From Armatimonadota bacterium (GTDB taxonomy: Bacteria > Armatimonadota > HRBIN16): DNA of 64,000 nt. The stretch lies in the NCBI GenBank assembly GCA_963677485.1, contig OY781964.1, positions 3,328,001 through 3,392,000 of the forward strand. The letters are read 5' to 3'. Under the pieces are notes generated by a model. The model worked only from the letters and a program-made list of their open reading frames with translations, was not told where the DNA came from and searched no databases. Made by a program: the position numbers and the translations under genes. Below are positions 1-64,000 of the stretch, piece by piece (the stretch's first letter is position 1; the number at the start of each line of letters is the position of its first letter).

Positions 1-102
1 ATGCGCAGCGGTCGGTTGGTGGACTCGGTTGAGCGCGGGCAATGCGACGAGAAGGGTATTTTGGGATTGGCACTGCCCGTGGCTGAAGAAGCGGCTGTCT
101 GA
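1..102 (+). CDS. araG: 3' end of sugar ABC transporter ATP-binding protein (AraG-like), truncated by window start
   Basis: Frame 1 reads MRSGRLVDSVERGQCDEKGILGLALPVAEEAAV*, resembling the AraG C-terminus ([26 protein letters not shown]); lies directly upstream of araH. Confidence 0.75.
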   Translation: MRSGRLVDSVERGQCDEKGILGLALPVAEEAAV

Positions 103-152
103 ACCACGGATTACACGGATTACACGGATGGCACGGATGGGCACGGATGGGG
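96..152 (+). repeat. 9-10 nt tandem repeat array (CACGGATTA/CACGGATGG family)
   Basis: tgtctgaac-cacggatta-cacggatta-cacggatgg-cacggatggg-cacggatgg; the same 5' leader tgtctgaaccacggattac recurs near 52146. Confidence 0.85.
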
Positions 153-154
153 TA

Positions 155-209
155 AATGCCAATCGGGAGATTGGCGTTCCGGGCGTAGGGGCGATTCGTG
201 AATCGCCCT
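155..209. repeat. Two adjacent REP-like hairpins (gccaatc-ggga-gattggc and GTAG-type gggcgattc-gt-gaatcgccc)
   Basis: Short palindromes visible in sequence; the second is preceded by the GTAG tetranucleotide typical of REP families. Confidence 0.75.
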
Positions 210-262
210 GGGTGGCGGGGCTGAGAAGTAGATAATAAACAAATGAGAAGGGCAATGAACGC

Positions 263-1282
263 ATGAGTGTTACGAATACAACCCAAAAACCAGAAATAAC
301 CCCGGGTAGCCCGGCCTCACCGCAGCCATCCCTCCGGCTGCGCTTGATGGGGCTTCTTGACCGCGCCGGGATGCTACTGGTGTTCATCGTGATGTTCGTG
401 TGCGCCTGCTTCTTTGTGGATGGGTTCAGCTCCGCTTTCAACATGAAAAGTCTGCTGCTGTCGGTGTCGATGGTGGGAATGAGTGCCTGCACGATGCTGT
501 TCTGCCTGGCCTCGGGGGATTTCGACCTGAGCATCGAGGCGGTGGTGGCGATGTCCGGTGTGCTGGCGGCGATGGTGGTTTCCGCGAGCGGCAATGTGAT
601 GCTGGGGATAGTAGCGGGTATCGCTGCGGGCGGCGTGGTCGGACTGTTGAACGGCGTGATCATTGCCAAACTTAAAATCAACGCGCTGATCACCACACTG
701 GCGACCATGCAGATCGTGAAGGGCATCGGATACATCATCTCCGATGGGAAAGCGGTGGGGGTGTCCAACGAGGCCTTCTTCGTGCTGGGCAATGCCAGGC
801 CTCTGGGTGTGCCGCTTCCGGTGTGGATCACGGTCATTTGCTTCATCGTGTTTGGGTTCCTGCTCAACCGCACCATCTACGGTAAGAACACCCTGGCCAT
901 CGGCGGCAACGCGGAGGCCGCACGTCTGGCCGGTGTGGCGGTGGACCGCGTACGCATCTGGATTTTCCTCATCCAGGGTTTGATCGCCGGCTTTGCGGGG
1001 GTGATTCTGGCCTCGCGCATGACCAGCGGGCAGCCGAAGACCTCCGAGGGGTTCGCGCTGGAGGTGATCTCCGCCTGCGTGCTGGGAGGGGTGTCGCTCT
1101 CTGGCGGTGTGGGCACCATCATGGGCGTGATGGTGGGTGTGCTGATCATGGGCACGATGCAGAATGTGATGAACCTGATGAACGTGGAGCCGTTCTACCA
1201 GTATGTCGCCCGCGGCGGCGTGCTTCTCGCGGCCGTGATTTTCGACCTTTACCGCCAGCGCGTCCGCAACGCGCGGCTGTGA
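263..1282 (+). CDS. araH: L-arabinose ABC transporter permease
   Basis: Motifs MLFCLASGDFDLS, IAKLKINALITTLATMQIV, IISDGKAVG, TLAIGGNAEAARLAGV, ASRMTSGQP, VISACVLGGVSL closely match E. coli AraH; multiple TM helices. Confidence 0.9.
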   Translation: MSVTNTTQKPEITPGSPASPQPSLRLRLMGLLDRAGMLLVFIVMFVCACFFVDGFSSAFNMKSLLLSVSMVGMSACTMLFCLASGDFDLSIEAVVAMSGVLAAMVVSASGNVMLGIVAGIAAGGVVGLLNGVIIAKLKINALITTLATMQIVKGIGYIISDGKAVGVSNEAFFVLGNARPLGVPLPVWITVICFIVFGFLLNRTIYGKNTLAIGGNAEAARLAGVAVDRVRIWIFLIQGLIAGFAGVILASRMTSGQPKTSEGFALEVISACVLGGVSLSGGVGTIMGVMVGVLIMGTMQNVMNLMNVEPFYQYVARGGVLLAAVIFDLYRQRVRNARL

Positions 1283-1321
1283 GGGATGAGGGGATTTGGT
1301 GGTGGCGGTGTTCATGTCCAC

Positions 1322-1348
1322 CTCGTCCTACTCGTCATACCCGTCCTA
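1322..1348 (+). repeat. 9-mer tandem array (CTCGTCCTA family), 3 units
   Basis: ctcgtccta ctcgtcata cccgtccta; same unit at 30007, 37041 and (reverse) ~48750. Confidence 0.75.
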
Positions 1349-1485
1349 TCGGTGCTTCACTGCAAAACAAAAAAACTGCATGGATTACCAAATATTGTGT
1401 AAAATCAATTGAGTATTAGCAATGTTTTGGGGTATCCTTATTACACCCTGCTACAACACGACCAACGGTGGAGTAACGACGCAGT

Positions 1486-1824
1486 ATGAAACGGATTCAA
1501 TGCATCATTCGCCCCTTCAAGCTGGATGAAGTGAAGATGGCACTGGGTGAGGCTGGAGTGGTGGGCATGACCGTGACGGATGTGCGCGGATGTGGAAGTC
1601 ATGCCGAGGCACGCGAGAGCTTCCGAGGTGCCGACTACACGGTCTACCTGCCGCCAAAGGTGCAGATCGAAATGGTGGTGCGCGATGAGGATATGGATAT
1701 GGTCATTGACACTGTGTTGCACTTCGCTAGCACGGGCGAACAAGGTGACGGGAAGATATTCATCTGCCCGGTGCTGGATTCTGTGCGCGTGCGGACCGAA
1801 GAGCGTGGAGATATCGTGTTGTAA
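1486..1824 (+). CDS. glnB: P-II family nitrogen regulatory protein with divergent T-loop
   Basis: 112 aa; IIRPFKLDEVK, GMTVTDVRG, RGADY (Y51), PKVQIE (K58), TGEQGDGKIF, RVRT. Confidence 0.9.
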   Translation: MKRIQCIIRPFKLDEVKMALGEAGVVGMTVTDVRGCGSHAEARESFRGADYTVYLPPKVQIEMVVRDEDMDMVIDTVLHFASTGEQGDGKIFICPVLDSVRVRTEERGDIVL

Positions 1825-1846
1825 GCTGTATTCAGGAGGTGCCCGC

Positions 1847-2739
1847 ATGGGGCGTACCGGTCGGCCTTTACATTACTAGAAATTCTGGTTACTGTGGCGA
1901 TTATAGCCATATTAGTTGCCATACTCACACCTGCGCTGCATGAGGCACGGGGTGCCGCTATACGCACCAAGTGCCAAGCCAACCTGCAGCAGATCGGCTG
2001 CGCCTTTGGGATGTATGCGGCGGATTTCGACGACACTCTGCCCACCCCTGGCGGACGCAAGGAGTTCACCACGTCAGGAAGCTGCGAAAGCCCGGAGAAC
2101 GGCTGGGTTCAGTCCGCCGCGCCGGGTCAAAATAAAGACATCGGCGGGATATTCCCCTACGTGCGCTCGCGCACCAACAACCCCACGACAAACCTTTGGA
2201 GCTGCACCTACGCCATACCAGGCAAAGACCACGTGTTCTCCCCTGGCCAAAACTATGTGATGAACGACTATGTTCGCATGGGCCATCCCGGTCAAGCTGT
2301 GACGAGTCCGGGTGCCTGTAAATGCGGTTCGGCAACGATGCCCTGCGCTGGCTATTTTGATGGGGCATCTATGGGCGGTCTACCCAACCCCTCGCAACTG
2401 ATCCTCATATATGAAGCGGCTCAACGAAAAGATGGCTGGGTCGACCGGAACGGCAGTCTCTATTTCAGCGAGGGGGCTGCGTCCGCGCATCCGCCGATGC
2501 CCGCCAACTCACCGACTGTGTACCATCTTGGCCGCAGCAACTGGCTGTTTGTGGATGGTCACGTCAAGACACTGCGCATTGAAGAGACATGGTGCGAAGA
2601 TGGCCGGGGTCAGATGCAGAACATCAGCTACTACAACACCGATCTGGCTGAGGTGCTGGTGAAGCGGCTCAAGGTCACTAATGGTGGTGGTCAGGTGGAC
2701 ATGTGGGACCCGCAACTGCCCGGGGTGGTCTATCCGTGA
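1847..2739 (+). CDS. Prepilin-type N-terminal cleavage / H-X9-DG (DUF1559-like) protein; start codon is one base out of frame with the body
   Basis: In-frame upstream of the called ORF: [28 protein letters not shown], then [21 protein letters not shown] and C-terminal [15 protein letters not shown]; SD aggaggt at 1834-1840 precedes ATG 1847 in another frame. Confidence 0.85.
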
Positions 2740-2780
2740 GGCAATGATGCTGATGAACACATAACCAAACCCAAATCTCC

Positions 2781-2836
2781 TATAATATACTAAACGGCGT
2801 CGGACCAAATCGACCGAACCGTAGGAGGTATACGGC
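2781..2836 (+). promoter_or_regulatory. Putative -10 box and leader/SD of first GH99-like gene
   Basis: TATAAT at 2781, then aaacggcgtcggaccaaatcgaccgaaccgtaggagg; homologous to 5089-5146. Confidence 0.6.
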
Positions 2837-5032
2837 ATGATGTGGAAGAATATGGGGATCTGTCTGCTGGCGGCCGCGACGCTGGCGGCTGCGACGATGG
2901 GTTCGGCGGCGCCAGCGCAGAACCGCAACCGCTGGGATACCTTCAGCGAAACCTGGGTGGCCACCGATGGGCTGAAGCGAGAGCTTCCCACCAGCGCGAC
3001 AGTGGGAGCCCCTCGAGCAAAGAAGCAGATCGCCATTTTCTACTTCCTGTGGTTGGGAGAACATGCTTATAGCGGGCCGCACGATATCTCCAAAATCCTG
3101 AAGCAGGACCCCACGGCTTTGTCCAAGCCTCAAAGTACGCTTTGGGGGCCTGAAGGCGCCTTTCACTTCTGGGCGGAACCCCGGTTTGGCTACTACAATA
3201 CCGATGATTTGTGGGTGATCAAGAAACATGCGCAGATGCTGGCGGACGCCGGTGTGGACCTAATCCTCATGGATAACACCAACAACGTCACGTATACCAA
3301 ATACTACATGGCGGTGCTGAAGGGCTTCAGTGAGGTGCGTGCGATGGGAGGCAAGACGCCGCAGGTGGCTTTCATCTGCCCCTTCGGTGATCCTACCTAT
3401 TCTGTCACCCAGATGTGGGAGAATCTTTACAGCAAGGGGCTATACAAAGACTTGTGGTACCAGCTTGATGGTAAGCCGTTGATTCTAGCCGACCTTGATG
3501 CTGTGAACATCGGCTTCGGCAACGACTCGCGTAACCAGTCTGAGCTGCTCACCTCAGGTATGACTCTGGGCCAGAGTTTCGTCTCGACGGTGCCGTTTGA
3601 GGCGGTTTCCGTATACGCACCCACCTGGGGAACTAAGAAATCGGGTTTCACCATGAAGCTGTTCCGCGGCGCGCAGGTTGGAACACCGCTGGCTCAGCGG
3701 AAATGCACCAATGTGCTCGATAACGAAATGGTACAGTTGCCACTCTCGACGGCACTGCCTGCCGGTGAATACACAGTGCAGATCAGCAATCCGGTGGGCA
3801 CCATCGGCTGGTGGGGCCATACCGATGATGTATACAAAGATGGTCAGGCGTTGATGAACGGAAAGCCCACGACGGGTGACCGTGTGTTTCGCGTGGTGCC
3901 GAAAAGCAGCGATGGGTTGAAAATCCGTAATTTCTTTACGGCTCGAAAGCCGATGCCTGGTTATTTTACTGGGCCTAGCGGTCCTAACCAGTGGGGCTGG
4001 CTGGAGATATCCCCGCAGCACGTGTTCAAGAACGCAAAGGGACAGTCTGAAATGGTGTGTGTGGGCATCGCCCAGAATGCAGCCGATGGGAAGCTGGATG
4101 CGATGACCAACCCGCGCTCACTGGGTCGCAGCTACCAGAAGGGCACCCTGCCTAAAGACGCCAGCAAGGCGGCATATGGTCTGAACTTCACCGAACAATG
4201 GAACCGCGCGTTGAAACTTGACCCGCAGTTTGTGTTTGTGACCGGCTGGAATGAGTGGATAGCCCAGCGGTTTACAACATCGAATGGCACCGTGATGTTC
4301 GTGGACCAGTTTGATATGGAGCACAGCAGGGATATCGAGCCGATGAAAGGCGGGTTCGGCGACGACTATTACTACCAGTTCGTGAACTATGCACGCCAGT
4401 TCAAGGGAGCTCGACCAATCCCAGTGGCGGGTAAAACAAAAGCGATCTCGCTGAAGGCAGGTTTTGCTCAGTGGAACGACGTGAAGCCGGAGTTCCGCGA
4501 TGATATCGGCGATGTGTCCCATAGAGAGCATCCGGGATACGACAAGTTCAAAATATACAAAAATGAGACGGGTCGGAATGACATCGTGACGGCGAAACTG
4601 AGCAGAGATGCGCAAAACCTCAGTTTTTATGTGCGCTGCCAACAACCGATCAGCTCGCCGGTAGGTGCACTCCGATGGATGCAGTTGTACCTTGATGTCG
4701 ACAAAAAGCACACCAACGGCTGGAACGGTTATGACTACCGCCTGAATGGTTTGGTGCTGAATGACGCCGCAGGTCCCTACATCGTTCTGGAGCGCAGTCT
4801 TGGCGGATGGAAATGGAAGGCTGTGTCGAAGGTCAGATTTACTCTGAGCGGCAAGGAGCTGATGGTGCAGATACCCCGCATAGTTCTAGGATTGAGCAGC
4901 TCGGACAAAGATCTGAGCGTCGACTTCAAGTGGGTGGACAACGCACTGAAGACAGGCGACATCCTTGAGCTTCTAGAGGATGGCGATACCGCCCCCAATG
5001 CGCGGTTCAACTACCGCTACCATGTGAAGTAA
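2837..5032 (+). CDS. Secreted GH99/GH71-like glycoside hydrolase (paralog 1) with inserted beta-domain and C-terminal DOMON-like domain
   Basis: Signal peptide; QIAIFYFLW, HAQMLADAGVDLI, FVTGWNEW, FVDQFDMEHSRDIEP motifs. Confidence 0.65.
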   Translation: MMWKNMGICLLAAATLAAATMGSAAPAQNRNRWDTFSETWVATDGLKRELPTSATVGAPRAKKQIAIFYFLWLGEHAYSGPHDISKILKQDPTALSKPQSTLWGPEGAFHFWAEPRFGYYNTDDLWVIKKHAQMLADAGVDLILMDNTNNVTYTKYYMAVLKGFSEVRAMGGKTPQVAFICPFGDPTYSVTQMWENLYSKGLYKDLWYQLDGKPLILADLDAVNIGFGNDSRNQSELLTSGMTLGQSFVSTVPFEAVSVYAPTWGTKKSGFTMKLFRGAQVGTPLAQRKCTNVLDNEMVQLPLSTALPAGEYTVQISNPVGTIGWWGHTDDVYKDGQALMNGKPTTGDRVFRVVPKSSDGLKIRNFFTARKPMPGYFTGPSGPNQWGWLEISPQHVFKNAKGQSEMVCVGIAQNAADGKLDAMTNPRSLGRSYQKGTLPKDASKAAYGLNFTEQWNRALKLDPQFVFVTGWNEWIAQRFTTSNGTVMFVDQFDMEHSRDIEPMKGGFGDDYYYQFVNYARQFKGARPIPVAGKTKAISLKAGFAQWNDVKPEFRDDIGDVSHREHPGYDKFKIYKNETGRNDIVTAKLSRDAQNLSFYVRCQQPISSPVGALRWMQLYLDVDKKHTNGWNGYDYRLNGLVLNDAAGPYIVLERSLGGWKWKAVSKVRFTLSGKELMVQIPRIVLGLSSSDKDLSVDFKWVDNALKTGDILELLEDGDTAPNARFNYRYHVK

Positions 5033-5088
5033 TCAGCTCGTGAAGGGGCATGCCGCACTTTCGCAAAGTGTCAGAGGGCTTGTGCAGT

Positions 5089-5146
5089 TATAATGAATAA
5101 AACGGCTTCGGATCAAATAGACCAAACCGCAGGAGGTTTTCGGCAT
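5089..5146 (+). promoter_or_regulatory. Putative -10 box and leader/SD of second GH99-like gene
   Basis: TATAAT at 5089, aaacggcttcggatcaaatagaccaaaccgcaggagg; duplicate of 2781-2836. Confidence 0.6.
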
Positions 5147-7324
5147 ATGTGGAAGAAAATGGGGATGTGTCTGCTCGCGGCTGTGACGCTGAGTTCCGCA
5201 GCACTGGCACAAAGTGGAGGCACCTGGGACACCTACAGCGACACCTGGGTGGCCACTGATGGCTTGAAACGAGAGCTGCCTAACAGCCCAAAGGCGAGAG
5301 CGCCGCAGGCGAAGAAGCAGATCGCGATGTTCTATTTCCTTTGGATGGACACCCATGCCTATAGCGGCCCGCATGACATCACTCAGATTTTAAAGCAGGA
5401 CCCTCAGGCACGATTCAAGCCAGACAGTCCGTTGTGGGGAAAAGATGGGGCCTTCCACTACTGGGGCGAGCCGCGGTTTGGTTATTACACCGATGATGAT
5501 CTGTGGGTCATCAAGAAACACGCGCAGATGCTCGCTGATGCTGGTGTCGATCTGATCGTGTTCGACACCACCAACAACTGGACCTACAAGCCGTTCTACA
5601 TGGCGCTGCTGCAGGGTTTCTGCGAGGTGCGTGCCAACGGCGGACGAACACCGCAGATCACCTTCCTGTGCCCATTCGGTGACCCCACCGCCTCGGTCAC
5701 CCAAGTCTGGCAGGACCTCTACACCAAGGGGCTATACAAGGATCTGTGGTATAAACTCGACGGCAAGCCGTTGATCCTGGCGGACATGGATGCGCTGGCG
5801 ACCGGTTTTGGCAACAACGCGCAGAACGCCCCGGATTCTCTGAAGCCTGGTATGACGTTGGCACAGAGCTTCACATCAGCTGAACCATTCGTTTCTGTCG
5901 CTGCCCGCACTCCTACCTGGAGCACGAAGGGTTCTGGGTATACCATGAAGCTGTTCAAGGGCGGTGTCAATGGCGAGCTCGTGGCTCAAAAGAAGTTCAC
6001 TAATGTAAGCGATAACGCCATGGTCACCCTTCAAGTCACACCGGCACAGCCGGCCGGTCAGTATACCATTCAGATCAGCAACCCTGTGGGCACCATCGGA
6101 TGGTGGAGCAACACGGATGACGTGTATAAAGACGGCGAGGCGATGACCAATGGCAAGCCAGTGCCGGGCGATCGCGTATTCAGGGTCTCGCCGCAAGATG
6201 ATGAGGCGGTGAGAATTCGCCAGTTCTTCACAGCCCGAAAACCGATGCCCAGTTATTTCGCCGGATCTGACGGCCCGAACCAGTGGGGCTGGCTGGAAAT
6301 CTACCCTCAGCACGTGTTCAAGAACGCCAAGGGCGAGGCGGAGATGATGTGCGTGGGTACCGCTCAAAACGCCGCCGACGGGAAGCTGGACGCCATGTCC
6401 AATCCGCTCTCTCTGGGCCGCAGCTATGTGAAGGGCACCATACCCAAGGACACCAGCAAGACCGCTTACGGGCTCAACTTCGAGGAGCAGTGGGGCCGGG
6501 CGAAGAAGATCGACCCGCAGTTCATCTTCGTGACCGGTTGGAACGAGTGGATCGCCCAACGGTTCAAAACCCCCGAAGGCACCGTGCAGTTCGTGGATCA
6601 ATATGACATCGAGCACAGCCGCGACATCGAGCCGATGAAGAGCGGATTCGGCGACGCCTACTACTACCAGTTCGTCAACTACGCACGGCAGTTCAAAGGG
6701 GCACGTCCCATTCCTGTGGCTGGCAAGTCCAAGACGATATCCTTAAAGTCTGACTTCGCTCAGTGGAGCGACGTCAAGCCGGAGTTCCGTGATGACATCG
6801 GCGATGTTTACCATCGCAACCACCGCGGTTATCACAACTTCACGACGTATATCAATGAGACTGGCCGAAACGACATCGTGGTGGCAAAAGTGAGCCGCGA
6901 CAAGCTCAACCTGAGCTTCTACGTGCGCTGCCAGAATGCGATCACCGACCCCTCTGGTGCCAGCCGATGGATGCAGCTCTATCTGGACATAGATAAGAAA
7001 CACACCAATGGTTGGAATGGCTACGATTACCGCTTGAACGGCTCAGTGCTGAATGATGCGGCCGGCCCCTACATCGTTCTGGAACGGTGCCTGGGCGGTT
7101 GGAAGTGGAAGGTGGTTGCGAAGGTTCGTCTGAGTCTGAGCGGTAGGGAGTTGATGGTGCAGATACCACGCAAGGCGCTGGGACTCAGCAGCTCAGACAA
7201 GGGGTTAAGCATCGATTTCAAGTGGGTGGACAACGCCCTGAAGACGGGCGATATCCTCGAGCTGCTTGAGGATGGCGATACCGCGCCCAACGCACGCTTC
7301 AACTACCGCTACCAGGTTAAGTAG
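5147..7324 (+). CDS. Secreted GH99/GH71-like glycoside hydrolase (paralog 2)
   Basis: Colinear and highly similar to 2837-5032 along its whole length; start placed at MWKKMG after SD aggagg. Confidence 0.65.
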   Translation: MWKKMGMCLLAAVTLSSAALAQSGGTWDTYSDTWVATDGLKRELPNSPKARAPQAKKQIAMFYFLWMDTHAYSGPHDITQILKQDPQARFKPDSPLWGKDGAFHYWGEPRFGYYTDDDLWVIKKHAQMLADAGVDLIVFDTTNNWTYKPFYMALLQGFCEVRANGGRTPQITFLCPFGDPTASVTQVWQDLYTKGLYKDLWYKLDGKPLILADMDALATGFGNNAQNAPDSLKPGMTLAQSFTSAEPFVSVAARTPTWSTKGSGYTMKLFKGGVNGELVAQKKFTNVSDNAMVTLQVTPAQPAGQYTIQISNPVGTIGWWSNTDDVYKDGEAMTNGKPVPGDRVFRVSPQDDEAVRIRQFFTARKPMPSYFAGSDGPNQWGWLEIYPQHVFKNAKGEAEMMCVGTAQNAADGKLDAMSNPLSLGRSYVKGTIPKDTSKTAYGLNFEEQWGRAKKIDPQFIFVTGWNEWIAQRFKTPEGTVQFVDQYDIEHSRDIEPMKSGFGDAYYYQFVNYARQFKGARPIPVAGKSKTISLKSDFAQWSDVKPEFRDDIGDVYHRNHRGYHNFTTYINETGRNDIVVAKVSRDKLNLSFYVRCQNAITDPSGASRWMQLYLDIDKKHTNGWNGYDYRLNGSVLNDAAGPYIVLERCLGGWKWKVVAKVRLSLSGRELMVQIPRKALGLSSSDKGLSIDFKWVDNALKTGDILELLEDGDTAPNARFNYRYQVK

Positions 7325-7336
7325 ACAGCAAACCTC

Positions 7337-7360
7337 GGGGGCACCGCGTGCGGTGCCCCC
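7337..7360. terminator. GC-rich hairpin between convergent genes (terminator or REP)
   Basis: gggggcaccgc-gt-gcggtgccccc. Confidence 0.6.
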
Positions 7361-7390
7361 ATGCTCATATACGCTCGCTGCCGTTTGTAG

Positions 7391-8737
7391 TTATAGTCCA
7401 GCAGCCCCTCCGGGTACCAGCACAGCTCTGAAGTTTTTGCCGACCTCGACCGTGGCACTATAACTGCCCGCTGTGGTAGCTCGGTAATAACAAAAGCCCC
7501 AAGCACGGCATTTCGCTGGTACACTACTGTCCATAGAAGTCATCCCGAGTGCTGGCAGGGTTGATCCATTTGGCATGACACCACGGGTCGGTATAGTGGT
7601 TATTTTGTAACGCGGGTCGGTCGTCTTGTCGGTTAGCAGCAGCGCCACTGACCAGTCGACCAGGAGCTGTTCGGCAGTATATCCCGTTACCTTTTTAAGG
7701 TTGTCATCATTGATATAAGGTGAGGTGCCACCGATCTGCTTAGTTGCCTCAGGTCCAAACCGGTCGTTCAGGTATGCACAAAATGGGAACCCGCCGCCAT
7801 ACATGAACTGGCTGTTTGTGAGAATATAGGAAAATCCATTCGGGTAACGAAGGAAATTCGAGTAGAGGGCTGAGGAAAAGTGATCAGGGGCTGTTTTGAA
7901 CCACGCAAATTCTGACATGCCTTCATTAATCGTTTTGTATCCGCCATTACCTTTGCCTTGCCACCAGATGCTGTGGTGAAGCTCGTGTGCGAATAACCCC
8001 GCCATCATCTCATTATTGTTCATTGAAGCCGAAGTAAGGTCTATTGTGATCATATCGACCCCGTTTAAGGAACTAATGTCGGGAGAGAATATCCCAGAAT
8101 CGGTGATTGACATGCCAAGCACGTATATCTTTGGATCATGATCAATGTCACTAGTAGGGCCGAAGAGCGCCACATCAAGCTCGTAGACACGATCGAACTC
8201 TGTCACAGCGTACTCAATTTCATCATCCGGAATCATCGAACTGATCTCAGCAGGTATCCATATGTAACAATGCGTACCTATGGCCCGCAACTCCATGTTG
8301 AACTCGGTGGCTGGGTTACCCACTTTGAAGAGGTGGGTATCGCCCACCTCTGGCATATAAACTCTCGTGGATCGTGTTGCCGGGGTGGTTTTGCTGATTT
8401 GGCTCATAAGATTGCCCGTAATCGCATGATCATCTTCCGACGGTACAGAGCAGCTGGTCCGGTTTTGGGTGCCGACTTGAGCCACTGTGATTGGCTCATA
8501 TGGTGGCTGGGTATCCATCTCAGGCCACGGTGCAGGATCACCAGTGCGGTATACCACCAGCACATCATCGGGATGTACGTCGAAGCGTGCCACGCCAAGT
8601 GCATCAAACAGAACCGGGCGATATGGCAGGTTCTGATCAGATGTCGAATCTGAGTTCCCTCCGCAACCCGTAAAGCCAATGGCTACTGCAAGAATTGCCA
8701 GTATGGAGGTAAAGCGATATTTCCGATTAATAGACAT
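7391..8737 (-). CDS. Lipoprotein zinc metallopeptidase (M30/hyicolysin-like)
   Basis: Lipobox IGFTG-C; FGPTSDIDHDPKIYVL; AHELHH plus downstream INEGMSE (HExxH...E gluzincin pattern). Confidence 0.7.
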   Translation of the reverse strand: MSINRKYRFTSILAILAVAIGFTGCGGNSDSTSDQNLPYRPVLFDALGVARFDVHPDDVLVVYRTGDPAPWPEMDTQPPYEPITVAQVGTQNRTSCSVPSEDDHAITGNLMSQISKTTPATRSTRVYMPEVGDTHLFKVGNPATEFNMELRAIGTHCYIWIPAEISSMIPDDEIEYAVTEFDRVYELDVALFGPTSDIDHDPKIYVLGMSITDSGIFSPDISSLNGVDMITIDLTSASMNNNEMMAGLFAHELHHSIWWQGKGNGGYKTINEGMSEFAWFKTAPDHFSSALYSNFLRYPNGFSYILTNSQFMYGGGFPFCAYLNDRFGPEATKQIGGTSPYINDDNLKKVTGYTAEQLLVDWSVALLLTDKTTDPRYKITTIPTRGVMPNGSTLPALGMTSMDSSVPAKCRAWGFCYYRATTAGSYSATVEVGKNFRAVLVPGGAAGL

Positions 8738-9298
8738 AGAAACCTCCGATATATAACATAAGATCGTGTGATCTTTATGGAGTATTGCATATTTACACCG
8801 TCGCTGTCACTCAATATATGACTCCGAAAGATCATCGAGCTGTCGGGACACAGATAGCCACATCAAGCTGTCACTGCTTCGGCTCCTTCACAGATCGGCA
8901 CGTGAGCGGGCACACTTGAGATGGCCGCATCGATTTTGAGCGCTGCCGGTAACGGGGATGATAGGGACACGAACTCATTTATTAGTTCGGTCATGACTAG
9001 CACTCGGGTGAAGTATTTCCGAATCATGATAAGAAACCTCCAGCCATTCAATAGACAGAAAATGGCCCTGTATAAATCGTGATATGAGTGTGACTGCCTT
9101 CCGTAACAGATTGGTGTCTTATATGATACCTTGACAGGCGGAGTTATTGTGTATAGTTACTGGTAAATTTGCCATGAAGTGTACTAAATCATTCATATAT
9201 CGCCATGATCAGCCTATATGATGCTTACAGATACACTGGAAGTAATCACACTATTGTGCTATATTGTTGGCAATACAAACCCAAATCGGAGGCAACCA

Positions 9299-10324
9299 AT
9301 GGTTCGAGTCGCGATTACCGGATTAGCCCACGGCCACGTAAACGCCTATGTGAATGTATGGCAGCAGAGACCGGAACTTGATATTGAAGTGGTCAGTTGC
9401 TGGGACCGCCAGGCGGAGCGCGCCCAGGCCTTCGCAACCCAGTTTAACATCCCCTGCGTAGCGGAACTTGACGAGATACTGAACGATAAGTCGATAGAGG
9501 CCGTAGTCGTAGCCAGCGAAACAGCCTTCCATTCTGAGTTGGTTGTGAAGGCTGCCAACGCCGGCAAAGTGGTGATCCTGCAGAAGCCCATGGCATTGAC
9601 CCTTGAGCAGGCAGACGCCATCGTAGAGGCCGTGAAGGCCAACAACACCCGCTTCACCATGGCCTGGCAGATGCGCGTAGACCCCGAGAACCTGCGCATG
9701 AAAGAACTTCTAGCGACCAATGACTTCGGCAAGATTTTGATGGCACGCCGACGGCACTGCCTCTCTACCCACACCTGGCCTGGTTTTGAGAACACCTGGC
9801 ACAACTCCGCCGAACTGAACCGCGACATCTGGGCTGACGATGCCTCTCACCCGATGGATATGCTGCACTGGCTGCTTGGCGTGCCGGCTTCCATCACCGC
9901 GGAGATCAGCACCATCGTGAACCCCAAAGTGAAGAACGACAACGGCATCGCCATCCTGCGCTACGACAGTGGCCTGATCGCTGAGGTTGTCAGCAGCTTC
10001 ACCAGCGTGACCGGTGAGAACACCACCGAGATCCTGTGCGAGAAGGGCATGATCGTGCAGAACTACGGCGACGGCCCCAGCAGCGGTCTGCGTCCTGAGG
10101 GTGGTATCTCTCTGAAGTGGTTCCTGGCGGGCGAACCGGCATGGCATCAAGAGAACACCATCCGCACCCAGGGTGAGCGCATCCCCGGGCTGGCAGAGCC
10201 GCTGTCGATCTGGCTGCACGGCAAGCGCGACCCCATCTGCACCGCAGAGGATGGCCGCGACAGCCTGCGAATGATCCTGGCCTGCTACGAAAGCACCGAG
10301 AAGGGCTGCCGCGTCAAGCTGTAG
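9299..10324 (+). CDS. Gfo/Idh/MocA family oxidoreductase
   Basis: VRVAITGLAHGH Rossmann start, AGKVVILQKPMA, DDASHPMD; start after SD ggagg. Confidence 0.85.
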   Translation: MVRVAITGLAHGHVNAYVNVWQQRPELDIEVVSCWDRQAERAQAFATQFNIPCVAELDEILNDKSIEAVVVASETAFHSELVVKAANAGKVVILQKPMALTLEQADAIVEAVKANNTRFTMAWQMRVDPENLRMKELLATNDFGKILMARRRHCLSTHTWPGFENTWHNSAELNRDIWADDASHPMDMLHWLLGVPASITAEISTIVNPKVKNDNGIAILRYDSGLIAEVVSSFTSVTGENTTEILCEKGMIVQNYGDGPSSGLRPEGGISLKWFLAGEPAWHQENTIRTQGERIPGLAEPLSIWLHGKRDPICTAEDGRDSLRMILACYESTEKGCRVKL

Positions 10325-10347
10325 GCCTTTTCGTGAACCGCCTTATT

Positions 10348-10417
10348 GGACGGATTCGACGGATACGACCGATCAACTCGATTGGCCAGATCCGTCGAAT
10401 CCGTCCGGTTTATTTTT
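10348..10417 (+). terminator. 17-bp inverted repeat followed by T-rich tract
   Basis: ggacggattcgacggat (10348-10364) / atccgtcgaatccgtcc (10390-10406), then ggtttattttt. Confidence 0.7.
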
Positions 10418-10462
10418 AGTAGTCCGCAACCTGGGTGATGGTGACGCCCTGGGAGGTAATAT

Positions 10463-13400
10463 GTGATGCTGCTGCCCATTTTAGTTTCGGCTGTGTTGCT
10501 GGTTGTGTTCACTCGAGGATCGCAGGCGCGGACTGAAGGCATTGATTTGCTGGTGGTCAATGACTTTGAGTATGGCCTGGATGGATGGTTCACGAATGAT
10601 GCTGGCCGGAATAACCCATCCGCCACACCGTATGTGCAGATCGACATCAGCAACCAGGCGCATTCCGGCAAAGGCGCACTTGAGATGTCATTTAGCGATG
10701 TGAAGGAATGGGCCGCCGCCACCTACAGCTTGGTCCCCATCTGTCTAGCCTGGGCAGAAGCCCGCGTGGACACTCTGAATCTATGGGTAAAGGGCGATGG
10801 CCGAGAGGTGACTCTTACTGTAGGGTTCCAGGGCACCAAAGATGACATGAAGCCCGGTCTTTTCCATCGCGTTCAAGTGCCGGTCAAGGGCACCGATTGG
10901 CTGCAAGTCAGCATCCCATTCGAGCAGCTTCAAGCCAGCCAACCCGAAGTCAAGCTACGTGCCATATCGCTATATTCGCTCTACATCGGTGTGATGTCCG
11001 ACATCGCAGCAGCGAAAGTGTTGATTGATGACATAACAGTCAGCCGCCGCGGCACAGGTACACAATATCTATACGCCGGAATCCATGATGCTGCGGTAAA
11101 GCGGTTGCCGCCTGCCCGTAAAATGCCGCGGTTAGGCAACTGGTCATGGCCATTCACAAACCCCGAGTATCTTGAGCCGCTGCAGAAACTGGGTCTGGGC
11201 TTCAGCGACGGAATCACCGATGGGCCGGCCCTGGAGATGTTTTACTTTACCAAAGGCTGGCTGACAAATGTGATCCCAAACCGGCTTCGCGCTCCTCAGG
11301 CATTGGCGGGGTTAGGATTGACGTCAGAAGATATTGATCAGGATTCGCAGGGTCACCGTGCGGATAACGGATTTGAAGGCGCCGTTTACCATCCTGAAGT
11401 GATCACGCGGATGAACCACTCGTTGACCATCCAGGTGGCGCCATTGAGCAAGGCTCCGTGGGTCACCTCGTTCATCTTTACCGCTCCCACCAGTATGTAC
11501 GGTGAACTGCATTTCCCAATGTCCACCACAGGGCAGTACATGGTATTCAGCCGTCCGGCCAAGCAAAGCTTCCGTGCTTGGCTCCGGCAGGCATACGCAG
11601 GCAGTTTGTCGGCGTTACGTCAAGCGTGGGGTGAGCCTGTTCCGAGTTGGGACGTAATCGTACCACCGGATGGTCACAACGCCAACGGCGAAGGGTTGGA
11701 CATCAGCCAAAAGTGGAGCGACTTTATCCACTGGTACAACTGGTGCATGTTGGAGATAGCCCGCAACGGCTACACTACCATGCGTAACTGCACCCGAAAG
11801 CCGATTGAGGGTATGCTGGGTGGCCCAAAAGTGGGGATGGGGCAGGGGATAGAGCTGGGGAACATCGGACCGATGATGAAGATGCTAGGCAGCATCAAAC
11901 CGGCATTGTTCAATGATACCGATGCACAGACGTTATACTCAGTGCGGTATTCACAGACGGCAGCCCGGCACTATGGCGTGACGCTGATGGTGGAACACGT
12001 GGGGCCTCCTTACCTGGCGCTGGCCCATCAGTATGAGATGCTGTTGAACGGTCTGGCTGTTGGTGCCAGTGTATTCCATCTGGCCCATCTGGGTGAGTTG
12101 TTCCAGCCTGAGCACTTCTTCGCGAAGGCGTGGCGGGCACTGGCTCCTGTGGTTCGTGAAGTTGATACGCCCGGAACTCAGTCCAAAGCGTTGATGTTCC
12201 ACAGCTATATGACCGCGTGGTATCGAAAATCCCGAAACAATGCCGATGGTCTGAACCTGTACGACGGTGTGAATACCTTGTGGTCGAGTGGTCTGGGATA
12301 CCCGAGCTGGGGACGAGTGTTGGATAGCCCCGGTGTGGCCGACGATCAGATGGTCGAAGACGGGGTGCTAAAAGGGCATACGCTGCTGGTGATACCAAAC
12401 GCCAGTGTGACGGTCACTTCCCAGAAGGCAGTTCGATCGATACTTGATTGGGTGAAAGCTGGTGGCATGCTCATCGGGTTTGGCGAGGGGTGTTTGGGCT
12501 ACACGGTGCTCCCCAACCGGCAATTACGCCCATCGCCAGGTTTTGCAGATACTTTCACAAACCAGCAGCTAGCCGATGCCAGGAAGCAGGGCCTGCCGCG
12601 ACTGGAAAAACAGCTAGGCAAGGGGCGTGTGGTGCTGTATCTACGTGCTGCTGATGTGGAGGAGCGAATGCCCGACGGCAGCAAGTTTGTAGATTGGGTG
12701 ATGCCCCAACTAGCCAATGAGGCCGCCAAGGCAGGGGTGAAGCCAAAAGTGACCAGTGACGCAGGTGACACCGTGAACCCGCTTTATGCTGGCCAGGATC
12801 GATCCACTCGTCGCCATATTTTCACGTTGGACACAATAGTCAAAACCAGGGGTTCCAGTGTTCCGGTGTTCGTCACAAATCAACGCGTGAGGCTGCTGTT
12901 TGACAAGTCACTGCGGGGTGAGGCGGAGTTGATCAATATCACGGATAGTTTTGAGTCGGTGCAGGGCGGAAAGGCAGCCTTCGACGCCGATGACCGCGTT
13001 CTGCGCATACGCTTCAGTGTGCCCACTGAGCTGGTGATATCCTATGGTGACAGCGCGAGCGGGATAAAAGCAGCGCGACACCCATTGCTGTTCTGGGATC
13101 ACACGACGCTGGTATTGAGCCCGGCAGGTGAGTTCGGCGTGAGGCAAACGCAGGAACCCATCACTGTTGGAGCTGACGGCAGCCTTTCACCCGCCGATGT
13201 CAAAGTGACCCGGTTGATCCATGGTGACATGCATCGGGCAAACCACGGGCGCGGCCCCACCTTCCAGTTGCAGCTAAGGCGCAAGGGAGCGGTTCATATC
13301 AGCGTGAACTCCGTCTCAACCGATGCGGTTTTGGTGGTATACCTCGATGCAGTCGAAGTGCTGCGCCAGATGTTAAGCCGCTCCGATAGCCACACAGTGC

Positions 13401-13525
13401 CACCTGTCGGTGAGATACATCGCACTTTCAGCGTGGATGTGCCAGCGGGTGAACACACTGTGAAGATCGATAACCTGGGTGCCGACTGGATGTCGATTGA
13501 CGACTACCGGTTTGAAGGATTATGA
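10463..13525 (+). CDS. Secreted modular GH42-like beta-galactosidase with N-terminal CBM11-like domain and trimerisation (GATase-like) domain
   Basis: Signal peptide; LNLWVKGDG CBM11-type motif; FRAWLRQAY..SLSALRQAWG GH42-type motif; LLVIPN...DWVKAGGMLI..LGKGRVV. Confidence 0.6.
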   Translation: MMLLPILVSAVLLVVFTRGSQARTEGIDLLVVNDFEYGLDGWFTNDAGRNNPSATPYVQIDISNQAHSGKGALEMSFSDVKEWAAATYSLVPICLAWAEARVDTLNLWVKGDGREVTLTVGFQGTKDDMKPGLFHRVQVPVKGTDWLQVSIPFEQLQASQPEVKLRAISLYSLYIGVMSDIAAAKVLIDDITVSRRGTGTQYLYAGIHDAAVKRLPPARKMPRLGNWSWPFTNPEYLEPLQKLGLGFSDGITDGPALEMFYFTKGWLTNVIPNRLRAPQALAGLGLTSEDIDQDSQGHRADNGFEGAVYHPEVITRMNHSLTIQVAPLSKAPWVTSFIFTAPTSMYGELHFPMSTTGQYMVFSRPAKQSFRAWLRQAYAGSLSALRQAWGEPVPSWDVIVPPDGHNANGEGLDISQKWSDFIHWYNWCMLEIARNGYTTMRNCTRKPIEGMLGGPKVGMGQGIELGNIGPMMKMLGSIKPALFNDTDAQTLYSVRYSQTAARHYGVTLMVEHVGPPYLALAHQYEMLLNGLAVGASVFHLAHLGELFQPEHFFAKAWRALAPVVREVDTPGTQSKALMFHSYMTAWYRKSRNNADGLNLYDGVNTLWSSGLGYPSWGRVLDSPGVADDQMVEDGVLKGHTLLVIPNASVTVTSQKAVRSILDWVKAGGMLIGFGEGCLGYTVLPNRQLRPSPGFADTFTNQQLADARKQGLPRLEKQLGKGRVVLYLRAADVEERMPDGSKFVDWVMPQLANEAAKAGVKPKVTSDAGDTVNPLYAGQDRSTRRHIFTLDTIVKTRGSSVPVFVTNQRVRLLFDKSLRGEAELINITDSFESVQGGKAAFDADDRVLRIRFSVPTELVISYGDSASGIKAARHPLLFWDHTTLVLSPAGEFGVRQTQEPITVGADGSLSPADVKVTRLIHGDMHRANHGRGPTFQLQLRRKGAVHISVNSVSTDAVLVVYLDAVEVLRQMLSRSDSHTVPPVGEIHRTFSVDVPAGEHTVKIDNLGADWMSIDDYRFEGL

Positions 13526-13543
13526 CCATCAGCTTCATGCATC

Positions 13544-13585
13544 ATCACATACCCCCCAGCGCAGATGCGCTGGGGGGTATGTGAT
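13544..13585. terminator. Perfect 20-bp inverted repeat between convergent genes
   Basis: atcacataccccccagcgca-ga-tgcgctggggggtatgtgat. Confidence 0.75.
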
Positions 13586-13586
13586 C

Positions 13587-13647
13587 GTAGGGGCAAGCCC
13601 CTGTGCTTGCCCGTTTAACGGTTTGGGCGAGGAGACCTCGCCCCTAC
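13587..13647. repeat. Inverted pair of GTAG-type REPs (REPIN-like doublet)
   Basis: gtaggggcaagcccctgtgcttgccc ... gggcgaggagacctcgcccctac; the distal GTAG overlaps the TAG stop of the GH38 gene. Confidence 0.8.
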
Positions 13648-16583
13648 GCCAACCGTAGGCTCTTGATCTCGAAGGGGCGGAAGCTGAGCGCGATGGTGCT
13701 GTCCTGCACCTCCACACCCTCGATCGGCTCCTCCATGAGGTTCACCACCGTGGCCGACGATACCGGCAGGCCGCATGTCACCAGGCAGTCCACATCGGCA
13801 CCGGTGCCCTCATACAGTCGCACGATCAGACCTTCGCCGTCTTCCGCACGCTTGATCGCCTCCACATAGACGCTAGAGGAGCTCAGTTTCAGAATGCTGC
13901 CCTTGCTGCCGCTCTCCAAAACCCGTAGCGGGCTGTTCAGCACATGCGCGGCTTGACGTACTTGGCCCTTCACGTAGTCACCGGTGTGTGGGTATAACGC
14001 GTAGGTGAAGCTGTGCTGGGCACGGTCGGCCACAGGATCGGGATCGCCTGGGGTGCGCAGCAGGTGCAGGCTGATCTGCCCCTGGTGGAAGGCGTGGCCG
14101 TATTTGCAGTCGTTGAGTACCGCCACACCGCGTGACCGCTCGCTGAGGTCAACCCAGCGATGGGCACAGACCTCAAACATGCTGTATTCCCACACGGTGT
14201 TTTGGTGGGTGGGCCGCTGGATGGTGCCAAACTGGATTTCGCAGTCAGCGGTGTTGGTGTGGATGGTGGTGTCGAAGTCCGCACGCAGCTGCTTGGCGGC
14301 GTCCTTCCAGTCGCATTCGGTGCGGAACTCCAGACTGGCTGATCCCGCTGTGAGGGTGATCCACTGCGTCAAGCTGCTCTCGCCGTAGCGACGGACCTGC
14401 TTCAGCACCGCCTGCGGACCGTCCACATAAGCACACTGCTCCACGAGCTCCATATACTGTGGCATCTGGTCGGATAACCAGATTGGGAAGTCCCAGGCAT
14501 CGCCATAGTCATCATAGATACGGAGCTGGTTGCTGGGTGCTTCGAGTGCTTCAAATCCGGTCTTCTTGTCAAACATGCTGATAAGATTCCCACTGGCGTC
14601 AAACTCGGCGCGCACCAGCTCGTTCTCCAGCAGTGTCTCGGTAGCCGTCACTTCGGGAATCGCCTCCTGGCTGAGGATGCCGAAGCCGCAAGAGGGGGCC
14701 TGCGCCCACTGCCAGCCGCCGTCGGTCTTCACCCATTCACTGCGAAGCCAGCTCTGGCTGTTGAACACGCCTGCAGAACCCTGTCCCAGCGACGTCAGCG
14801 CGGTGCTGGTCAATGCGCAGACTTGCTCAGCCATGGCGGCGTACCGCTCTCGGCTTTCGTCGTACACGCGGGTGATGCTGCTGCCGGGGATGATGTCATG
14901 GAACTGGTAGAGCAGCACCTCTTTCCAGATTTTCTCCAACTCTGCCTTTGGATACTCCAGGCCTTTCACGCTGTTGGCCCAGGTGCTGAGCATCTCGCAA
15001 TCACGCAGCATCAACTCGATTTTGCGGTTCCACTTCTTGTTCCGTGCCTGGGTGGTGTAGGTGCCCTGATGGTGTGCGAGGTAGAGCTCGCCCTGCCAAC
15101 GCTCGAAGCGATGGGCATCCTTGGCGAACCTGGTCAGGAAGTCGCCGCACCATTCCTGCTTCACGCGAGGCAGTCCCAGCAGGTTACCGATGCGCTGCAG
15201 ACGCTCGATATGCTCTTCGCCCGGACCGCCGCCGCCGTCGCCGATTCCGAAGGCCATATACGCGGCTTCGCTGACACCTTTATCTATGTAACGCTGTTCG
15301 GTCACATAGGCTGATGTGGGGGTGGCGCTGCCGTTGTAGGTGTCCTCGGGCAGCAGATGAGTCATTACCTCTGAACCATCGATGCCGCTCCACCAAAAAC
15401 TATGGTGCGGGTAGGTTTTGAAGCTGTCCCAGCTAAGCTTTTGGGTGACAAACAGCTCGATACCGGCCAGTTTCATCACCTGAGGCAGGCTGCCAGTATA
15501 ACCGAAGCTGTCGGGCAGCCACACGATCTTACTGTCGATGCCGAACTTCTCGCGGAAATAGTTCTTACCGTACAGCAACTGGCGCACCAGCGATTCACCG
15601 CCAGGCAGGTTGGTGTCAATCTCCACCCACAGGCCGCCCAGAGGTTCCCATCGGCCTTCGGCTACGCGTTTCTCAATCTCCGCATACACGCTGGGGTAGT
15701 GCTGCTCCATCCATTCGTAAACCTGGGGCTGACTCTGCACAAATACGTATTCGGGATACCGCTCCATCATGCGCAGCGCGGTGGCGAAGGTGCGCGCGCC
15801 TTTACGGATGGTCTCACGAATGGGCCACAGCCAGGCCAGGTCGATGTGCGCATGTCCACCAGCACCGATGGTGAGCGTGGCATCTCCGCCTTTTTTGCTT
15901 AACTCGGGGGCCAGAATACCGCGTGCCCATTCGGCTTCGACTTCGTTGAGCTTTCTCATTCCCTGGAATACATCGCAAAGCGCGGTGAGTATCTGCGCCT
16001 TGCGTGCAGATCCTTCGGGCAGCACGGTGTAGAGGTCCAGCAGCACCTCAAAGTCATAGTAGAGCGCAGCCATCTGCGGGTTCTTGATGGCGATATTGGG
16101 CTGTTTATATGGTCCCCAAGTGCCGTGAGCACCGAACAGGCTGTTGGCCCCGGCGTCCATCCATATGTCGACCGTCTCGCCGCCCTTGGCAGGTTCGGCG
16201 AAGGGCACCACTCGTTTCCCCTCACAGCCCATGGCGTTTTTGACATGCGCCTTCACGTTGGTTGTGCCGATCACGGGGTTGCCGTCCGCATCCACCACCA
16301 GGCCTTCACCGCCCAGGTCGATCAGCAGCACGACTTGCTGGCCGGCGGCTTCAGCAGGGACGGTGCCAGAAAGGTGGAACCAGGCGCAGTCGAACAACTC
16401 GCCCCAGTTCTCGCCCACCTTGGCTTCAATGGGCTCACCGGACATGCGTTCGGAGTAGGGGACTGGCTCTTTGGTACGCCAAGCCTCCCAGTCCAGCGGG
16501 GCGATGACGGTATAACTGGAAGCATAAATGTGATCCCGAAGTCTAGGCAGCACTTTGGCGATGCGTATTTGATAACTAGGCAT
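13644..16583 (-). CDS. GH38 alpha-mannosidase
   Basis: GHAHIDLAWLW, WLPDSFGY, FGIGDGGGGP, GELYLAHHQGTYT, QFHDIIPGS, LNDCKYG; start MPSYQ after SD aggagg. Confidence 0.92.
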   Translation of the reverse strand: MPSYQIRIAKVLPRLRDHIYASSYTVIAPLDWEAWRTKEPVPYSERMSGEPIEAKVGENWGELFDCAWFHLSGTVPAEAAGQQVVLLIDLGGEGLVVDADGNPVIGTTNVKAHVKNAMGCEGKRVVPFAEPAKGGETVDIWMDAGANSLFGAHGTWGPYKQPNIAIKNPQMAALYYDFEVLLDLYTVLPEGSARKAQILTALCDVFQGMRKLNEVEAEWARGILAPELSKKGGDATLTIGAGGHAHIDLAWLWPIRETIRKGARTFATALRMMERYPEYVFVQSQPQVYEWMEQHYPSVYAEIEKRVAEGRWEPLGGLWVEIDTNLPGGESLVRQLLYGKNYFREKFGIDSKIVWLPDSFGYTGSLPQVMKLAGIELFVTQKLSWDSFKTYPHHSFWWSGIDGSEVMTHLLPEDTYNGSATPTSAYVTEQRYIDKGVSEAAYMAFGIGDGGGGPGEEHIERLQRIGNLLGLPRVKQEWCGDFLTRFAKDAHRFERWQGELYLAHHQGTYTTQARNKKWNRKIELMLRDCEMLSTWANSVKGLEYPKAELEKIWKEVLLYQFHDIIPGSSITRVYDESRERYAAMAEQVCALTSTALTSLGQGSAGVFNSQSWLRSEWVKTDGGWQWAQAPSCGFGILSQEAIPEVTATETLLENELVRAEFDASGNLISMFDKKTGFEALEAPSNQLRIYDDYGDAWDFPIWLSDQMPQYMELVEQCAYVDGPQAVLKQVRRYGESSLTQWITLTAGSASLEFRTECDWKDAAKQLRADFDTTIHTNTADCEIQFGTIQRPTHQNTVWEYSMFEVCAHRWVDLSERSRGVAVLNDCKYGHAFHQGQISLHLLRTPGDPDPVADRAQHSFTYALYPHTGDYVKGQVRQAAHVLNSPLRVLESGSKGSILKLSSSSVYVEAIKRAEDGEGLIVRLYEGTGADVDCLVTCGLPVSSATVVNLMEEPIEGVEVQDSTIALSFRPFEIKSLRLA

Positions 16584-16857
16584 AGGTATCCCTCCTGGTT
16601 GAGTAAAAGCAGATGATATTACTAATAGTTTAGCAGCGATGGAGTATGATTCCTGCTTGGACGATAAAGCCAGCTTCTGAGCACCGTCGATGTTATTCGT
16701 GATTCCGATTCGGTCTTGTGGATGTGCTATACTTGAGACACAGCCAAGAAGCTGCCCTGTGGCGAGAACCACTGGGCTAGACCCCGAACTGGGCATGACC
16801 CTCTTAGGGCGCGACCCCCCTACTCCCCCTGTTGGGGCGAGATTATGGGGGCCTCTT

Positions 16858-17025
16858 ATGCTGTATCAAGACACGCGAACACGCAATGTCGTGATTCGTA
16901 ACAAGCCTCGAATTGGCGAATGGGTTCTGGTTTGCGCCAGTATCGCATACACGCTCTGGATGCTTCCCGGCCAGCTTTCTGAGGCCGTTCGAGTGATCAT
17001 GAGTGCGCCGATTTTCGGTGGCTAG
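16858..17025 (+). CDS. Small hypothetical membrane peptide (55 aa)
   Basis: MLYQDTRTRNVVIRNKPRIGEWVLVCASIAYTLWMLPG...; one hydrophobic segment, upstream TGCTATACT-like -10, downstream hairpin; weak SD. Confidence 0.35.
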   Translation: MLYQDTRTRNVVIRNKPRIGEWVLVCASIAYTLWMLPGQLSEAVRVIMSAPIFGG

Positions 17026-17036
17026 TGTTCAAAATG

Positions 17037-17068
17037 CTGGATTCACGTGGTTCGCTACGTGAATCCAG
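17037..17068. terminator. 14-bp stem with TTCG loop
   Basis: ctggattcacgtgg-ttcg-ctacgtgaatccag. Confidence 0.7.
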
Positions 17069-17175
17069 TATTATTACTAGTTTATAATGTATGGTATATA
17101 TAGATATGTGCCATTACCTTGTGGTATAAATGGAATACAACGGTCCGTGACGACCATTCCCAAGGAGGAATTCCA

Positions 17176-17778
17176 ATGAAACGCAATGGGCTACTAAAGT
17201 CTGCCTTGACGCTGACCGCCCTGGTTGTGCTAGGCGCATCCGCATTCGCACAGATTCCGAACGTGAAACCGCCATCGAACAACATGGCCTTCGAGTACAA
17301 TAGCCTCACTGCTATTGCCTACGAGAATCGCGCGGGTGAAGAACTCGATCTTGGTCTTCGGACTGAAATCTTGATTCGCCCTTACATCTATGTGACTGGT
17401 AATCTTACCAGCCGCTGGACTGTAAATGGATGGGGTTCTGCGGTCGATCAAAAAGAAGAGTGGCTGCACATCTATCACAACAAAGACCTGCGCCTGAAGT
17501 TCGTGGGCTGGGACCATCCCACCCTGAACGGAACTCCGGGAGCCGCAAATGTGAACATGCTTGTTAAACTGCAAGCTTTCGGTGCTAACGGAAATTCGCT
17601 TTGGTTAGGTGCTGACTATGCTCAAGCACCAGATGCCAACGTAGAGTTCCCCGTGATCACCGTTGGTGCAGATTATGGGCATCTCGCACTGGCTGTCGGC
17701 CGGCAGGTGCATATAACACAGACCACGGTTGCAGGCAACTACTACAACTACGCGACGATGATCGTAACCCAGCTCTAA
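17176..17778 (+). CDS. Secreted ~200 aa beta-rich protein, pilin/fimbrial-subunit-like
   Basis: Strong SD aaggagg, Sec signal (AFA|Q); C-terminal TTVAGNYYNYATMIVTQL resembles the AGxY..T.TV terminal strand of CS1/spore-coat-U/WxL-type subunits. Confidence 0.5.
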   Translation: MKRNGLLKSALTLTALVVLGASAFAQIPNVKPPSNNMAFEYNSLTAIAYENRAGEELDLGLRTEILIRPYIYVTGNLTSRWTVNGWGSAVDQKEEWLHIYHNKDLRLKFVGWDHPTLNGTPGAANVNMLVKLQAFGANGNSLWLGADYAQAPDANVEFPVITVGADYGHLALAVGRQVHITQTTVAGNYYNYATMIVTQL

Positions 17779-17904
17779 GGCTTGGTTATAAAACATCGCC
17801 CACTGGATTGTAACACTGCCGATTTTTGGCACGTTGATGAGATTTGGGCCCGCACTAATCAGCGGGCTCCTTTTCCTGTCATGTTCAATCTAGAGGTGAA
17901 TAAC

Positions 17905-19461
17905 ATGCGTATGTACAAAACAGTAGTAGCGAGCCTGTTCATGGCCACAGCACTGGCATCATCAATGTCTGCTCAGCAGCCTAGCGGCGGTATGGGCGGT
18001 CTGTTGGTGTCGCCGGGTATCCAGCGTGTGGATTCGCGCGCGGGTGCCACCGGCACGGTCAACTTTGAGCTGTATAATCCCAACACCGTGCCTACTATTG
18101 CCACCATAGAGCTCACCTCTTTTCTGCCGAAAGACTGGAGCTATGACGCGCAACTGAACGTACCTCATGCTCGCGATGCCAGTCCGTGGTTAAAGGTATC
18201 GCCTGAGACCTACCGATTTGGTCCCTATCAGCAACAGGTTCGCGGATACAACTATACGATCCCTCGCTCCGCCAAGGGAACCTACTGGTGTATGCTGCGT
18301 ATCAGTCCGCGTCCTGCATCTGGCGCCAGCACCAATAATGTGGTTTTTGAAGTGCCGATCATCTTCAATGTCGGCAGCGGTTACCGTCCAAACATCAAGC
18401 TGCAAACGCCTATCGTGACGGCGAACCCAGTCAAAACCGAAAGTAGTCTGGTGCTGACAGTGCCCATGCTTAACCTCGGTGATGGCAACGCGGTCATTAC
18501 CGCCACAGGAGACATCCGGCCTCTTGAGGGCGGTCGCATTATCAAGACATTTGATGTGCCTGACAAGAACCTGCTTCCTCAGAGCAAAAGATATATCCTC
18601 GCCGAACTACCGAAAGTATCTGATGGCAAGTATCGTGTGACGATGCGCATGAACGTGAATAGCCGCACATTGCCCAGAATTAAAGTAGATTTTGCTGTGG
18701 TGAAGGGTAAGGCGACAGGCCTTGATGACCCAAAGGTGCTGGAAATGGCTCCCATTTCTATAGAACCTCCGGCATTCGCGTTGGATATGCCGGCCGGGGC
18801 CACTAAGCAGCAGGCGTTGCGTATCCGGAACAATGGGACCAAGCCGATTACATTACAGATATCCGCCAACTCTGTGGAACAGGTAATAAGCGGAGCACTT
18901 GGGTCGAGTGAACTTCCCCCGCCGCAGGGGCTCACGGTCACTATCGATCCTGTGGAATTGGTGCTTCAGCCGAATGAGCTGGGCAGCAGCCGACTCCAGA
19001 TAGGTGTAGATAAATCGGCCAAGGGCGATTTATGGATGGCTTTGTCTGTGGCGGTGAAGGGCAGCACCACCAGTCTTCGTGAGATGATCACAGGTAATGT
19101 GATGGTCAGTAAGACGGCGGATCCCAAGATGGAAGTCACTGATCTGCAACTCATCAAGGCGCAGGGCAGGCCGATCCAAGTTCGGTTCAATGTGAAAAAT
19201 ACCGGAAACAAAGCGGTCTCGCCGGTCGCCACCGCCGCTATATTGGATCGTGGCGTTCAAGTGGTGAACTACCTGGAAGTGCCTCGTGTTGGTGATGGGG
19301 GTGTGATCCCGGGAGCTACGATCGCCAATTCCGTGATGCTTCCGATCGACATTAAGCCTGGGGAATACGTTGTAGAAATATCATATCAGTATACTCCTCA
19401 ACTTACAGCGAAGGGTCGACTGCCCTTATCTGTAGTAAAACCGGTAAAAAAGACTAAATAA
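17905..19461 (+). CDS. Secreted multi-Ig protein, PapD/EcpB/DUF916-like pilus chaperone
   Basis: Signal peptide; VSP...AGATGTVNFELYN, GTYWCML, and repeated V.N.G / PG.Y.V Ig-like motifs in about four domains. Confidence 0.5.
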   Translation: MRMYKTVVASLFMATALASSMSAQQPSGGMGGLLVSPGIQRVDSRAGATGTVNFELYNPNTVPTIATIELTSFLPKDWSYDAQLNVPHARDASPWLKVSPETYRFGPYQQQVRGYNYTIPRSAKGTYWCMLRISPRPASGASTNNVVFEVPIIFNVGSGYRPNIKLQTPIVTANPVKTESSLVLTVPMLNLGDGNAVITATGDIRPLEGGRIIKTFDVPDKNLLPQSKRYILAELPKVSDGKYRVTMRMNVNSRTLPRIKVDFAVVKGKATGLDDPKVLEMAPISIEPPAFALDMPAGATKQQALRIRNNGTKPITLQISANSVEQVISGALGSSELPPPQGLTVTIDPVELVLQPNELGSSRLQIGVDKSAKGDLWMALSVAVKGSTTSLREMITGNVMVSKTADPKMEVTDLQLIKAQGRPIQVRFNVKNTGNKAVSPVATAAILDRGVQVVNYLEVPRVGDGGVIPGATIANSVMLPIDIKPGEYVVEISYQYTPQLTAKGRLPLSVVKPVKKTK

Positions 19462-19571
19462 AATGAAAAACCAGTATAAATACTTGGACATTTGGACCAA
19501 TAGCAAGGTAACATATGAGAGCCTAGCAAATTTGCAGGCATCTATTTGTGTTGCACCCAAGGGGGTGTGAA

Positions 19572-22124
19572 ATGCTCGCATTTACTACTAAGGCGAAGCT
19601 GACCACAATAATTGTGCTGTCGATGATGGCACCCATGACTTGGAGCCAGGATGCGTCTATGACACCGGAGCCTGCACAGCAGGTTACCGTGGTGGTGAGA
19701 CGTGGCGATACGTTATGGGGATATTCGCGCAAATATGGATGCTCTGTAGCGCAAATTAAAGCAGCGAACAATTTGAAGCGTGATTCTGTAGTGCTTGGTG
19801 AACAGATTAAAATACCGACCTCGACCCCATCGATGGCTCCAGAAGCCTCTGAAACCGTCGCTGGAGATGCCCCTGTTGATCTATTGAACGGCTCTGCAGG
19901 TTCTGCACCCACTCCTGTGATCACTGAGAATGCTCCGATAGTGATGCATACTGTGAAATCTGGAGAAACATTACGATCAATCTGTGAAGCCTACGGTGTC
20001 AGTGCGCCGGAGTTCATTAAGCTGAATAAGATCGGTCCGGGATACAGGCTTGCTGTAGGGGCGAAGCTCAAGATTCCAGGGCGTGCCACGCCTGCTGAAC
20101 CGACATCAGACAATACTAATGTAAGTAATGACGTGCCGACTGCTGTCACCCAAACCGCCGATATAAGTGCTGATGGCACGGACCTGCTGGGGGCAGGGCA
20201 TCAGTCTGTGGCCAAACCGTCCCCTGGATCCAAACCAGCTAAGGATACAAGCACAAGCACAAGCACGAACACGAGTTCGACATCAAACCAGGCCAAACCT
20301 CCGTCAGACCTGGACAGTTGGATCAACGCTGTGCCTGGCGACGAGCCGCCCCCTACACAGAACGCCTTACCGAAAGAAAACGGAACCGAACCTGATAACA
20401 CATCTGGCAATGTGTTAAAGCCTGATACCCAAAACACAAATACATCCGAGACAGGCTCTCATACAGGCAGTTCTCTGCCATCACTCGGCTCTGAGCAAAC
20501 GCCTCCGGAGCCGGTACCTGTACAGATGGCATCGCCTGACAGCCAAAATACGGGTACTGAGACGACTACTTCTACAAACACAGATAATACTAGCGGGCCA
20601 AATAAGGACCAGTCTGAACTATTGGTGCCTGACACATCGACGGCTGCATCTCCGCCCACTGAACTGCTGGTGCCGGATACCAGCACAGCAGCAAATACCA
20701 CGAGCACAAATAAGCCCTCTGTCACAACACCGGATGTCAGTAAACCCAATGTGTTAGTGCCAGATGACCAACAGGCGGGAACGACCAATGTCGTTCCTTC
20801 TGTGCCTGATGCCGGTGGGGCGACTGTGCTCGTTCCGGATGTTGAGGGGAGCGCTAGCGAAAACTCCACGGTAGTGACCCCAGATGATGGAAGCAGCACA
20901 AACAACTATTCATCCAATATAGGTGGTGTAACCAACCTGTTGGATAGTACGCCAGTGGTGACCGATGTTGAGATACCGACGGTCAAGAAGAATCAGCCTC
21001 TGGTGACCAATGTATTTGTGGATTCCGACATTAAGCAGGTTCTGTCAGATATCGCGAGTGTGGCGCATGTCGTGATTATCTCGGACGACAGTGTGAAGCC
21101 GCAGAATATCTCGATCGAATTTAACAAGGAGCCTCTCGACACGGCTCTCGAAAAGGTGGCTCTGTCTGGCGGATTAGTTTGGAAAGAGCGATCAGATGGT
21201 GTTTATCTGGTCAGCTCAGGCACACCCGATTCGCCTCTGTTTCGCGAATTCGCCATGACTAAGCGGTATATGCCATCTAATATGAGCGCTGAAACGCTGG
21301 GGGATCTGCTTTCCAGTAGTTGGAAGAACTACTACAAGGTAGACAAAGTTGGGAACATGATCACCATCACAGCACCCCCTCAAGTGTCTGAAAAGATCGA
21401 ACGCGACCTCAAGATGATCGATTCACCCCTGCGTCAGATCGTGGTGGATGCAGTCATTATCGAGATGACAGCCGATACCGGTATGGACACCGGCTTTAGC
21501 TGGAACTTCGGCAAAGGCGGGGTTGATGCGGACCAGAACATAGTGTATGCCAAAGCGACTGAGCTTGACTTTGTGAAGCTCAAGGCTTTGTTGGCAAATG
21601 GCAACGCGAAGATGAAGGCAAATCCAAGGGTTTCATGTTTTGAGGGTAGAGAGACCACGCTGACCGTCGGAAAAGAGACTTTCTACTCCATCATCACAGG
21701 GAATGCGATATACGGCTCATCACAGATCCAAAAGATAGCCACCGGTATTACCTTGAAGGTGACCGTGTATATCGGGGCTGATGGCTATGTCACGATGAAG
21801 CTGGACCCCGAAGTGGGGGACTTTACCACTCCGGTCGGTGGCAATCCTACTGTGACCATACGGCGAGCCAATACCACTATGCGGGTCAAGAGCGGCGAGA
21901 CTTTGGTCATCGGTGGATTGGTGCAAGAGCTAGAATCGAAGAGTGCGACCAAGGTACCTGTACTGGGCGACCTTCCGTTTATCGGTGAGTTGTTCAAGTC
22001 AAATAAGACCAGTAAATCACGAACAGATGTCGTGATGTTGATCACCCCGCACCTTTCTGAAAAGGGAGCGGGCGACGTAACCGAGACGTTGCGTAAGCTA
22101 GATGCGTCAGCTTTGAAGCAATAG
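19572..22124 (+). CDS. LysM-containing secretin (GspD/PilQ family)
   Basis: Two LysM (VVRRGDTLWGYSRKYG; TVKSGETLRSICEAYG), S/T/P-rich linker, N-domains, secretin core QIVVDAVIIE, ANPRV, GITLKVT, GETLVIGGL, KVPVLGDLPFIGELFK, MLITPH. Confidence 0.92.
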   Translation: MLAFTTKAKLTTIIVLSMMAPMTWSQDASMTPEPAQQVTVVVRRGDTLWGYSRKYGCSVAQIKAANNLKRDSVVLGEQIKIPTSTPSMAPEASETVAGDAPVDLLNGSAGSAPTPVITENAPIVMHTVKSGETLRSICEAYGVSAPEFIKLNKIGPGYRLAVGAKLKIPGRATPAEPTSDNTNVSNDVPTAVTQTADISADGTDLLGAGHQSVAKPSPGSKPAKDTSTSTSTNTSSTSNQAKPPSDLDSWINAVPGDEPPPTQNALPKENGTEPDNTSGNVLKPDTQNTNTSETGSHTGSSLPSLGSEQTPPEPVPVQMASPDSQNTGTETTTSTNTDNTSGPNKDQSELLVPDTSTAASPPTELLVPDTSTAANTTSTNKPSVTTPDVSKPNVLVPDDQQAGTTNVVPSVPDAGGATVLVPDVEGSASENSTVVTPDDGSSTNNYSSNIGGVTNLLDSTPVVTDVEIPTVKKNQPLVTNVFVDSDIKQVLSDIASVAHVVIISDDSVKPQNISIEFNKEPLDTALEKVALSGGLVWKERSDGVYLVSSGTPDSPLFREFAMTKRYMPSNMSAETLGDLLSSSWKNYYKVDKVGNMITITAPPQVSEKIERDLKMIDSPLRQIVVDAVIIEMTADTGMDTGFSWNFGKGGVDADQNIVYAKATELDFVKLKALLANGNAKMKANPRVSCFEGRETTLTVGKETFYSIITGNAIYGSSQIQKIATGITLKVTVYIGADGYVTMKLDPEVGDFTTPVGGNPTVTIRRANTTMRVKSGETLVIGGLVQELESKSATKVPVLGDLPFIGELFKSNKTSKSRTDVVMLITPHLSEKGAGDVTETLRKLDASALKQ

Positions 22125-22145
22125 GCTTGAGATGACACGAGGAGA

Positions 22146-25100
22146 ATGACCATGAAAAAGATCACCAACCAGCCAGGGAGTTCCAGTATTAAGGTAGTGC
22201 TCGCAGCAGCATTGCTGGCTTTGGCCGTATTTACGCCATTGGCGGCACAGTCGCCAGACCTTACGGCTACAACGTCAATACCGGATTCTGTGCTTGACCA
22301 GGTGGCTGAGCCCAGTCAGAATACGGCGCAACCGGCAGCTAGACGATACACCGTAAAGCATCGAAGAGTCGCGCCTCGCCATACATATACTCAGGTACGC
22401 AGACCTGCGCTTGTAGCGGCGGTGCCTGCTGGTCGTACTACGGTGAAAGCGGTGGCGCAGGGATCTGGTGTCAAACTCACCATAAAAAGCCCTAGCTCGC
22501 TTGCTGTCAAGGCTAACAACGGCTCAACCATGGTATTGATGGATGTTCATGGTGGACGGGCGGTGGTTCCCGGCAGCTCCAAGGTGAATGGGGTGGCTCT
22601 TCGATGGTACATGGCCGCGCGAGATGATGGGCAAAACCCAGCCATTGAGGCATTCTGCGCCAGTGCGATGAAGATGGAGATGTCGCAACCCAGTCCGAAT
22701 ACCGTGGTTGTTTGGCTTTGGCCTGCTGCAGGAAGCTCTGCGAGTGCAGCCCCTGCACAGAACGTGACGAAAAGCAAACCAGCAGTCAGCAACACTTCGT
22801 CAACGATGATGGGCGGGGCTACGGCTCCCGTCGCCCAATCGGCACAAGCGAATATGATGCGCTCCGCTGCTCTTGATGCGGTTCGTCGGGCGGGAGCACC
22901 GAACGTGATGGTGACGACGGGTGGTCAGGCTGAGATGGGCTCCGGTTCGACCGGCAACGCTTCTTCCATGGCACCCTCCGGTCGATCATCGCTGCAATCC
23001 AATGACCCGGCACCTTCACCACAAAGCCCATGGCAGATGTTGCCAGCGGTTGTTTCAGGAAATGCTTCGGATGTGTCGAAGATGATCCCGTTCACCGCAC
23101 TGGGTGCTGAAGATCCGATGAAGTTTACGGGGATAGCAAGAATACGTCAGCTCACGGTGGGTGTGAGTTATCCAAAAAAACTGACCGGTGCCACACTAAA
23201 GTTCAAGATCAGTCATAGTCCGGCTTTGCTGGAAGAGATCTCCAGTATGAAGGTAGAGATTAACCACCGCACAGTGGCCGTTCTGCCTTTAATGCGCAAG
23301 GACTACATGGGCCGCGTGTATGAGATACCGATTGACCCTAAACTGTTGGGTAGTTTCAATACCATTACTTTCGGTTTGATAGGCAGCTATACTCTGTTCT
23401 GCGAAGATCCCAACAGCCCACTTATCTGGTCTGAGGTTCTGGATGGAAAACTGGTGCTCGATCGACAGGAAGTTCCGGGGTTATATGACCTGGCGGAACT
23501 GCCTGCGCCGTTCTTCAGCACCTCACAGAACACTTCTGTAAATCTGAATATGATGGTTGGCCGCCAAAAGGGAAGCGTCTGGGCTGGCTCAGTTGTCGCT
23601 GGCTGGTTTGGTGTTCAGTCCGACTATCGGCCATTGAACCTTAAGGTGACAGATTCTCTTTCTGCAGGCAATGTGATCGCGGTCATGCTGGAATCTGAGC
23701 TGCCTCAGGTATTATCGCAATATGCAGTTGGCAACCCCAGCATCCAATTGATACCCAATCCTATGGGCGGCGGTGCCGTGTTACTGGTAACCGGCAGCAG
23801 CGAAGAGCAGTTGCGGGTAGCCGCAGGTGCCTTAGCATTCTCGTCATTACCTATGAGCGGTTCCCGTGTGGCGGTGCAGGAGTTTACCCCTCCCAGCAAG
23901 CGGAACCCATACGATGCGCCGCGCTGGATACCATCTGACCGACCGGTTCGGTTCGGAGATTTGATAGCTCGTGATGCGATGGAATCTGTCGGCTTGACAG
24001 CCGATCCTATACGTCTGCCTTTCCGCCTGCCGCCGGATCTTTTCCTGCAGCAGACCAAGGGTTTGCCGATCAACCTGAGTTACCGCTACACACCTGGTCG
24101 CAACCAGACCAACAACCGTCTTGACGTGTTTGTCGACAACCAGTTACTGCAGAGCTATCCGTTGCTGTCGCAATGGAACGACCCTGAGGGTGCCGCGCAA
24201 ACTATTAAACCTGGTTACAAAGAGTATGAAAAACAACGCACATTCTACATCACAGATGCTTACAATAAGCCGACAGCGGGTGAGCTGCAATTCCGGTTTG
24301 CGTTTGACTATACGCGTGAAAATCCGTGTAACGACTTCCCGTTCTTCGCGTTCCGGGGAAGGATTGACCCAGACAGCACGATTGATCTGACGAACATTCC
24401 GCATTATGTTCGTATGCCGGACTTGTCGCTGTTCGTAAACAACGGATATCCGTATACCAAGCTGGCTGATCTATCGGAAACTGTGTTCTCGCTGCCGGAT
24501 AACCCCAGCACAGCGGAGCGGACTGCGCTCATGGCAGTGTGCGCCAGATTTGGTGCTATCACAGGCATGGCTCCTTACCGGCATGTATTGATCAACGGCG
24601 CTCAGACGGCTCCGCTTGGTAAAGACATCATCGCCATCCGTGACGATAATGGTGCCGCCTTACCAGATGCATGGCGCGATGCGCTGCAACTACGCGCTCA
24701 GGGTGGTGGATTCCGTATACGAGACAACGACCTGAATGACCTGTTCAACGACACAGATGGGCAGCTAAACAGGCAAGAACTGGGCGATCTGCTGGCCAGT
24801 CAAGATGGACAGCTCTCAGTAATGGTCTCTTGCGAGCGGCCTGACGACAAAAGCCGATGCCTGGTGGCCATGCTGGCTACTGGCCCCGATATGCTTGACC
24901 ATATGGTGGCGGCATATTTGGATCCGAACCTGCGAAGCGGCATCAAACGTGATACCGCCGTATTCGGTCCTGAGGCGGTGAAAACCGCACGACTGGCCAA
25001 AGCGTTCTATGTTGGTAATCTACCTATGGCAGACGCCGTGCATCTGTGGCTGCGCAACTATCCGCTTGTGTGGATCAGCCTGACTCTGCTGTTGATCCTC

Positions 25101-25193
25101 ATCGGTGTGATGTCCTTCCGAAGGTATCGTCATCTGCGACAGATCGTGGCGCAGGGCGGACAGCAGCCTACTCCTGGCAGCTCCACACCATAG
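22146..25193 (+). CDS. bcsB: BcsB-family periplasmic co-polymerase subunit with ~300 aa N-terminal extension
   Basis: SHSPALL, CEDPNSPLIW, LPAPFF, PYDAPRWIPSDRPVRFGDL, FRLPPDLF, IDPDSTIDL, MPDLSLFVNNGYPYTKLADLSET, FYVGNLP and a C-terminal TM anchor. Confidence 0.88.
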   Translation: MTMKKITNQPGSSSIKVVLAAALLALAVFTPLAAQSPDLTATTSIPDSVLDQVAEPSQNTAQPAARRYTVKHRRVAPRHTYTQVRRPALVAAVPAGRTTVKAVAQGSGVKLTIKSPSSLAVKANNGSTMVLMDVHGGRAVVPGSSKVNGVALRWYMAARDDGQNPAIEAFCASAMKMEMSQPSPNTVVVWLWPAAGSSASAAPAQNVTKSKPAVSNTSSTMMGGATAPVAQSAQANMMRSAALDAVRRAGAPNVMVTTGGQAEMGSGSTGNASSMAPSGRSSLQSNDPAPSPQSPWQMLPAVVSGNASDVSKMIPFTALGAEDPMKFTGIARIRQLTVGVSYPKKLTGATLKFKISHSPALLEEISSMKVEINHRTVAVLPLMRKDYMGRVYEIPIDPKLLGSFNTITFGLIGSYTLFCEDPNSPLIWSEVLDGKLVLDRQEVPGLYDLAELPAPFFSTSQNTSVNLNMMVGRQKGSVWAGSVVAGWFGVQSDYRPLNLKVTDSLSAGNVIAVMLESELPQVLSQYAVGNPSIQLIPNPMGGGAVLLVTGSSEEQLRVAAGALAFSSLPMSGSRVAVQEFTPPSKRNPYDAPRWIPSDRPVRFGDLIARDAMESVGLTADPIRLPFRLPPDLFLQQTKGLPINLSYRYTPGRNQTNNRLDVFVDNQLLQSYPLLSQWNDPEGAAQTIKPGYKEYEKQRTFYITDAYNKPTAGELQFRFAFDYTRENPCNDFPFFAFRGRIDPDSTIDLTNIPHYVRMPDLSLFVNNGYPYTKLADLSETVFSLPDNPSTAERTALMAVCARFGAITGMAPYRHVLINGAQTAPLGKDIIAIRDDNGAALPDAWRDALQLRAQGGGFRIRDNDLNDLFNDTDGQLNRQELGDLLASQDGQLSVMVSCERPDDKSRCLVAMLATGPDMLDHMVAAYLDPNLRSGIKRDTAVFGPEAVKTARLAKAFYVGNLPMADAVHLWLRNYPLVWISLTLLLILIGVMSFRRYRHLRQIVAQGGQQPTPGSSTP

Positions 25194-25202
25194 CGAAAGG
25201 AA

Positions 25203-26402
25203 GTGGATGCGATGCATTTGGTAAATAAGCTCCTTGGTCTATCGGTTTCGTTAGTCTGTATAGCCGCCAGTCTCACCTGCCTGGCGGCAGATAAAGTATA
25301 CGAAGCGGATATGAACAAGTTCTATGATCTTCAAAAGACAGATCAAGCTGCAGCGATGGATCTCATGCTGCAGCTTGCCCGAAAATATCCGCAGAATAGA
25401 ACCGTGCAGTTGAGTGCAGGCTATCAGTTGCTTGCAAAGAAAGAGCCTGCTCTGGCACTGCCGTATTTTGAGACGAGCTATAAGCTGGATCCCGGCGATA
25501 TACAGACCGTGATGCAGATAGGGTTCTTGCTTGATGGGTTGGGTCGGCAAAAAGAGGCGATGCGTTATTTCCGCATTGCCATGAACAGCAAGGCTGATAA
25601 CAAAACACGAGACCAGGCTTCTACAGCGGTCCAAAACCTGGCAGGTCAGCAGACACGGCAGTTGAAAGATCCGCAGTTTGTCGAGTTCACCTTTTCCCCG
25701 CTGTACATGAGCCGGTTCGACAACACGATATTTCCAATGAACTTGAAGCTGGGCACCAAGCTTGCCGGTATGAAGAACACTGATGTCTATGTGAGCTTGA
25801 AGAGCAGCAAAGATAGCCGAAGCGGTATAGGGGCCATACCAAAGATATTTAATGATAATGCGCTGGTCATGGCTCTTGGCATCAGGACGCAGCCATTTGA
25901 TGGTATTCCTATTACGCTGTATGCCGAAGCTGGCACGGCCTACAAATACCTGAAAGACCCTTACGAAAAGCAGTGGCAGGAAGACTACCGCGTGGGCGCC
26001 TACTATTTCAAGGGGTTTGAGCCAGGCTTCAAAATCACACAGCTCAAGGCTTTCCAACCCATGGGTGACATCAACATGGATGTTTCCTATTATTCCAGAT
26101 ATGACAATAACATCATAGGGTTTGGGCGAGGCCGTCTAGGGTTGCGGGTGATCAATACGGCATCCAGCTATGCAGACTTGTATGCACTGGGTTCCATCTC
26201 ATTTGACACCAAGGGCGAGTACTACAACAATAACCTGGCTGGTGGCATAGGCATTGCCTGGAGACCGGATCGTTTCACACCTCTGACCCTCCATGCAGAA
26301 TACATCTGGGGTAGTTATATTGGTGGCGGAGTAAGGCCATCCGATGTCATGCCATCCTACGAAGACCTGCAAATAGGCATGGATTGGTACGTGAGGTTAT
26401 AG
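25203..26402 (+). CDS. TPR plus outer-membrane beta-barrel protein (NfrA/YaiO-like export porin candidate)
   Basis: Signal peptide, 2-3 TPR-like helical repeats (AGYQLL..ALPYFE..YKLDP; IGFLLDGLGRQKEAMRYFR), followed by aromatic alternating beta strands to the C-terminus. Confidence 0.6.
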   Translation: MDAMHLVNKLLGLSVSLVCIAASLTCLAADKVYEADMNKFYDLQKTDQAAAMDLMLQLARKYPQNRTVQLSAGYQLLAKKEPALALPYFETSYKLDPGDIQTVMQIGFLLDGLGRQKEAMRYFRIAMNSKADNKTRDQASTAVQNLAGQQTRQLKDPQFVEFTFSPLYMSRFDNTIFPMNLKLGTKLAGMKNTDVYVSLKSSKDSRSGIGAIPKIFNDNALVMALGIRTQPFDGIPITLYAEAGTAYKYLKDPYEKQWQEDYRVGAYYFKGFEPGFKITQLKAFQPMGDINMDVSYYSRYDNNIIGFGRGRLGLRVINTASSYADLYALGSISFDTKGEYYNNNLAGGIGIAWRPDRFTPLTLHAEYIWGSYIGGGVRPSDVMPSYEDLQIGMDWYVRL

Positions 26403-26403
26403 T

Positions 26404-28488
26404 ATGTCGACTATAGCAGCGCGAAAACAGCGCTTTGAGATACCCATAGGGCCTCTTGAAGCGATCACACTAGTCACTGCTATCACCTTCATGATTGCTG
26501 GCTTTACACTGGCACTATGGGCCATCAGCGACTTGATGGGCTATTTCCGCGTGACGGGTTGGATGATCCTGGGGCAGGTGTTTGGATGGCTGCTGGCGTT
26601 TGTGGCCACCATATTCCTGCTGTCGGGACTAGACGACCTGTTCTTGGACCTAATCTACTACACACGCAAAATCGTCTCTCACAAGCGGATGACCAAGGCT
26701 CCGTATGCCGCCATTTCGCTAGAGCAGTTGAACACCAGGGAGCGTAAGCGCATTGCGCTGATGGTGCCGTGCTGGCGTGAGGCGGAAGTAATCGGAGCGG
26801 CCATTGCACATAACCTGGAAATTATCGACTACGATAACTACGAGGTTTTTGTCGGAACATATCCTAACGACCAGCTGACCATCGATGCTGTGGCTGAGGC
26901 GGCTTCCCGATTTCCTAGGGTTCACTGCGTGGTGGGTGCCAACCCCGGCCCAACTAACAAAGCGGACAACCTCAACCAGGTATACATGGCGATTCTACAG
27001 TATCAAGAATCCTCAGGTAACCTATTTGATGTGATTGTCATGCATGACGCGGAGGATGTTATTCATCCCATGGCGTTCAAGCTTTACAACTATCTGATGC
27101 CTGAGGCGGGGATGGTGCAGATACCCATCTTCCCTCTTGAGGTGCCGTTGTTTAACTTCACCCACTGGGTATACAACGATGAATTTGCCGAATACCACGT
27201 AAAAGACGTTGTGAGCCGCGGTTTGATAAGCGGTATCGTGCCTTCGGCTGGTGTGGGCACGGCATTCAGCCGAGATGCACTGCAGAAGCTGAACGACATT
27301 TACGCAGGTGAAGTGTTCAGCACCAATAGTCTGACGGAAGACTATGCGATCTCGGTAAAGATCAGGAAGCATAACCTGCGGCCGGTCTTCGTTCAGCAGT
27401 TCGTGCCGCGTATCGTGGACCGTAGAAAGTATTTCGGTTTGTTTGGACCCTGGGTGGAAGCGACTGTGCCTGAGTGGATCGCCACGCGGTCATTCTTCCC
27501 GACAGTCTATCGCAACGCGGTGCGCCAGCGCAGCCGTTGGATACTCGGCATCGTGTTCCAGGAGTGGACCAACACAGGATGGCCGGGTACCCTGGCGATG
27601 AAATACTGCCTGTATCGGGACCGCAAAGCCCTTTTCGCCAACTTTGTGACTATGTTGGGATATATGGTGTTTATCTACACCATTATCTTTGCTGTCTGGA
27701 CACAATATTGGCCAGATTCGCTGCAGATGATGTCATTAATGGAATACCGAACCTGGCTGAGTTTCGTTCTAGTGGCAGACCTGTTCCTGATGCTATTTAG
27801 GATGAGCCAGAAGGTGACTACGAATTACAGGCTTTACGGGTTCTTGCCAGCCATGCTTAGCGTCACACGCACGCCCTACGCGAACATCATCAGCTCTCAT
27901 GCAATGTTCATTGCCATGCAGCAGTTTTTCAAGGGACGCAAGACTGGTATCCAGTTGTCATGGGAAAAGACGACTAACCGGTTCCCGACAATGGTTACGC
28001 CTGAGCGAGTTGTCTTGACTTTACGTGAGATTATGAAATTGCGAGGCTACGTGACAGACGAGCAGTTGCTAGAGGCTTCTATTAATACGAACGATACTGA
28101 TGAAGCAGTGGTACAGTATCTGCTTACGCATAACATCATCACGTCGCAGGAACATCTGCAGTCAATTTCCGAGCTGTATCAAGTACCATTCATCGACATC
28201 GAAAGTGCCTCGTCGACGTCTGGGCAGCTCACGAACCTGCCAAAGAGCGTGATGGATACCTTGTTGCGGCATGGTATCATCCCCATCCGCTTGATTGGCG
28301 ACCACTTGCTGTTGGTGTTAGCGCATCCTGACCTGGCATTTGGTGATGAAGAGATACTAGAGGTTCTGTCTGACTACACCATTGAACTTGGTCTGTCACT
28401 GCCAGAAGATATCGAGCGGTATTACATAGAACACGGCATTGCCATGCAGCCGCACACTCATGAAGAGGGCGAGAACCAGGAACCGTAG
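26404..28488 (+). CDS. nfrB: NfrB-like processive GT2 glycosyltransferase with C-terminal MshEN/T2SSE_N-like domain
   Basis: LSGLDDLFLD, IALMVPCWREAEVI, VGTYPND, PGPTNKADNLN, HDAEDVIHP, PSAGVGTAFSR, SLTEDY, RQRSRW (QxxRW), RDRK, WEKT: hallmark NfrB motifs. Confidence 0.85.
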   Translation: MSTIAARKQRFEIPIGPLEAITLVTAITFMIAGFTLALWAISDLMGYFRVTGWMILGQVFGWLLAFVATIFLLSGLDDLFLDLIYYTRKIVSHKRMTKAPYAAISLEQLNTRERKRIALMVPCWREAEVIGAAIAHNLEIIDYDNYEVFVGTYPNDQLTIDAVAEAASRFPRVHCVVGANPGPTNKADNLNQVYMAILQYQESSGNLFDVIVMHDAEDVIHPMAFKLYNYLMPEAGMVQIPIFPLEVPLFNFTHWVYNDEFAEYHVKDVVSRGLISGIVPSAGVGTAFSRDALQKLNDIYAGEVFSTNSLTEDYAISVKIRKHNLRPVFVQQFVPRIVDRRKYFGLFGPWVEATVPEWIATRSFFPTVYRNAVRQRSRWILGIVFQEWTNTGWPGTLAMKYCLYRDRKALFANFVTMLGYMVFIYTIIFAVWTQYWPDSLQMMSLMEYRTWLSFVLVADLFLMLFRMSQKVTTNYRLYGFLPAMLSVTRTPYANIISSHAMFIAMQQFFKGRKTGIQLSWEKTTNRFPTMVTPERVVLTLREIMKLRGYVTDEQLLEASINTNDTDEAVVQYLLTHNIITSQEHLQSISELYQVPFIDIESASSTSGQLTNLPKSVMDTLLRHGIIPIRLIGDHLLLVLAHPDLAFGDEEILEVLSDYTIELGLSLPEDIERYYIEHGIAMQPHTHEEGENQEP

Positions 28489-28527
28489 TTATATCGCCTC
28501 TAGCAATTGGGCAAGTAATAAATGCCT

Positions 28528-28604
28528 TCGGACGGATCAGGTTCACAGTTGCTAACTGTCAATTACCAATTGACAATTGTGTGAACCTGATCCGTCCGAT
28601 TTTT
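28528..28604. terminator. Perfect 20-bp inverted repeat between convergent genes, with T-tract
   Basis: tcggacggatcaggttcaca (28528-28547) / tgtgaacctgatccgtccga (28580-28599), ttttt; loop contains caatt-type 7-mer repeats. Confidence 0.8.
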
Positions 28605-28607
28605 GGC

Positions 28608-29666
28608 TTATGGCTTAGGCAAATGCCGTGCTGCTTTATGGATGGCCTTCCACTTAAGCCGTTCGGCATAATCGGCTGAGATGGTCTGCTTTTGAAGCTG
28701 GTGGGCTGCCTCGCGCATCAGCCGATGATAGCTATTGAGCCTGGACTGCTCAAGGGTTCCTGCATCAACCGCTTTCAACACCGCGCAGTCAGGTTCTGTC
28801 TGATGCTGGCAATCTGCAAACCGGCACAGCTTACCTAGCTCAGCGATGTATTCAAAACCCGCCTCGTTGCCCTCAACACCCCATAGCCCCAGCTCACGCA
28901 TTCCTGGAGTGTCCAGCACCATGGTCCCGGACGGTAGCAGATAGAGGTTTCGACTGGTTGTGGTGTGGCGACCTCTACTGTCGTCAGCCCGAACCTGTTG
29001 TGTGCTGGCCAACTCGTGACCGGCAAGTGCATTCAGCAATGTAGACTTGCCCGCGCCGCTTGAGCCGACGAGTGCTATGGTTCTGCCAGGCTGAAGGTGC
29101 CGGTCCAACTCGTCAAAACCCGACCCGGTGACGCTGCTGATGGCGATGCAGTCTACAGAGAGCATCCGCCGTTGCATCTGGTCCAGAACCCGCTGCCAGT
29201 CAGATTTGAGGTCTGACTTTGTCAGCACCAGCACAGGTTCGGCTCCGCTCTGCCAGGCCTGAGCCACATATCGTTCGATGCGGGCGGGGTTCAGGTCGAA
29301 GTCGAGCCCGGTGACCACAAACAGCGTGTCTATGTTCGCGGCAATGGGCTGCGGCTGCTCAGTTGGGCCTGCCTGTTTGCGCATAAACAGGCTCTGACGC
29401 TCCATCACCGCATCAATCAGTGCCATTTCGCCTATTGCGGGCAGAGCCCTTAGGTGAACCCAGTCGCCAACCGTGGGCATATCAAGCCGACTGGCGGCGT
29501 GGTGCTGCATCGCGCCGGTAGTCTGCGCCGGATGCATCCCATCGGTGCAGATTATCTCATATTGTGTGCGTGATTCGGACAGCACGCGAGCCATGATGGC
29601 TCCCTCACCGAACTGTTGGTCGGCCAGGAACTGTCTGGATGGATTCCATCCGTATTGTTGGATCAA
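28608..29666 (-). CDS. rsgA: Ribosome small subunit-dependent GTPase A
   Basis: PTVGDWV, IAANID, LTKSDL (G4), GSSGAGKST (G1), GRHTTT, DTPGMRE (G3), CRFADCQHQTEPDCAV zinc finger; TTG start with SD aggagg. Confidence 0.93.
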   Translation of the reverse strand: MIQQYGWNPSRQFLADQQFGEGAIMARVLSESRTQYEIICTDGMHPAQTTGAMQHHAASRLDMPTVGDWVHLRALPAIGEMALIDAVMERQSLFMRKQAGPTEQPQPIAANIDTLFVVTGLDFDLNPARIERYVAQAWQSGAEPVLVLTKSDLKSDWQRVLDQMQRRMLSVDCIAISSVTGSGFDELDRHLQPGRTIALVGSSGAGKSTLLNALAGHELASTQQVRADDSRGRHTTTSRNLYLLPSGTMVLDTPGMRELGLWGVEGNEAGFEYIAELGKLCRFADCQHQTEPDCAVLKAVDAGTLEQSRLNSYHRLMREAAHQLQKQTISADYAERLKWKAIHKAARHLPKP

Positions 29667-29759
29667 GGTGTGTTCCTCCTGCAGGAGATACTTGCGTGTG
29701 CTTGATTAGTGCGCGACAAGGCCTCAGGAGGGAACTCTGCCGGAGCTCAGACGAGCTGG

Positions 29760-29828
29760 CTAGAGGTGGAAGTCCCTGGAGGCGTGTCGCAGTGAACACA
29801 CAATCGCCGATGCTGTGTTGGTCTTCAT
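29760..29828 (-). CDS. Putative 22-aa leader peptide (uORF) of rsgA
   Basis: MKTNTASAIVCSLRHASRDFHL* with perfect SD aaggagg (29838-29844) 9 nt upstream. Confidence 0.65.
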   Translation of the reverse strand: MKTNTASAIVCSLRHASRDFHL

Positions 29829-29876
29829 AATACGAGTCCTCCTTGTGGTGGTTATTCGGCCATGGACCGATACGTT

Positions 29877-29906
29877 ATTGTATACCAGATATACTCCGTT
29901 TGACAA
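29877..29906 (-). promoter_or_regulatory. Putative sigma70 promoter for uORF-rsgA
   Basis: TTGTCA-N18-TACAAT on the minus strand. Confidence 0.5.
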
Positions 29907-29959
29907 GGCCTGCGGGTCAAGATAAACTGCACACAAGGAGATAGAAGGGAAAGAAGAAT

Positions 29960-30051
29960 GGAGATAGGAGAGCAGGAGAGGGGAGGAGCGGGAGAAGGGC
30001 AGCCGCCGTCCTACTCGTCCTACTCGTCATACTCGTCTTACAGGTCTTATA
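29960..30051 (+). repeat. Purine-rich ~8-mer tract followed by CGTCCTACT 9-mer array (5 units)
   Basis: ggagataggagagcaggagagg...cgtcctact cgtcctact cgtcatact cgtcttaca ggtcttata. Confidence 0.75.
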
Positions 30052-30145
30052 ATAAGCCTGTGTCCGGTGCGGTCTACCAGACAGCGGTCGCAAAGTTAGT
30101 CGCGAGCGGTTACGGGTTTCAGAGTGCATATACAATAGGGGTTTC

Positions 30146-33100
30146 ATGATGATACGACTGGTGCTTCTGGCGATTGTTATAACAATGGCGTTCATACCAA
30201 GACTTGTGGCCGCCAAAGGGGAGGCAGCACAATATTTCGTGCCGATTACCGAAGCGAAGCTTAAGCGTATTGATGGGAACCCAACCTTGCATATCAATGG
30301 TAAGCCGCAGCCTTTCATCGCCTGGGCGCAGTATGACACCTATCCCAACCTGGTGAAGACGGCTGTGCGGGCGGGTATACGCATCTACCAGCCGCGGCTG
30401 ATCGCCGGCTTCCAGACTGCCGAGTTCATCGAGAACCAGATGAAGGAGGTGCTTGCGAAAGACCCGAACGCCACTTTTCTACCCTCGATGTGGGTTGGTG
30501 GTGATCAGATATACGGGTTCGATAAACGCGACAGCGCAGAGTATAACACCGACACCGCAGCCTCCTGGAACGCCATCTCATTTGGATCGCAGGAGTGGGT
30601 GAACCGCGTGGAGCTTCAACTCAGGAGTAATATCCGCAAGCTGGAGAACGGCAAGTGGGCGGGGCACATCCTAGGGTATATGGTTTTAGCGGGCAATACC
30701 GGTGAATGGTTCTATGTGGACACCTACACCGACCGCGATTTTGACCGCAGTCTGGCCAATCAGGCTACTTGGCGTGAATGGCTGCGTAGCAAATACGGTG
30801 GTGATCTCCAAAAGCTGCGCTCGCTCTGGAAGCTACCAGACGTGAGTTTTGAAACCGCGGAAATCCCGGCCAAATCGGCAGGCAGCCCCTTCCTTGATCC
30901 GTCCAAACAACGCAATGTGGTGGACTATGTGCAGTATCACAACGAGCGAATTGCCGACGTGACCAGTCGGCTGGCCTCGGTGATCAAGCAAGAGACGCGC
31001 CGAAAGAAACTGGTGGCGATATACAGCGGTTACAATATGGAGCTTGGCGCATACGGGCCGATCGGCGGACAGTTGTGCATGCAGAAGATATTGGAATCCC
31101 CCGACATCGACCTGATCTTCTCACCGTTGGACTACACTGACCGCGGTTTTGATGGTTATACCGGCAGCCACGGCAGCATGGACTCCATACGCATCAACGG
31201 TAAAATGCATGTCGGCGAGGATGACTATTCTACACACATCGGCACCGACCACTGGGGTGCGCGACCGCTGGCGGCTGATGTGAAAGGATCACTGGCCCTG
31301 CACTGGCGGAACTTCGGATACACACTGACCAAAGGGTTTGGACAGTGGTGGTATGACGACAGCGGGTATGGCAGCTTTAACAACGCGAAACTGGTAAATG
31401 GCTTTCAGAAAATGACACAGATCGCCAATGCCGCCGTCAGTCTGCCACGGACATCCACCACTCAGGTGGCTCTGGTGGTCGATGAGTTTTCGCAGATGGT
31501 GCTGTCGAACAAGGCCTCTGCGTCGCCGTTGAACGCCCAGATGGCGAGTATTCGGTCGAAGCTCAGCCGCATCGGAGCCCCCTATGATGTGATCCTGCTG
31601 TCTGATGTGCTGAGTGGAAAAGCCCGATCCTACAAACTGCTGATCATGGCAAACGCCTATGCCTGGGACGCCGGCATGCGTAAACACTGGCAAGGGCTAG
31701 ACAAGCGCGGACAGACGGTGATGTGGCTGTATGCGCCGGGTTACTGGAGCCGCGACGCTGCGGGTGTGGACAGTTGCTCCGATAATGGGATCATGGAGCT
31801 GACAGGGTTGCCGATCAAGCTGGGTCCCAGCAAAACATATACTATCTCCGCTGTGAAGTCGGGTATACCGATCATGGATTCGCTGGCGAATGGCGATCCG
31901 CTGGCCAGTGTGCAGAACGAAATCCCGTTCGCGCATCTCACCGATGAGCGTGGGCTCACCGTACTGGGACGCACCGATGGTCAAGTTACCGCTGTGTTGA
32001 AACGCATGGATGGCTGGAGCGAGCTGTGGCTGGGGTCGCCCTCGGTCGCCTCCTCGCAATTCTACCAGGCAATAGGCAGGTTGGCGGGGGTGCATATCTA
32101 TTCCGATGCTGGCAGGGTGGTCAATGCGAACGCCTCGTTCGTGTTTGTGACTGTTCCGAAGGCCTCAGATGAGGTGATCAGGCTGCAGAGTGACCAGCCA
32201 GTGTATGACATCCAGAATGACAAAATGCTGCAGCCCGCCAAAGATGGTTCGCTGCATGTGCGTACCGAAGGCCCGACGACTATGGCACTATACCTGGGTA
32301 ACCGTGAGAAGCTGAAGCTGCCCGCAAGCCAGTTGCTCACCACCTCCCTAGCCAGGTTGGTGATACGAACCGCTGGAGAGACCTTGCAGGAGCAGCATCT
32401 GGATAGCACGACTACTCGCACCATTACTCTGGACACTGGGTCTGGCAGACAACTGGATGTGACCGGTATCACCAAAGAGGGCTACTACTTCTACCGCGAT
32501 GAGATGGAAATGCCGCCATTTTGGAGCTCGGACCGTCCCGACGTGGTTACGGTCGATATCCTCGGGTATGTGAAGGCGAATCAGCCCGGAGAGGCGGTCA
32601 TCACAGCCTCTGGGGTCGGTAAGTCTGCGACGATCAATCTCTCGGTAAAGGAACAGCCAAGGCAGTCCATCATCCGCGAGGTGACCGATGCAAAAGCGGT
32701 ATGGTCGACGTGGTCATCGGCGCATGGTCTGAACACCTTTGCGCTTGGCAAGCCCAACAGCTATGGCACCGCCTCTGTGCTCAAGAGTGCGGTGGGTGAG
32801 GATGGGCTGACTCGTCCGGAGGTGGTGCGCTTCCAGCCGTTGGTAAACGGGGAGCAGGTGGGTGTCTCCTTGAATAACGTGCCGGTACCAGCCAAAAGAA
32901 GCGTCAAGCTTGTGGCCCGATTCATCTTCCCCGCCAATACCGACCCGAAGAGTGCCGCGACGGTATACATCATCGGCTACGACAAGAAACTAACTGGTGT
33001 GTTGTCCAAGCAGATAGAGGCCAAACCCACCGGCAAGGGCACCACTATAGAGGCCGACCTCTCCGCATATACAGGGCAGGAGCTTCGGCTTGACTTCCTG

Positions 33101-33871
33101 GTGCGGCACCAGGATGGGACGCCTGTGGAAGCTTGCCGACTCGACCTGGCTGAAGCCTACATGACATGGGACGATGCCCTTGCGCAAAGATCACACATCG
33201 GCACGGCCTTTACGGAGATGAACCTTAGTGTTGCTACAGGGGCGGAGACGCAGCTCACGGCCGCCCGGAACTACTCCAATGGCAGCTCCGAGCCATGGCA
33301 GCCTGCTCCTGGAGCCGTCTGGGAGAGCAGCCGCCCGAACATCGTGGCAGTAGGCGCTGATGGCCGCATCACCGGGCTCAAGCAGGGCGATGCGAAGATC
33401 ACACTGCTCACCCCCAAGACCTCGGTGGGTGGTCCGTTGATGCTGGAGTGCTTCGTGCATGTTGGTCAGTCGGTCGTTAATGATGCTGTAGTGAAGCCGA
33501 TGGGCTTGATTGCCTCGAAGCCGTATGTGCTGCTTCAACCCGGCCAAGCATTTCACACGGAGCTGCGCGAAATCACGAACCGCGGGTATTTTCGGTACCC
33601 ATCGGCATCCGTGAGATACACGGTTAAGCAGGGCCATGCGGTGACGGTGTCAGCCGATGGCTTGGTCAAAGCACTGCAGTCCGGGTTGGCGATCATTCAA
33701 GCTGATATGGGGATCCATCGCACGGAATACCTGGTGGAAGTGCGCAAGCCAGGGCAACGGTTGACGTGGGAAGCGCCGTTCATGTGGTCCATATTCGAGC
33801 GTATGCCCGATTACGACTACAGCAAGATTCTCGCTTACCGGTATTCGGGTTTGCGGCTGGCTGAAGACTGA
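30146..33871 (+). CDS. Secreted GH42-like beta-galactosidase with C-terminal Big_2 Ig-like domains
   Basis: Signal peptide; PTLHINGKP, GNTGEWF, WREWLRSKYG..L..LW, IGAPYDVILLSD; WSSDRPDVVTVD..G.V and WESSRPNIVAVGADG.I Big_2 motifs. Confidence 0.65.
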   Translation: MMIRLVLLAIVITMAFIPRLVAAKGEAAQYFVPITEAKLKRIDGNPTLHINGKPQPFIAWAQYDTYPNLVKTAVRAGIRIYQPRLIAGFQTAEFIENQMKEVLAKDPNATFLPSMWVGGDQIYGFDKRDSAEYNTDTAASWNAISFGSQEWVNRVELQLRSNIRKLENGKWAGHILGYMVLAGNTGEWFYVDTYTDRDFDRSLANQATWREWLRSKYGGDLQKLRSLWKLPDVSFETAEIPAKSAGSPFLDPSKQRNVVDYVQYHNERIADVTSRLASVIKQETRRKKLVAIYSGYNMELGAYGPIGGQLCMQKILESPDIDLIFSPLDYTDRGFDGYTGSHGSMDSIRINGKMHVGEDDYSTHIGTDHWGARPLAADVKGSLALHWRNFGYTLTKGFGQWWYDDSGYGSFNNAKLVNGFQKMTQIANAAVSLPRTSTTQVALVVDEFSQMVLSNKASASPLNAQMASIRSKLSRIGAPYDVILLSDVLSGKARSYKLLIMANAYAWDAGMRKHWQGLDKRGQTVMWLYAPGYWSRDAAGVDSCSDNGIMELTGLPIKLGPSKTYTISAVKSGIPIMDSLANGDPLASVQNEIPFAHLTDERGLTVLGRTDGQVTAVLKRMDGWSELWLGSPSVASSQFYQAIGRLAGVHIYSDAGRVVNANASFVFVTVPKASDEVIRLQSDQPVYDIQNDKMLQPAKDGSLHVRTEGPTTMALYLGNREKLKLPASQLLTTSLARLVIRTAGETLQEQHLDSTTTRTITLDTGSGRQLDVTGITKEGYYFYRDEMEMPPFWSSDRPDVVTVDILGYVKANQPGEAVITASGVGKSATINLSVKEQPRQSIIREVTDAKAVWSTWSSAHGLNTFALGKPNSYGTASVLKSAVGEDGLTRPEVVRFQPLVNGEQVGVSLNNVPVPAKRSVKLVARFIFPANTDPKSAATVYIIGYDKKLTGVLSKQIEAKPTGKGTTIEADLSAYTGQELRLDFLVRHQDGTPVEACRLDLAEAYMTWDDALAQRSHIGTAFTEMNLSVATGAETQLTAARNYSNGSSEPWQPAPGAVWESSRPNIVAVGADGRITGLKQGDAKITLLTPKTSVGGPLMLECFVHVGQSVVNDAVVKPMGLIASKPYVLLQPGQAFHTELREITNRGYFRYPSASVRYTVKQGHAVTVSADGLVKALQSGLAIIQADMGIHRTEYLVEVRKPGQRLTWEAPFMWSIFERMPDYDYSKILAYRYSGLRLAED

Positions 33872-33880
33872 ACATCGTGT

Positions 33881-33909
33881 TTGACATCGAAATGGCGTCA
33901 GGATAGACT
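33881..33909 (+). promoter_or_regulatory. sigma70-type promoter
   Basis: TTGACA-N17-TAGACT. Confidence 0.65.
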
Positions 33910-33957
33910 ACAGACAAGCGGTTCGTCGAAACCAAACTGCCGTGTTTGAGGATATAG

Positions 33958-35898
33958 ATGATTTCATGCTCCTTCGTTCGTCAGGCCCTGCTCGCGGCTG
34001 TGGGCATTTTGACGGCTGCCGTCGTCGCACCTGTGTCTGCTGGAGATAATGGATTGATAGACATCATACCGAAACCTGTGAAAGCCGAGTTGCATCAAGG
34101 CCGCTTCGAGCTCAAGCCGACCACCGTGATCAGCACGGCCAGTTCATCACGAAAGGCAAAGGCGGTGGCTGAGCTGCTGGCCGAAGCTTTCCGGCCACCT
34201 ACTGGCTATCCAATGAAGCTGGTGGTGGGAGGCAACCCGACCTCTGATGCCATCGTGCTCAGCCTCTCTGGTGCCGATAAGTCTCTAGGACCAGAGGGTT
34301 ATCAGCTTGTGGTCACACCGAAGCTGGTGACCATCAAGGCCAAGGACGCCAGAGGGCTGTTCTATGGTGTCCAGAGTTTACGGCAGCTTCTGCCCGCCCA
34401 GGTCGAGAACCCCGAGCTGGTCAAAGGCGTCACCTGGAGTGTGCCGTGTGTGAGCATCAGCGATACCCCGCGCTTCTCCTGGCGCGGCTTGATGCTGGAC
34501 ACCAGTCGCACATTTCAGCCGTTGAACTATCTGAAGCGTCAGATCGATCTGATGGCTCTCTACAAGCTGAACGTGCTGCATTTGCATCTGACGGACGACC
34601 AGGGCTGGCGGATAGAGATCAAGAAATATCCGAGGCTGACCACGGTTGGAAGCAAGTTCGATGTGCGCTATAACCAGTTTGGCGGTTACTACACACAGAA
34701 CGATATCAAAGAGTTGGTGAAATACGCGGCCAGCCGTAATGTGATGATTGTGCCCGAAATTGAGATGCCCGGTCATAGTGCGGCGGCGGTACGCGCCTAT
34801 CCATGGCTCTCCTGCAAGGGTGTGACGCCTGTGATCTTCCCCTTCATGGAGGGGCTGGTGCCAGGACTACAGCCGGATGTGTTCTGCCCAGGTCAGGATC
34901 GCACAATTCAATTCCTTGAGGATGTGCTGGCTGAGGTGGCGGAGCTGTTTCCGTCGCCCTTTATTCATATCGGCGGCGACGAGGTTGACAAAACCCGCTG
35001 GCGCGAATGTCCGCACTGCCAGGCCCGAATTAAGGCCGAAAAGCTGAAAGATGAGTTTGAGCTTCAGAGCTACTTCGTTAAGCGGATAGAGCAGTTCTTG
35101 ATCACTAAGCACAAAAGACTGATGGGCTGGGACGAGATTATGGAGGGCGGTTTGGCCCCTAATGCCGCCGTGATGTCCTGGCGCAGTATCGATTTTGGGA
35201 TGAAGGCGATAGATGAGGGGCATGATGTGGTGTTCACCCCGGTGCAGTATGGCTATTTCGACTACACCAACGCGTCTTTCAACACCGAAAATGTCTATTC
35301 GTATGAACCTGTGGGTGCTGCGATCAGCAGCAAGCAGGCGAAGCATGTTCTGGGTGCTCAAGCAAGCCTGTGGACTCACATGGCGCGTGGCGAAGACACC
35401 AGCAATCTGCAGCTGTTTCCCCGTCTGATCGCCATGGCTGAGGTCGTCTGGTCGGCACGAGAAGCCCGCAATCTCGCGGATTTTAAGGCGCGTTTAGAAC
35501 ACCATTTCCCGCGGCTCGATGAGCTTCAGGTGGCTTACAGCAGGGTCAGTTACGGCGTTGAGGTTGGTGCGTGGGATGAGAAAACCATCAAGTCCGAGTA
35601 TCAAACCAGTGAGTGGGATATCAGTTCGAATGTCGATTCGTCTGGCGTTATACTGGTGAGACCAGAGTATCGTTGGGAACGTCCCTTGACTGCTGAGTGG
35701 GTGGCTTTGCTGGAGGATGGCAGGGAGTTGGTGCGTGATACCCACGCAGGCTACACCGGACCTGACGGTGATCGGAATAACGTCTACCGATTACCGTTGA
35801 GTGATTGGAAGCCTGGGGCGAAGTATACAGTAAGGGCGAGTGTGCGTGGAGAGGGTGGGACCAACTCAAGCGGCGTGATACTTCTTGATAAGGAATAG
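33958..35898 (+). CDS. GH20 beta-N-acetylhexosaminidase
   Basis: DTPRFSWRGLMLDTSR, HLHLTDDQGWRIEI, VPEIEMPGH, HIGGDEV (catalytic DE), GWDEI; signal peptide. Confidence 0.93.
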   Translation: MISCSFVRQALLAAVGILTAAVVAPVSAGDNGLIDIIPKPVKAELHQGRFELKPTTVISTASSSRKAKAVAELLAEAFRPPTGYPMKLVVGGNPTSDAIVLSLSGADKSLGPEGYQLVVTPKLVTIKAKDARGLFYGVQSLRQLLPAQVENPELVKGVTWSVPCVSISDTPRFSWRGLMLDTSRTFQPLNYLKRQIDLMALYKLNVLHLHLTDDQGWRIEIKKYPRLTTVGSKFDVRYNQFGGYYTQNDIKELVKYAASRNVMIVPEIEMPGHSAAAVRAYPWLSCKGVTPVIFPFMEGLVPGLQPDVFCPGQDRTIQFLEDVLAEVAELFPSPFIHIGGDEVDKTRWRECPHCQARIKAEKLKDEFELQSYFVKRIEQFLITKHKRLMGWDEIMEGGLAPNAAVMSWRSIDFGMKAIDEGHDVVFTPVQYGYFDYTNASFNTENVYSYEPVGAAISSKQAKHVLGAQASLWTHMARGEDTSNLQLFPRLIAMAEVVWSAREARNLADFKARLEHHFPRLDELQVAYSRVSYGVEVGAWDEKTIKSEYQTSEWDISSNVDSSGVILVRPEYRWERPLTAEWVALLEDGRELVRDTHAGYTGPDGDRNNVYRLPLSDWKPGAKYTVRASVRGEGGTNSSGVILLDKE

Positions 35899-35978
35899 CC
35901 TGAGCTGAAGCCAACACCAGGTGACAGTATATGAGACTGTTGCGTGGCCCGTATCGATAAACGAAAGCTGAGAGACAA

Positions 35979-37007
35979 ATGGCAAAACGAATAGATCACG
36001 TAGGGATCTGGACCTGGGGCGGACGAGTCTACAACTGGAAAAGGTTCATCGACAACATGCAGGCCGCGCGAATGGACACCGCGGTGTTCTGGCACACCGA
36101 TAAACCGACACCGGCGGCCGCCGAGATACAGAGGTATGCCCGTGAGCGTGGTGTTTCCATGCTGTGGGGCTTCAACTGGAGCTGGAACAGCCCGGTCTGT
36201 CTGAACAGCCGCGAGGATGCGCAGAAATGGGCGAAGATCGTCACGGAGCTGATTGACGAGCACTATGCGCCGCTGAACTGCGATGGTATCGTGTTTCAAG
36301 TGGGCGGCACTGAGCTGACCTCCACATGCCGCCTGGATTGCGAGGTATGTAAACATGCTTATGCCACCGGCATCGGGCCGCTGTATGTGAAGTTCGCGGG
36401 TCACATCATGGACGCTGTGCGTGCGAAACATCCCAAACTGAAGCTGTTGGCGAACATCCACGCCGGAGCCACGCGTGAGAGCTATACCGCACTGAGCGCC
36501 ATTGACCCCGCGGTGAATATCATGTGGGAGGACATTCCAGGCCCGGGTTGGAACATCCGCGTGCCGTTTGCGTATGATTGGGCGCCAGAAACCAGCGATC
36601 TCGACACCGCCACCATGACCATGGTTCGTAAGACGGCGTCACTGCGAGGCAGCCAGGAGGATGTGGCCTACATCCTGAAGGGCTTTCCCGCGCACTGGGG
36701 TGGGGATGTGCCCATGCTGATGGAGGAGTTCGAACTGGAGCTGCTGAACCAGCATCGCCAGTCTCACTGGGATGTCGCGTCAGGGTATGTGGAGCGCAAA
36801 CTCGATCAAGCCCTTCGGGTGCTGCGGGTGATCGCGGATTCGCCAGCGAGGCAGAAGACCGTGTTGATGCTGGTGGAGTGCGGTCTTTGGGAGTTGCGAC
36901 GCCGTTACCCGGTCGAATTAGTAGTGGAGGGTTGCAAGAACCCTTACCGCGAACCTGAAGAGGTGATCGCCGCCACCGTGGCCCGGCTTGGTGGTAAACC
37001 CGTGTGA
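35979..37007 (+). CDS. Hypothetical protein, probable TIM-barrel, with CRLDCEVC motif
   Basis: Long ORF with alternating alpha/beta pattern, co-oriented with neighbours; no family recognised. Confidence 0.6.
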   Translation: MAKRIDHVGIWTWGGRVYNWKRFIDNMQAARMDTAVFWHTDKPTPAAAEIQRYARERGVSMLWGFNWSWNSPVCLNSREDAQKWAKIVTELIDEHYAPLNCDGIVFQVGGTELTSTCRLDCEVCKHAYATGIGPLYVKFAGHIMDAVRAKHPKLKLLANIHAGATRESYTALSAIDPAVNIMWEDIPGPGWNIRVPFAYDWAPETSDLDTATMTMVRKTASLRGSQEDVAYILKGFPAHWGGDVPMLMEEFELELLNQHRQSHWDVASGYVERKLDQALRVLRVIADSPARQKTVLMLVECGLWELRRRYPVELVVEGCKNPYREPEEVIAATVARLGGKPV

Positions 37008-37040
37008 ATGGCAGACCCGAGAAGGCGGTATCGCAAATAA

Positions 37041-37074
37041 CGTCCTACTCGTCTTACTCATCCTACCCGTCCTA
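37041..37074 (+). repeat. CGTCCTACT 9-mer array (about 4 units)
   Basis: cgtcctact cgtcttact catcctacc cgtccta. Confidence 0.75.
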
Positions 37075-37105
37075 AAAACAATGTGCCTGAAAAAAGGGAA
37101 TAACA

Positions 37106-38002
37106 ATGGACACCACAAAACCGAAACTATACCCGCGACTGATCGGCCCATGGAAAACCGCCCGGCCGATTGTGGCCAACGGCGAATGGCACAGCGACAT
37201 GTGCATGATTGAGGATAAGCTGGGACGATGGCACTGCATCGGCATCAGCCAGCCCGACTCCAGCATGTTCCATGCGGTGGGGAGCCGGCTGGAAAGCCAG
37301 TATAAATACCTGCCACGCATCAGTTGTGATGACCCGTTGATCGACCACATGTGGGCACCATTTGCGATATGGAAAGACAAGAACACCGCCTATCTGTATT
37401 ACTCTCACATGAGCAAGGTCTCGCAGAGCATCCGGTTGTTCGTGTCCCATGACCCGAAACTGGAGAAGTGGGAGCCATACACCGGCCCTGAGCTTCAAGG
37501 CAACCTGGTCTTCTCCGAGGAGGGTGACCGCGACGCCTGTGTGTTCTACGATAAGGCCGAGAAGTGCTACCTGATGTACTATGCCAGCACCGGGCCGATC
37601 AAAGTGCGCAAGTCGCTCGATCTGTTGAAGTGGTCGGAGCCTATTGTTGTCATAGGAAACATGCCAGAGCCATATAAGTGCGGGGAGTCGCCGTTTGTGA
37701 TCAAGAAGGACGACTGGTACTACTTGTTCGTCAGCGGCTTTGATTACGGCCGTGTCTCCGTGTATGCCAGCAAGAGCCCGTACCACTTCGGTGATTCCAC
37801 CGTCGACCGGTTGTATGAGATCAGCGGTCATGCTCCCGAGATGGTGAGGGCGGGGCGGAATGACTTCGTGGTCTGCGCGGCCGTTCATAGCCGTATCGGC
37901 GGTTTACCGGGCGAGAGCGACCTGAACAGCGTCTACCTGCAGAAGCTGGAGTGGGTCAGCTGGGATAAGGCCCTGGCTGCGTCTTTGCAGGTGAAGCCGT
38001 AG
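37106..38002 (+). CDS. Five-bladed beta-propeller glycoside hydrolase (GH43/GH32-like)
   Basis: HSDMC, MWAP, RDAC, SLDLLKWSEP, ESPFV..KDDWYYLF, HAPE. Confidence 0.7.
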   Translation: MDTTKPKLYPRLIGPWKTARPIVANGEWHSDMCMIEDKLGRWHCIGISQPDSSMFHAVGSRLESQYKYLPRISCDDPLIDHMWAPFAIWKDKNTAYLYYSHMSKVSQSIRLFVSHDPKLEKWEPYTGPELQGNLVFSEEGDRDACVFYDKAEKCYLMYYASTGPIKVRKSLDLLKWSEPIVVIGNMPEPYKCGESPFVIKKDDWYYLFVSGFDYGRVSVYASKSPYHFGDSTVDRLYEISGHAPEMVRAGRNDFVVCAAVHSRIGGLPGESDLNSVYLQKLEWVSWDKALAASLQVKP

Positions 38003-38074
38003 GGGTGGAGTGCTATCTTCGCCCATACATACAAAATTGGGGTCGTGCGTCAAGAATCTGGACATTCGACCGTG

Positions 38075-38191
38075 CCACGCGCTAAAGCACATGGCTATTG
38101 ACTAGCCAAGCCTGCTGAAGCAGGCTCTGATCGTCAGGCCAGACTGCTTCAGCAGTCTTCATAGTCAATAGCCGAGACATTTATGTCGCGG
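38075..38191. repeat. Composite palindromic element (REPIN/MITE-like)
   Basis: Ends ccacgcgctaaagcaca / gacatttatgtcgcgg, arms ggctattgacta / tagtcaatagcc, inner hairpins agcctgctgaagcaggct and agactgcttcagcagtct; ends shared with 44376-44777. Confidence 0.8.
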
Positions 38192-38318
38192 AATCGGCGG
38201 AAAATGGCTTATCTGACACACAGGGCTATCGTTCAGGGGCGAAGGCAATGCGGTATCTATACAGAAACGGCACCATGTCGCAGGTTACGGCAGATCATGA
38301 CGACACAAGGAGATATCA

Positions 38319-40532
38319 ATGAACAGCAGACTGGCAGATTACCGAGATCAAGCGGTCGCACGAGCAAGAATGCCGCACGAAAGCCCGAAAGAACGAAACT
38401 GGACCAGGGCGTTATTTGAACACTATGCCGACATGCCTCTGGCGGAGCGGCAGGCATGTTCGATGGCGTATGCACTTGCGAACGAACCCGTCTACGTGTT
38501 CCCGCTGGAAAGGCTGGCTGGGCAGATATATCAAGCCTGCCAAGGAGCGGATTCGCCGGAACTCAGCGGGTCCAGCGCCGACCTAAGGTGGGCCGAGTTT
38601 ACAGTATGCGACAACTACCGCGTGGCGGTGGACCATGCCTTTACGGACTCCGATCCCACCGATCGGCATTTTGGCAATATGGCGGGGCCGGGCCACGTGA
38701 CATGGGACTTCGGCAAAATGCTTCACTTGGGAGTGGAGGGGATGCTAAGTGAGATCGCCCAGCGGCATATCGATCACGAAGCAGATGCCAAAGCCGTGGA
38801 GTTCTATGACTGCGCGTCGATTGTTCTAGAGGGTTTCATGGTCTGGGTCAAGCGGCACGTGGAGACGTTGAGGGCGATGGCGGCGGATGAGTCGGATGAC
38901 CTGCGGCGGGCGGAGCTGTTGGATATGGCCGCGGTCTGCGGACGCGTTCCTGCCAAGCCCGCCAGCACATTCCGCGAAGCGGTTCAGAGCTTCTTGCTGC
39001 AGCATCTGGCGGTGATGTTTGAAAACCCATTTGGCGGTAACGGACCGGGAAGGCTAGACTGGTATTTGTGGCCATATCTCGAAGCCGATCTCGAGGCCGG
39101 TCGGATGTCTATGGATGAAGCCCGCGAGCTCGTGACGGAGCTCATGATCAAGCTGGACGAGAGGATTCACGATGCCGACGGATGGGTTGAGGCCGTCATG
39201 GTCGGCGGGAGGAACCCCGATGGCAGCATCGCCGTCAACCCGTTGTCATATATGATCGTGGAAGCGATGATTGAGCTCAAGAACACCCATCCATCGGTCT
39301 ACATGCGGGTTCCAGACGATTCGCCTAAGCCATTCCTCGATCTGGCCGCGCGCTACATGATCGAATCCGAGAACCGCGGCCAGGTGTACGGCGACGATGC
39401 CATCATCCGTGCGCTGGTGGAGGACGGTACCGAGATCGAGGACGCCAGACACTGGGCGGCCGGCGGGTGTATGGAAGTGGGCGTGCAGGGAGCGAGTGGT
39501 GATCTGCTTTTTGCTTTCGCCTTCAACGTGGCGCAGACCCTCGAATTGGTGCTTAACGGCGGGAAGCGGCTTGGCTCGGAGATCGCCATGGCCCCCATCA
39601 CGAAAACGCTTGGTGACTATGCGTCATTCGACGAGTTGTATGACGCCTTCCTGTCAGAGCTCAACCGGGAAGTGGCCATTTTGATGCGGCACCTCGATAT
39701 ATCGCTGGGGTGCTACGCGAAATACCGGCCCGCGTTCTTGTTGTCGACCATGGTCAATGATTGCCTCAGCAAGGGCCGGGCGATTAACGATGGTGGTGCA
39801 CGCTACCCACACTACGGAGGCTCCGGTGTGGGCATTCCGAACGTGGGCGACAGTCTGTATGCTATCAAGAGGGCAGTGTTTGATGATCAGAAATACACTG
39901 GTGCGGAGATGCTGGCGGCCCTCCAGGCGAACTATCAAGGCTTCTCGGAGATGCACACCTGCCTGAGGAACCTGCCCAAGTACGGGTGTGGATCGAACGA
40001 AGAGGTTGTCCGGCTGGTCGACCGCGTGCTGCTGGACTTCACTCATAACCTGAAGAATCACGTCAATCCTGAGGGTGGTCACTGCCGACCGATTATCCTG
40101 GGATTTGTGTGGGTGGTCAGTTTCGGGCTTGAGACTGGGGCGATGGCTGACGGACGGACCGCAGGAGCTCCGTTGGCTCATGGGCTTTCGCCACAGTGCG
40201 GCTCCGCCACAAATGGGATCACAGCATCAATCGGTGATGCCACCAGCCTGTCGCTGAACGAGATTGCGGGCGGCGCATCCATGATGTGGGACATCGATCA
40301 TACCTGGGCCAAGCCAAACATTGTGCGTCCGGTTCTGGAGACGTACATCAACGAGGGCGGGCACATTTTCCAGGGCAACATAATGTCTGTGGATAGGCTG
40401 ATCGAAGCGCAGAAGCATCCAGACGCCCATCGTGACCTGATGGTTCGAGTCGGCGGATATTCTGCCCGGTTCTGCACACTGTCGAAGGAGAGTCAGGACG
40501 AGATCATCAGCCGGCGCAAGTATTCGGGCTGA
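38319..40532 (+). CDS. Glycyl radical enzyme (PFL2/eliminase-like family)
   Basis: GRLDWYLWPY, GGCME active-site Cys loop (39462-39476), PKYG, ADGRTAG.PL, C-terminal LMVRVGGYS glycyl motif (40446-40463). Confidence 0.9.
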   Translation: MNSRLADYRDQAVARARMPHESPKERNWTRALFEHYADMPLAERQACSMAYALANEPVYVFPLERLAGQIYQACQGADSPELSGSSADLRWAEFTVCDNYRVAVDHAFTDSDPTDRHFGNMAGPGHVTWDFGKMLHLGVEGMLSEIAQRHIDHEADAKAVEFYDCASIVLEGFMVWVKRHVETLRAMAADESDDLRRAELLDMAAVCGRVPAKPASTFREAVQSFLLQHLAVMFENPFGGNGPGRLDWYLWPYLEADLEAGRMSMDEARELVTELMIKLDERIHDADGWVEAVMVGGRNPDGSIAVNPLSYMIVEAMIELKNTHPSVYMRVPDDSPKPFLDLAARYMIESENRGQVYGDDAIIRALVEDGTEIEDARHWAAGGCMEVGVQGASGDLLFAFAFNVAQTLELVLNGGKRLGSEIAMAPITKTLGDYASFDELYDAFLSELNREVAILMRHLDISLGCYAKYRPAFLLSTMVNDCLSKGRAINDGGARYPHYGGSGVGIPNVGDSLYAIKRAVFDDQKYTGAEMLAALQANYQGFSEMHTCLRNLPKYGCGSNEEVVRLVDRVLLDFTHNLKNHVNPEGGHCRPIILGFVWVVSFGLETGAMADGRTAGAPLAHGLSPQCGSATNGITASIGDATSLSLNEIAGGASMMWDIDHTWAKPNIVRPVLETYINEGGHIFQGNIMSVDRLIEAQKHPDAHRDLMVRVGGYSARFCTLSKESQDEIISRRKYSG

Positions 40533-40548
40533 TCGGAACCGCGCCACA

Positions 40549-40575
40549 CTAGGGGCAACCCCCCGTGGTTGCCCT
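40549..40575. repeat. REP-like hairpin
   Basis: ctaggggcaacc-cccc-gtggttgccc, same family as the GTAG REPs; lies between convergent genes. Confidence 0.65.
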
Positions 40576-40592
40576 CTTCTGCGGTACGCCCG

Positions 40593-41723
40593 CTATTTCC
40601 TGGCTTCGCGGATCACCCTCAGCAGCTCCGGCTTCCATCGTCCGTCCAGCGTGCGAAGGCCGGTCGATGAATCTACGGTATCCTGGTAGGCCCACATCCA
40701 CCAGCCAGCGAACCGGTACTGAGCGCACTTCGCCATGTGCCACTTCAGCATCTCCGAGCCGCTCTTTCCGTCGTCCTTGATGATTGTGTCACGTAACTCG
40801 CTCTGATGCCCATCGCCCTTGAGGTCGGTAGACAGAATGCGGGTCGCACTGCCTGGCCCCAGTATGTTGATGATCGCCTTGAGGTAGTTGAAGCCGTCTG
40901 ACGCAGGATCGCAATACGGGTAGGTTGACATCACCCAGTAATCGGGCGGCAATTTCAAATCATCGACGATCCATCTCTTCAGATTGGTGAATCCGCCCAG
41001 GCGATCCAGCGGCCGTTGTCTATTCCAATACTCATTGCTGGCGAAGATCGGCAGTAGAATAGGGGCCGCTATTGGGCGTCGCCCAGCAGACAGGAACACA
41101 GGCCATACAGCCTTGATAAAACGCTCCGTCCATGTAATGATAGTCGGTCGGCCGTCGTCGTTCCACAGCACCGGTTCCGCGCCACCCCATGTGTAGTTGC
41201 CCATCATACACCACATCGCGATGCTTTCCGGGTGCCTGGTATGTGCTTCTACATACTCAATCACCTGCTTATACCAGCCAGCAGCCTCATCCCAGGGGGT
41301 TTCGTCTGCTACCGGCCACCATGGCCCTTCGGGTTTACCGATGTGGTTCGCGGAGTCCACGGAGTAAGGGATCCAACGGTTATCCGCCAGATCCAGCTCC
41401 ACAGAAAGACCCGCATCATGGCAATCATCTACGAATGCCGCCACATTATTGAGGAAGCTGGTGTTGGCCCATTGGTCTACCGATTCACCCACGCGGTTAC
41501 CCACGGCTGGCCTCTTTAGGCTGTTAGGAATCAGCACAAACACGTCGACCAGGTTCATGCCGGTTTTTGCGACCAGCTCCGCTAAGGTGGTGCGAATCCT
41601 GCTGCGGTGATCGGTGTAGAAGAGCAGCCAGGGGTAGTCTTTAGTGGCGAACTGCGGGTTGAAATAGACGCCTCGGAATGAGGGTTTTATCGTCGGCTTG
41701 GCTTTCGGTATGGGCATGTTCAT
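40593..41723 (-). CDS. Hypothetical protein, clan GH-A (GH5-like) TIM-barrel
   Basis: FRGVYF, GMNLVDVFV, VDDCHDAGLSVELDL, HPESIAMW, GWWMWAY..GL...DG.WKP. Confidence 0.5.
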   Translation of the reverse strand: MNMPIPKAKPTIKPSFRGVYFNPQFATKDYPWLLFYTDHRSRIRTTLAELVAKTGMNLVDVFVLIPNSLKRPAVGNRVGESVDQWANTSFLNNVAAFVDDCHDAGLSVELDLADNRWIPYSVDSANHIGKPEGPWWPVADETPWDEAAGWYKQVIEYVEAHTRHPESIAMWCMMGNYTWGGAEPVLWNDDGRPTIITWTERFIKAVWPVFLSAGRRPIAAPILLPIFASNEYWNRQRPLDRLGGFTNLKRWIVDDLKLPPDYWVMSTYPYCDPASDGFNYLKAIINILGPGSATRILSTDLKGDGHQSELRDTIIKDDGKSGSEMLKWHMAKCAQYRFAGWWMWAYQDTVDSSTGLRTLDGRWKPELLRVIREARK

Positions 41724-41907
41724 TCACCTTCTATGTTCGTGGGAAGGCCGCTTGAGCTCCATCGTGCTGATCACATTATAACCCTCTGCGCCATGTTGCT
41801 GGTCGCAAACCCGCTTGTCGGTGCAGGTTGGGCCGGATGGTACGTGATAGAATAAATCCGATGGCAATAAGCCCCAGATTCCAAACGCGAAAGAGAGTAA
41901 CGCCCAT

Positions 41908-44319
41908 ATGACCCGACAAACGACCCAGCTATTCAAAATCGGCTTGGGGATGGCATGTGGGTTCAATCTTGCTGTCAGCCAGCCTGTGCTGGGGACTCCT
42001 TCCGCCTCGAAAACAGCCTCGTTAAAAACATATACAGTCAAAAACATAGGACTATCTCAAAGAATGACTAACAAAAATGAACCCATAGAGAAAAAAATCA
42101 CCAGCTTGATGGCGAAGATGACGTTGGAAGAGAAGATCGGCCAGCTCACCCAGTACGGCGGTGGTCTGGACAAGAACGGTGAGGAAGACATCCGCAAGGG
42201 CAAGGTGGGCTCTTTGCTTTCGCTGGCTGGGTCGGGTGCGCAAATCCGCGACCGAGTGAACCAGTTACAGCACATCGCGGTGGAGGAATCACGGCAGCAC
42301 ATCCCGTTGATTATCGGGCATGATGTGATCCACGGCTGCCGCACCACCTTCCCGATACCGCTGGGCATCGCCGCGTCGTTTGACCCACAGTGCGCGGAAT
42401 CGGCCAGCCGCATTGCCGCCACGGAGGCACGGGCCTCGGGCATCCACTGGACTTTCGCGCCGATGATCGATATCGCCCGCGACGCCCGTTGGGGGCGCAT
42501 GGCCGAAGGATGCGGCGAGGACCCTTATTTGAACTCCGTGATGGGGGCCGCAATGGTGAAGGGCTTCCAGGGCAAAGACCTGGCAGGTCAGGACGCAGTC
42601 GCGGCTTGCGCCAAACACTTCACCGCGTATGGTGCAGCTGAAGCCGGGCGTGACTACGACACCGCGGACATCTCCAAGAGCACGCTTTACAATGTCTATC
42701 TGTATCCCTATATCGCCGCTGTGGAAGCTGGGATGCAGACCGTCATGCCTTCGTTCAATGAAATTGGCGGCATTCCGATGTCCTGTCACAAAGAGTTGTT
42801 GACTGGCTGGTTGAAGAAGAAGATGGGCTTTGACGGCTACGCGGTGAGCGACGCAAACGCCGTATACGAGCTGGTGAACCACGGCGTGGCCGCTACCCGG
42901 TCCGATGCCGCCAGGTTGGCACTGAGTGCTGGTATGGACATGGATATGGGCTCGAACTGTTTCCGGGACACGCTCGCGGAGCTGGTGAAATCGGGTGATA
43001 TCAAGATGAGCCAGATCAATGAGGCGGTGCGCAGGGTTCTGCGGGTCAAGTTCCGGCTGGGGCTGTTTGACCACCCCTACACTGACCCTACGCTGCTGGC
43101 GAAGGTGGAACGCACCCCGCAGAGCATCGCGGAAGCCCGCCGCATAGCGCAGAAGTCGCTGGTGTTGCTGAAAAACCAGGATGGACTGCTGCCGCTGGCC
43201 AAAGACACGAAGTTCATCGCGGTGATCGGTGATCTAGCGGGTGATGCCGGTTCCATGCTGGGCACATGGGCAGCTTTGGGCCGAAGCTCCGATGCCGTGA
43301 GCATACTGGACGGTGTCAAGAAGGCCGTCTCGGTCGACACGGTAGTGACCTACACCCAGGGATGCTCACTGCCTGGCCGGTATTTCGATGCTCCCAGAAA
43401 CGCTACCGCAGACAACACCGATGGCATTGCGAAGGCGGTAGAAGCCGCGCAAAAGGCTGATGTTGCCATCGTTGTGCTGGGCGAACACGCCGGCATGAAC
43501 GGCGAGGCCTCCAGCCGCAGCGAGATCGAACTGCCTGGCTTGCAGCAGCAGTTGGTTGAGGCGGTGTGTGCGGTGGGGAAACCTGTGGTTGTGGTTCTGG
43601 TGAACGGCAGGGCGTTGGCGATTCCCTGGATTGCGGAGCATGTTCCCGCCGTCCTGGACTCCTGGCACGCCGGTGACGAGGCGGGATCTGCTGTGGCTGA
43701 TGTGTTGTTTGGTGACTACAACCCGGCTGGGCGTCTGCCAGTGACCTTCCCCAAATCGACCGGCTTCTGCCCCATGTATTACAACCGGAAGAACGCTGGT
43801 CGGCCAGTGGGATCGCACCCGGTGTTTTCCGTGGGTTACATGGACACCGAGTATGCTCCTGTCTACCCGTATGGGTATGGACTGAGCTACACCAGCTTTG
43901 AGTATGGGAAGCTGAGTGTCGACCCGAAGACGGCTGACCTGAGTGCGGATATCCACGTGGCCGTTGATGTGAAGAACACAGGCTCTCGGGCCGGTGAAGA
44001 GGTAGTGCAACTCTACCTGCAGGACGTGGTCTCGCTGCCCACCCGTCCAGTGAAGGAGCTGAAGCGGTTTGAGCGTATCATGCTTCAGCCCGGCCAAACG
44101 AAGCGGGTGAAGTTCACGCTCAGCTCACGCGACATCGCCTACTTCGACGACTACGGCGATGCGGTCATCCAGCCTGGTCTGTTCAAGGTGTGGGTTGGCG
44201 GAGACTCCGTCAGCGGACTGCAAGGCGAGTTCACGCTGGCAAACGGTGCGGGGAATGCGAAAACGGAAACCGAGGATGGTAAACACAACACCGGCTATGT
44301 GGGTGGCGTGGAGAAGTAG
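41908..44319 (+). CDS. bglX: GH3 beta-glucosidase (BglX-like); alternative start at 42064
   Basis: MTLEEKIGQL, DVIHG, FAPMIDIARDARWGR..EG.GEDP, CAKHF, VSDA nucleophile, SLVLLKN, NPAGRLPVTFP, GYGLSYTSF, GEEVVQLY. Confidence 0.92.
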   Translation: MTRQTTQLFKIGLGMACGFNLAVSQPVLGTPSASKTASLKTYTVKNIGLSQRMTNKNEPIEKKITSLMAKMTLEEKIGQLTQYGGGLDKNGEEDIRKGKVGSLLSLAGSGAQIRDRVNQLQHIAVEESRQHIPLIIGHDVIHGCRTTFPIPLGIAASFDPQCAESASRIAATEARASGIHWTFAPMIDIARDARWGRMAEGCGEDPYLNSVMGAAMVKGFQGKDLAGQDAVAACAKHFTAYGAAEAGRDYDTADISKSTLYNVYLYPYIAAVEAGMQTVMPSFNEIGGIPMSCHKELLTGWLKKKMGFDGYAVSDANAVYELVNHGVAATRSDAARLALSAGMDMDMGSNCFRDTLAELVKSGDIKMSQINEAVRRVLRVKFRLGLFDHPYTDPTLLAKVERTPQSIAEARRIAQKSLVLLKNQDGLLPLAKDTKFIAVIGDLAGDAGSMLGTWAALGRSSDAVSILDGVKKAVSVDTVVTYTQGCSLPGRYFDAPRNATADNTDGIAKAVEAAQKADVAIVVLGEHAGMNGEASSRSEIELPGLQQQLVEAVCAVGKPVVVVLVNGRALAIPWIAEHVPAVLDSWHAGDEAGSAVADVLFGDYNPAGRLPVTFPKSTGFCPMYYNRKNAGRPVGSHPVFSVGYMDTEYAPVYPYGYGLSYTSFEYGKLSVDPKTADLSADIHVAVDVKNTGSRAGEEVVQLYLQDVVSLPTRPVKELKRFERIMLQPGQTKRVKFTLSSRDIAYFDDYGDAVIQPGLFKVWVGGDSVSGLQGEFTLANGAGNAKTETEDGKHNTGYVGGVEK

Positions 44320-44375
44320 GGACAGCCCAGTTGATTACCTCAAAATGCGAAATGGGGGATGCATAATCGACCATA

Positions 44376-44812
44376 CCACGCGCTAAAGCACAGTCTATTA
44401 CCCACAAATAGGTAGCACACGATGGTTATAATCCGGACACCCACGGAGTGGGTATGATTCCTTATAGCCAGGGGTGAGCGAAGCGATACCCCTGGTTGAC
44501 GGTGGAGAGTTCCTACCCCGAAGTGGGTCGAACCGTATCAGTGAAGGCTAAAGTTCGAGAGGCCTGATCCGACCCACGTTCGTGGGTAGATATATCGGGC
44601 CCTCTTCCACGGGTTACGCTTCGCTTACCCGTGGCTATAATGAATCTTAACCACTACGTGGGTGGCCGGACTATGCGTAGCCAGTAGGTCACCTATTCCG
44701 AGACATTTATGTCGCGGCACATAGTCGATACGATCCCAATCTGGATTTGTGGGTAATAGACTGAAATTATGTCGCGGTATCGGTGCCTGGTCGTAGGGGC
44801 ACCCCTACGACC
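44376..44812. repeat. Nested palindromic repeat complex
   Basis: Outer 19-bp perfect IR cagtctattacccacaaat (44391)/atttgtgggtaatagactg (44745); inner ~240 bp imperfect palindrome 44432-44670; terminal ggtcgtaggggcacccctacgacc. Confidence 0.8.
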
Positions 44813-44840
44813 GTATCGGTTACAACGCAGGCTGCATGGG

Positions 44841-45524
44841 CTACTTACTTTTTAGCTTCGCGCCTTTGTGCTCATCCAGCACGATCTTCTTGCTGGGTGC
44901 GTTAAGCGTAGATAGCCAGGGATCCATCGCTTTCAATATAGCGACCACGCCGCTGCGCTCCATATGTGGAGTCTTCGGCCCGCCGCTGAACACGGTGGCA
45001 CCCATCGTGACCAGCAGGGAAGCGGCTGTTTCCCAGCTCTTCTCAATCTTGGTGCTGTCGGCCTTCACGCCTTGCGCGTTTATCACGATCTCTTGCTTGT
45101 CGGTGTCAATCACCAGCATGTCCACCGTGGCGTAGGCTTTGGTCTTGGGTCCCAGAGCGACCCACTTAGAGGTGATATCCCACTTCAGTTTGGCAGCCAT
45201 CACATATTTCGCATTAAGTTTTCGTCCGACCATCAGCATCTCTGCCGGTGTGGGTAGGGTGTCATATATCGCTTTACCCGTTTCGGATGTGTATACCGAC
45301 TTAGCGTTGGCTGGTGACATCGCCTCTATGCCCGCCTTTTCGAGGTCGGCGTTGATGGCGGCCATCACTTTGCCTTTAGCTGTGTCGTTATCGCAGGTGT
45401 CATTCTTCTCAAGGAAGATGACGGGCATGATGGCGCACTTAGGAAGTGATGGTTCCTTTGACCAGGCTGACGGGCTGATGGCGGCCAGTATCAGGCCGGC
45501 CGCGAGAATTTTGCTTACGTTCAT
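44841..45524 (-). CDS. Secreted hypothetical protein (CsgG/LpoB-like alpha-beta fold possible)
   Basis: Signal peptide AWS|K, CAIMPV, VGRKLNAKYVMAAKL, VDMLVIDTDKQEIV pattern; SD aggag. Confidence 0.55.
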   Translation of the reverse strand: MNVSKILAAGLILAAISPSAWSKEPSLPKCAIMPVIFLEKNDTCDNDTAKGKVMAAINADLEKAGIEAMSPANAKSVYTSETGKAIYDTLPTPAEMLMVGRKLNAKYVMAAKLKWDITSKWVALGPKTKAYATVDMLVIDTDKQEIVINAQGVKADSTKIEKSWETAASLLVTMGATVFSGGPKTPHMERSGVVAILKAMDPWLSTLNAPSKKIVLDEHKGAKLKSK

Positions 45525-45693
45525 GAGATGCTCCTATACCAATTGATATTGCGTCTATACACATTATACGACTTTGATGAGCGACGTTTTGTAACCCCAT
45601 ATGTCAATGGGAACCCACACTCTGTACAATAATCTCAGTAGAAGTAATAATCCTGATGGCCTGCTTACCATCGAGCATATTGAGGTGTCTGTC

Positions 45694-47358
45694 ATGAAAC
45701 CTGTCTCATTTTCGCATATTAAGATTTCTGGCGATATATTAAGCCGCGCGCTGTGCAGTTTTGACCGGATGGAGCGTGAGGAATATCAACCCCCTCAAGT
45801 GTTCCATACCGACCCTGACGGCCTCAGCTATGAGTGGCCCGCTGACTGGGAGGGCCGTACCATCCTGGCACTGGTACTGTTGACTCAGGCAACCGGACGC
45901 TCACCTGTCTATCTAGATGCAATCATGTCCGAGCTGCCCAAATACTTCAACAAAGCCGGATACATGGGGAAGGTGCTGGAGGACGGCATCATCGATGAGC
46001 AGCAGCTTTCGGGTAACTCCTGGCTGCTAAGAGCCTTGTGTGAGCTCTACCTCTGGCGAAAAGAACCATCGGTCTTGCTGACGATAGAGGGGATGGTACG
46101 CGGCCTCTATCTGCCTGCCCGAAGCGGATACACCACATACCCCACCAAGCCTGAGCAGCGCAAATATGATGGGGAGGCGATCGGTAGTCTGGCGGCTGAT
46201 GTTGAGGGCAACTGGATATCCTCCTCGGACATCGGCTGTGCCTTCATCGCACTGGATGGCGTGACACAGGCCTATGGCATTCTGCGTTGGCCGGAGCTGA
46301 AAGAGCTGATCGATGTGATGGTCGCGAAGTATCTTGAGGTAGACTTCATGGGTATCTCAGCGCAGACCCATGCCACGCTGAGCGGTCTGCGTGGGGTGAT
46401 GCGTATGGCCGAATATACCCAGAACGAGGAGTATCTGGCTCAAGCGGTGCGAATATACAAACTGTATATGGACTACGGCGTGACCGAGAACTACGAGAAC
46501 TACAACTGGTTCGGTCGGCCTCATTGGACGGAGCCGTGCGCGGTGGTCGATTCCTATATACTGGCCATCTGGTTGTGGCAGGCCACGGGCGAGCCCGAAT
46601 ATCTGGCGGATGCGCACCGTATATACTACAGCGGATTGGGTTACGGCCAGAGGCCTAACGGCGGGTTTGGCACCAATACCTGCGCAGGGGCCGACACCCA
46701 AATTCTTGCGCCGAAGGAGGCCACCTACGAGGCCTTCTGGTGCTGCACCATGCGCGGTGGTGAGGGGATGAGTAAAGCGACCGAGTATACGCTCTTCCAG
46801 GACGAGCACAGCCTGTGGGTCACCATGCTAAACAGCATCCAGGCGGATGTTGACTTCTCTGACGGCACTATGAAGCTGGAGATAGAGACCGACTACCCCT
46901 CAGAATCTCACTGGCGGATGCGAGTGCTATCAAACAACACCTCCAACAGCCATACCCTGAAAGTCTACATGCCATACTGGGTGCTGACACCGAAGGTTAA
47001 GCTGGATGGTGAGTTCATATCAACACCAGTCGATCGAGGGTTTGTGTCGGTCGTAATCCCTGCCGGAAGCTGCCTGGCAGTGGAGATCACATGGGAGAAC
47101 TATCTGCGTGAGGAATCGCCGCGGAACACCCTTCATGACAGCAACTTGCGCAGCCTGTGGCACGGTCCGTTAATGCTGGGGGTGCAGGGCGTGCAGGGTC
47201 CGATGGGGTTGCCGGCATCCACTAAGCTTCAATACGAGGGGAATGGGCATTATCGATGGGCTGGTGTCGATGTACCGCTCAAGCCCGTCCGCGACCTGAT
47301 CTCAATGGAAAACACCAAGGCGATTCATGACAGTCGGCTGGTGTTGTTTAAGGCATAA
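45694..47358 (+). CDS. GH127/GH146-like beta-L-arabinofuranosidase
   Basis: AQTHA, WTEPCAVV, EAFWCCTMRG (Zn-binding Cys pair), ETDYP, WHGPLML. Confidence 0.75.
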   Translation: MKPVSFSHIKISGDILSRALCSFDRMEREEYQPPQVFHTDPDGLSYEWPADWEGRTILALVLLTQATGRSPVYLDAIMSELPKYFNKAGYMGKVLEDGIIDEQQLSGNSWLLRALCELYLWRKEPSVLLTIEGMVRGLYLPARSGYTTYPTKPEQRKYDGEAIGSLAADVEGNWISSSDIGCAFIALDGVTQAYGILRWPELKELIDVMVAKYLEVDFMGISAQTHATLSGLRGVMRMAEYTQNEEYLAQAVRIYKLYMDYGVTENYENYNWFGRPHWTEPCAVVDSYILAIWLWQATGEPEYLADAHRIYYSGLGYGQRPNGGFGTNTCAGADTQILAPKEATYEAFWCCTMRGGEGMSKATEYTLFQDEHSLWVTMLNSIQADVDFSDGTMKLEIETDYPSESHWRMRVLSNNTSNSHTLKVYMPYWVLTPKVKLDGEFISTPVDRGFVSVVIPAGSCLAVEITWENYLREESPRNTLHDSNLRSLWHGPLMLGVQGVQGPMGLPASTKLQYEGNGHYRWAGVDVPLKPVRDLISMENTKAIHDSRLVLFKA

Positions 47359-47598
47359 CCCTTGGTTAAGCTGCGTCGAGGCCGCTGACAGTGATGTTTG
47401 CGGCCTTAATATCCCAATCATTTCAAAAACACCCTTAACAAACTACTAATTCCATGCTATGATTATAATACTGGCCCCGATGCTACCTGTAAATATTACT
47501 GTAACCAAGTCTGTCGCTGATGTATCTAACAATATATCGAGCTCATTATATCGAAGTAATAACCCTCGCAATTGAAGCGATGATAAGGAGGAGACGAA

Positions 47599-48621
47599 AT
47601 GGCAAACAAAGCCAAAGATCCCCGAGCCGCGGAGACATCGTCCTTAGATCAAGATGCGCAAAATGTCAGTCTGGATGTAACGAATGGTGATGATAACGAC
47701 GACGATTTGGCTGCAGTTGCCGATTTAGGCGAAGATATTGACATCGAAAACCTGGCGACGACGACCGATAAAGATTTGGATGAAATCGCTCGCGAAACCC
47801 ATGGAAAAGACGAAGAGCTCTCCATGTGGATGCATCAAGCCCGGCGCAGCAAGCTGCTTAACTTTGAAGAGGAAGTGGAGCTATCTAAGCGTGTGGAAGC
47901 CGGTGACGAAGATGCCAAGACACGCTTAATTGAAAGCAATCTGCGTTTAGTGGTCTCCATCGCACGCCGTTACGCTTCACGGGGCATCACCCTGCCTGAC
48001 CTAATACAAGAGGGTAACCTTGGACTTATCCGCGCCGTTGAGAAATTCGACTGGAAACGCGGTTTCCGTTTCAGCACCTACGCCACCTGGTGGATTCGCC
48101 GTGCGATTGCACGCGCCATCATCAACCAGGGGCGGACCATCCGAATCCCTGTTTATGTGGCTGAAATCATCCAAAAAGTGGTCAAAACCAGCAACCAGTT
48201 GCGCCAGGACTTGAACCGCGACCCCACCACCGAAGAGGTGGCCACAGCCATGGAGATGGCCCCAGAGCGCGTCCATGAGGTGATGAGGGTCAGCACGGAA
48301 CCCGTCTCACTGGAAACCCCGGTGGGCGAGAAGGATAACTCCAGCTTGGCGGACTTCATGGAAGACGACACCGTCATGCTTCCCACCGACATCGTGAACA
48401 CCATGATCCAGCGGGATCAGATCAACGCTATGCTGGTCAAACTGGCCAAGCGAGAACAGCAGGTGGTTCGGTTGAGGTTCGGGCTCGAAGACGGGCAGTC
48501 CCACACTTTGGAAGAGGTGGGGGTCATCCTTGGCGTCACACGGGAGCGCGTGCGTCAGGTGGAGCTTCGGGCACTGAAGAAACTGCGGCTGATCGGCGCC
48601 ACCCAGGGCCGGTTTGGGTAG
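47599..48621 (+). CDS. RpoD-like (group 1/2) sigma-70 factor
   Basis: [64 protein letters not shown]...[11 protein letters not shown]; SD aaggagg. Confidence 0.93.
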
Positions 48622-48635
48622 GCCGGTGAATGGAT

Positions 48636-48830
48636 GGGGCACGAAAACAGTGCCCCTACAAACGCCCCACACATACCTAATCTGTGTAATCTGCGTAATC
48701 TGTGGATGATCCTCTCCCCTTCGCGCCCTCGCGCGCGATAAACCTGGTATACGACCGGTATGATGAGTATGACGAGGAGGACGGATTTTCTCCTGTTCTC
48801 CTGCTCTCCTTAACTCCGATCTCCTCCCCC
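48636..48830. repeat. Cluster of four intergenic repeat types
   Basis: REP ggggcac-gaaaaca-gtgcccctac; taatctgtg-taatctgcg-taatctgtg; ttcgcgccctcgcg; reverse-complement of the purine-tract plus CGTCCTACT module. Confidence 0.75.
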
Positions 48831-48893
48831 CACGCAGGATTTCAACACCCCCATACCGAAACTATATCCATAATCACAACTTGAGGTGGCTAC

Positions 48894-51800
48894 ATGAGGT
48901 CTCTCATCGCTGCGTTGACGGGGGTCATAGCAATGTCTACCATAGCACAGGCTGAAATCCAGCCGATTTTCCAGAAGGACACCGGACTTTGGATCGGGAT
49001 ATCCCAGGGCTCCAAAACCATCAAGGCCACGGGTGCGGTGCGGCCCGATGTGCGCATCAACACCAGCATGGGATGGTCGCTGGATGGCAAGGGCTCTCAC
49101 AATGCGAACATCACCCACACAGGCAACACATGGGTGGTGACCCGCGAGGAGGGCGACTGGCAGATATCCAGCAGCCTCACCGTCGACGCGGATGAGATAA
49201 GCCGATATGCCACGATCACATACAAGGGCACCAAGCCGCTGGATTTGTGGGGTGTGTCGCTCTACACTCCGGAGCTTTCGCTCGCTAATGATGCCAAGCA
49301 GTATGCGCTGATCCCCGGCGAATACCCGGTGCAGCCGATGATGCAAAACAGTTGGCGCCCAGGTCAGGACCGCATGGAGATCGGCTGGACGCGCGCGGAA
49401 TACAATATCGCATTCCTCCACTCCCCGAAAGCCAAGCTGTCATTGATTTGCGGCTACAAATTCATCGAAGATCAGGCCCGCGTGGGCGTGCATGAGGGCG
49501 ACAAAGCCGTCAGCCTGTTTCACCAGTTCGATACCGCGAAGCACATGAAGACCGGTGACAGTGTCACCATCGGAGAGCAGCGTATCCGGTTGGTCTCTGG
49601 CTCCGAGGATGTGATCATGAACGCCACCATGAGCCTGGTGAACAGCCTGGACCATGGTCCGGCGGCCAACCCACCCTCCTGGCTGTTTGGCGGCACAGTA
49701 TACGAGCTGCACCCCTGGGGACCGCTTGAGATATGGATGAGCGGCGACAACGGTCAGCGATACGACCGTCTGCAACGCCAGATGCCGTATTACAAATCGC
49801 TGGGCGTGAATATTCTGTGGCATCTGCCCACCCAAACCACTCCGCCATGGGTGTATACCACCATGGGTCAGGGACTGGTGCATGAAGCCAACGGCACGAA
49901 GCAGCAGCTTAAGGACATGATCGCTGCGGGCCACAAGATCGGCATCAAGTCGATCGCGGACCTGGTGGTCTACGGTATGCATCCCGACGCACCTGATGCG
50001 AAAACACTCCCCGACGAGGTATGGTGCCGCAACCCAAAAGGTGACATAGACCTGGTTTGGAGCGGAAGCATCAAACCGGCCGATGCGAGTTCTATCCCGT
50101 GGCAGCAATACATCAAGAAGGCCTCACACAACTGGGCGGCTGAGTATGGTTTCGACGGTGCCCGGCTTGATGTGGGCGGCTGGGGGCAGATTCACAACTG
50201 GAACAACCCCGACCGCGCCAATGCCGCCATGGCGAAAGGTGGGATCGAGCTGAACAAGGCGGTGCGTGACGGCTTCCGCGAGGTAATTCCCGATGCCATG
50301 ATCCTGCCCGAGATCGGCAAGCCGATCGCTTTCAAACAAAGCGACCTGCAGTTTGATTACCCTTGGTATCTGGTGATGCGTGACCTGCTGACTACCTCGG
50401 ATATTCCTACCTGGATCACCAACGCCAAGCTCTGGCTGGACTGGCAGCGCGCCACCAACCCCACTCTGGCGATGCACGGATGGGGCCGTTTTACGGACAA
50501 CCACGACACCGTAGCACCTGACTGCTTCTTTGGTGCAGGAATCAACCAGGCGATGCTGGCCATCTGCAGTCTTATGGAAGGTACGCCTATTCTGTACCAG
50601 GAGCAGGAGACCGGCTTCAGCGAGGAGCTGGCACTTTGGCTAGCCTTGCGTCAGAAGTGGGACTGCTTCTCCCACGGCAGCGCTCAGTATACCAGCGTGA
50701 AGAGCTCAGACCCCCGCGTGTTCAGTTTCCTGCGGGTTGGGCCCACATCAGCCGCTGTGGTGGCGGTGAACCTGAGCAACGAAACCATCAAGACGCGCAT
50801 CACCATCCCTGGTGATATGCTGAGCAAGTATCCCTTCTCCGCATCAGCTTTACCAGGCTGCAGCGTGAAGGTGGTCAAGCCTGGGACGGCGGCTATCACC
50901 GTGCCAGCCTATCGGCCAGCCGTGGTTTTGTTGACGAAACAAGCGGTCGTCCTTCCGGCCATCGCGGTGGTTCCACCAAGACCGGTCGATGCCCTGCAGA
51001 ACGGATATAACTCCGAAACGGGTGAGCTGGTCGTGGCGAATGCCACACACTGGACGATGCAGACGCCAGATGGTGATCTACGCGAGAAATTTTGGGATTG
51101 GGGTATGGATCTCAGCAAAACCAACGACCCCATGAAGAGCCTGCCTGTGCTCAAGCGCATGTGGTCACCTCTTGAGACCGGCATACTAGATGGCAGTCAT
51201 CGGGCCGTGATTGGTCTGCAGACAGCCGACAACAAGCTGATCTCCGCTGCGTTTGATCCCTCCAAGGCCACCGAGGTGCGGATTGAAGATGAGCGGCTGG
51301 ACGGTAAGCAGGTGAAGCTCATCATCAAACCCGCCAGTGCGATGCTGCCTCTGACCTCGCTGGCACCGACACCACACCCTGAGATGAACGTGAGTGCCAC
51401 TCATCTCAGAATGGCGATTGGCAAGAGCAGTGTGAAGGCAGTGCGGCGACAGGGCGGCATCCCGATGAACATCACGATCGCCGGCCAACCGATCAATACT
51501 CAGGCATGCATGGCATATACCGACTTCGGCTTCTACAAAAAGGGCGAATTGGTCTCCATCAACGGTGAGACCAACCCGCGCTTGTTCACCATGGAAGCCG
51601 ATGGAAAGTCGATCGCCAGGTTCACCGGGAAGATGCACAGCCAAAGCTGGAACGGCGTGCAGACCTGCGGGTTGGCTGGTCCAGTGCTGGAGTATGAGCT
51701 GGTATACGAACTGCGGCCGAACGGCGAGCTGGCCATCACCTTCAGTGTCATCGCTACGCAAGACGTCGCTGAGGGATCAGCCTTTGCAGGTTTAACCATC

Positions 51801-52061
51801 CCTCTGCATGATGCAACCCTGGTGCAGCAAGGATCTGACAAAATCGGTCAGGGACGGAACGCGTTGCTCAAAGCCCCCGGCAGCATCAAGCTGCACGGTG
51901 GGAAAGCGCCGTTTGAGGTGGCTTGGAGCAAGGGCAACGGAACGGTGTTTACCATTGGACAGGGACAGCAAGCCGCCAACCTGTACATCTGTGCGGTAGA
52001 CGGTCCGCTTCCGGCCATGAAGAAGGGTGATAAGCTTTCACAACAGGCTGTCATCCGATAG
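48894..52061 (+). CDS. Secreted modular GH13 (alpha-amylase-like) protein
   Basis: Signal peptide; YYKSLGVNILW, GHKIGIKSIADLV, GFDGARLD (nucleophile), ILPE (acid/base), DNHD, GTPILYQEQE. Confidence 0.75.
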   Translation: MRSLIAALTGVIAMSTIAQAEIQPIFQKDTGLWIGISQGSKTIKATGAVRPDVRINTSMGWSLDGKGSHNANITHTGNTWVVTREEGDWQISSSLTVDADEISRYATITYKGTKPLDLWGVSLYTPELSLANDAKQYALIPGEYPVQPMMQNSWRPGQDRMEIGWTRAEYNIAFLHSPKAKLSLICGYKFIEDQARVGVHEGDKAVSLFHQFDTAKHMKTGDSVTIGEQRIRLVSGSEDVIMNATMSLVNSLDHGPAANPPSWLFGGTVYELHPWGPLEIWMSGDNGQRYDRLQRQMPYYKSLGVNILWHLPTQTTPPWVYTTMGQGLVHEANGTKQQLKDMIAAGHKIGIKSIADLVVYGMHPDAPDAKTLPDEVWCRNPKGDIDLVWSGSIKPADASSIPWQQYIKKASHNWAAEYGFDGARLDVGGWGQIHNWNNPDRANAAMAKGGIELNKAVRDGFREVIPDAMILPEIGKPIAFKQSDLQFDYPWYLVMRDLLTTSDIPTWITNAKLWLDWQRATNPTLAMHGWGRFTDNHDTVAPDCFFGAGINQAMLAICSLMEGTPILYQEQETGFSEELALWLALRQKWDCFSHGSAQYTSVKSSDPRVFSFLRVGPTSAAVVAVNLSNETIKTRITIPGDMLSKYPFSASALPGCSVKVVKPGTAAITVPAYRPAVVLLTKQAVVLPAIAVVPPRPVDALQNGYNSETGELVVANATHWTMQTPDGDLREKFWDWGMDLSKTNDPMKSLPVLKRMWSPLETGILDGSHRAVIGLQTADNKLISAAFDPSKATEVRIEDERLDGKQVKLIIKPASAMLPLTSLAPTPHPEMNVSATHLRMAIGKSSVKAVRRQGGIPMNITIAGQPINTQACMAYTDFGFYKKGELVSINGETNPRLFTMEADGKSIARFTGKMHSQSWNGVQTCGLAGPVLEYELVYELRPNGELAITFSVIATQDVAEGSAFAGLTIPLHDATLVQQGSDKIGQGRNALLKAPGSIKLHGGKAPFEVAWSKGNGTVFTIGQGQQAANLYICAVDGPLPAMKKGDKLSQQAVIR

Positions 52062-52089
52062 CACACTATCATCCGATAGCATAGAACCT

Positions 52090-52124
52090 GCGGGGATGTG
52101 GCGTTGCCACATCCCCGCTTTTTT
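52090..52124 (+). terminator. Rho-independent terminator
   Basis: gcggggatgtggc-gtt-gccacatccccgc-tttttt. Confidence 0.88.
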
Positions 52125-52145
52125 ATGGGATTGTTGACGGGGTGT

Positions 52146-52317
52146 TGTCTGAACCACGGATTACGCGGATGACACGGATGGGGAGGATGGGGACGGGGAA
52201 GATAGGGACGGGGAAGATAGGGACGGGGAAGATAGGGACGGGGAAGATAGGGACGGGGAAGATAGGGACGGGGAAGATAGGGACGGGGAAGATAGGGACG
52301 GGGAAGATAGGGACGGG
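52146..52317 (+). repeat. CACGGAT 9-mer leader running into a 15-bp VNTR (GATAGGGACGGGGAA)
   Basis: Seven perfect copies 52201-52305, one variant at 52186, one partial ending at 52317. Confidence 0.95.
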
Positions 52318-52338
52318 CCGCCATGCGTCGCAGCCATT

Positions 52339-52398
52339 GTAGGGGCATGGCGGGCCGTGCCCAAGAGCCATTGTAGGGGCAGGCCCCCGTGCCTGCCC
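52339..52398 (+). repeat. Two tandem GTAG-type REPs
   Basis: agccattgtaggggca occurs twice (52332, 52366), each followed by a gggca...tgccc hairpin. Confidence 0.75.
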
Positions 52399-52483
52399 CC
52401 AGCCAGTAACCGCATACGACCCCCGTCCGGGGTAGGTTTATGGCTGCCTTCCAGGGGTTGCGCACCGCTTGGCTGCAACTCGA

Positions 52484-52651
52484 TTGGCCATGTCCGGGGC
52501 GGTCTGTCATTACGCCTGCGGAAGCCACTGTCTATAGACCGCGCCGGTCTGGTTCCTGACACAAATCGTTCAGGGCTATCCGCCAGACCGGCGCGGTCTT
52601 GAGCCTTCTGCATCCGCTAGCCTACGCACAGACCGCCCCGGACATAGGCAA
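52484..52651 (+). mobile_element. ~168 bp MITE-like element, copy A
   Basis: Terminal IR atgtccggggcggtctgt / acagaccgccccggacat; internal IR agaccgcgccggtctgg / ccagaccggcgcggtct; inverted homolog at 58069-58236. Confidence 0.75.
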
Positions 52652-52765
52652 CGCTTGGCTGCAATAGAGGCGAACGGTCAATTCGCATATCTCTCTGTCG
52701 CCTCAGTGTGACGCGTAAGTTACAGCCGTGGCATTTATGCCGCGGGGGACGGTCAGGACAGGGTT

Positions 52766-55750
52766 CTAGTCACCTTTTGCGCCGAAACTCTGGTCAATCA
52801 CCACGTAGTCAAACAGGTTCACGCTGCCGTCGCCATTAAGGTCAGCCATTGAGTCATTGCTGCCGAAGTGGGTATCCAGCTCCACCAGGTCGAACAAGTT
52901 AATTTGCCCATCGCCATCGGCATCACCGTTGACCAGCGACACATTCAGACTGGTGTCAGTTGCGATGTTCGTGGTGTTCAATGACAGGAAGTGGGGGCTG
53001 CTGATCCGTATATCGTAGGGCGGCTGCAGATAGCTTGAAAGCGTGAACCGACCGTCCTGTTGAGGGAATAGGCTGATGGTCTGGCTCACTGCGGGGTCGA
53101 TGTTGCTATTGATGGCGGCTGTGATCCGCTGTTCGGTCGTATTGCCCGTGAAGCTGTTCAACTGAACCTGACCGCTGATACCATGTACTCCACGGATGCC
53201 GGAAATCCGTTTGCCATCTGTCGCTACGGACAGAAAGCCACTATTCGGTGCTGGCACGTCACTAAGTCCAGCGGCACCACTGTCCCATACCAGCACAGAC
53301 CCGTCACGCTTTACGCCGATCGATGTGTTTTCTTTCGCTGCTATCGCGATGAAATCCTGGTTGGGAGCAGGCACGCTGCACTGGCCCAGGGTGTTATATC
53401 CCCAGCATACTACAGAACCATTGTTCTTAAGTCCCACACTGTGCGATAAGCCTGCGGCGACATCGGTGTAGTCCTGGTTCGGCAAGGGCACCTTGGTTGC
53501 GAGATTGGCAGAATAGCCGCCACATCCCACTGAACCATCGCGGGTGAGTGCGACAACATGGTAAAGGCCAGCAGCCACCTTCACATAATCCGGGTTGTCA
53601 GAAGGCACCACACACTGGCCGTAGTAGTTCTGACCCCATCCAATGATGGAGCCGTCACGTTTTAGACCGAATGTGTCGTAATCACCCGCCACAACGGCCA
53701 CGAAGTCTGAATTCGGGGCCGGTACGTTGCACTGGCCCTCACTGTTTCTACCCCAGCAAACAATAGAGCCATCCGTTTTTAAGACGGCGGCATGACGGTC
53801 ACCAGCAGACACCGCGATGACATCGTGGCTTACGTCAGGTGTACCGCTTTGGTCGGTTATGTATCCCCATGTCATGACCGATCCATCCGACTTGAGGCCT
53901 AATGCAAAATCCGAACTCGCAGCGATGGCAGTAAAGGCGTTGTTGGGAACAGGATCCACAATGACCTCCATCCTTCTACCCCATTGGACGACGGTGCCGT
54001 TGCTCTTCAGACCTAAAGTATAACAATTACCTGCAGCGACTGACACAAAACCGCTGTTGGGGGAAGGCACATCCAATTGTCCTGCCCTGTTATCTCCCCA
54101 GCCCACCAAGCTGCCATCTTGTTTCAGGGTGAAGGCATGTATATTTCCTGCGGAGACGGCAGTGATATTGCTGTTCACGGCAGGCCCGTTGCACTGTCCA
54201 TACTGGTTGTCGCCCCAGCAGACAACAGAACCATCGCTCTTCAAACCGACAGTGTATTGAGAGTTTGAGTCGATCGCGGTGAAGTTTTGATTCGGTGTGG
54301 GTATATCGATCTGTCCGTAATAGTTGCGCCCCCAAGCCACTAGTGTCCCATTGAGTCGCAATCCAATAGTAAAATCTTCACCGGCTCCCACACTCATAAA
54401 GTCATGCTCGGGTGGACGCGTGTAGTTCATCGGATAGGCGTTTACACCTTCAGTTTTGGTCCACCTGACCACTGTACTGTCTCGTTTGACTCCTACCATC
54501 ACTCCTTCATTTGCTGAGATGGCTACGAAGTCCTGGTTTGGGAAGGGAATGTTGGCCCAGCTCCCTCCCCAGTTATAGAATCCTGGCTTACCCCAGAACG
54601 CCAGCACACCGTCCTTTTTCAATCCGATGCTAAAAGCATCTCCTGCGGCCACGGCTGTGAAGTCTGTATTGGGCTGAGGTATGTCACACTCACCGCTATT
54701 GTTCTGACCCCATCCGACCACGGAACCATCTTCTTTCAACGCAAGGCTGTGTGCAGTTCCGATTGCCAGTGCGCTGATCTGCTTGTTCTCCCCGGGTATA
54801 CCGCTTTGGCCGTACTGATTACGCCCAGTGGAGATCACAGAGCCGTCGTGCTTCAGGAAGAGATTGTGGTATTCCCCGGCGGCGGCAGCTGTGATTCCCT
54901 CATTGGGCAAAGGCAGGCTGCACTCACCATAGATGTTTCGTCCCCAGCTCACCACGGAGCCGTTACGTTTGATCGCCACAGTGTGTTCGGATCCAGCCGT
55001 GACAGAAGTGAAATCCTGGTTGGGTGAAGGTATGTCAGAACACTGGCTATGGTCATCCATACCCCAGCACACAACGGAACCATCACGCTTTAGCCCAACT
55101 GTATGGTAGTTGCCTGCGGATATGGCCACAAAGCCGGTGTTTGGTGAGGGTGTGACATACTGGCCGAATGTGTCGTCTCCCCAGCTGACCACGGACCCAT
55201 CGCGCGTCAGTCCTACAGTATGACATGCACCGGCTGAAATGGCCACAAAGTCCCCATTGGGAGCTGGCACGCTGCACTGACCGTAGTCATTGTTACCCCA
55301 GCACACCACAGACCCATCGCGTTTGAGCCCGACGGTATGTTGGCTGCCTGCAGCCACTGCAATGAAGTCCTGGTTAGGAGCCGGTACACTGCACTGGCCG
55401 TAGTCGTTGTTTCCCCAGCACTGAATAGAGCCATTCAGTTTCAAGCCTGCGGTATACATACCGCCAGCGGATACCGCATCGAACCCGGAATTTGGTGCAG
55501 GTATGTTGCACTGCCCATCGCTGTTGTCACCCCAGCAGCCTATGGTGCCATCAACCCTGACCCCTACCGAATGCCTGTCTCCTGCATCAACCGAGGTGTA
55601 TCCTGACAACGAGCCGGGCAGTGTGCGCTGGCTTCCCCAGACCTCAACCGTCCCCCCTTGAGTGTATCCAGCGGCGCTGCATATCAGCAGAATGAGCGCT
55701 ACCAGCCAATGATGACTTTTAGGAATCACAACGTCTCGATTTACTTTCAT
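52766..55750 (-). CDS. Secreted RCC1-repeat beta-propeller protein (about 21 repeats) with C-terminal dockerin/EF-hand-like domain
   Basis: ~39-aa repeat F.A.AAG..HT.GLK.DGSVVCWG.N..GQC.VP.PN; tail GDADGDGQINLFD...ADLNGDGSVNLFDY. Confidence 0.9.
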   Translation of the reverse strand: MKVNRDVVIPKSHHWLVALILLICSAAGYTQGGTVEVWGSQRTLPGSLSGYTSVDAGDRHSVGVRVDGTIGCWGDNSDGQCNIPAPNSGFDAVSAGGMYTAGLKLNGSIQCWGNNDYGQCSVPAPNQDFIAVAAGSQHTVGLKRDGSVVCWGNNDYGQCSVPAPNGDFVAISAGACHTVGLTRDGSVVSWGDDTFGQYVTPSPNTGFVAISAGNYHTVGLKRDGSVVCWGMDDHSQCSDIPSPNQDFTSVTAGSEHTVAIKRNGSVVSWGRNIYGECSLPLPNEGITAAAAGEYHNLFLKHDGSVISTGRNQYGQSGIPGENKQISALAIGTAHSLALKEDGSVVGWGQNNSGECDIPQPNTDFTAVAAGDAFSIGLKKDGVLAFWGKPGFYNWGGSWANIPFPNQDFVAISANEGVMVGVKRDSTVVRWTKTEGVNAYPMNYTRPPEHDFMSVGAGEDFTIGLRLNGTLVAWGRNYYGQIDIPTPNQNFTAIDSNSQYTVGLKSDGSVVCWGDNQYGQCNGPAVNSNITAVSAGNIHAFTLKQDGSLVGWGDNRAGQLDVPSPNSGFVSVAAGNCYTLGLKSNGTVVQWGRRMEVIVDPVPNNAFTAIAASSDFALGLKSDGSVMTWGYITDQSGTPDVSHDVIAVSAGDRHAAVLKTDGSIVCWGRNSEGQCNVPAPNSDFVAVVAGDYDTFGLKRDGSIIGWGQNYYGQCVVPSDNPDYVKVAAGLYHVVALTRDGSVGCGGYSANLATKVPLPNQDYTDVAAGLSHSVGLKNNGSVVCWGYNTLGQCSVPAPNQDFIAIAAKENTSIGVKRDGSVLVWDSGAAGLSDVPAPNSGFLSVATDGKRISGIRGVHGISGQVQLNSFTGNTTEQRITAAINSNIDPAVSQTISLFPQQDGRFTLSSYLQPPYDIRISSPHFLSLNTTNIATDTSLNVSLVNGDADGDGQINLFDLVELDTHFGSNDSMADLNGDGSVNLFDYVVIDQSFGAKGD

Positions 55751-55761
55751 TATAATCTCCG

Positions 55762-57894
55762 CTAGTTACCCTTCGCGCCGAAATTCTGGTCGATCACGAC
55801 ATAGTCAAACAGGTTCACGCTGCCATCACCGTCAAGGTCAGCCATACCATCGGCACTGCCAAAGTGGGCATCAAGCACCACGATATCGAACAGGTTAATC
55901 TGTCCATCTCCATCGGCATCGCCGTTGACCAGCGAGAGATTCAAACTCTGAGCAGGATCAACATCATTCACTTTAAGGGTCAGGAAGTGAGGGCTGCTCA
56001 TCCGGATGGCGTAAGGAGGCAGCAGGTATGTGGTAAAGCTGTACTGGCCGTCACTACCTGGATGGATATTTATGTCTTGTGTCGCCCCGAAATAGGAGCT
56101 GCTGGAAAGAGTGCTCGTGACCTGTCGCGTTGCGGGATCGCCTTTGAAATCACCAAACTGCATCAGTCCTGTTAGTTGATACGTCGGGCGAATCGCGATA
56201 GTATGTAGCCCACAAGCGGCGATGGCAAGAAATCCTCTGTTTGGGGCGACCATGTTATCTTGCACCACATCGCCGTTACCCCAGCTTACCACGGTACCAT
56301 CATCCTTAAGCCCTACCGAATGTCCATATCCTGCGGCCACAGCGACAAAGTGCGAATTAGGGGACGGCACGTTGAGCTGGCCGTTGTCGTTATTGCCCCA
56401 GCATACGACACTGCCATCATTTTTCAGTCCAACTGTATGCAGATATCCGCCTGCCACGGCTTTGAAGTTCTGATTCGGTGCCGGCACAATGCATTGCCCG
56501 AAGTCTCGCTTTAGCCACCCCTTGTCCAACCCGCCCCAGCACTGCACACTCCCGTCACTCTTTAGTCCGACAGTATGATATGCTCCAGCAGCTATTGCGG
56601 TGAACACCTGTGAAATGACGGTTCCGCTAGAACTGTAGTTTTCGCCCCATATCACTATGTTGCCATTCTTTTTAAGGCCAATAGTATTAATGTATCCCGC
56701 GGCTACGGCTTTGAAATCGGCATTGGGAGCTGGCACGGTGCTCATGTTATTGGCATTACTGCCCCAGCATACCAGTGTGCCGTTTTGTTTTAAACCTACC
56801 GAATGATCCTGCCCAGCGGAAACATCAATGAAACCTTGGTTCGGTGCAGGAATGGTGCTTTCACCAGAGTAGTTCCATCCATATAAAGGAACCAGGGAGC
56901 CGTCGCTCTTCAGTCCAATAGCATGGGAATCTCCCACGGCCACCTTGGTAAAATCTTCATTCGGTTGGATGACATTGCACGCGGCATCGCCACGATATCC
57001 CCAACAGACCACTGTTCCATCTTTCTTTAGGCCTGCGGTGTGATAATCCCCGGCTACTATTGCAGTGAAGTCATAATTTGGGGTGGGTATATCAGCTTGA
57101 CCATCGCTGTTGTCTCCCCAGACCACGAGGGAGCCATCTCGCTTCAGACCGACGGTTTGATACCGTCCTGCCGTCACAGAGGCGAAATCCGCATTGGGTG
57201 AGGGGACATCGCATTGAGCATCATCATTCTCGCCCCAGCAGACCACGGAGCCATCACGCTTGAGCCCAACTGTATAGTTGGCACCCGCGTCAATGGCAAC
57301 GAAATCCTGGTTGGGAAGGGGGATATCGCACTGACCGTATGAGTTATCACCCCAGCAGACAATGGAACCATCTTGTTTTAACCCAACCGAATGGTAGTCG
57401 CCTGCTGATACGGAACCAAAGTTGCTGTTAGGGGCTGGTACATTGGTGTCGCCGTAGTAGTTCCGGCCCCAGCATACCACGGTGCCGTTATTTTTCAACC
57501 CAATCGTATGCTCAGAGCCTGCCGCTACAGCCTTGAAATCAATATTGAGCACTGGCGGGGTACACTGCCCGTAGTCATTTCTGCCCCAACAATAAACCGT
57601 GCTGTCGCGCTTGATACCGACTGTATGGTAACCTCCAGCAGATATCGCTTGAAAGACCGGGCTTGGTGTAGGAAGTGTGCATTGGCCATCACTATTATCG
57701 CCCCAACAACTTACCGTGCCATCTTGCTTAAGCCCAGCGGTATGAGCTGCACCAGCAGCGACGGCGGTAAATCCTGAGAGATCGCCTGGCAGCAGGCGTT
57801 GCCGTCCCCATGCCTCAATAGTTCCGGCATGCGCGCCTGCTGAATATCCGGTAAACAGCAGCAATGCAATCATGATATAGGTGCAGCTTCTCAT
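55762..57894 (-). CDS. Secreted RCC1-repeat beta-propeller protein (about 14 repeats) with C-terminal dockerin/EF-hand-like domain
   Basis: Same repeat and nearly identical tail to 52766-55750; signal peptide ending AHA; start position uncertain. Confidence 0.88.
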   Translation of the reverse strand: MRSCTYIMIALLLFTGYSAGAHAGTIEAWGRQRLLPGDLSGFTAVAAGAAHTAGLKQDGTVSCWGDNSDGQCTLPTPSPVFQAISAGGYHTVGIKRDSTVYCWGRNDYGQCTPPVLNIDFKAVAAGSEHTIGLKNNGTVVCWGRNYYGDTNVPAPNSNFGSVSAGDYHSVGLKQDGSIVCWGDNSYGQCDIPLPNQDFVAIDAGANYTVGLKRDGSVVCWGENDDAQCDVPSPNADFASVTAGRYQTVGLKRDGSLVVWGDNSDGQADIPTPNYDFTAIVAGDYHTAGLKKDGTVVCWGYRGDAACNVIQPNEDFTKVAVGDSHAIGLKSDGSLVPLYGWNYSGESTIPAPNQGFIDVSAGQDHSVGLKQNGTLVCWGSNANNMSTVPAPNADFKAVAAGYINTIGLKKNGNIVIWGENYSSSGTVISQVFTAIAAGAYHTVGLKSDGSVQCWGGLDKGWLKRDFGQCIVPAPNQNFKAVAGGYLHTVGLKNDGSVVCWGNNDNGQLNVPSPNSHFVAVAAGYGHSVGLKDDGTVVSWGNGDVVQDNMVAPNRGFLAIAACGLHTIAIRPTYQLTGLMQFGDFKGDPATRQVTSTLSSSSYFGATQDINIHPGSDGQYSFTTYLLPPYAIRMSSPHFLTLKVNDVDPAQSLNLSLVNGDADGDGQINLFDIVVLDAHFGSADGMADLDGDGSVNLFDYVVIDQNFGAKGN

Positions 57895-58068
57895 GACTGC
57901 ATTTCGCTTCACGTGACCAGATGTTCTTACCAAAATATTACCATGCCAATCTGAGCTCAACTTTGCCGTGCTCGTGTATCGATTTTGTCAAGCTCATTAT
58001 AACACACAAACAAGCAACTGCCCGTGCTGACACGGCAGCCCAGGCTGTAACTGATTCGTACCCTTCAA

Positions 58069-58236
58069 TTGCCTAAGTCCGGGGCGGTCTGTGCGCAGGA
58101 TAGCGGCTGCAGAAGGTTCAAGACCGCGCCGGTCTGGCGGTTAGCCACGAAAGATATGTGTCGGGAACAAGACCGGCGCGGTCCATAGACAGTGGCCCCC
58201 GCTGGTTTACTGACAGACCGCCCCGGACATAGCCAA
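58069..58236 (-). mobile_element. ~168 bp MITE-like element, copy B (inverted)
   Basis: Reverse complement aligns end to end with 52484-52651, with scattered substitutions. Confidence 0.75.
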
Positions 58237-58361
58237 CCGAGTTATTTACAAGCGATGGCCCGCCAACGCACACTAAAACAAACAGGCACAGAAAACCACG
58301 CAGATATGCAGTACTTGCTTCTGCTGATAATCAGTCAGGCATTGTACGGGATCGCTTTCGG

Positions 58362-59330
58362 CTACACCAACAGCACTTTACCCATGCGTCCGCATTTCAT
58401 GCTGTGGCGAACCGCCTCATGAATCTGTGTCAGGGGGTAGCTGGCCTCTACACGCGGCTCAAAGCGGTGATCAAGCAGCAGGTTCATGACGTCACTCACC
58501 ATCTGGCTGCCATACCGGGCGGAGTTGCTTCGGGCCCAACTTGTCATCCAAAATCCCTTCACCGTCAAGCTTTTGAATATCATCTGGCCGTTATTGATGG
58601 GGGTATTATCACCGCTCAAAAGGCCGTAGACCAGCATAGTGCCTCCCGTGGCCAGCGCATTGATGGCCTCAACACCGCAAAAGCCTCCGACGGCATCTAT
58701 CGCCGCATCTACACCGCGACCATCGGTGATTTCCAGGGCTCGTTTGGCAAACCCTTCGCCAAAGGTGACCACCACCTCGGTCGCACCGAGTTCCTTGAGG
58801 TAGTCCGCCTGGTCTTTTCGTCGCACCACGCAGATGGTGTTGATGCCTCTTTGTGAGGCCAGCCGAACGATCATTTGGCAGAGAGTGCTTCCCCCGGCGG
58901 TCATGGCAAGCCATTGGCCAGGTTTCAGGTTTAGTTCTTGAAGCATCGCCCAGGCACTGCATGGGTTGACGAACATCTGACAGGCGGTGGCATCATTCAT
59001 CTCGTCAGGGATGGGTATGACGGCACTGCTGGGGACGCAAATCCGCTGCTGCCAACTTCCCAGGCCCGTGAAGCTGACCCTCTGGCCTGGCATCAACGGG
59101 CTGTCCTGAGGAGCTGACACAATCCGCCCCATGCCCTCAAACCCGCAAGGCGATGGTAATGGCGGTTTGATGCCGTAGTTTCCTTGGAAAAAGTGCAGAT
59201 CAGATGGATTGATGGGGCGTGCCATCACTTCCACAAGCACCTCGTTGGCCCCCGGTGTTGGTTCGGGCATTTCATTCACCTGAAGACCGGTGAATGGGTC
59301 ACCATATGATATCAACTGCACAGACAGCAT
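58362..59330 (-). CDS. MDR-family (quinone/enoyl-thioester reductase-like) oxidoreductase
   Basis: PINPSDL, GFEGMG, VNPCSAW, GVDAAIDAVGG, LVYGLLSG, GKVLL. Confidence 0.88.
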   Translation of the reverse strand: MLSVQLISYGDPFTGLQVNEMPEPTPGANEVLVEVMARPINPSDLHFFQGNYGIKPPLPSPCGFEGMGRIVSAPQDSPLMPGQRVSFTGLGSWQQRICVPSSAVIPIPDEMNDATACQMFVNPCSAWAMLQELNLKPGQWLAMTAGGSTLCQMIVRLASQRGINTICVVRRKDQADYLKELGATEVVVTFGEGFAKRALEITDGRGVDAAIDAVGGFCGVEAINALATGGTMLVYGLLSGDNTPINNGQMIFKSLTVKGFWMTSWARSNSARYGSQMVSDVMNLLLDHRFEPRVEASYPLTQIHEAVRHSMKCGRMGKVLLV

Positions 59331-59404
59331 GTAGGTACCTCCTCGAAAGTAACGCGACAGCTTTCGGCCGCAGGGCACAACCACTGATACAGCCAGGGAT
59401 GCCG

Positions 59405-59800
59405 TTATCCTTCTATATGCTTGAGGTCAATCTCTGTGGGCGTGACTTTGATCATCGCAAACTCAGGGTGTTTGACTCCTTCTGGGAACACGTTGATGAA
59501 TTCGGGATCGAAGTGAACAGATGCCTCTTTCGGAGTGGCCACAGTGGCTGTACCCCATATGCGCAGGTTGAGGCCATTAGCCCATGCGACGACACAGACT
59601 TTATTGTTCGCCATGATCTCTTTCATCTTCGGTGAACTGCGATGCAGTACATACCAGATGGTGCCGTCGTCGTCCACTTCGGCTGTGCGCATTACACGCA
59701 GATTGGGGCGATCACCATCTACCGTAGCGAGGTAACTAAACATAGAGGCACGTAAATGATTTATGGCCTCTTGCAGCAGCTTAGTCTCAAACATGCTCAT
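59405..59800 (-). CDS. Pyridoxamine 5'-phosphate oxidase-like FMN-binding protein (general stress protein 26-like)
   Basis: YLATVDGDRPNLRVM, IWY....SPKMKEIMANNKV, LRIWGTA, FPEG...PE. Confidence 0.8.
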   Translation of the reverse strand: MSMFETKLLQEAINHLRASMFSYLATVDGDRPNLRVMRTAEVDDDGTIWYVLHRSSPKMKEIMANNKVCVVAWANGLNLRIWGTATVATPKEASVHFDPEFINVFPEGVKHPEFAMIKVTPTEIDLKHIEG

Positions 59801-59819
59801 CACTCCTATCGGCAACTAG

Positions 59820-60359
59820 TTATTTTGAGGGCAGCACTTCTACTGGCACAGTGACGTGGTATTTATGAACAAGAGTCGCACCCAGATGGCCCGCCTGGGC
59901 GATTTTGATGGCACCCAGGCTCCATAAGGCAACGAAGATCAGCGCAATCACGACCGCTGCGACTCGGGACATCTCACGTTTAGAGACGAGTGCAAAAATC
60001 ACAAACAGCGAAAACAGAGCGGTGATGGCCGTGAAAATGTTACGTGCCGATTCAGCAAGTGAAGAATGGGTCTCCAGCGTATCGTCGATCACCTTGCTTA
60101 CGTCAGGCTGGGCTGCCATCGCGGCAGCCACCAGTCCTGCCTTTTCACTGGCTTCACCGCTCATGGTGGCGGCCCATGCTCCCAGGGTGCCCAATATCAG
60201 TATCACCGCTGCTGCACCCCACCAGGCTATCGTGCAGCGTTTGGTAGATAAACCGAGAACTACCAGCACTGGCGCGACCAGCAACAGTGCGATTGGGAAA
60301 TGCACGATGAGAGGATGCAACCCTTCAACTGGTGGCGGTGGCGGCAATAAAAACATCAT
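59820..60359 (-). CDS. DUF2231-like membrane protein
   Basis: LHPLIVHFPIALL, ATMSGE, H before TM3, GHLGATLVH; four TM segments. Confidence 0.8.
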   Translation of the reverse strand: MMFLLPPPPPVEGLHPLIVHFPIALLLVAPVLVVLGLSTKRCTIAWWGAAAVILILGTLGAWAATMSGEASEKAGLVAAAMAAQPDVSKVIDDTLETHSSLAESARNIFTAITALFSLFVIFALVSKREMSRVAAVVIALIFVALWSLGAIKIAQAGHLGATLVHKYHVTVPVEVLPSK

Positions 60360-60380
60360 TTGGGCGTTTCTCCTGTGTGG

Positions 60381-60983
60381 TTACTTAACCTTGATGAACT
60401 CTGCTTTCGGTTCGGCGCATATGGGGCAGGTGTTGAATGTGATTTTCGTCACCGCATAGCCGCATCGAGGGCACACATAGTACACCTGCGCTGTCGTCCA
60501 ACCCTTCTTGTTCGCCGTTACACCGCTGATCAGGGTCACCAGATACTTGTCAGTGACCGCCGAACCGCCAAAGGCTATGTTGGCTGACTTTGCACCTTCT
60601 TGAGCCGCGATCTTAAGGTAGGCTGGGTAGTCTTTCTTTACCAGCTTGTTGAGCTGGGCGGTGATGGATTTCATGATTTTGCCCGCATTAGTCTCTGAAG
60701 GTGGCAGGCTGGGCATCATGGTAGCTGTTTTTCCGCCCAGATCCTTGATCGCCTTTTGAATCTTCTTGACATGGACTTGAGCACTGGTGTTGACGGCTTT
60801 CATCACTGAAGCGACACCAAGATTCTTTTGACGTTGTGCGATCATCGCGCAATATGATGAATCCATCAGCACTTGCTTCTCAGAATTCAAGGCCCCTTCC
60901 AGGTTTATTAATGTCTTTACAGGAGCAGCATATGCAGGAATAGTCAGCACGAGTGCTGCGGATACGATCGCCAAGAATTTCAT
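60381..60983 (-). CDS. Signal-peptide-bearing rubrerythrin-like protein with C-terminal rubredoxin domain
   Basis: Sec signal AYA|A; KTLINLEGALNSE, DYPAYLKIAAQEG, YYVCPRCGY...CPICAEPKAEF. Confidence 0.75.
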   Translation of the reverse strand: MKFLAIVSAALVLTIPAYAAPVKTLINLEGALNSEKQVLMDSSYCAMIAQRQKNLGVASVMKAVNTSAQVHVKKIQKAIKDLGGKTATMMPSLPPSETNAGKIMKSITAQLNKLVKKDYPAYLKIAAQEGAKSANIAFGGSAVTDKYLVTLISGVTANKKGWTTAQVYYVCPRCGYAVTKITFNTCPICAEPKAEFIKVK

Positions 60984-61129
60984 ATTGGTCCTCCACGGAA
61001 TGTTGTAAGTTTATATACCCTTATGTTACCCGATATGAACAAGCGACTTCTCTATGCCGGGTATTGAACATAGAAAAGCCGCTTGTCCTTTTCAAGACAC
61101 TCATGCAGATAGGAAAAGAAACACGGCAT

Positions 61130-62536
61130 TTATTGGACCGTGATACCTGCCGCTTCACGCCACGGTGCAAACTGCTTCCATATCTCGTTCTGTGCTTTAC
61201 GTTCGAACTCCACCTTGTGCCACTCGTTAGGTCGGAAGGCATCACGCATTTGAATCATAATCTCGTTCTTGGGGTAGAACAACATGGGGTCATATTCGTA
61301 AGTGCCTGCCGTCGCGCTGTCTTCTGTATCGACATACAGCGTGCTTAAAGAAAAAATGGAGCTCATCTGGTAGCTGTCGATACCGACGGAATGCCTGAAC
61401 CGGCGGATAGGCGGCACCAGCTTCCCATTGACATACAACTCCATGTCAAGGAAGTCAGCTCTATATTTCATCTTCGCCACATTGGGTGTTTTGATGCCGA
61501 TGACTGCCGTGGCGGCTGTGCCAAGAACCCGTTTCACCACGCTGGAACCTTGTTCCTTAAGCTGAGGGGTGAAGCTGATGCTGACCGTGGCCCGGCGTGC
61601 CTCATAGTCGCGGATGGTGAAATCTTCGGTGCTGGCTCTTGCCCCGCCTTTTCGCTTGCCACGCTCTTTATCGTGTAAGCGCCGCGCTTCGCCAGTCTGC
61701 CAGGCGTATACAAACGGGGTGCTGATGGTCAGGTTGAAGTTTTTCACCCCCTGCATCCAAATCGGCTCCAGCTTTTTGCCTTTAGCGGCCGATTCGAGCA
61801 TTGGGGCGGTGATGAGTTGCGTAGGGGCATCTGGCAGCGGGTTAACCGACGGTGGTTCGGCATAGCCAAGCATACCACGGGCGGCGTCGATGACGGGAAT
61901 CGCTTTTGCGATGCTGATCACGCCGCCATACCCCTGCTCAGAGCTTTCGCTGACTAAGAAGGTGCATATGCCGGCGACTTTTTTGTCCATATTCACCAGC
62001 GGACCGCCGCTGTTGCCCGGGTTGATTTGAGCATCGGTCATGATCATATTGCCGTCATATTTGCTGACCACACCTACTGCCAGGCTTTTGTCCTGGTCTA
62101 GCGGGCTGCCGATCACCAGCACACGTTCACCCTCAAAGGCCACCGTTTCCGATTTTGGATTGATCAGCGGTAGTTGGGCTGGCTTGTATTGAATCTGAGG
62201 GTTGTAGCGCAGAATGGCGATGTCGCTGGCTACATCCTGGTGGATGAGCTGGGCGAGGTAGCTGTGGCCGGTGTCAAAGCGGATCGCATACCACATGGCG
62301 CGGCCAACCACATGGCTGTTGGTCACCACCAGTCCACCTTGAGCATCTACCACAAAGCCGCTGCCTCGGCCTGTGTCGGTCATCACCGTCACGACGCCAG
62401 ATTTCAGTTCGTTGAAGATAATCGTCTCATCGCTGACCCTACGAGAACTCTGCGCATGGGCGGTCAGGCACCCAAAAAGCATGACTAAAGCCAGGGTCGC
62501 TGCCTGAAGATGAATGCGAGGTATCGGCCAGTTCAT
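61130..62536 (-). CDS. Secreted trypsin-like serine protease (S1C) with non-PDZ C-terminal domain
   Basis: GSGFVV, TNSHVV, DIAIL, IGSP, TDAQINPGNSGGPL. Confidence 0.88.
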   Translation of the reverse strand: MNWPIPRIHLQAATLALVMLFGCLTAHAQSSRRVSDETIIFNELKSGVVTVMTDTGRGSGFVVDAQGGLVVTNSHVVGRAMWYAIRFDTGHSYLAQLIHQDVASDIAILRYNPQIQYKPAQLPLINPKSETVAFEGERVLVIGSPLDQDKSLAVGVVSKYDGNMIMTDAQINPGNSGGPLVNMDKKVAGICTFLVSESSEQGYGGVISIAKAIPVIDAARGMLGYAEPPSVNPLPDAPTQLITAPMLESAAKGKKLEPIWMQGVKNFNLTISTPFVYAWQTGEARRLHDKERGKRKGGARASTEDFTIRDYEARRATVSISFTPQLKEQGSSVVKRVLGTAATAVIGIKTPNVAKMKYRADFLDMELYVNGKLVPPIRRFRHSVGIDSYQMSSIFSLSTLYVDTEDSATAGTYEYDPMLFYPKNEIMIQMRDAFRPNEWHKVEFERKAQNEIWKQFAPWREAAGITVQ

Positions 62537-62675
62537 GGAACACACTCCTGTATTACGGATATATCACTGCCTATATTGTACTGCTGAAAAGGCGGGCAGT
62601 GTCTATGCATATTAGTAGACCGCAACGGAGGGGCAAATGGTACACCAGCGAAGTATGTATGAAAGGGATTGATCT

Positions 62676-62794
62676 CACGCGAAGACGCGAAGACGCGAAG
62701 GGGTGATGACCGGCGCAGGGAAGGCTGTCCATATTGATCCACAGATTACGCAGATTACACAGATTAGGTCATGACCGGCGCAGGGGAGGCCGTC
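62676..62794 (+). repeat. CGCGAAGA and CAGATTA tandem arrays with a 24-bp direct repeat
   Basis: cacgcgaaga-cgcgaaga-cgcgaag; atgaccggcgcagggaaggctgtc (62706) and atgaccggcgcaggggaggccgtc (62771) flank cacagatta-cgcagatta-cacagatta. Confidence 0.8.
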
Positions 62795-62897
62795 GACGCC
62801 CGCCGCACGAATCGCCGCAGTTCCGTCGTTTTGGGCATCCGCTGACCGCCAGTCTGCTACAATGAGTTCAGACAACCTGTCTGCAGGGGGGCTCCGT

Positions 62898-64000
62898 ATG
62901 AACAAGCTGAGTCATAGTTACGATGTCGTCGTAGTGGGTGCCGGACCGGCTGGAAGCGTGGCGGCGATACAGGCTGCGCGGGCGGGTGCTAAGACTCTGC
63001 TGGTGGAACAGAGCAGCCTGCCTGGCGGAACCACCACCCTGTGCGGGGTCGACTTCCCCGGGTTGTTCCATGCCTGGGGTAAGCAGGTTATCGCCGGAAT
63101 CGGCTGGGAGCTGGTCACATCCGCGGTGAAAGAGGCAAACAGCACGCTGCCGGATTTCACCCGCTACGATCTACCGCACCCCATGCTGCAGGTGAAGCTG
63201 AACGCGTCGATCTACGCATGCCTGCTGGATGAGGCCTTCACGGCCAGCGGCGTTGATGTGCTGTATCATGCGATGCCGCTGAGTGTGCTCGAAAAGCACG
63301 ACAAGCTGGAGTTGACCTTGGCGACGAAACAGGGCAGCCGGAAGTTGAGATGCCAGGTGGCGATTGATGCCACGGGGGACGCCAATCTAGTGGCGAAAGC
63401 GGGATACAAGCTCAAGCCGAGTGAGGAAAAGCAGCCTGGAACACCCATCATCCGACTAAGCGGTTATGACCCGGCGAAACTCAACTTGGCTGAGATCGAG
63501 ACCGCTTATCGCGCGGCTGTTGCTTCAGGCGATATGGAGTGGCTCGACACCGGCATGTCGCGTTCGATGGCTCACCTTCTTCAAAGCCGCGGTGAGAACT
63601 GCATCCATGTGCCGGTATCCGAGGCGGATACCAGTGAGGGCAAGTCTGAGGTGGAGCGGCTGGGACGCGCCGCGGTGCTGCGTATCTACCGGTTCTTGAA
63701 GGGGTTCCCTGGGCTGGAGAAGCTGGAGGTCAGCAGTATGGCCCCTCAATGCGGGGTGCGTGAGTCCTCGATAGTGGATGGTGAGCTGAGTATCAGTGTG
63801 GCGGACTACACCTCTGGGCGTTACTGGCCGGATTCACTGTGCAACGCCTTTTACCAGATCGACCTGCATCAGCGGGATAAAGAGAGCGGGCTGATGGCCC
63901 GTCCCTTGGTGTTTGGCACCGTGCCGACCGTGCCTAGACGAGCACTGATCCCGAAGGGGAGCCGCAGGCTGCTAGTGGCAGGACGCTGCGTCTCAAGCGA
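62898..64000 (+). CDS. FAD-dependent oxidoreductase (FAD_oxidored-type), runs off window end
   Basis: Absent from the ORF track; reads MNKLSHSYDVVVVGAGPAGSVAAIQAARAGAKTLLVE..LPGG, IDATGDA, GVRES, and LIPKGSRRLLVAGRCVS at the edge. Confidence 0.88.
   Translation, partial: MNKLSHSYDVVVVGAGPAGSVAAIQAARAGAKTLLVEQSSLPGGTTTLCGVDFPGLFHAWGKQVIAGIGWELVTSAVKEANSTLPDFTRYDLPHPMLQVKLNASIYACLLDEAFTASGVDVLYHAMPLSVLEKHDKLELTLATKQGSRKLRCQVAIDATGDANLVAKAGYKLKPSEEKQPGTPIIRLSGYDPAKLNLAEIETAYRAAVASGDMEWLDTGMSRSMAHLLQSRGENCIHVPVSEADTSEGKSEVERLGRAAVLRIYRFLKGFPGLEKLEVSSMAPQCGVRESSIVDGELSISVADYTSGRYWPDSLCNAFYQIDLHQRDKESGLMARPLVFGTVPTVPRRALIPKGSRRLLVAGRCVSS

Follow-up and report, generated by a model that had tools for sequence, protein, structure and literature searches.

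Described machineries closest to the locus reported here are the Nfr and Bcs cellulose systems, chaperone-usher pili (Fim, Pap, CFA/I, Csu), secretin-dependent filaments (type IV pili, T2SS pseudopili, filamentous phage pIV) and the WxL/Elr pilus of Enterococcus, whose chaperone is ElrE/WxLIP (DUF916/DUF3324). For the last, bioRxiv 10.64898/2026.10.17.759780 describes a chaperone-guided donor-strand pilus of WxL proteins, a thin fibre made without an usher, and reports it as confined to Bacillota. For Nfr (E. coli NfrB–NfrA–YbcH), the DxD/TED/QxxRW synthase signatures are named in bioRxiv 10.1101/2021.10.01.462733, and PMC8669472 gives the MshEN glycines G491 and G519 as needed in E. coli and notes BcsB within the nfr cluster of Achromobacter.

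Here, six co-oriented ORFs (o1 to o6) in a 64,000-nt window of an Armatimonadota genome combine elements of these systems. The cluster may well comprise two envelope modules joined as one co-oriented unit in this genus; with moderate confidence, we read it as an Nfr-type exopolysaccharide (EPS) operon that became joined to the end of a fibre operon with chaperone and secretin; both are probably co-expressed but mechanistically separable. Its unusual part is the putative fibre trio (o1, o2 and the secretin o3) without an usher.

Locus organization

The six genes and their domains, the short gaps that separate the last four (21 nt for o3–o4, 9 nt for o4–o5, 1 nt for o5–o6) and both bounding hairpins, all listed in the initial annotation, were confirmed on the sequence. 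The o1–o2 and o2–o3 gaps measure ~126 and ~110 nt. The features are:

17037–17068, + strand: upstream hairpin (12-bp stem, 8-nt loop) within the divergent intergenic stretch ahead of o1
17176–17778, + strand: o1, ATG start behind the RBS AAGGAGG, signal peptide
17846–17869, + strand: o1/o2 hairpin, terminator-like, GC-rich, followed by CTTTTCC
17905–19461, + strand: o2, 518 aa, signal peptide, secreted
19572–22124, + strand: o3, secretin (alternative GTG start at 19548)
~19692–19817 and ~19941–20144, + strand: LysM domains of o3, within an N-terminal extension
21588–22055, + strand: Secretin domain of o3 (PF00263)
22146–25193, + strand: o4, BcsB-like periplasmic subunit
23079–24869, + strand: BcsB domain of o4, after an N-terminal signal/anchor and a 300-aa extension
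25203–26402, + strand: o5, short TPR protein of 399 aa with a beta-rich C-terminal half
26404–28488, + strand: o6, NfrB-like processive GT2 synthase
~26749–27699, + strand: GT2 domain of o6
~28015–28425, + strand: C-terminal MshEN-like region of o6
28529–28604, no strand assigned: terminator, 19-bp stem (28529–28598) followed by a T-run
28608–29666, − strand: RsgA GTPase gene, convergent with o6

The upstream hairpin falls partly in the list of terminator-like sites, and the terminator behind o6 is common to o6 and the convergent rsgA-like gene. The hairpin between o1 and o2 is possibly an attenuator that lifts the subunit:helper ratio; a strong hairpin follows the o1-like gene at the same position in 9 of 10 related loci, a count made without a shuffled control.

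The partners reported as missing (BcsA, BcsZ, BcsC, usher, PilB/GspE ATPase, GspF platform) are indeed absent from the window, and for BcsA and the usher this extends to the whole genome, where no BcsA or PilZ-type synthase scores above cut-off and no usher is matched. Nor is BcsZ or BcsC present, and no usher scores above cut-off in any of 301 sampled genomes of the phylum. T2SSE-ATPase matches number eight in the genome, all outside the window, and tblastn found no YbcH or NfrA homologue.

A putative usher-less fibre trio

The putative subunit o1 matches no Pfam or NCBIfam family and belongs to a small family, with 34 of 1.84 billion representatives passing E ≤ 0.001. For its AF2 model (pLDDT 84.7), the top VIA row is Pyrodictium cannulae (Z 8.5, rmsd 7.0, 140 aligned), a best Z within the range that the tool describes as frequent among models lacking any true match, followed by the CfaE pilin domain (Z 8.4, rmsd 3.2, 118 aligned), the Hyper2 tube (Z 8.1) and then Csu, Fim and CS17. 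Strand-complemented fibre subunits occupy ~30 of the 50 VIA rows, which also include beta-sandwich lectin, CBM and GOLD domains (Z 5.6–7.3), and Foldseek gave matches of a similar kind. Among named ESM Atlas clusters, those nearest to o1 carry SCPU (in 14% of members) or DUF4402 (in 38%).

Prediction of residues 26–200 as a homo-trimer scored 0.66 against 0.00 for the best control. In the calibration, 20 of the 30 proteins known as one-chain pairs attained this score, as did 1 of the 23 known as single chains; it was made with two copies, whereas the o1 run had three. Contact agreement between runs was at least 95% and partner pLDDT at least 81, with residues 35–70 of one copy lying against residues 68–97 and 174–199 of the next. 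The predicted fold is that of donor-strand-complemented pilins, as in chaperone-usher pili, and the predicted head-to-tail contact sets an N-terminal against a C-terminal strand as in donor-strand complementation; memory of solved pilus structures may be a source of this predicted complex.

The o2 model (pLDDT 83.0) shows four Ig-like sandwiches that pair up into two PapD/WxLIP-like chaperone modules in tandem. In VIA-align, residues 282–513 align to WxLIP (9i1y; Z 16.5, 223 aligned) and to chaperone-usher chaperones (Z 11.6–12.3), and residues 32–282 to PapD (Z 10.4). Each two-domain half aligns over 180–223 residues, near the full length of pilus chaperones, and PapD, FimC, CfaA, CsuC, SafB and YadV are among the proteins matched. 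As o2 too lacks a Pfam or NCBIfam match, the initial labels "pilin-like" and "chaperone-like" are supported by predicted folds but not by sequence families. At twice the size of every pilus chaperone known, o2 could itself be a surface protein.

With chaperone-usher pili the trio shares Sec export, ATP independence and a subunit gene that comes first and is followed by a hairpin. In contrast to those pili, the conserved third gene encodes a secretin, the putative helper joins two chaperone-like modules in tandem, and Pfam gives no sequence match in the trio to PF00345, PF02753 or pilin families. Armatimonadota and Enterococcus both belong to the Terrabacteria, and WxLIP is the best structural match of o2. 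Yet the WxL/Elr chaperone is membrane-anchored and its fibre sortase-anchored on a monoderm wall, whereas o2 has no C-terminal helix, its conserved partner is an outer-membrane secretin, and the WxL, DUF916 and DUF3324 Pfam families have no match here.

The third gene, o3, encodes two LysM domains (7.5e-24) and a Secretin domain (6.4e-39). Its N-terminal extension, made of the two LysM domains and a Ser/Thr/Asn/Pro-rich linker, is specific to the genus, and o3 can be aligned to trio secretins elsewhere only from residue ~477 on. A quick tree, with 22 other secretins from the same genomes as comparison set, places 20 trio secretins on one side of a branch (SH-aLRT 96); o3 nests within this clan, nearest to a trio secretin without adjoining EPS genes. 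Like the secretins of type IV pili, T2SS and phage pIV, o3 homologues carry N0/STN-like N-domains; shared too is the notion of a folded filament that traverses a secretin pore. The trio nonetheless comes without ATPase, platform protein, prepilin peptidase or type IV pilin gene, and its secretins form their own clan, distinct from the two other secretins of the genome, both in PilM-containing clusters.

Conserved gene order in relatives had been set beforehand as a test of the unit. The six-gene order is kept in both other species of the genus examined (59–98% protein identity), with secretin–bcsB gaps of ~24 and ~27 nt against 21 nt here. Outside the genus, all three EPS genes are absent from 18 of 18 trio loci (5 closer, 8 distant and 5 metagenomic); the secretin is adjacent in 17, and the contig of the eighteenth ends 1.1 kb after o2. 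The trio stands alone in 5/5 closer loci, an o2-like gene is directly followed by the secretin in 8/8 distant and 4/5 metagenome loci, and the genes downstream vary. In none of the eight distant loci did the o1 profile hit a subunit gene, and small signal-peptide ORFs upstream were spotted there by eye only. Loci with annotated neighbours show no ATPase, platform or pseudopilin beside the trio. These observations support the initially described juxtaposition of a secretin with pilin-like and chaperone-like genes in the absence of usher, BcsA and nearby ATPase, a trio that we did not find described in the literature searched.

A probable Nfr-type EPS module with BcsB

The downstream genes form a synthase-dependent exopolysaccharide set (NfrB-like GT, BcsB and TPR/putative-barrel protein), as first annotated and as supported by domains and homology. 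The sole BcsB of the genome, o4 (PF03170, 1.9e-144), has hydrophobic segments at residues 15–33 (signal/anchor) and 973–991 (C-terminal TM helix). Its full-length BcsB domain with a C-terminal membrane helix, and the position of its gene beside those of a processive GT2 and a TPR/barrel-type protein, are shared with Bcs cellulose systems; unlike these, the locus lacks BcsA, BcsZ and BcsC, its synthase is NfrB-type, and o4 carries the 300-aa N-terminal extension, which cannot be aligned to the sister-genus protein.

The synthase o6 (GT2, 3.1e-38) and E. coli NfrB share 36% identity across 571 aa (E 6e-118), a stretch that takes in the GT2, membrane and MshEN-like parts; the NF008411 score of o6 is 471 against a cut-off of 1170. 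Its DAED, TED and QRSRW motifs, invariant across a six-sequence alignment, correspond to the DxD/TED/QxxRW signatures. The MshEN match (22.7 bits) lies just below the 23.1 cut-off, and the glycines needed in E. coli are replaced by R541 and V570. These c-di-GMP-binding glycines are lost in this genus and retained in the sister genus; canonical c-di-GMP control of o6 is probably lost.

Only weak TPR matches were obtained for o5, and PF13283 is not among its matches. By hhalign, its TPR falls on NfrA residues 620–724, just ahead of the NfrA C-terminal domain, and alignment to NfrA or solved chains covers the TPR part only. The nearest ESM Atlas clusters are YaiO-family OMP and NfrA_C/TPR (0.97–0.99). 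Of the 79 loci that hold the nearest GT relatives, 19 have an o5 homologue beside the GT, and 12 of these 19 homologues end in Phe; the o5–o6 pair ranges over Elusimicrobia, Legionella, Coxiellaceae, Bacteroidota, Ignavibacteria and others. We regard o5 as a candidate outer-membrane exporter, a "mini-NfrA".

The module follows the same synthase-dependent logic as Nfr: the gene of an inner-membrane GT neighbours that of a candidate outer-membrane exporter, a TPR plus beta-rich partner. It differs in that the order is reversed, the candidate exporter being encoded ahead of the synthase; o5 is 399 aa long, NfrA 990 aa; a BcsB subunit is added; and the wecB-like gene is unlinked, ~1.4 Mb off. The statement that no system of this composition has been described holds for the fibre trio as far as our search extends, but not for BcsB with NfrB, which PMC8669472 puts in print for Achromobacter. 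In the sister genus, BcsB, TPR and GT genes occur without the fibre trio, and no o2 match was found there; among the 79 GT loci, o1, o2 or the secretin appears in two, both from the present genus.

Proposed mechanism and competing readings

From the genes present and their homologies, together with conservation patterns and predicted folds, we infer the following division of labour. After Sec export, o1 would polymerize head-to-tail by donor-strand complementation, an N-terminal stretch of one subunit completing the sandwich of the next, while o2 would act as a soluble periplasmic helper that holds and primes subunits. The dedicated secretin would serve as the outer-membrane passage of the fibre in place of an usher, most likely tied to peptidoglycan through the two LysM domains gained in this genus. 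The NfrB-like GT2 would polymerize and translocate a glycan, by analogy an N-acetylhexosamine polymer, which BcsB would lead across the periplasm and o5 would export. With bcsB starting 21 nt after the end of the secretin gene, co-transcription of the EPS genes with the latter is probable, and fibre and polymer would then be made together.

The locus was originally interpreted as a single hybrid machine, for example one that makes a glycan-coated appendage or biofilm matrix. In such a machine the secretin would serve both products or couple them physically: the fibre could exit glycan-coated, the LysM domains of the secretin binding the N-acetylhexosamine polymer, or the glycan itself could pass through the secretin. 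LysM domains bind GlcNAc-containing glycans, and this affinity favours such a machine, as do the retention of the six-gene order within the genus, the restriction of the LysM extension to the genus with the fusion, and the loss there of the c-di-GMP motif, which suggests altered synthase control. The tight secretin–bcsB spacing (21–27 nt in all three species) points the same way; along with the LysM gain particular to this genus, it is also compatible with real functional coupling. The original reading is supported only in part, and integration appears improbable: each module is autonomous elsewhere (0/18 trio loci with EPS genes, 2/79 GT loci with a secretin, EPS genes alone in the sister genus), the EPS set has its own candidate outer-membrane protein in o5, o3 belongs to the trio clan, and the three loci with the fusion all belong to a single genus and hence trace to one evolutionary event. 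The trio might instead not build a pilus, o1 and o2 being Ig-like/beta-sandwich surface or matrix proteins (lectin, adhesin) released as secretin cargo, possibly driven by type IV pilus/T2SS-like ATPases encoded elsewhere, of which the eight T2SSE-type matches are potential examples. The string of four Ig-like domains in o2, with many generic matches, the name "COG1470 family protein" given by one source to a 96%-identical o2 homologue, and the CBM, lectin and GOLD rows for o1 agree with this, but the donor-strand geometry of the o1 prediction, the dominance of strand-complemented fibre subunits in its fold list, the near full-length chaperone alignments of o2, the lack of ATPase, platform and pseudopilin genes beside the trio in loci with annotated neighbours, and the hairpin typical of major-subunit genes make it unlikely.

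A further alternative to the two-module fusion that we prefer is that of two operons that are transcribed and regulated apart and share only their position, so that hairpins and short gaps would carry no joint meaning. In favour of such plain neighbours are a promoter-like site ahead of o3, the wide o1–o2 and o2–o3 gaps and the independence of the modules elsewhere. The 21-nt o3–o4 gap, however, is too short for a terminator plus promoter and contains no terminator-like site in the site list, and the one strong terminator lies after o6. We thus give separate operons little credence, the arrangement being conserved in three species at 59–98% protein identity.

Layout of the six-gene cluster

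In the host genome (5.22 Mb, one contig), 17176-28488 is occupied by six plus-strand genes, of which o1-o3 form a trio (the fibre half) and o4-o6 an exopolysaccharide (EPS) half:

17037-17068, 12-bp hairpin, read from the sequence
17176-17778 (+), o1, pilin-like
17846-17869, terminator-like hairpin between o1 and o2
17905-19461 (+), o2, chaperone-like
19572-22124 (+), o3, LysM-secretin
22146-25193 (+), o4, BcsB
25203-26402 (+), o5, TPR protein and candidate barrel
26404-28488 (+), o6, NfrB-like GT2
28529-28604, 19-bp hairpin followed by a T-run, read from the sequence

The initial annotation had described six co-oriented genes bounded by two hairpins, with gaps of 21, 9 and 1 nt between the last four genes; genes and hairpins were confirmed, and the gaps matched exactly. 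o1 starts at an ATG at 17176 with AAGGAGG ahead of it, while o2 and o3 most likely start at 17905 and 19572, each with a signal peptide. Cluster GC is 52.1%, with a genome mean of 54.4% (sd 2.3% in 11.3-kb windows) and 13% of such windows lower still, and is not informative on horizontal transfer.

Conservation of the trio

Of 301 genomes sampled from the phylum, 22 contain relatives of o2, and a homologue 96% identical to o2 carries the source label Armatimonadota; word-index searches returned 6 proteins with the single sequence and 11 with a profile, saying little on taxonomic range. Gene order (o1-like, o2-like, secretin) is preserved in 5/5 closer loci, and the secretin directly follows the o2-like gene in 8/8 more distant loci, where a small signal-peptide ORF, judged by eye only, usually lies upstream of the o2-like gene. 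On metagenome contigs the secretin follows o2 in four of five cases, the fifth contig ending too early. BcsB, o5 and the GT are absent from all of these 18 loci (5 closer, 8 distant and 5 metagenome), and what lies 3′ of the trio changes with the locus (GH38, epimerase, ABC-F, PhyH, Crp). A neighbourhood survey of the 79 loci with the nearest o6 relatives, drawn from one-genome-per-species contigs, revealed o1, o2 or a secretin in only two. The six genes had been read as one hybrid machine, in which NfrB, BcsB and a barrel are coupled to a secretin-gated fibre. That reading is supported in part: its EPS set and its secretin/pilin-like/chaperone-like trio stand, but the single coupled machine is not supported.

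In the secretin o3, a long linker rich in Ser, Thr, Asn and Pro accompanies two LysM domains and a C-terminal Secretin domain (PF00263, 133.7 bits; cut-off 27.5). In a quick maximum-likelihood tree of 42 secretin domains with midpoint root (6 of 48 rows, with <200 residues, were dropped, and some of the "other" rows are one gene fetched twice from overlapping loci), a branch with SH-aLRT 96 separated 20/20 trio secretins from the 22 other secretins, which come from the same genomes. The nearest neighbour of the window's secretin in this quick tree is a trio secretin without EPS neighbours, and the two other secretins of the window's genome lie in PilM-containing clusters. We read the cluster, at about even confidence, as an operon fusion that co-expresses fibre and polymer; the two may also be coupled physically, but the data do not point to it.

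Some trio loci carry two o1-like paralogues (2770-3654 and 5452-6141 in L029, 16452-17144 and 17148-17867 in L032, both loci from other genomes), which could represent major and minor subunits; in L029, one paralogue sits between o2 and the secretin. Secretin matches numbered 4-8 per genome in five genomes checked, an unusually rich repertoire. Two Armatimonadota genomes carry three tandem secretin paralogues (locus L158, 10198-15502; locus L159, 10498-14249 and onward), and no o2-like neighbours of these triplets were found.

Predicted folds of o1 and o2

Neither o1 nor o2 matched any Pfam or NCBIfam family. The o2 model (pLDDT 83.0) displays four sandwiches. Using VIA-align, residues 282-513 aligned with the Enterococcus WxL-interacting protein (WxLIP) at Z 16.5 over 223 residues and with the chaperones CfaA, YadV, SafB, FimC and CsuC at Z 11.6-12.3, and residues 32-282 aligned with PapD at Z 10.4. 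The likeness of this tandem protein to PapD and the five other chaperones (177-197 residues aligned, Z 10.4-12.3) is one of fold only. Foldseek on the whole o2 model returned only generic multi-Ig/ASH matches (TM 0.13-0.25), and the domain-level reading comes from VIA-align.

The o1 model (pLDDT 84.7) contains a beta-sandwich core (residues 68-200) and an unstructured N-terminal stretch. An all-against-representatives search placed Pyrodictium cannulae (Z 8.5), the CfaE pilin domain (8.4) and the Hyper2 tube (8.1) at the top, followed by Csu, Fim, CS17, CupE, Pap, Caf1, TasA, Ena and EcpA, with about 30 of 50 rows being strand-complemented fibre subunits. The fold matches lie at Z 7-8.5, and because Z around 8 is common by the search tool's own warning, the o1 fold alone is weak evidence. 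Complex prediction with three copies of mature o1 scored 0.66 against 0.00 for the best control, passing a mark that 20 of 30 proteins solved as pairs of one chain and 1 of 23 single chains pass, in a run that departs from this calibration by its custom alignment and its three copies; the predictor's memory of solved pili may account for part of this score. At least 95% of contacts agree across the trimer runs, with a partner pLDDT of at least 81. Residues 35-70 of one copy are predicted to contact residues 68-97 and 174-199 of its neighbour, and this modeled contact, in which an N-terminal strand meets the first and the last strand of the adjacent copy, is the geometry of donor-strand complementation. 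Segment 57-68 (LDLGLRTEILIR) displays alternating hydrophobic residues across the family alignment.

The EPS half

Domain search identified o6 as a GT2 with an MshEN-like tail, and it shares 36% identity with E. coli NfrB over 571 residues (E 6e-118). Like NfrB, it bears the processive-GT2 signatures DxD, TED and QxxRW, given as NfrB signatures in a Hengge-lab preprint (bioRxiv 10.1101/2021.10.01.462733); in o6 they correspond to D215-A-E-D218, T311-E-D313 and Q375-R-S-R-W379, invariant in a six-sequence alignment. It fails the NfrB equivalog model NF008411 (471.2 against a cut-off of 1170) and passes NF011305, "glycosyl transferase family protein" (434.6 against 409). A wecB-like epimerase is encoded in the genome, unlinked to the cluster. 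NfrB-like synthases 36-37% identical to o6 also occur on two contigs binned as the archaeon Methanofastidiosum (L073, L090), reflecting either mis-binning or transfer into an archaeon.

The MshEN match of o6 (22.7 bits) lies below its cut-off of 23.1. The c-di-GMP motif of MshEN domains reads RLGxx(L/V/I)(L/V/I)xxG... In E. coli NfrB, Gly491 and Gly519 lie in the MshEN motifs and their mutation impairs N4 infection, according to PMC8669472. o6 lacks these canonical glycines, with R541 and V570 at the positions of E. coli G491 and G519, and both positions are non-Gly in 3/3 species of the window's genus, whereas sister-genus synthases retain the motifs (RIGEIL..., LLGEIM...). This replacement in one genus against retention in its sister is a detail new here, and the synthases of the two genera form a natural orthologue pair, differing in the c-di-GMP motif and suited to testing lost c-di-GMP control. 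The comparison, which covered window 28015-28200 (o6 residues about 538-600) and the orthologues of loci L013 and L014, shows the motif 1 Gly replaced by Arg or Gln and that of motif 2 by Val in the window's genus.

o4 is a full BcsB (PF03170, 482.8 bits, 1.9e-144) with a C-terminal membrane helix, and is the sole BcsB of the genome. This subunit is common to the cluster and the Bcs cellulose synthase system, but BcsA (GT2 with PilZ) is missing, no match to TIGR03030 in the genome exceeding the cut-off (best 24.8 bits). With one BcsB and no BcsA above cut-off, BcsB must pair with the NfrB-like enzyme. Such a pairing is not new, since Sellner et al. (PMC8669472) note that the nfr cluster of Achromobacter includes a BcsB homologue. 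Among the 79 o6-relative loci, BcsB occurs in four, from two same-genus and two sister-genus genomes. As one more variation on a recurring Nfr/BcsB theme, the EPS half supplies an example of BcsB working with an NfrB-type synthase where the genome lacks BcsA. o4 also has a 300-aa N-terminal extension (residues 1-311, window 22146-23078), of low complexity in one part and beta-rich in another (about residues 95-195), which yielded neither a Pfam match nor an alignment to sister-genus BcsB.

The Nfr system further includes a barrel protein with NfrA_C (PF13283) and, alongside it, YbcH; neither was recognised in the window's genome, which gave no PF13283 match and no tblastn match to E. coli NfrA or YbcH at E ≤ 0.01. 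Domain search of o5 returned TPR matches only, as did its profile against PDB sequences. BLASTP and hhalign aligned o5 with the last TPRs of E. coli NfrA, just ahead of the NfrA C-terminal domain; with PF13283 silent and these alignments covering TPRs only, membership of o5 in NfrA_C was rejected. In the ESM Atlas, o5 lies closest to the cluster of a YaiO-family outer-membrane protein and to TPR/NfrA_C clusters, and 12 of 19 o5 homologues end in Phe. An o5-like gene adjoins the synthase in 19 of the 79 loci, in bins of Elusimicrobia, Legionella, Coxiellaceae, Bacteroidota, Ignavibacteria, Chlorobiaceae and Parachlamydiaceae. We regard o5 as a putative outer-membrane barrel, the qualifier being kept because PF13283 has no match. 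In locus L039, from a Coxiellaceae MAG, the o5-like gene beside the synthase (8756-9991) has two in-frame stops and may be a pseudogene or a sequencing error.

Relation to known fibre systems and proposed assembly

To our knowledge, the chaperone-usher pathway is the sole source of donor-strand-exchange fibres in diderms. The usher of that pathway was not found in the window's genome (no PF00577 match) and scores above cut-off in 0/301 sampled genomes of the phylum. Cyanobacterial SCPU/PapD pairs accompany ushers, according to PMC4390875. In type IV pili and T2SS, the secretin is encoded with an ATPase, platform and alignment proteins, whereas the trio secretin is not: the annotated neighbours of five trios include no PilB/GspE ATPase, platform or PilMNOP-type genes, and 8/8 T2SSE matches of the genome lie outside the window, the nearest about 0.5 Mb away. 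The initial annotation had found no usher, BcsA, PilB/GspE ATPase or GspF platform in the window; for the usher and for BcsA above cut-off, the absence extends genome-wide.

An October 2026 preprint (bioRxiv 10.64898/2026.10.17.759780) describes a pilus assembled from Enterococcus WxL proteins through donor-strand exchange, with a membrane-anchored DUF916/DUF3324 chaperone as primer, and reports this usher-free system as confined to Bacillota. At the sequence level, o1 and o2 matched no WxL (Elr) pilus family in Pfam at E ≤ 0.01, and o2 has no hydrophobic segment, in contrast to the C-terminal membrane helix of the WxL chaperone; the likeness is of fold only, between the second half of o2 and WxLIP. 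A literature search whose coverage left out most subscription journals disclosed no system in which a PapD-like protein and a secretin are paired. The usher-less trio of pilin-like, tandem-chaperone-like and secretin genes is the part that deserves experiment. We tentatively propose, at somewhat less than even confidence, that it represents a third donor-strand-exchange pilus route across Armatimonadota, with a tandem PapD/WxLIP-like primer and a secretin lineage in place of the usher.

For both modules we infer every functional step. In the first, Sec would export o1, and the tandem chaperone-like o2 would capture it, its two modules possibly holding two subunits side by side; the o1 subunits would then undergo strand exchange, and the fibre would be extruded through the dedicated secretin o3 without ATP. 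In the second, the NfrB-like synthase, BcsB and the putative o5 exporter would make a secreted glycan. Within the genus, the EPS operon came to sit 21-27 nt behind the secretin gene, the secretin acquired its LysM domains, and the canonical c-di-GMP motif disappeared from the synthase.

If true, the chaperone-secretin route would bridge the WxL pili of monoderm Bacillota and the chaperone-usher pili of diderms, and in this genus would further be wired to an Nfr/BcsB polysaccharide operon, with LysM added. A conserved trio of this kind in an usher-less diderm Terrabacteria phylum would show that secretins can serve an ATPase-free filament, offer a testable answer on how donor-strand fibres traverse the outer membrane, and be relevant to how chaperone-assisted pili first evolved.

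Neighbouring genes

A GH38 alpha-mannosidase gene (window 13644-16796, minus strand) lies divergently upstream of the trio, and in L029, from a genome of another family, a GH38 gene (7665-9968) is directly downstream of the trio secretin; the two could be remnants of an older shared neighbourhood, or chance. Downstream of the cluster, past a convergent rsgA, are genes for a 1241-aa protein with a Big_2 domain (window 30146-33871) and a GH20 beta-hexosaminidase (window 33958-35898), the latter of which may or may not be related to the nearby N-acetylhexosamine-type synthase.

Follow-up and report, generated by a model that had tools for sequence, protein, structure and literature searches.

We suggest that three adjacent genes of the window (the whole 64-kb stretch of DNA analysed here, from a probable Armatimonadota bacterium) probably act as a single unit that makes a non-cellulose surface glycan and secretes it in a synthase-dependent manner: bcsB, a gene for a TPR and β-barrel protein, and an NfrB-type GT2 gene. 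All three lie on the plus strand, with gaps of 9 nt between bcsB and the barrel gene and 1 nt between the barrel gene and the NfrB-type gene; these gaps, a terminal hairpin and a gene order that is kept despite changed flanks are our reasons for reading them as one unit. A preliminary description had the glycosyltransferase adjacent to bcsB, whereas the barrel gene in fact lies between the two. The features are as follows.

17176..17778, plus strand: secreted protein, 200 aa, weakly pointing to SCPU-like fimbrial major subunits (PF05229 in 14% of its atlas cluster, score 0.94)
17905..19461, plus strand: secreted multi-Ig protein, with a weak lead to PapD/WxL-interacting chaperone-like proteins (atlas recognition 2279, missing the mark of 2300)
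19548..22124, plus strand: two LysM domains, a long low-complexity linker and a secretin domain (Pfam LysM, Secretin)
22146..25193, plus strand: BcsB co-polymerase-like protein, cellulose-type, 1015 aa; likely start at 22152, from the ribosome-binding site
22419..22730, plus strand: segment of the BcsB N-terminal extension, ~100 aa, apparently β-rich, aligned in four loci
25062..25118, plus strand: BcsB C-terminal transmembrane anchor, residues 973-991 (hydropathy, alignment)
25203..26402, plus strand: outer-membrane export protein, 399 aa (AlphaFold2 pLDDT 88.5, Foldseek)
26404..28488, plus strand: NfrB-type processive GT2 synthase, 694 aa (NCBIfam, alignment to E. coli NfrB)
26452..26532, plus strand: extra hydrophobic helix at the synthase N-terminus (about residues 17-43), which precedes the membrane helix that normally comes first in this family
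28021..28428, plus strand: MshEN-like domain whose c-di-GMP motif is degenerate (alignment; Pfam 22.7 bits, missing the cut-off of 23.1)
28528..28604, plus strand: 20-bp inverted repeat without mismatches, with five T after it

Gene order and flanking genes

The bcsB-barrel-nfrB order is kept in four related loci (L001-L004) with differing flanking genes, across a divergence that reaches 40% identity for BcsB and 55% for the NfrB core, and the BcsB and NfrB gene trees are concordant within the clade. Compared with the window, L001 and L002 are 98.6% and 87.3% identical in the GT domain and 82% and 65% identical in the neighbouring rsgA; all three genes are intact in the window, L001 and L002. 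No bcsA, bcsC, bcsZ, bcsE or bcsG was found in the window or in L001-L004, where tblastn with two BcsA queries (E 0.01) also gave zero matches, and the same DNA yielded neither wecB (UDP-GlcNAc 2-epimerase) nor a ybcH homologue. It could be argued that BcsB serves a bcsA encoded elsewhere and is a mere passenger beside the nfr genes, as it is cellulose-type by motifs and tree position, split bcs operons exist, and two of five opened bcsB loci had no bcsA within the fetched stretch. We nonetheless consider this very unlikely, given that the gene order persists across deep divergence while the flanks change, with no other bcs gene nearby in any of the five loci.

The inverted repeat (arms 28528-28547 and 28580-28599) begins 40 nt past the synthase stop and is the sole copy in the window; its fold has a z-score of -7.7, with 0 of 200 shuffles as good, and it is probably an intrinsic terminator facing the convergent rsgA. 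A promoter and terminator scan performed near chance (17 promoters vs 11.9 +/- 3.7, 8 terminators vs 10.8) and missed this long hairpin, and Rfam gave no match in the window.

The three upstream genes (17176-22124), the last of which ends 21 nt before bcsB, are possibly co-transcribed with the unit. The 200-aa secreted protein has no Pfam match, is 98% identical in L001 and 92% in L002, and is absent from L004; the multi-Ig gene was found in the window, L001 and L002 only. The LysM-secretin gene also adjoins bcsB in L001 and L002, while in L004 a RecJ-like gene, as read from its translation, precedes bcsB. Both the 200-aa gene and the LysM-secretin gene are outside the conserved core.

A cellulose-type BcsB

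BcsB comprises a signal peptide, a lineage-specific extension of ~310 aa, a four-domain core (laid out by homology to BcsB rather than from a structure model), an amphipathic helix and a membrane anchor. Residues 312-908 match Pfam PF03170 with E 1.9e-144 (482.8 bits, cut-off 21), and E. coli BcsB chains in the PDB are matched with E 1.6e-74; the NCBIfam BcsB equivalog cut-offs are missed, the best score being 507 vs 750. Cysteines C419 and C728 are invariant in a 58-row alignment, the motifs RxPYDAPxW, IDxDSTID, MPDL..F.N.GYP and YVGxLP are present, and the C-terminus runs from YVGNLP through the amphipathic helix and the hydrophobic residues 973-991 to a basic tail. The statement in the preliminary description that the motifs and the C-terminal anchor of BcsB are well conserved is thus borne out.

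The segment of the extension at 22419..22730 has no meaningful Pfam match and no PDB match, and only a close relative matched it among 1.84 billion representatives. By eye it has an AMIN-like look; this identity, being without Pfam or PDB support, was dropped. The ~310-residue extension had been absent from the preliminary description, as had the extra helix and the MshEN-like domain of the synthase.

The exporter

The 399-aa protein has a signal peptide, TPR helices at about 31-146 and a β-barrel at 158-398 in its AlphaFold2 model, in which the DSSP list gives about 12 strands. Its top Foldseek match is E. coli BcsC (9b8a, E 3.2e-9). A profile of the exporter family matches NfrA in the TPR part only, and the barrel has no sequence match to the NfrA, BcsC or PgaA barrels; a VIA search returned mostly TPR matches, the best barrel among the matches listed being PcoB (Z 11.0, rmsd 4.0, 192 aligned). 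An exporter homologue adjoins nfrB in 67 of 79 loci. Judging by the model, we infer that the protein fills the NfrA/BcsC role as an analogue, and not as a sequence relative, of the 16-strand NfrA barrel.

The NfrB-type synthase and its extra helix

The synthase carries the NfrB signatures VGTYPND (150), GPTNKADNLN (182), HDAED (214), TED (311) and RQRSRW (374), and its catalytic D215, D313 and W379 are intact, corresponding to D169, D267 and W330 of E. coli NfrB. The BcsA signatures HAKAGN and FFCGS and the PilZ-type RxxxR..DxSxxG were absent in the motif comparison, so that the earlier assignment of this enzyme to the NfrB rather than the BcsA type stands. It misses the cut-off of the NfrB equivalog PRK11234 (471 bits vs 1170) and passes that of the wider model PRK14716.1-3 (434.6 bits vs 409). 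The fold is like that of BcsA and hyaluronan synthase; no solved structure close to the NfrB-family GT domain was found.

In cellulose synthase, the BcsB anchor sits in a groove formed by BcsA TM1-3, and catalysis requires it (PMC8892547); one GT2 enzyme without the N-terminal helix is also without a bcsB neighbour (PMC10374906). The extra helix, which is found in all five synthases with a cellulose-type BcsB vs one doubtful case among 85 others, is a candidate for the place where the BcsB anchor docks. Several observations count against such docking: the correlation comes from one clade and so reflects a single evolutionary event, and AlphaFold2 draws synthase residues 17-95 as one continuous helix in which no separate membrane helix is resolved. 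A complex prediction for synthase 1-530 and BcsB 590-1005 weighs on neither side, with scores of 0.18 and 0.06 against a mark of 0.32 (the controls were not folded). Descent of the helix from the BcsA N-terminus was rejected, as it showed no similarity to 29 BcsAs and reversed controls scored higher.

Loss of the c-di-GMP switch

Relative to E. coli NfrB, G491, G519 and L509 of the MshEN-like domain are replaced by R541, V570 and S559. The equivalents of both glycines are replaced in the window, L001 and L002, while both are kept in all 14 other aligned rows, L003 and L004 included. In E. coli, NfrB loses its function with G491L and part of it with G519S, so the same loss could mean that the enzyme is inactive here, and the unit silent or decaying in the window's sub-clade. 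We regard this as extremely unlikely, since none of the three genes is broken in any of the three genomes and the altered domain has kept 93% and 73% identity across them. In addition, 16 homologues labelled Bacteroidota, Ignavibacteria or Chlorobi stop just behind the membrane part, without any MshEN domain, so that switch-less forms are common. In the working unit that we favour, the MshEN domain of this sub-clade would no longer bind c-di-GMP, and the synthase might then be constitutive or otherwise controlled.

BcsB in related nfrB loci

Among 79 related nfrB loci (111 of 191 related GTDB stretches lie outside this sample), 15 have a BcsB-like gene, as do four of nine opened plasmid or chromid loci. 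Where enough flanking DNA was available, 42 of 54 nfrB loci had no detectable bcsB, which counts against our reading in that NfrB-type enzymes generally do not seem to need BcsB. It also counts against it that wecB is present in nine of ten loci with a divergent BcsB, unlike in the window and L001-L004. None of 63 longer homologues was a full-length BcsB-NfrB fusion. One database protein, P0289, speaks for the pairing, as it combines BcsB-like flavodoxin domains and an NfrB-type GT in a single chain (26.5 bits by profile, with -0.5 the best score of 100 shuffles); its weak points are that it is one sequence on one contig, with a degenerate DxD and an hhalign probability of 20%.

The many loci without bcsB would also fit a BcsB that only bridges synthase and barrel in the periplasm, as a scaffold or a guide for the chain, without completing the membrane channel. 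This is comparable to the role proposed for E. coli YbcH, a non-essential membrane-anchored periplasmic accessory (PMC8669469) of which the window and L001-L004 have no homologue. The TPR part of the exporter is short, and a periplasmic bridge may thus be needed. We find such a purely periplasmic role rather unlikely, as the catalysis-linked YVGxLP motif, amphipathic helix and anchor are kept here and not in other nfr-linked BcsBs, and the synthase gained its extra helix in the same clade.

Origin of the BcsB subunit

The window's BcsB is 26-30% identical to cellulose-operon BcsBs vs 13-19% to other nfr-linked BcsBs; together with its cellulose-operon motifs, this suggests at the sequence level that a cellulose-type BcsB was recruited separately from the others. 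In a 31-row tree (31 of 62 rows were dropped as near-duplicates or for run time), an AU test rejects a single clade of all nfr-linked BcsBs (13 vs 18 rows, p 6.5e-5). Without P0223 and P0226, two rows of unknown gene context, that 13/18 split is in the best tree, at 37% bootstrap. The tree test hinges on these two rows, and to call independent recruitment proven would be an overclaim. FastTree places the window's clade as sister to, and not inside, the cellulose group; the R. sphaeroides-type, Gram-positive, Acinetobacter and Achromobacter BcsBs, L067 and the partial L003 stand outside these trees.

The preliminary description had BcsB recruited for a different polymer. The kept gene order, the lack of bcs genes in five loci and published ManNAc-type precedents support this, but the implied novelty was overstated, since a cluster of nfrA, nfrB and wecB with a bcsB homologue has already been published and such genes are common in related loci. 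We can only speculate, with considerable doubt, that an NfrB-type synthase captured a cellulose-operon BcsB separately from the divergent BcsB-like partners found in Proteobacteria, that the new synthase helix rebuilt the anchor groove, and that one sub-clade then lost c-di-GMP control.

Proposed mechanism and significance

The inner-membrane GT2 would polymerise a UDP-sugar and push the chain through its own membrane helices, as its catalytic motifs and processive-GT2 fold suggest. By analogy with NfrB, the sugar has a slightly better than even chance of being UDP-ManNAc or a related N-acetylhexosamine. The cellulose-type BcsB would act as co-polymerase and periplasmic guide, and we lean marginally towards its tail anchor packing against the N-terminal helices of the synthase, including the clade-only extra helix. 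The TPR protein with its predicted barrel would then carry the chain across the outer membrane.

The pairing of BcsB with a non-cellulose synthase is already established, and the gain is therefore mechanistic and not conceptual; new here are an unusually cellulose-like BcsB and a synthase seemingly without its on-switch. NfrB-made glycan is a receptor for many phages, and its chemical structure is uncharacterised in the literature that we found. With its three genes and a synthase that may be independent of c-di-GMP, this locus is a compact version of such a system, and L003 and L004, which keep the switch, make a natural on/off pair with it. As structures have been solved for cellulose BcsBs close to this one, the unit is the easiest case we found for testing whether BcsB completes a non-cellulose synthase channel. 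If separate capture and a rebuilt groove hold true, this would amount to the natural exchange of a subunit between two polysaccharide machines, BcsB would be a polymer-agnostic plug-in whose sole requirement is a helix to pack against, and a switch-free NfrB enzyme would be at hand for making and solving NGR-type glycan in vitro.

Comparison with known systems

The nearest relatives are TPR-barrel and NfrB-like pairs in Legionellales, Coxiellaceae, Sulfuricurvum and Elusimicrobiota (synthase about 40%, barrel about 30% identical), known from database loci, with no publication found. They share the barrel-then-synthase order, and ten loci have a BcsB-like gene; they differ in a BcsB only 13-19% identical to ours, in often having wecB, in an intact first MshEN glycine and in lacking the extra helix.

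The E. coli NfrB-NfrA-YbcH system (N4 glycan receptor, NGR; PMC8669472, PMC8669469) is alike in its NfrB-type GT2 (36% identity over 571 aa), DxD/TED/QxxRW motifs, MshEN-like domain and TPR and β-barrel outer-membrane partner. Here, in contrast, ybcH is missing, bcsB is part of the unit, the synthase has an extra N-terminal helix and replaced c-di-GMP glycines, the barrel gene precedes the synthase gene, and the exporter has 399 aa and about 12 strands, sequence-unrelated to the 990-aa, 16-strand NfrA.

In Achromobacter xylosoxidans, a bcsB homologue is described alongside nfrA, nfrB and wecB (PMC8669472). This cluster and the wecB-bcsB-nfrB-nfrA loci of other Betaproteobacteria (Variovorax, Paraburkholderia, Burkholderia and Ralstonia; L081-L083, L086) likewise combine BcsB- and NfrB-family proteins, with no bcsA in the annotated stretches. 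Their BcsBs are highly divergent, with 14-16% identity to the window's (Pfam E 1e-7 to 1e-9), three annotated loci have wecB and a large NfrA-type neighbour, and the MshEN glycines are intact in all four.

Cellulose BcsA-BcsB(-BcsZ-BcsC) systems share the core of BcsB with its motifs and its tail anchor (identity 26-30%), the GT2 fold and the TPR-barrel exporter architecture; here, BcsA signatures, PilZ and bcsZ/C/E/G are absent from the locus, and BcsB has the ~310-aa extra N-terminal part. The Listeria monocytogenes Pss system, whose product is a β-1,4-ManNAc polymer with galactose branches, also has a BcsB-like subunit (PssD, a BcsB orthologue) beside a non-cellulose GT2, PssC (PMC4125290, PMC13492145); it differs in being Gram-positive without an outer-membrane barrel, in its separate c-di-GMP receptor PssE and in a synthase described as IcaA/HmsR- and BcsA-like, not NfrB-like. 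In the Acinetobacter baumannii PGR locus, with the synthase PgrC, the BcsB homologue PgrD, the WecB PgrF and the porin PgrG, phages no longer adsorb to the glycan when PgrD is lost (PMC12507263). Structure-based identity to E. coli BcsB is 9% for PgrD, vs 27-29% for the window's BcsB; as we propose here, a BcsB homologue works with a non-cellulose surface glycan, for which it is genetically required in PGR and which is proposed to contain ManNAc (PMC12507263).

Organization of the three-gene unit

Three ORFs on one strand make up 22146-28488, with gaps of 9 and 1 nt:

22146-25193, + strand: BcsB, ORF 1, 1015 aa; Pfam E 1.9e-144 over residues 312-908, E. coli BcsB chains E 1.6e-74
25203-26402, + strand: TPR-barrel protein, ORF 2 (middle), 399 aa; model pLDDT 88.5
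26404-28488, + strand: NfrB-type GT2 (the synthase), ORF 3, 694 aa; NfrB motifs at 150, 182, 214 and 374

The preliminary description had placed the glycosyltransferase next to bcsB and did not mention the 399-aa TPR-barrel gene that lies between them. Its reading of the two outer proteins holds: the NfrB motifs it named are all present in the synthase, motif inspection and alignment bear out that BcsA signatures are absent from the GT2, and BcsB keeps RxPYDAPxW, MPDLxxFxNxGYP and YVGxLP as well as the C-terminal TM anchor (residues 973-991). The model of the middle protein combines a signal helix, TPR helices and a β-barrel of about 12 strands by our own count, and its top Foldseek match is E. 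coli BcsC (E 3.2e-9). A perfect 20-bp hairpin followed by five T lies 3' of the synthase gene (folding z -7.7). The same gene order is found in the four closest relatives from a GTDB scan (L001-L004), and a database protein assigned to an Armatimonadota MAG (P0121) shares 97% identity with the window BcsB core, which makes this phylum the probable host. The N-terminal extension of BcsB (~310 residues) includes one conserved ~100-residue segment (residues 92-195) that gave no meaningful Pfam match and no PDB match.

The BcsB is of the cellulose type

Six BcsBs from cellulose operons match the window BcsB along 646-706 residues (E 1e-73 to 1e-101; 26-30% identity), whereas 15 other nfr-linked BcsB-like proteins gave nothing better than E 2.8e-4 (13-19% identity) and miss the three motifs. 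Among its top plasmid matches, three of the five examined adjoin bcsA and two adjoin bcsZ. A 31-row IQ-TREE tree groups the window BcsB at 100/97 with 12 rows linked to cellulose genes and 4 whose context is unknown, and a single clade of all nfr-linked BcsBs is rejected by an AU test (p 6.5e-5). The alternative to a separate recruitment is that BcsB is an old, slowly evolving partner; when two rows of unknown context (P0223 and P0226) are removed, the split has 37% bootstrap and appears in the best tree. We consider separate recruitment of a cellulose-type BcsB likely but not proven, because the rejection hinges on these two rows and because, in FastTree, the window clade and the cellulose group are sisters.

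Distribution of the bcsB-nfrB pairing

The GTDB scan gave 191 related stretches, with 79 loci among the matches listed. A barrel-gene homologue stands beside the synthase in 67 of these 79 listed loci, wecB is present in 30, and a BcsB-like gene in 15: four cellulose-type (L001-L004), ten divergent (from Legionellales, Coxiellaceae and other Gammaproteobacteria) and one weak. Of the 54 listed loci that extend 6 kb or more upstream and 3 kb or more downstream, 12 have a BcsB-like gene and 42 have none. In a plasmid collection, 167 records match the synthase; a divergent bcsB directly precedes nfrB in four of the nine examined, and wecB precedes bcsB in the three of those four that are annotated. 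From these counts, the pairing is recurrent, yet optional for the NfrB family.

Orientation varies, with the divergent bcsB transcribed away from the barrel-synthase pair, not in line with it, in L019, L021, L037 and L052. In Legionella gratiana (L011, 1798-16131), barrel, synthase and divergent bcsB each occur twice within 15 kb.

A further hint of BcsB-NfrB cooperation comes from P0289, in which two BcsB-like flavodoxin domains (residues about 96-422) are fused to an NfrB-type GT2; it is a single sequence from one contig with weak profile-profile support. P0289 has no carbohydrate-binding domains and a degenerate DxD, and its extended C-terminus has an MshEN match. Apparent NfrB-NfrA fusions (PF13283) were also seen (P0228-P0232 and P0286-P0288). 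Many E. coli NfrB proteins (P0233-P0285, 1246-1302 aa) carry extra PF05488 and PF20148 domains, which we take to be PAAR/Rhs-type; one cluster among them is on 527 contigs.

An extra N-terminal segment in the synthase

We compared 90 NfrB-type sequences, five with a cellulose-type BcsB and 85 others (three of them truncated at the N-terminus). An extra hydrophobic segment precedes the usual first membrane helix in all five of the former and in one of the 85 others (L047), whose gene start is probably overshot, since an internal ATG yields the usual family length. AlphaFold2 renders synthase residues 17-95 as a single long helix, from an alignment that is shallow there; sequence comparison found no similarity of the extra helix to BcsA N-termini. 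According to earlier work, catalysis depends on the BcsB anchor, which lies in a groove of BcsA TM1-3 (PMC8892547), and one GT2 that has no N-terminal helix of the kind coiling with BcsB has no bcsB neighbour either (PMC10374906). Because of this known docking on BcsA, the extra helix is an obvious candidate docking site for BcsB, as judged from one clade.

The MshEN domain and regulation

PMC8669469 is our source for the catalytic activity of NfrB, its binding of c-di-GMP and its link to wecB. E. coli NfrB residues D169, D267 and W330 are kept as D215, D313 and W379 in the window synthase, and in the alignment G491 and G519 are replaced by R541 and V570. In E. coli, G491L abolishes function and G519S does so partly (PMC8669472). 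The glycine loss is common to the window, L001 and L002; L003, L004 and 12 other aligned rows retain both. The altered domain is 93% (L001) and 73% (L002) identical to that of the window, and the GT domain 98.6% and 87.3%, as against 82% and 65% for the neighbouring rsgA. MshEN is wholly absent from 16 homologues, which stop just past the membrane part. Taken together, the kept catalytic residues, the lost glycines, the conservation of both domains and the MshEN-free homologues suggest that the window synthase is probably active but blind to c-di-GMP.

The MshEN-free synthases (within L053-L077; Bacteroidota, Ignavibacteria and Chlorobi labels) are mostly about 470 aa; 15 of the 16 stand behind a TPR-barrel gene, and many are followed by a small response-regulator-type gene. 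In L004 and L003, the two relatives that keep the glycines, a receiver-PAS-histidine kinase-receiver hybrid gene (domain order read from the translation) converges on the synthase (L004 12042-14381 and L003 5753-8098; - strand).

Genomic surroundings

Upstream, with a gap of 21 nt to bcsB, lie genes that may be co-transcribed with the unit:

within 17176-22124: secreted pilin-like protein, 200 aa; 98% identical to its counterpart in L001, 92% to that in L002
within 17176-22124: multi-Ig chaperone-like protein; weak lead from a protein-cluster atlas
within 17176-22124, directly upstream of bcsB: LysM-LysM-linker-secretin gene

They are outside the conserved core, because they are absent before bcsB in L004. 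No usher gene was seen with them, and weak atlas leads suggest that they are possibly a fimbrial-type unit using the secretin. The six genes of 17176-28488 have a third-position GC of 0.54-0.64; of the 22 further genes compared, most lie at 0.64-0.81, and three are likewise low at 0.52-0.59. The lower values are a weak sign of an older acquisition.

The unit is flanked (10463-16796 and 30146-52061) by many glycoside hydrolase genes (GH38, GH20, GH3, GH127-like, GH42-like, alpha-amylase-like) and by a gene for a glycyl-radical enzyme. About 5.5 kb downstream of the unit, at 33958, lies the GH20 gene of the hexosaminidase family, which is found in L001 too. Two tandem genes at 52766-57960 (- strand) encode proteins with numerous RCC1 repeats and, at the C-terminus, a dockerin-like domain.

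Proposed function and comparison with known systems

A BcsB homologue is reported to be clustered with nfrA, nfrB and wecB in Achromobacter xylosoxidans (Sellner et al., PMC8669472). Phage StAb3 no longer adsorbs to a proposed ManNAc glycan of Acinetobacter baumannii once pgrD, which encodes a BcsB homologue, is deleted or carries insertions (PMC12507263). Listeria pssD, described as a BcsB orthologue, lies beside a non-cellulose GT2 (PMC4125290), and the Pss product is a ManNAc-galactose polymer (PMC13492145). NfrB does not appear in the available portion of PMC7112194, and a literature search, with most subscription journals outside it, found no paper on Armatimonadota-type or Legionellales-type loci.

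We infer the following as most likely for enzyme activity, sugar and BcsB-synthase binding: the GT2 would polymerise UDP-N-acetylhexosamine (ManNAc, by analogy), the BcsB tail would complete or stabilise the membrane channel of the synthase, the periplasmic domains of BcsB would guide the chain, and the TPR-barrel protein would export it. The fuller scenario, in which a cellulose BcsB was captured separately and the synthase grew a new docking helix and works without a switch, seems to us rather doubtful.

No bcsA/C/Z/E/G, ybcH or wecB was found in the window or in L001-L004. Without BcsA, the unit is not a member of the cellulose system; nor does it strictly belong to the Nfr system of E. coli, as it misses the NfrB equivalog cut-off, the MshEN glycines and an NfrA-type barrel. 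We conclude that it probably works like the N4 glycan receptor (NGR; NfrB-NfrA-YbcH) system of E. coli and the PgrD-containing PGR system of Acinetobacter baumannii.
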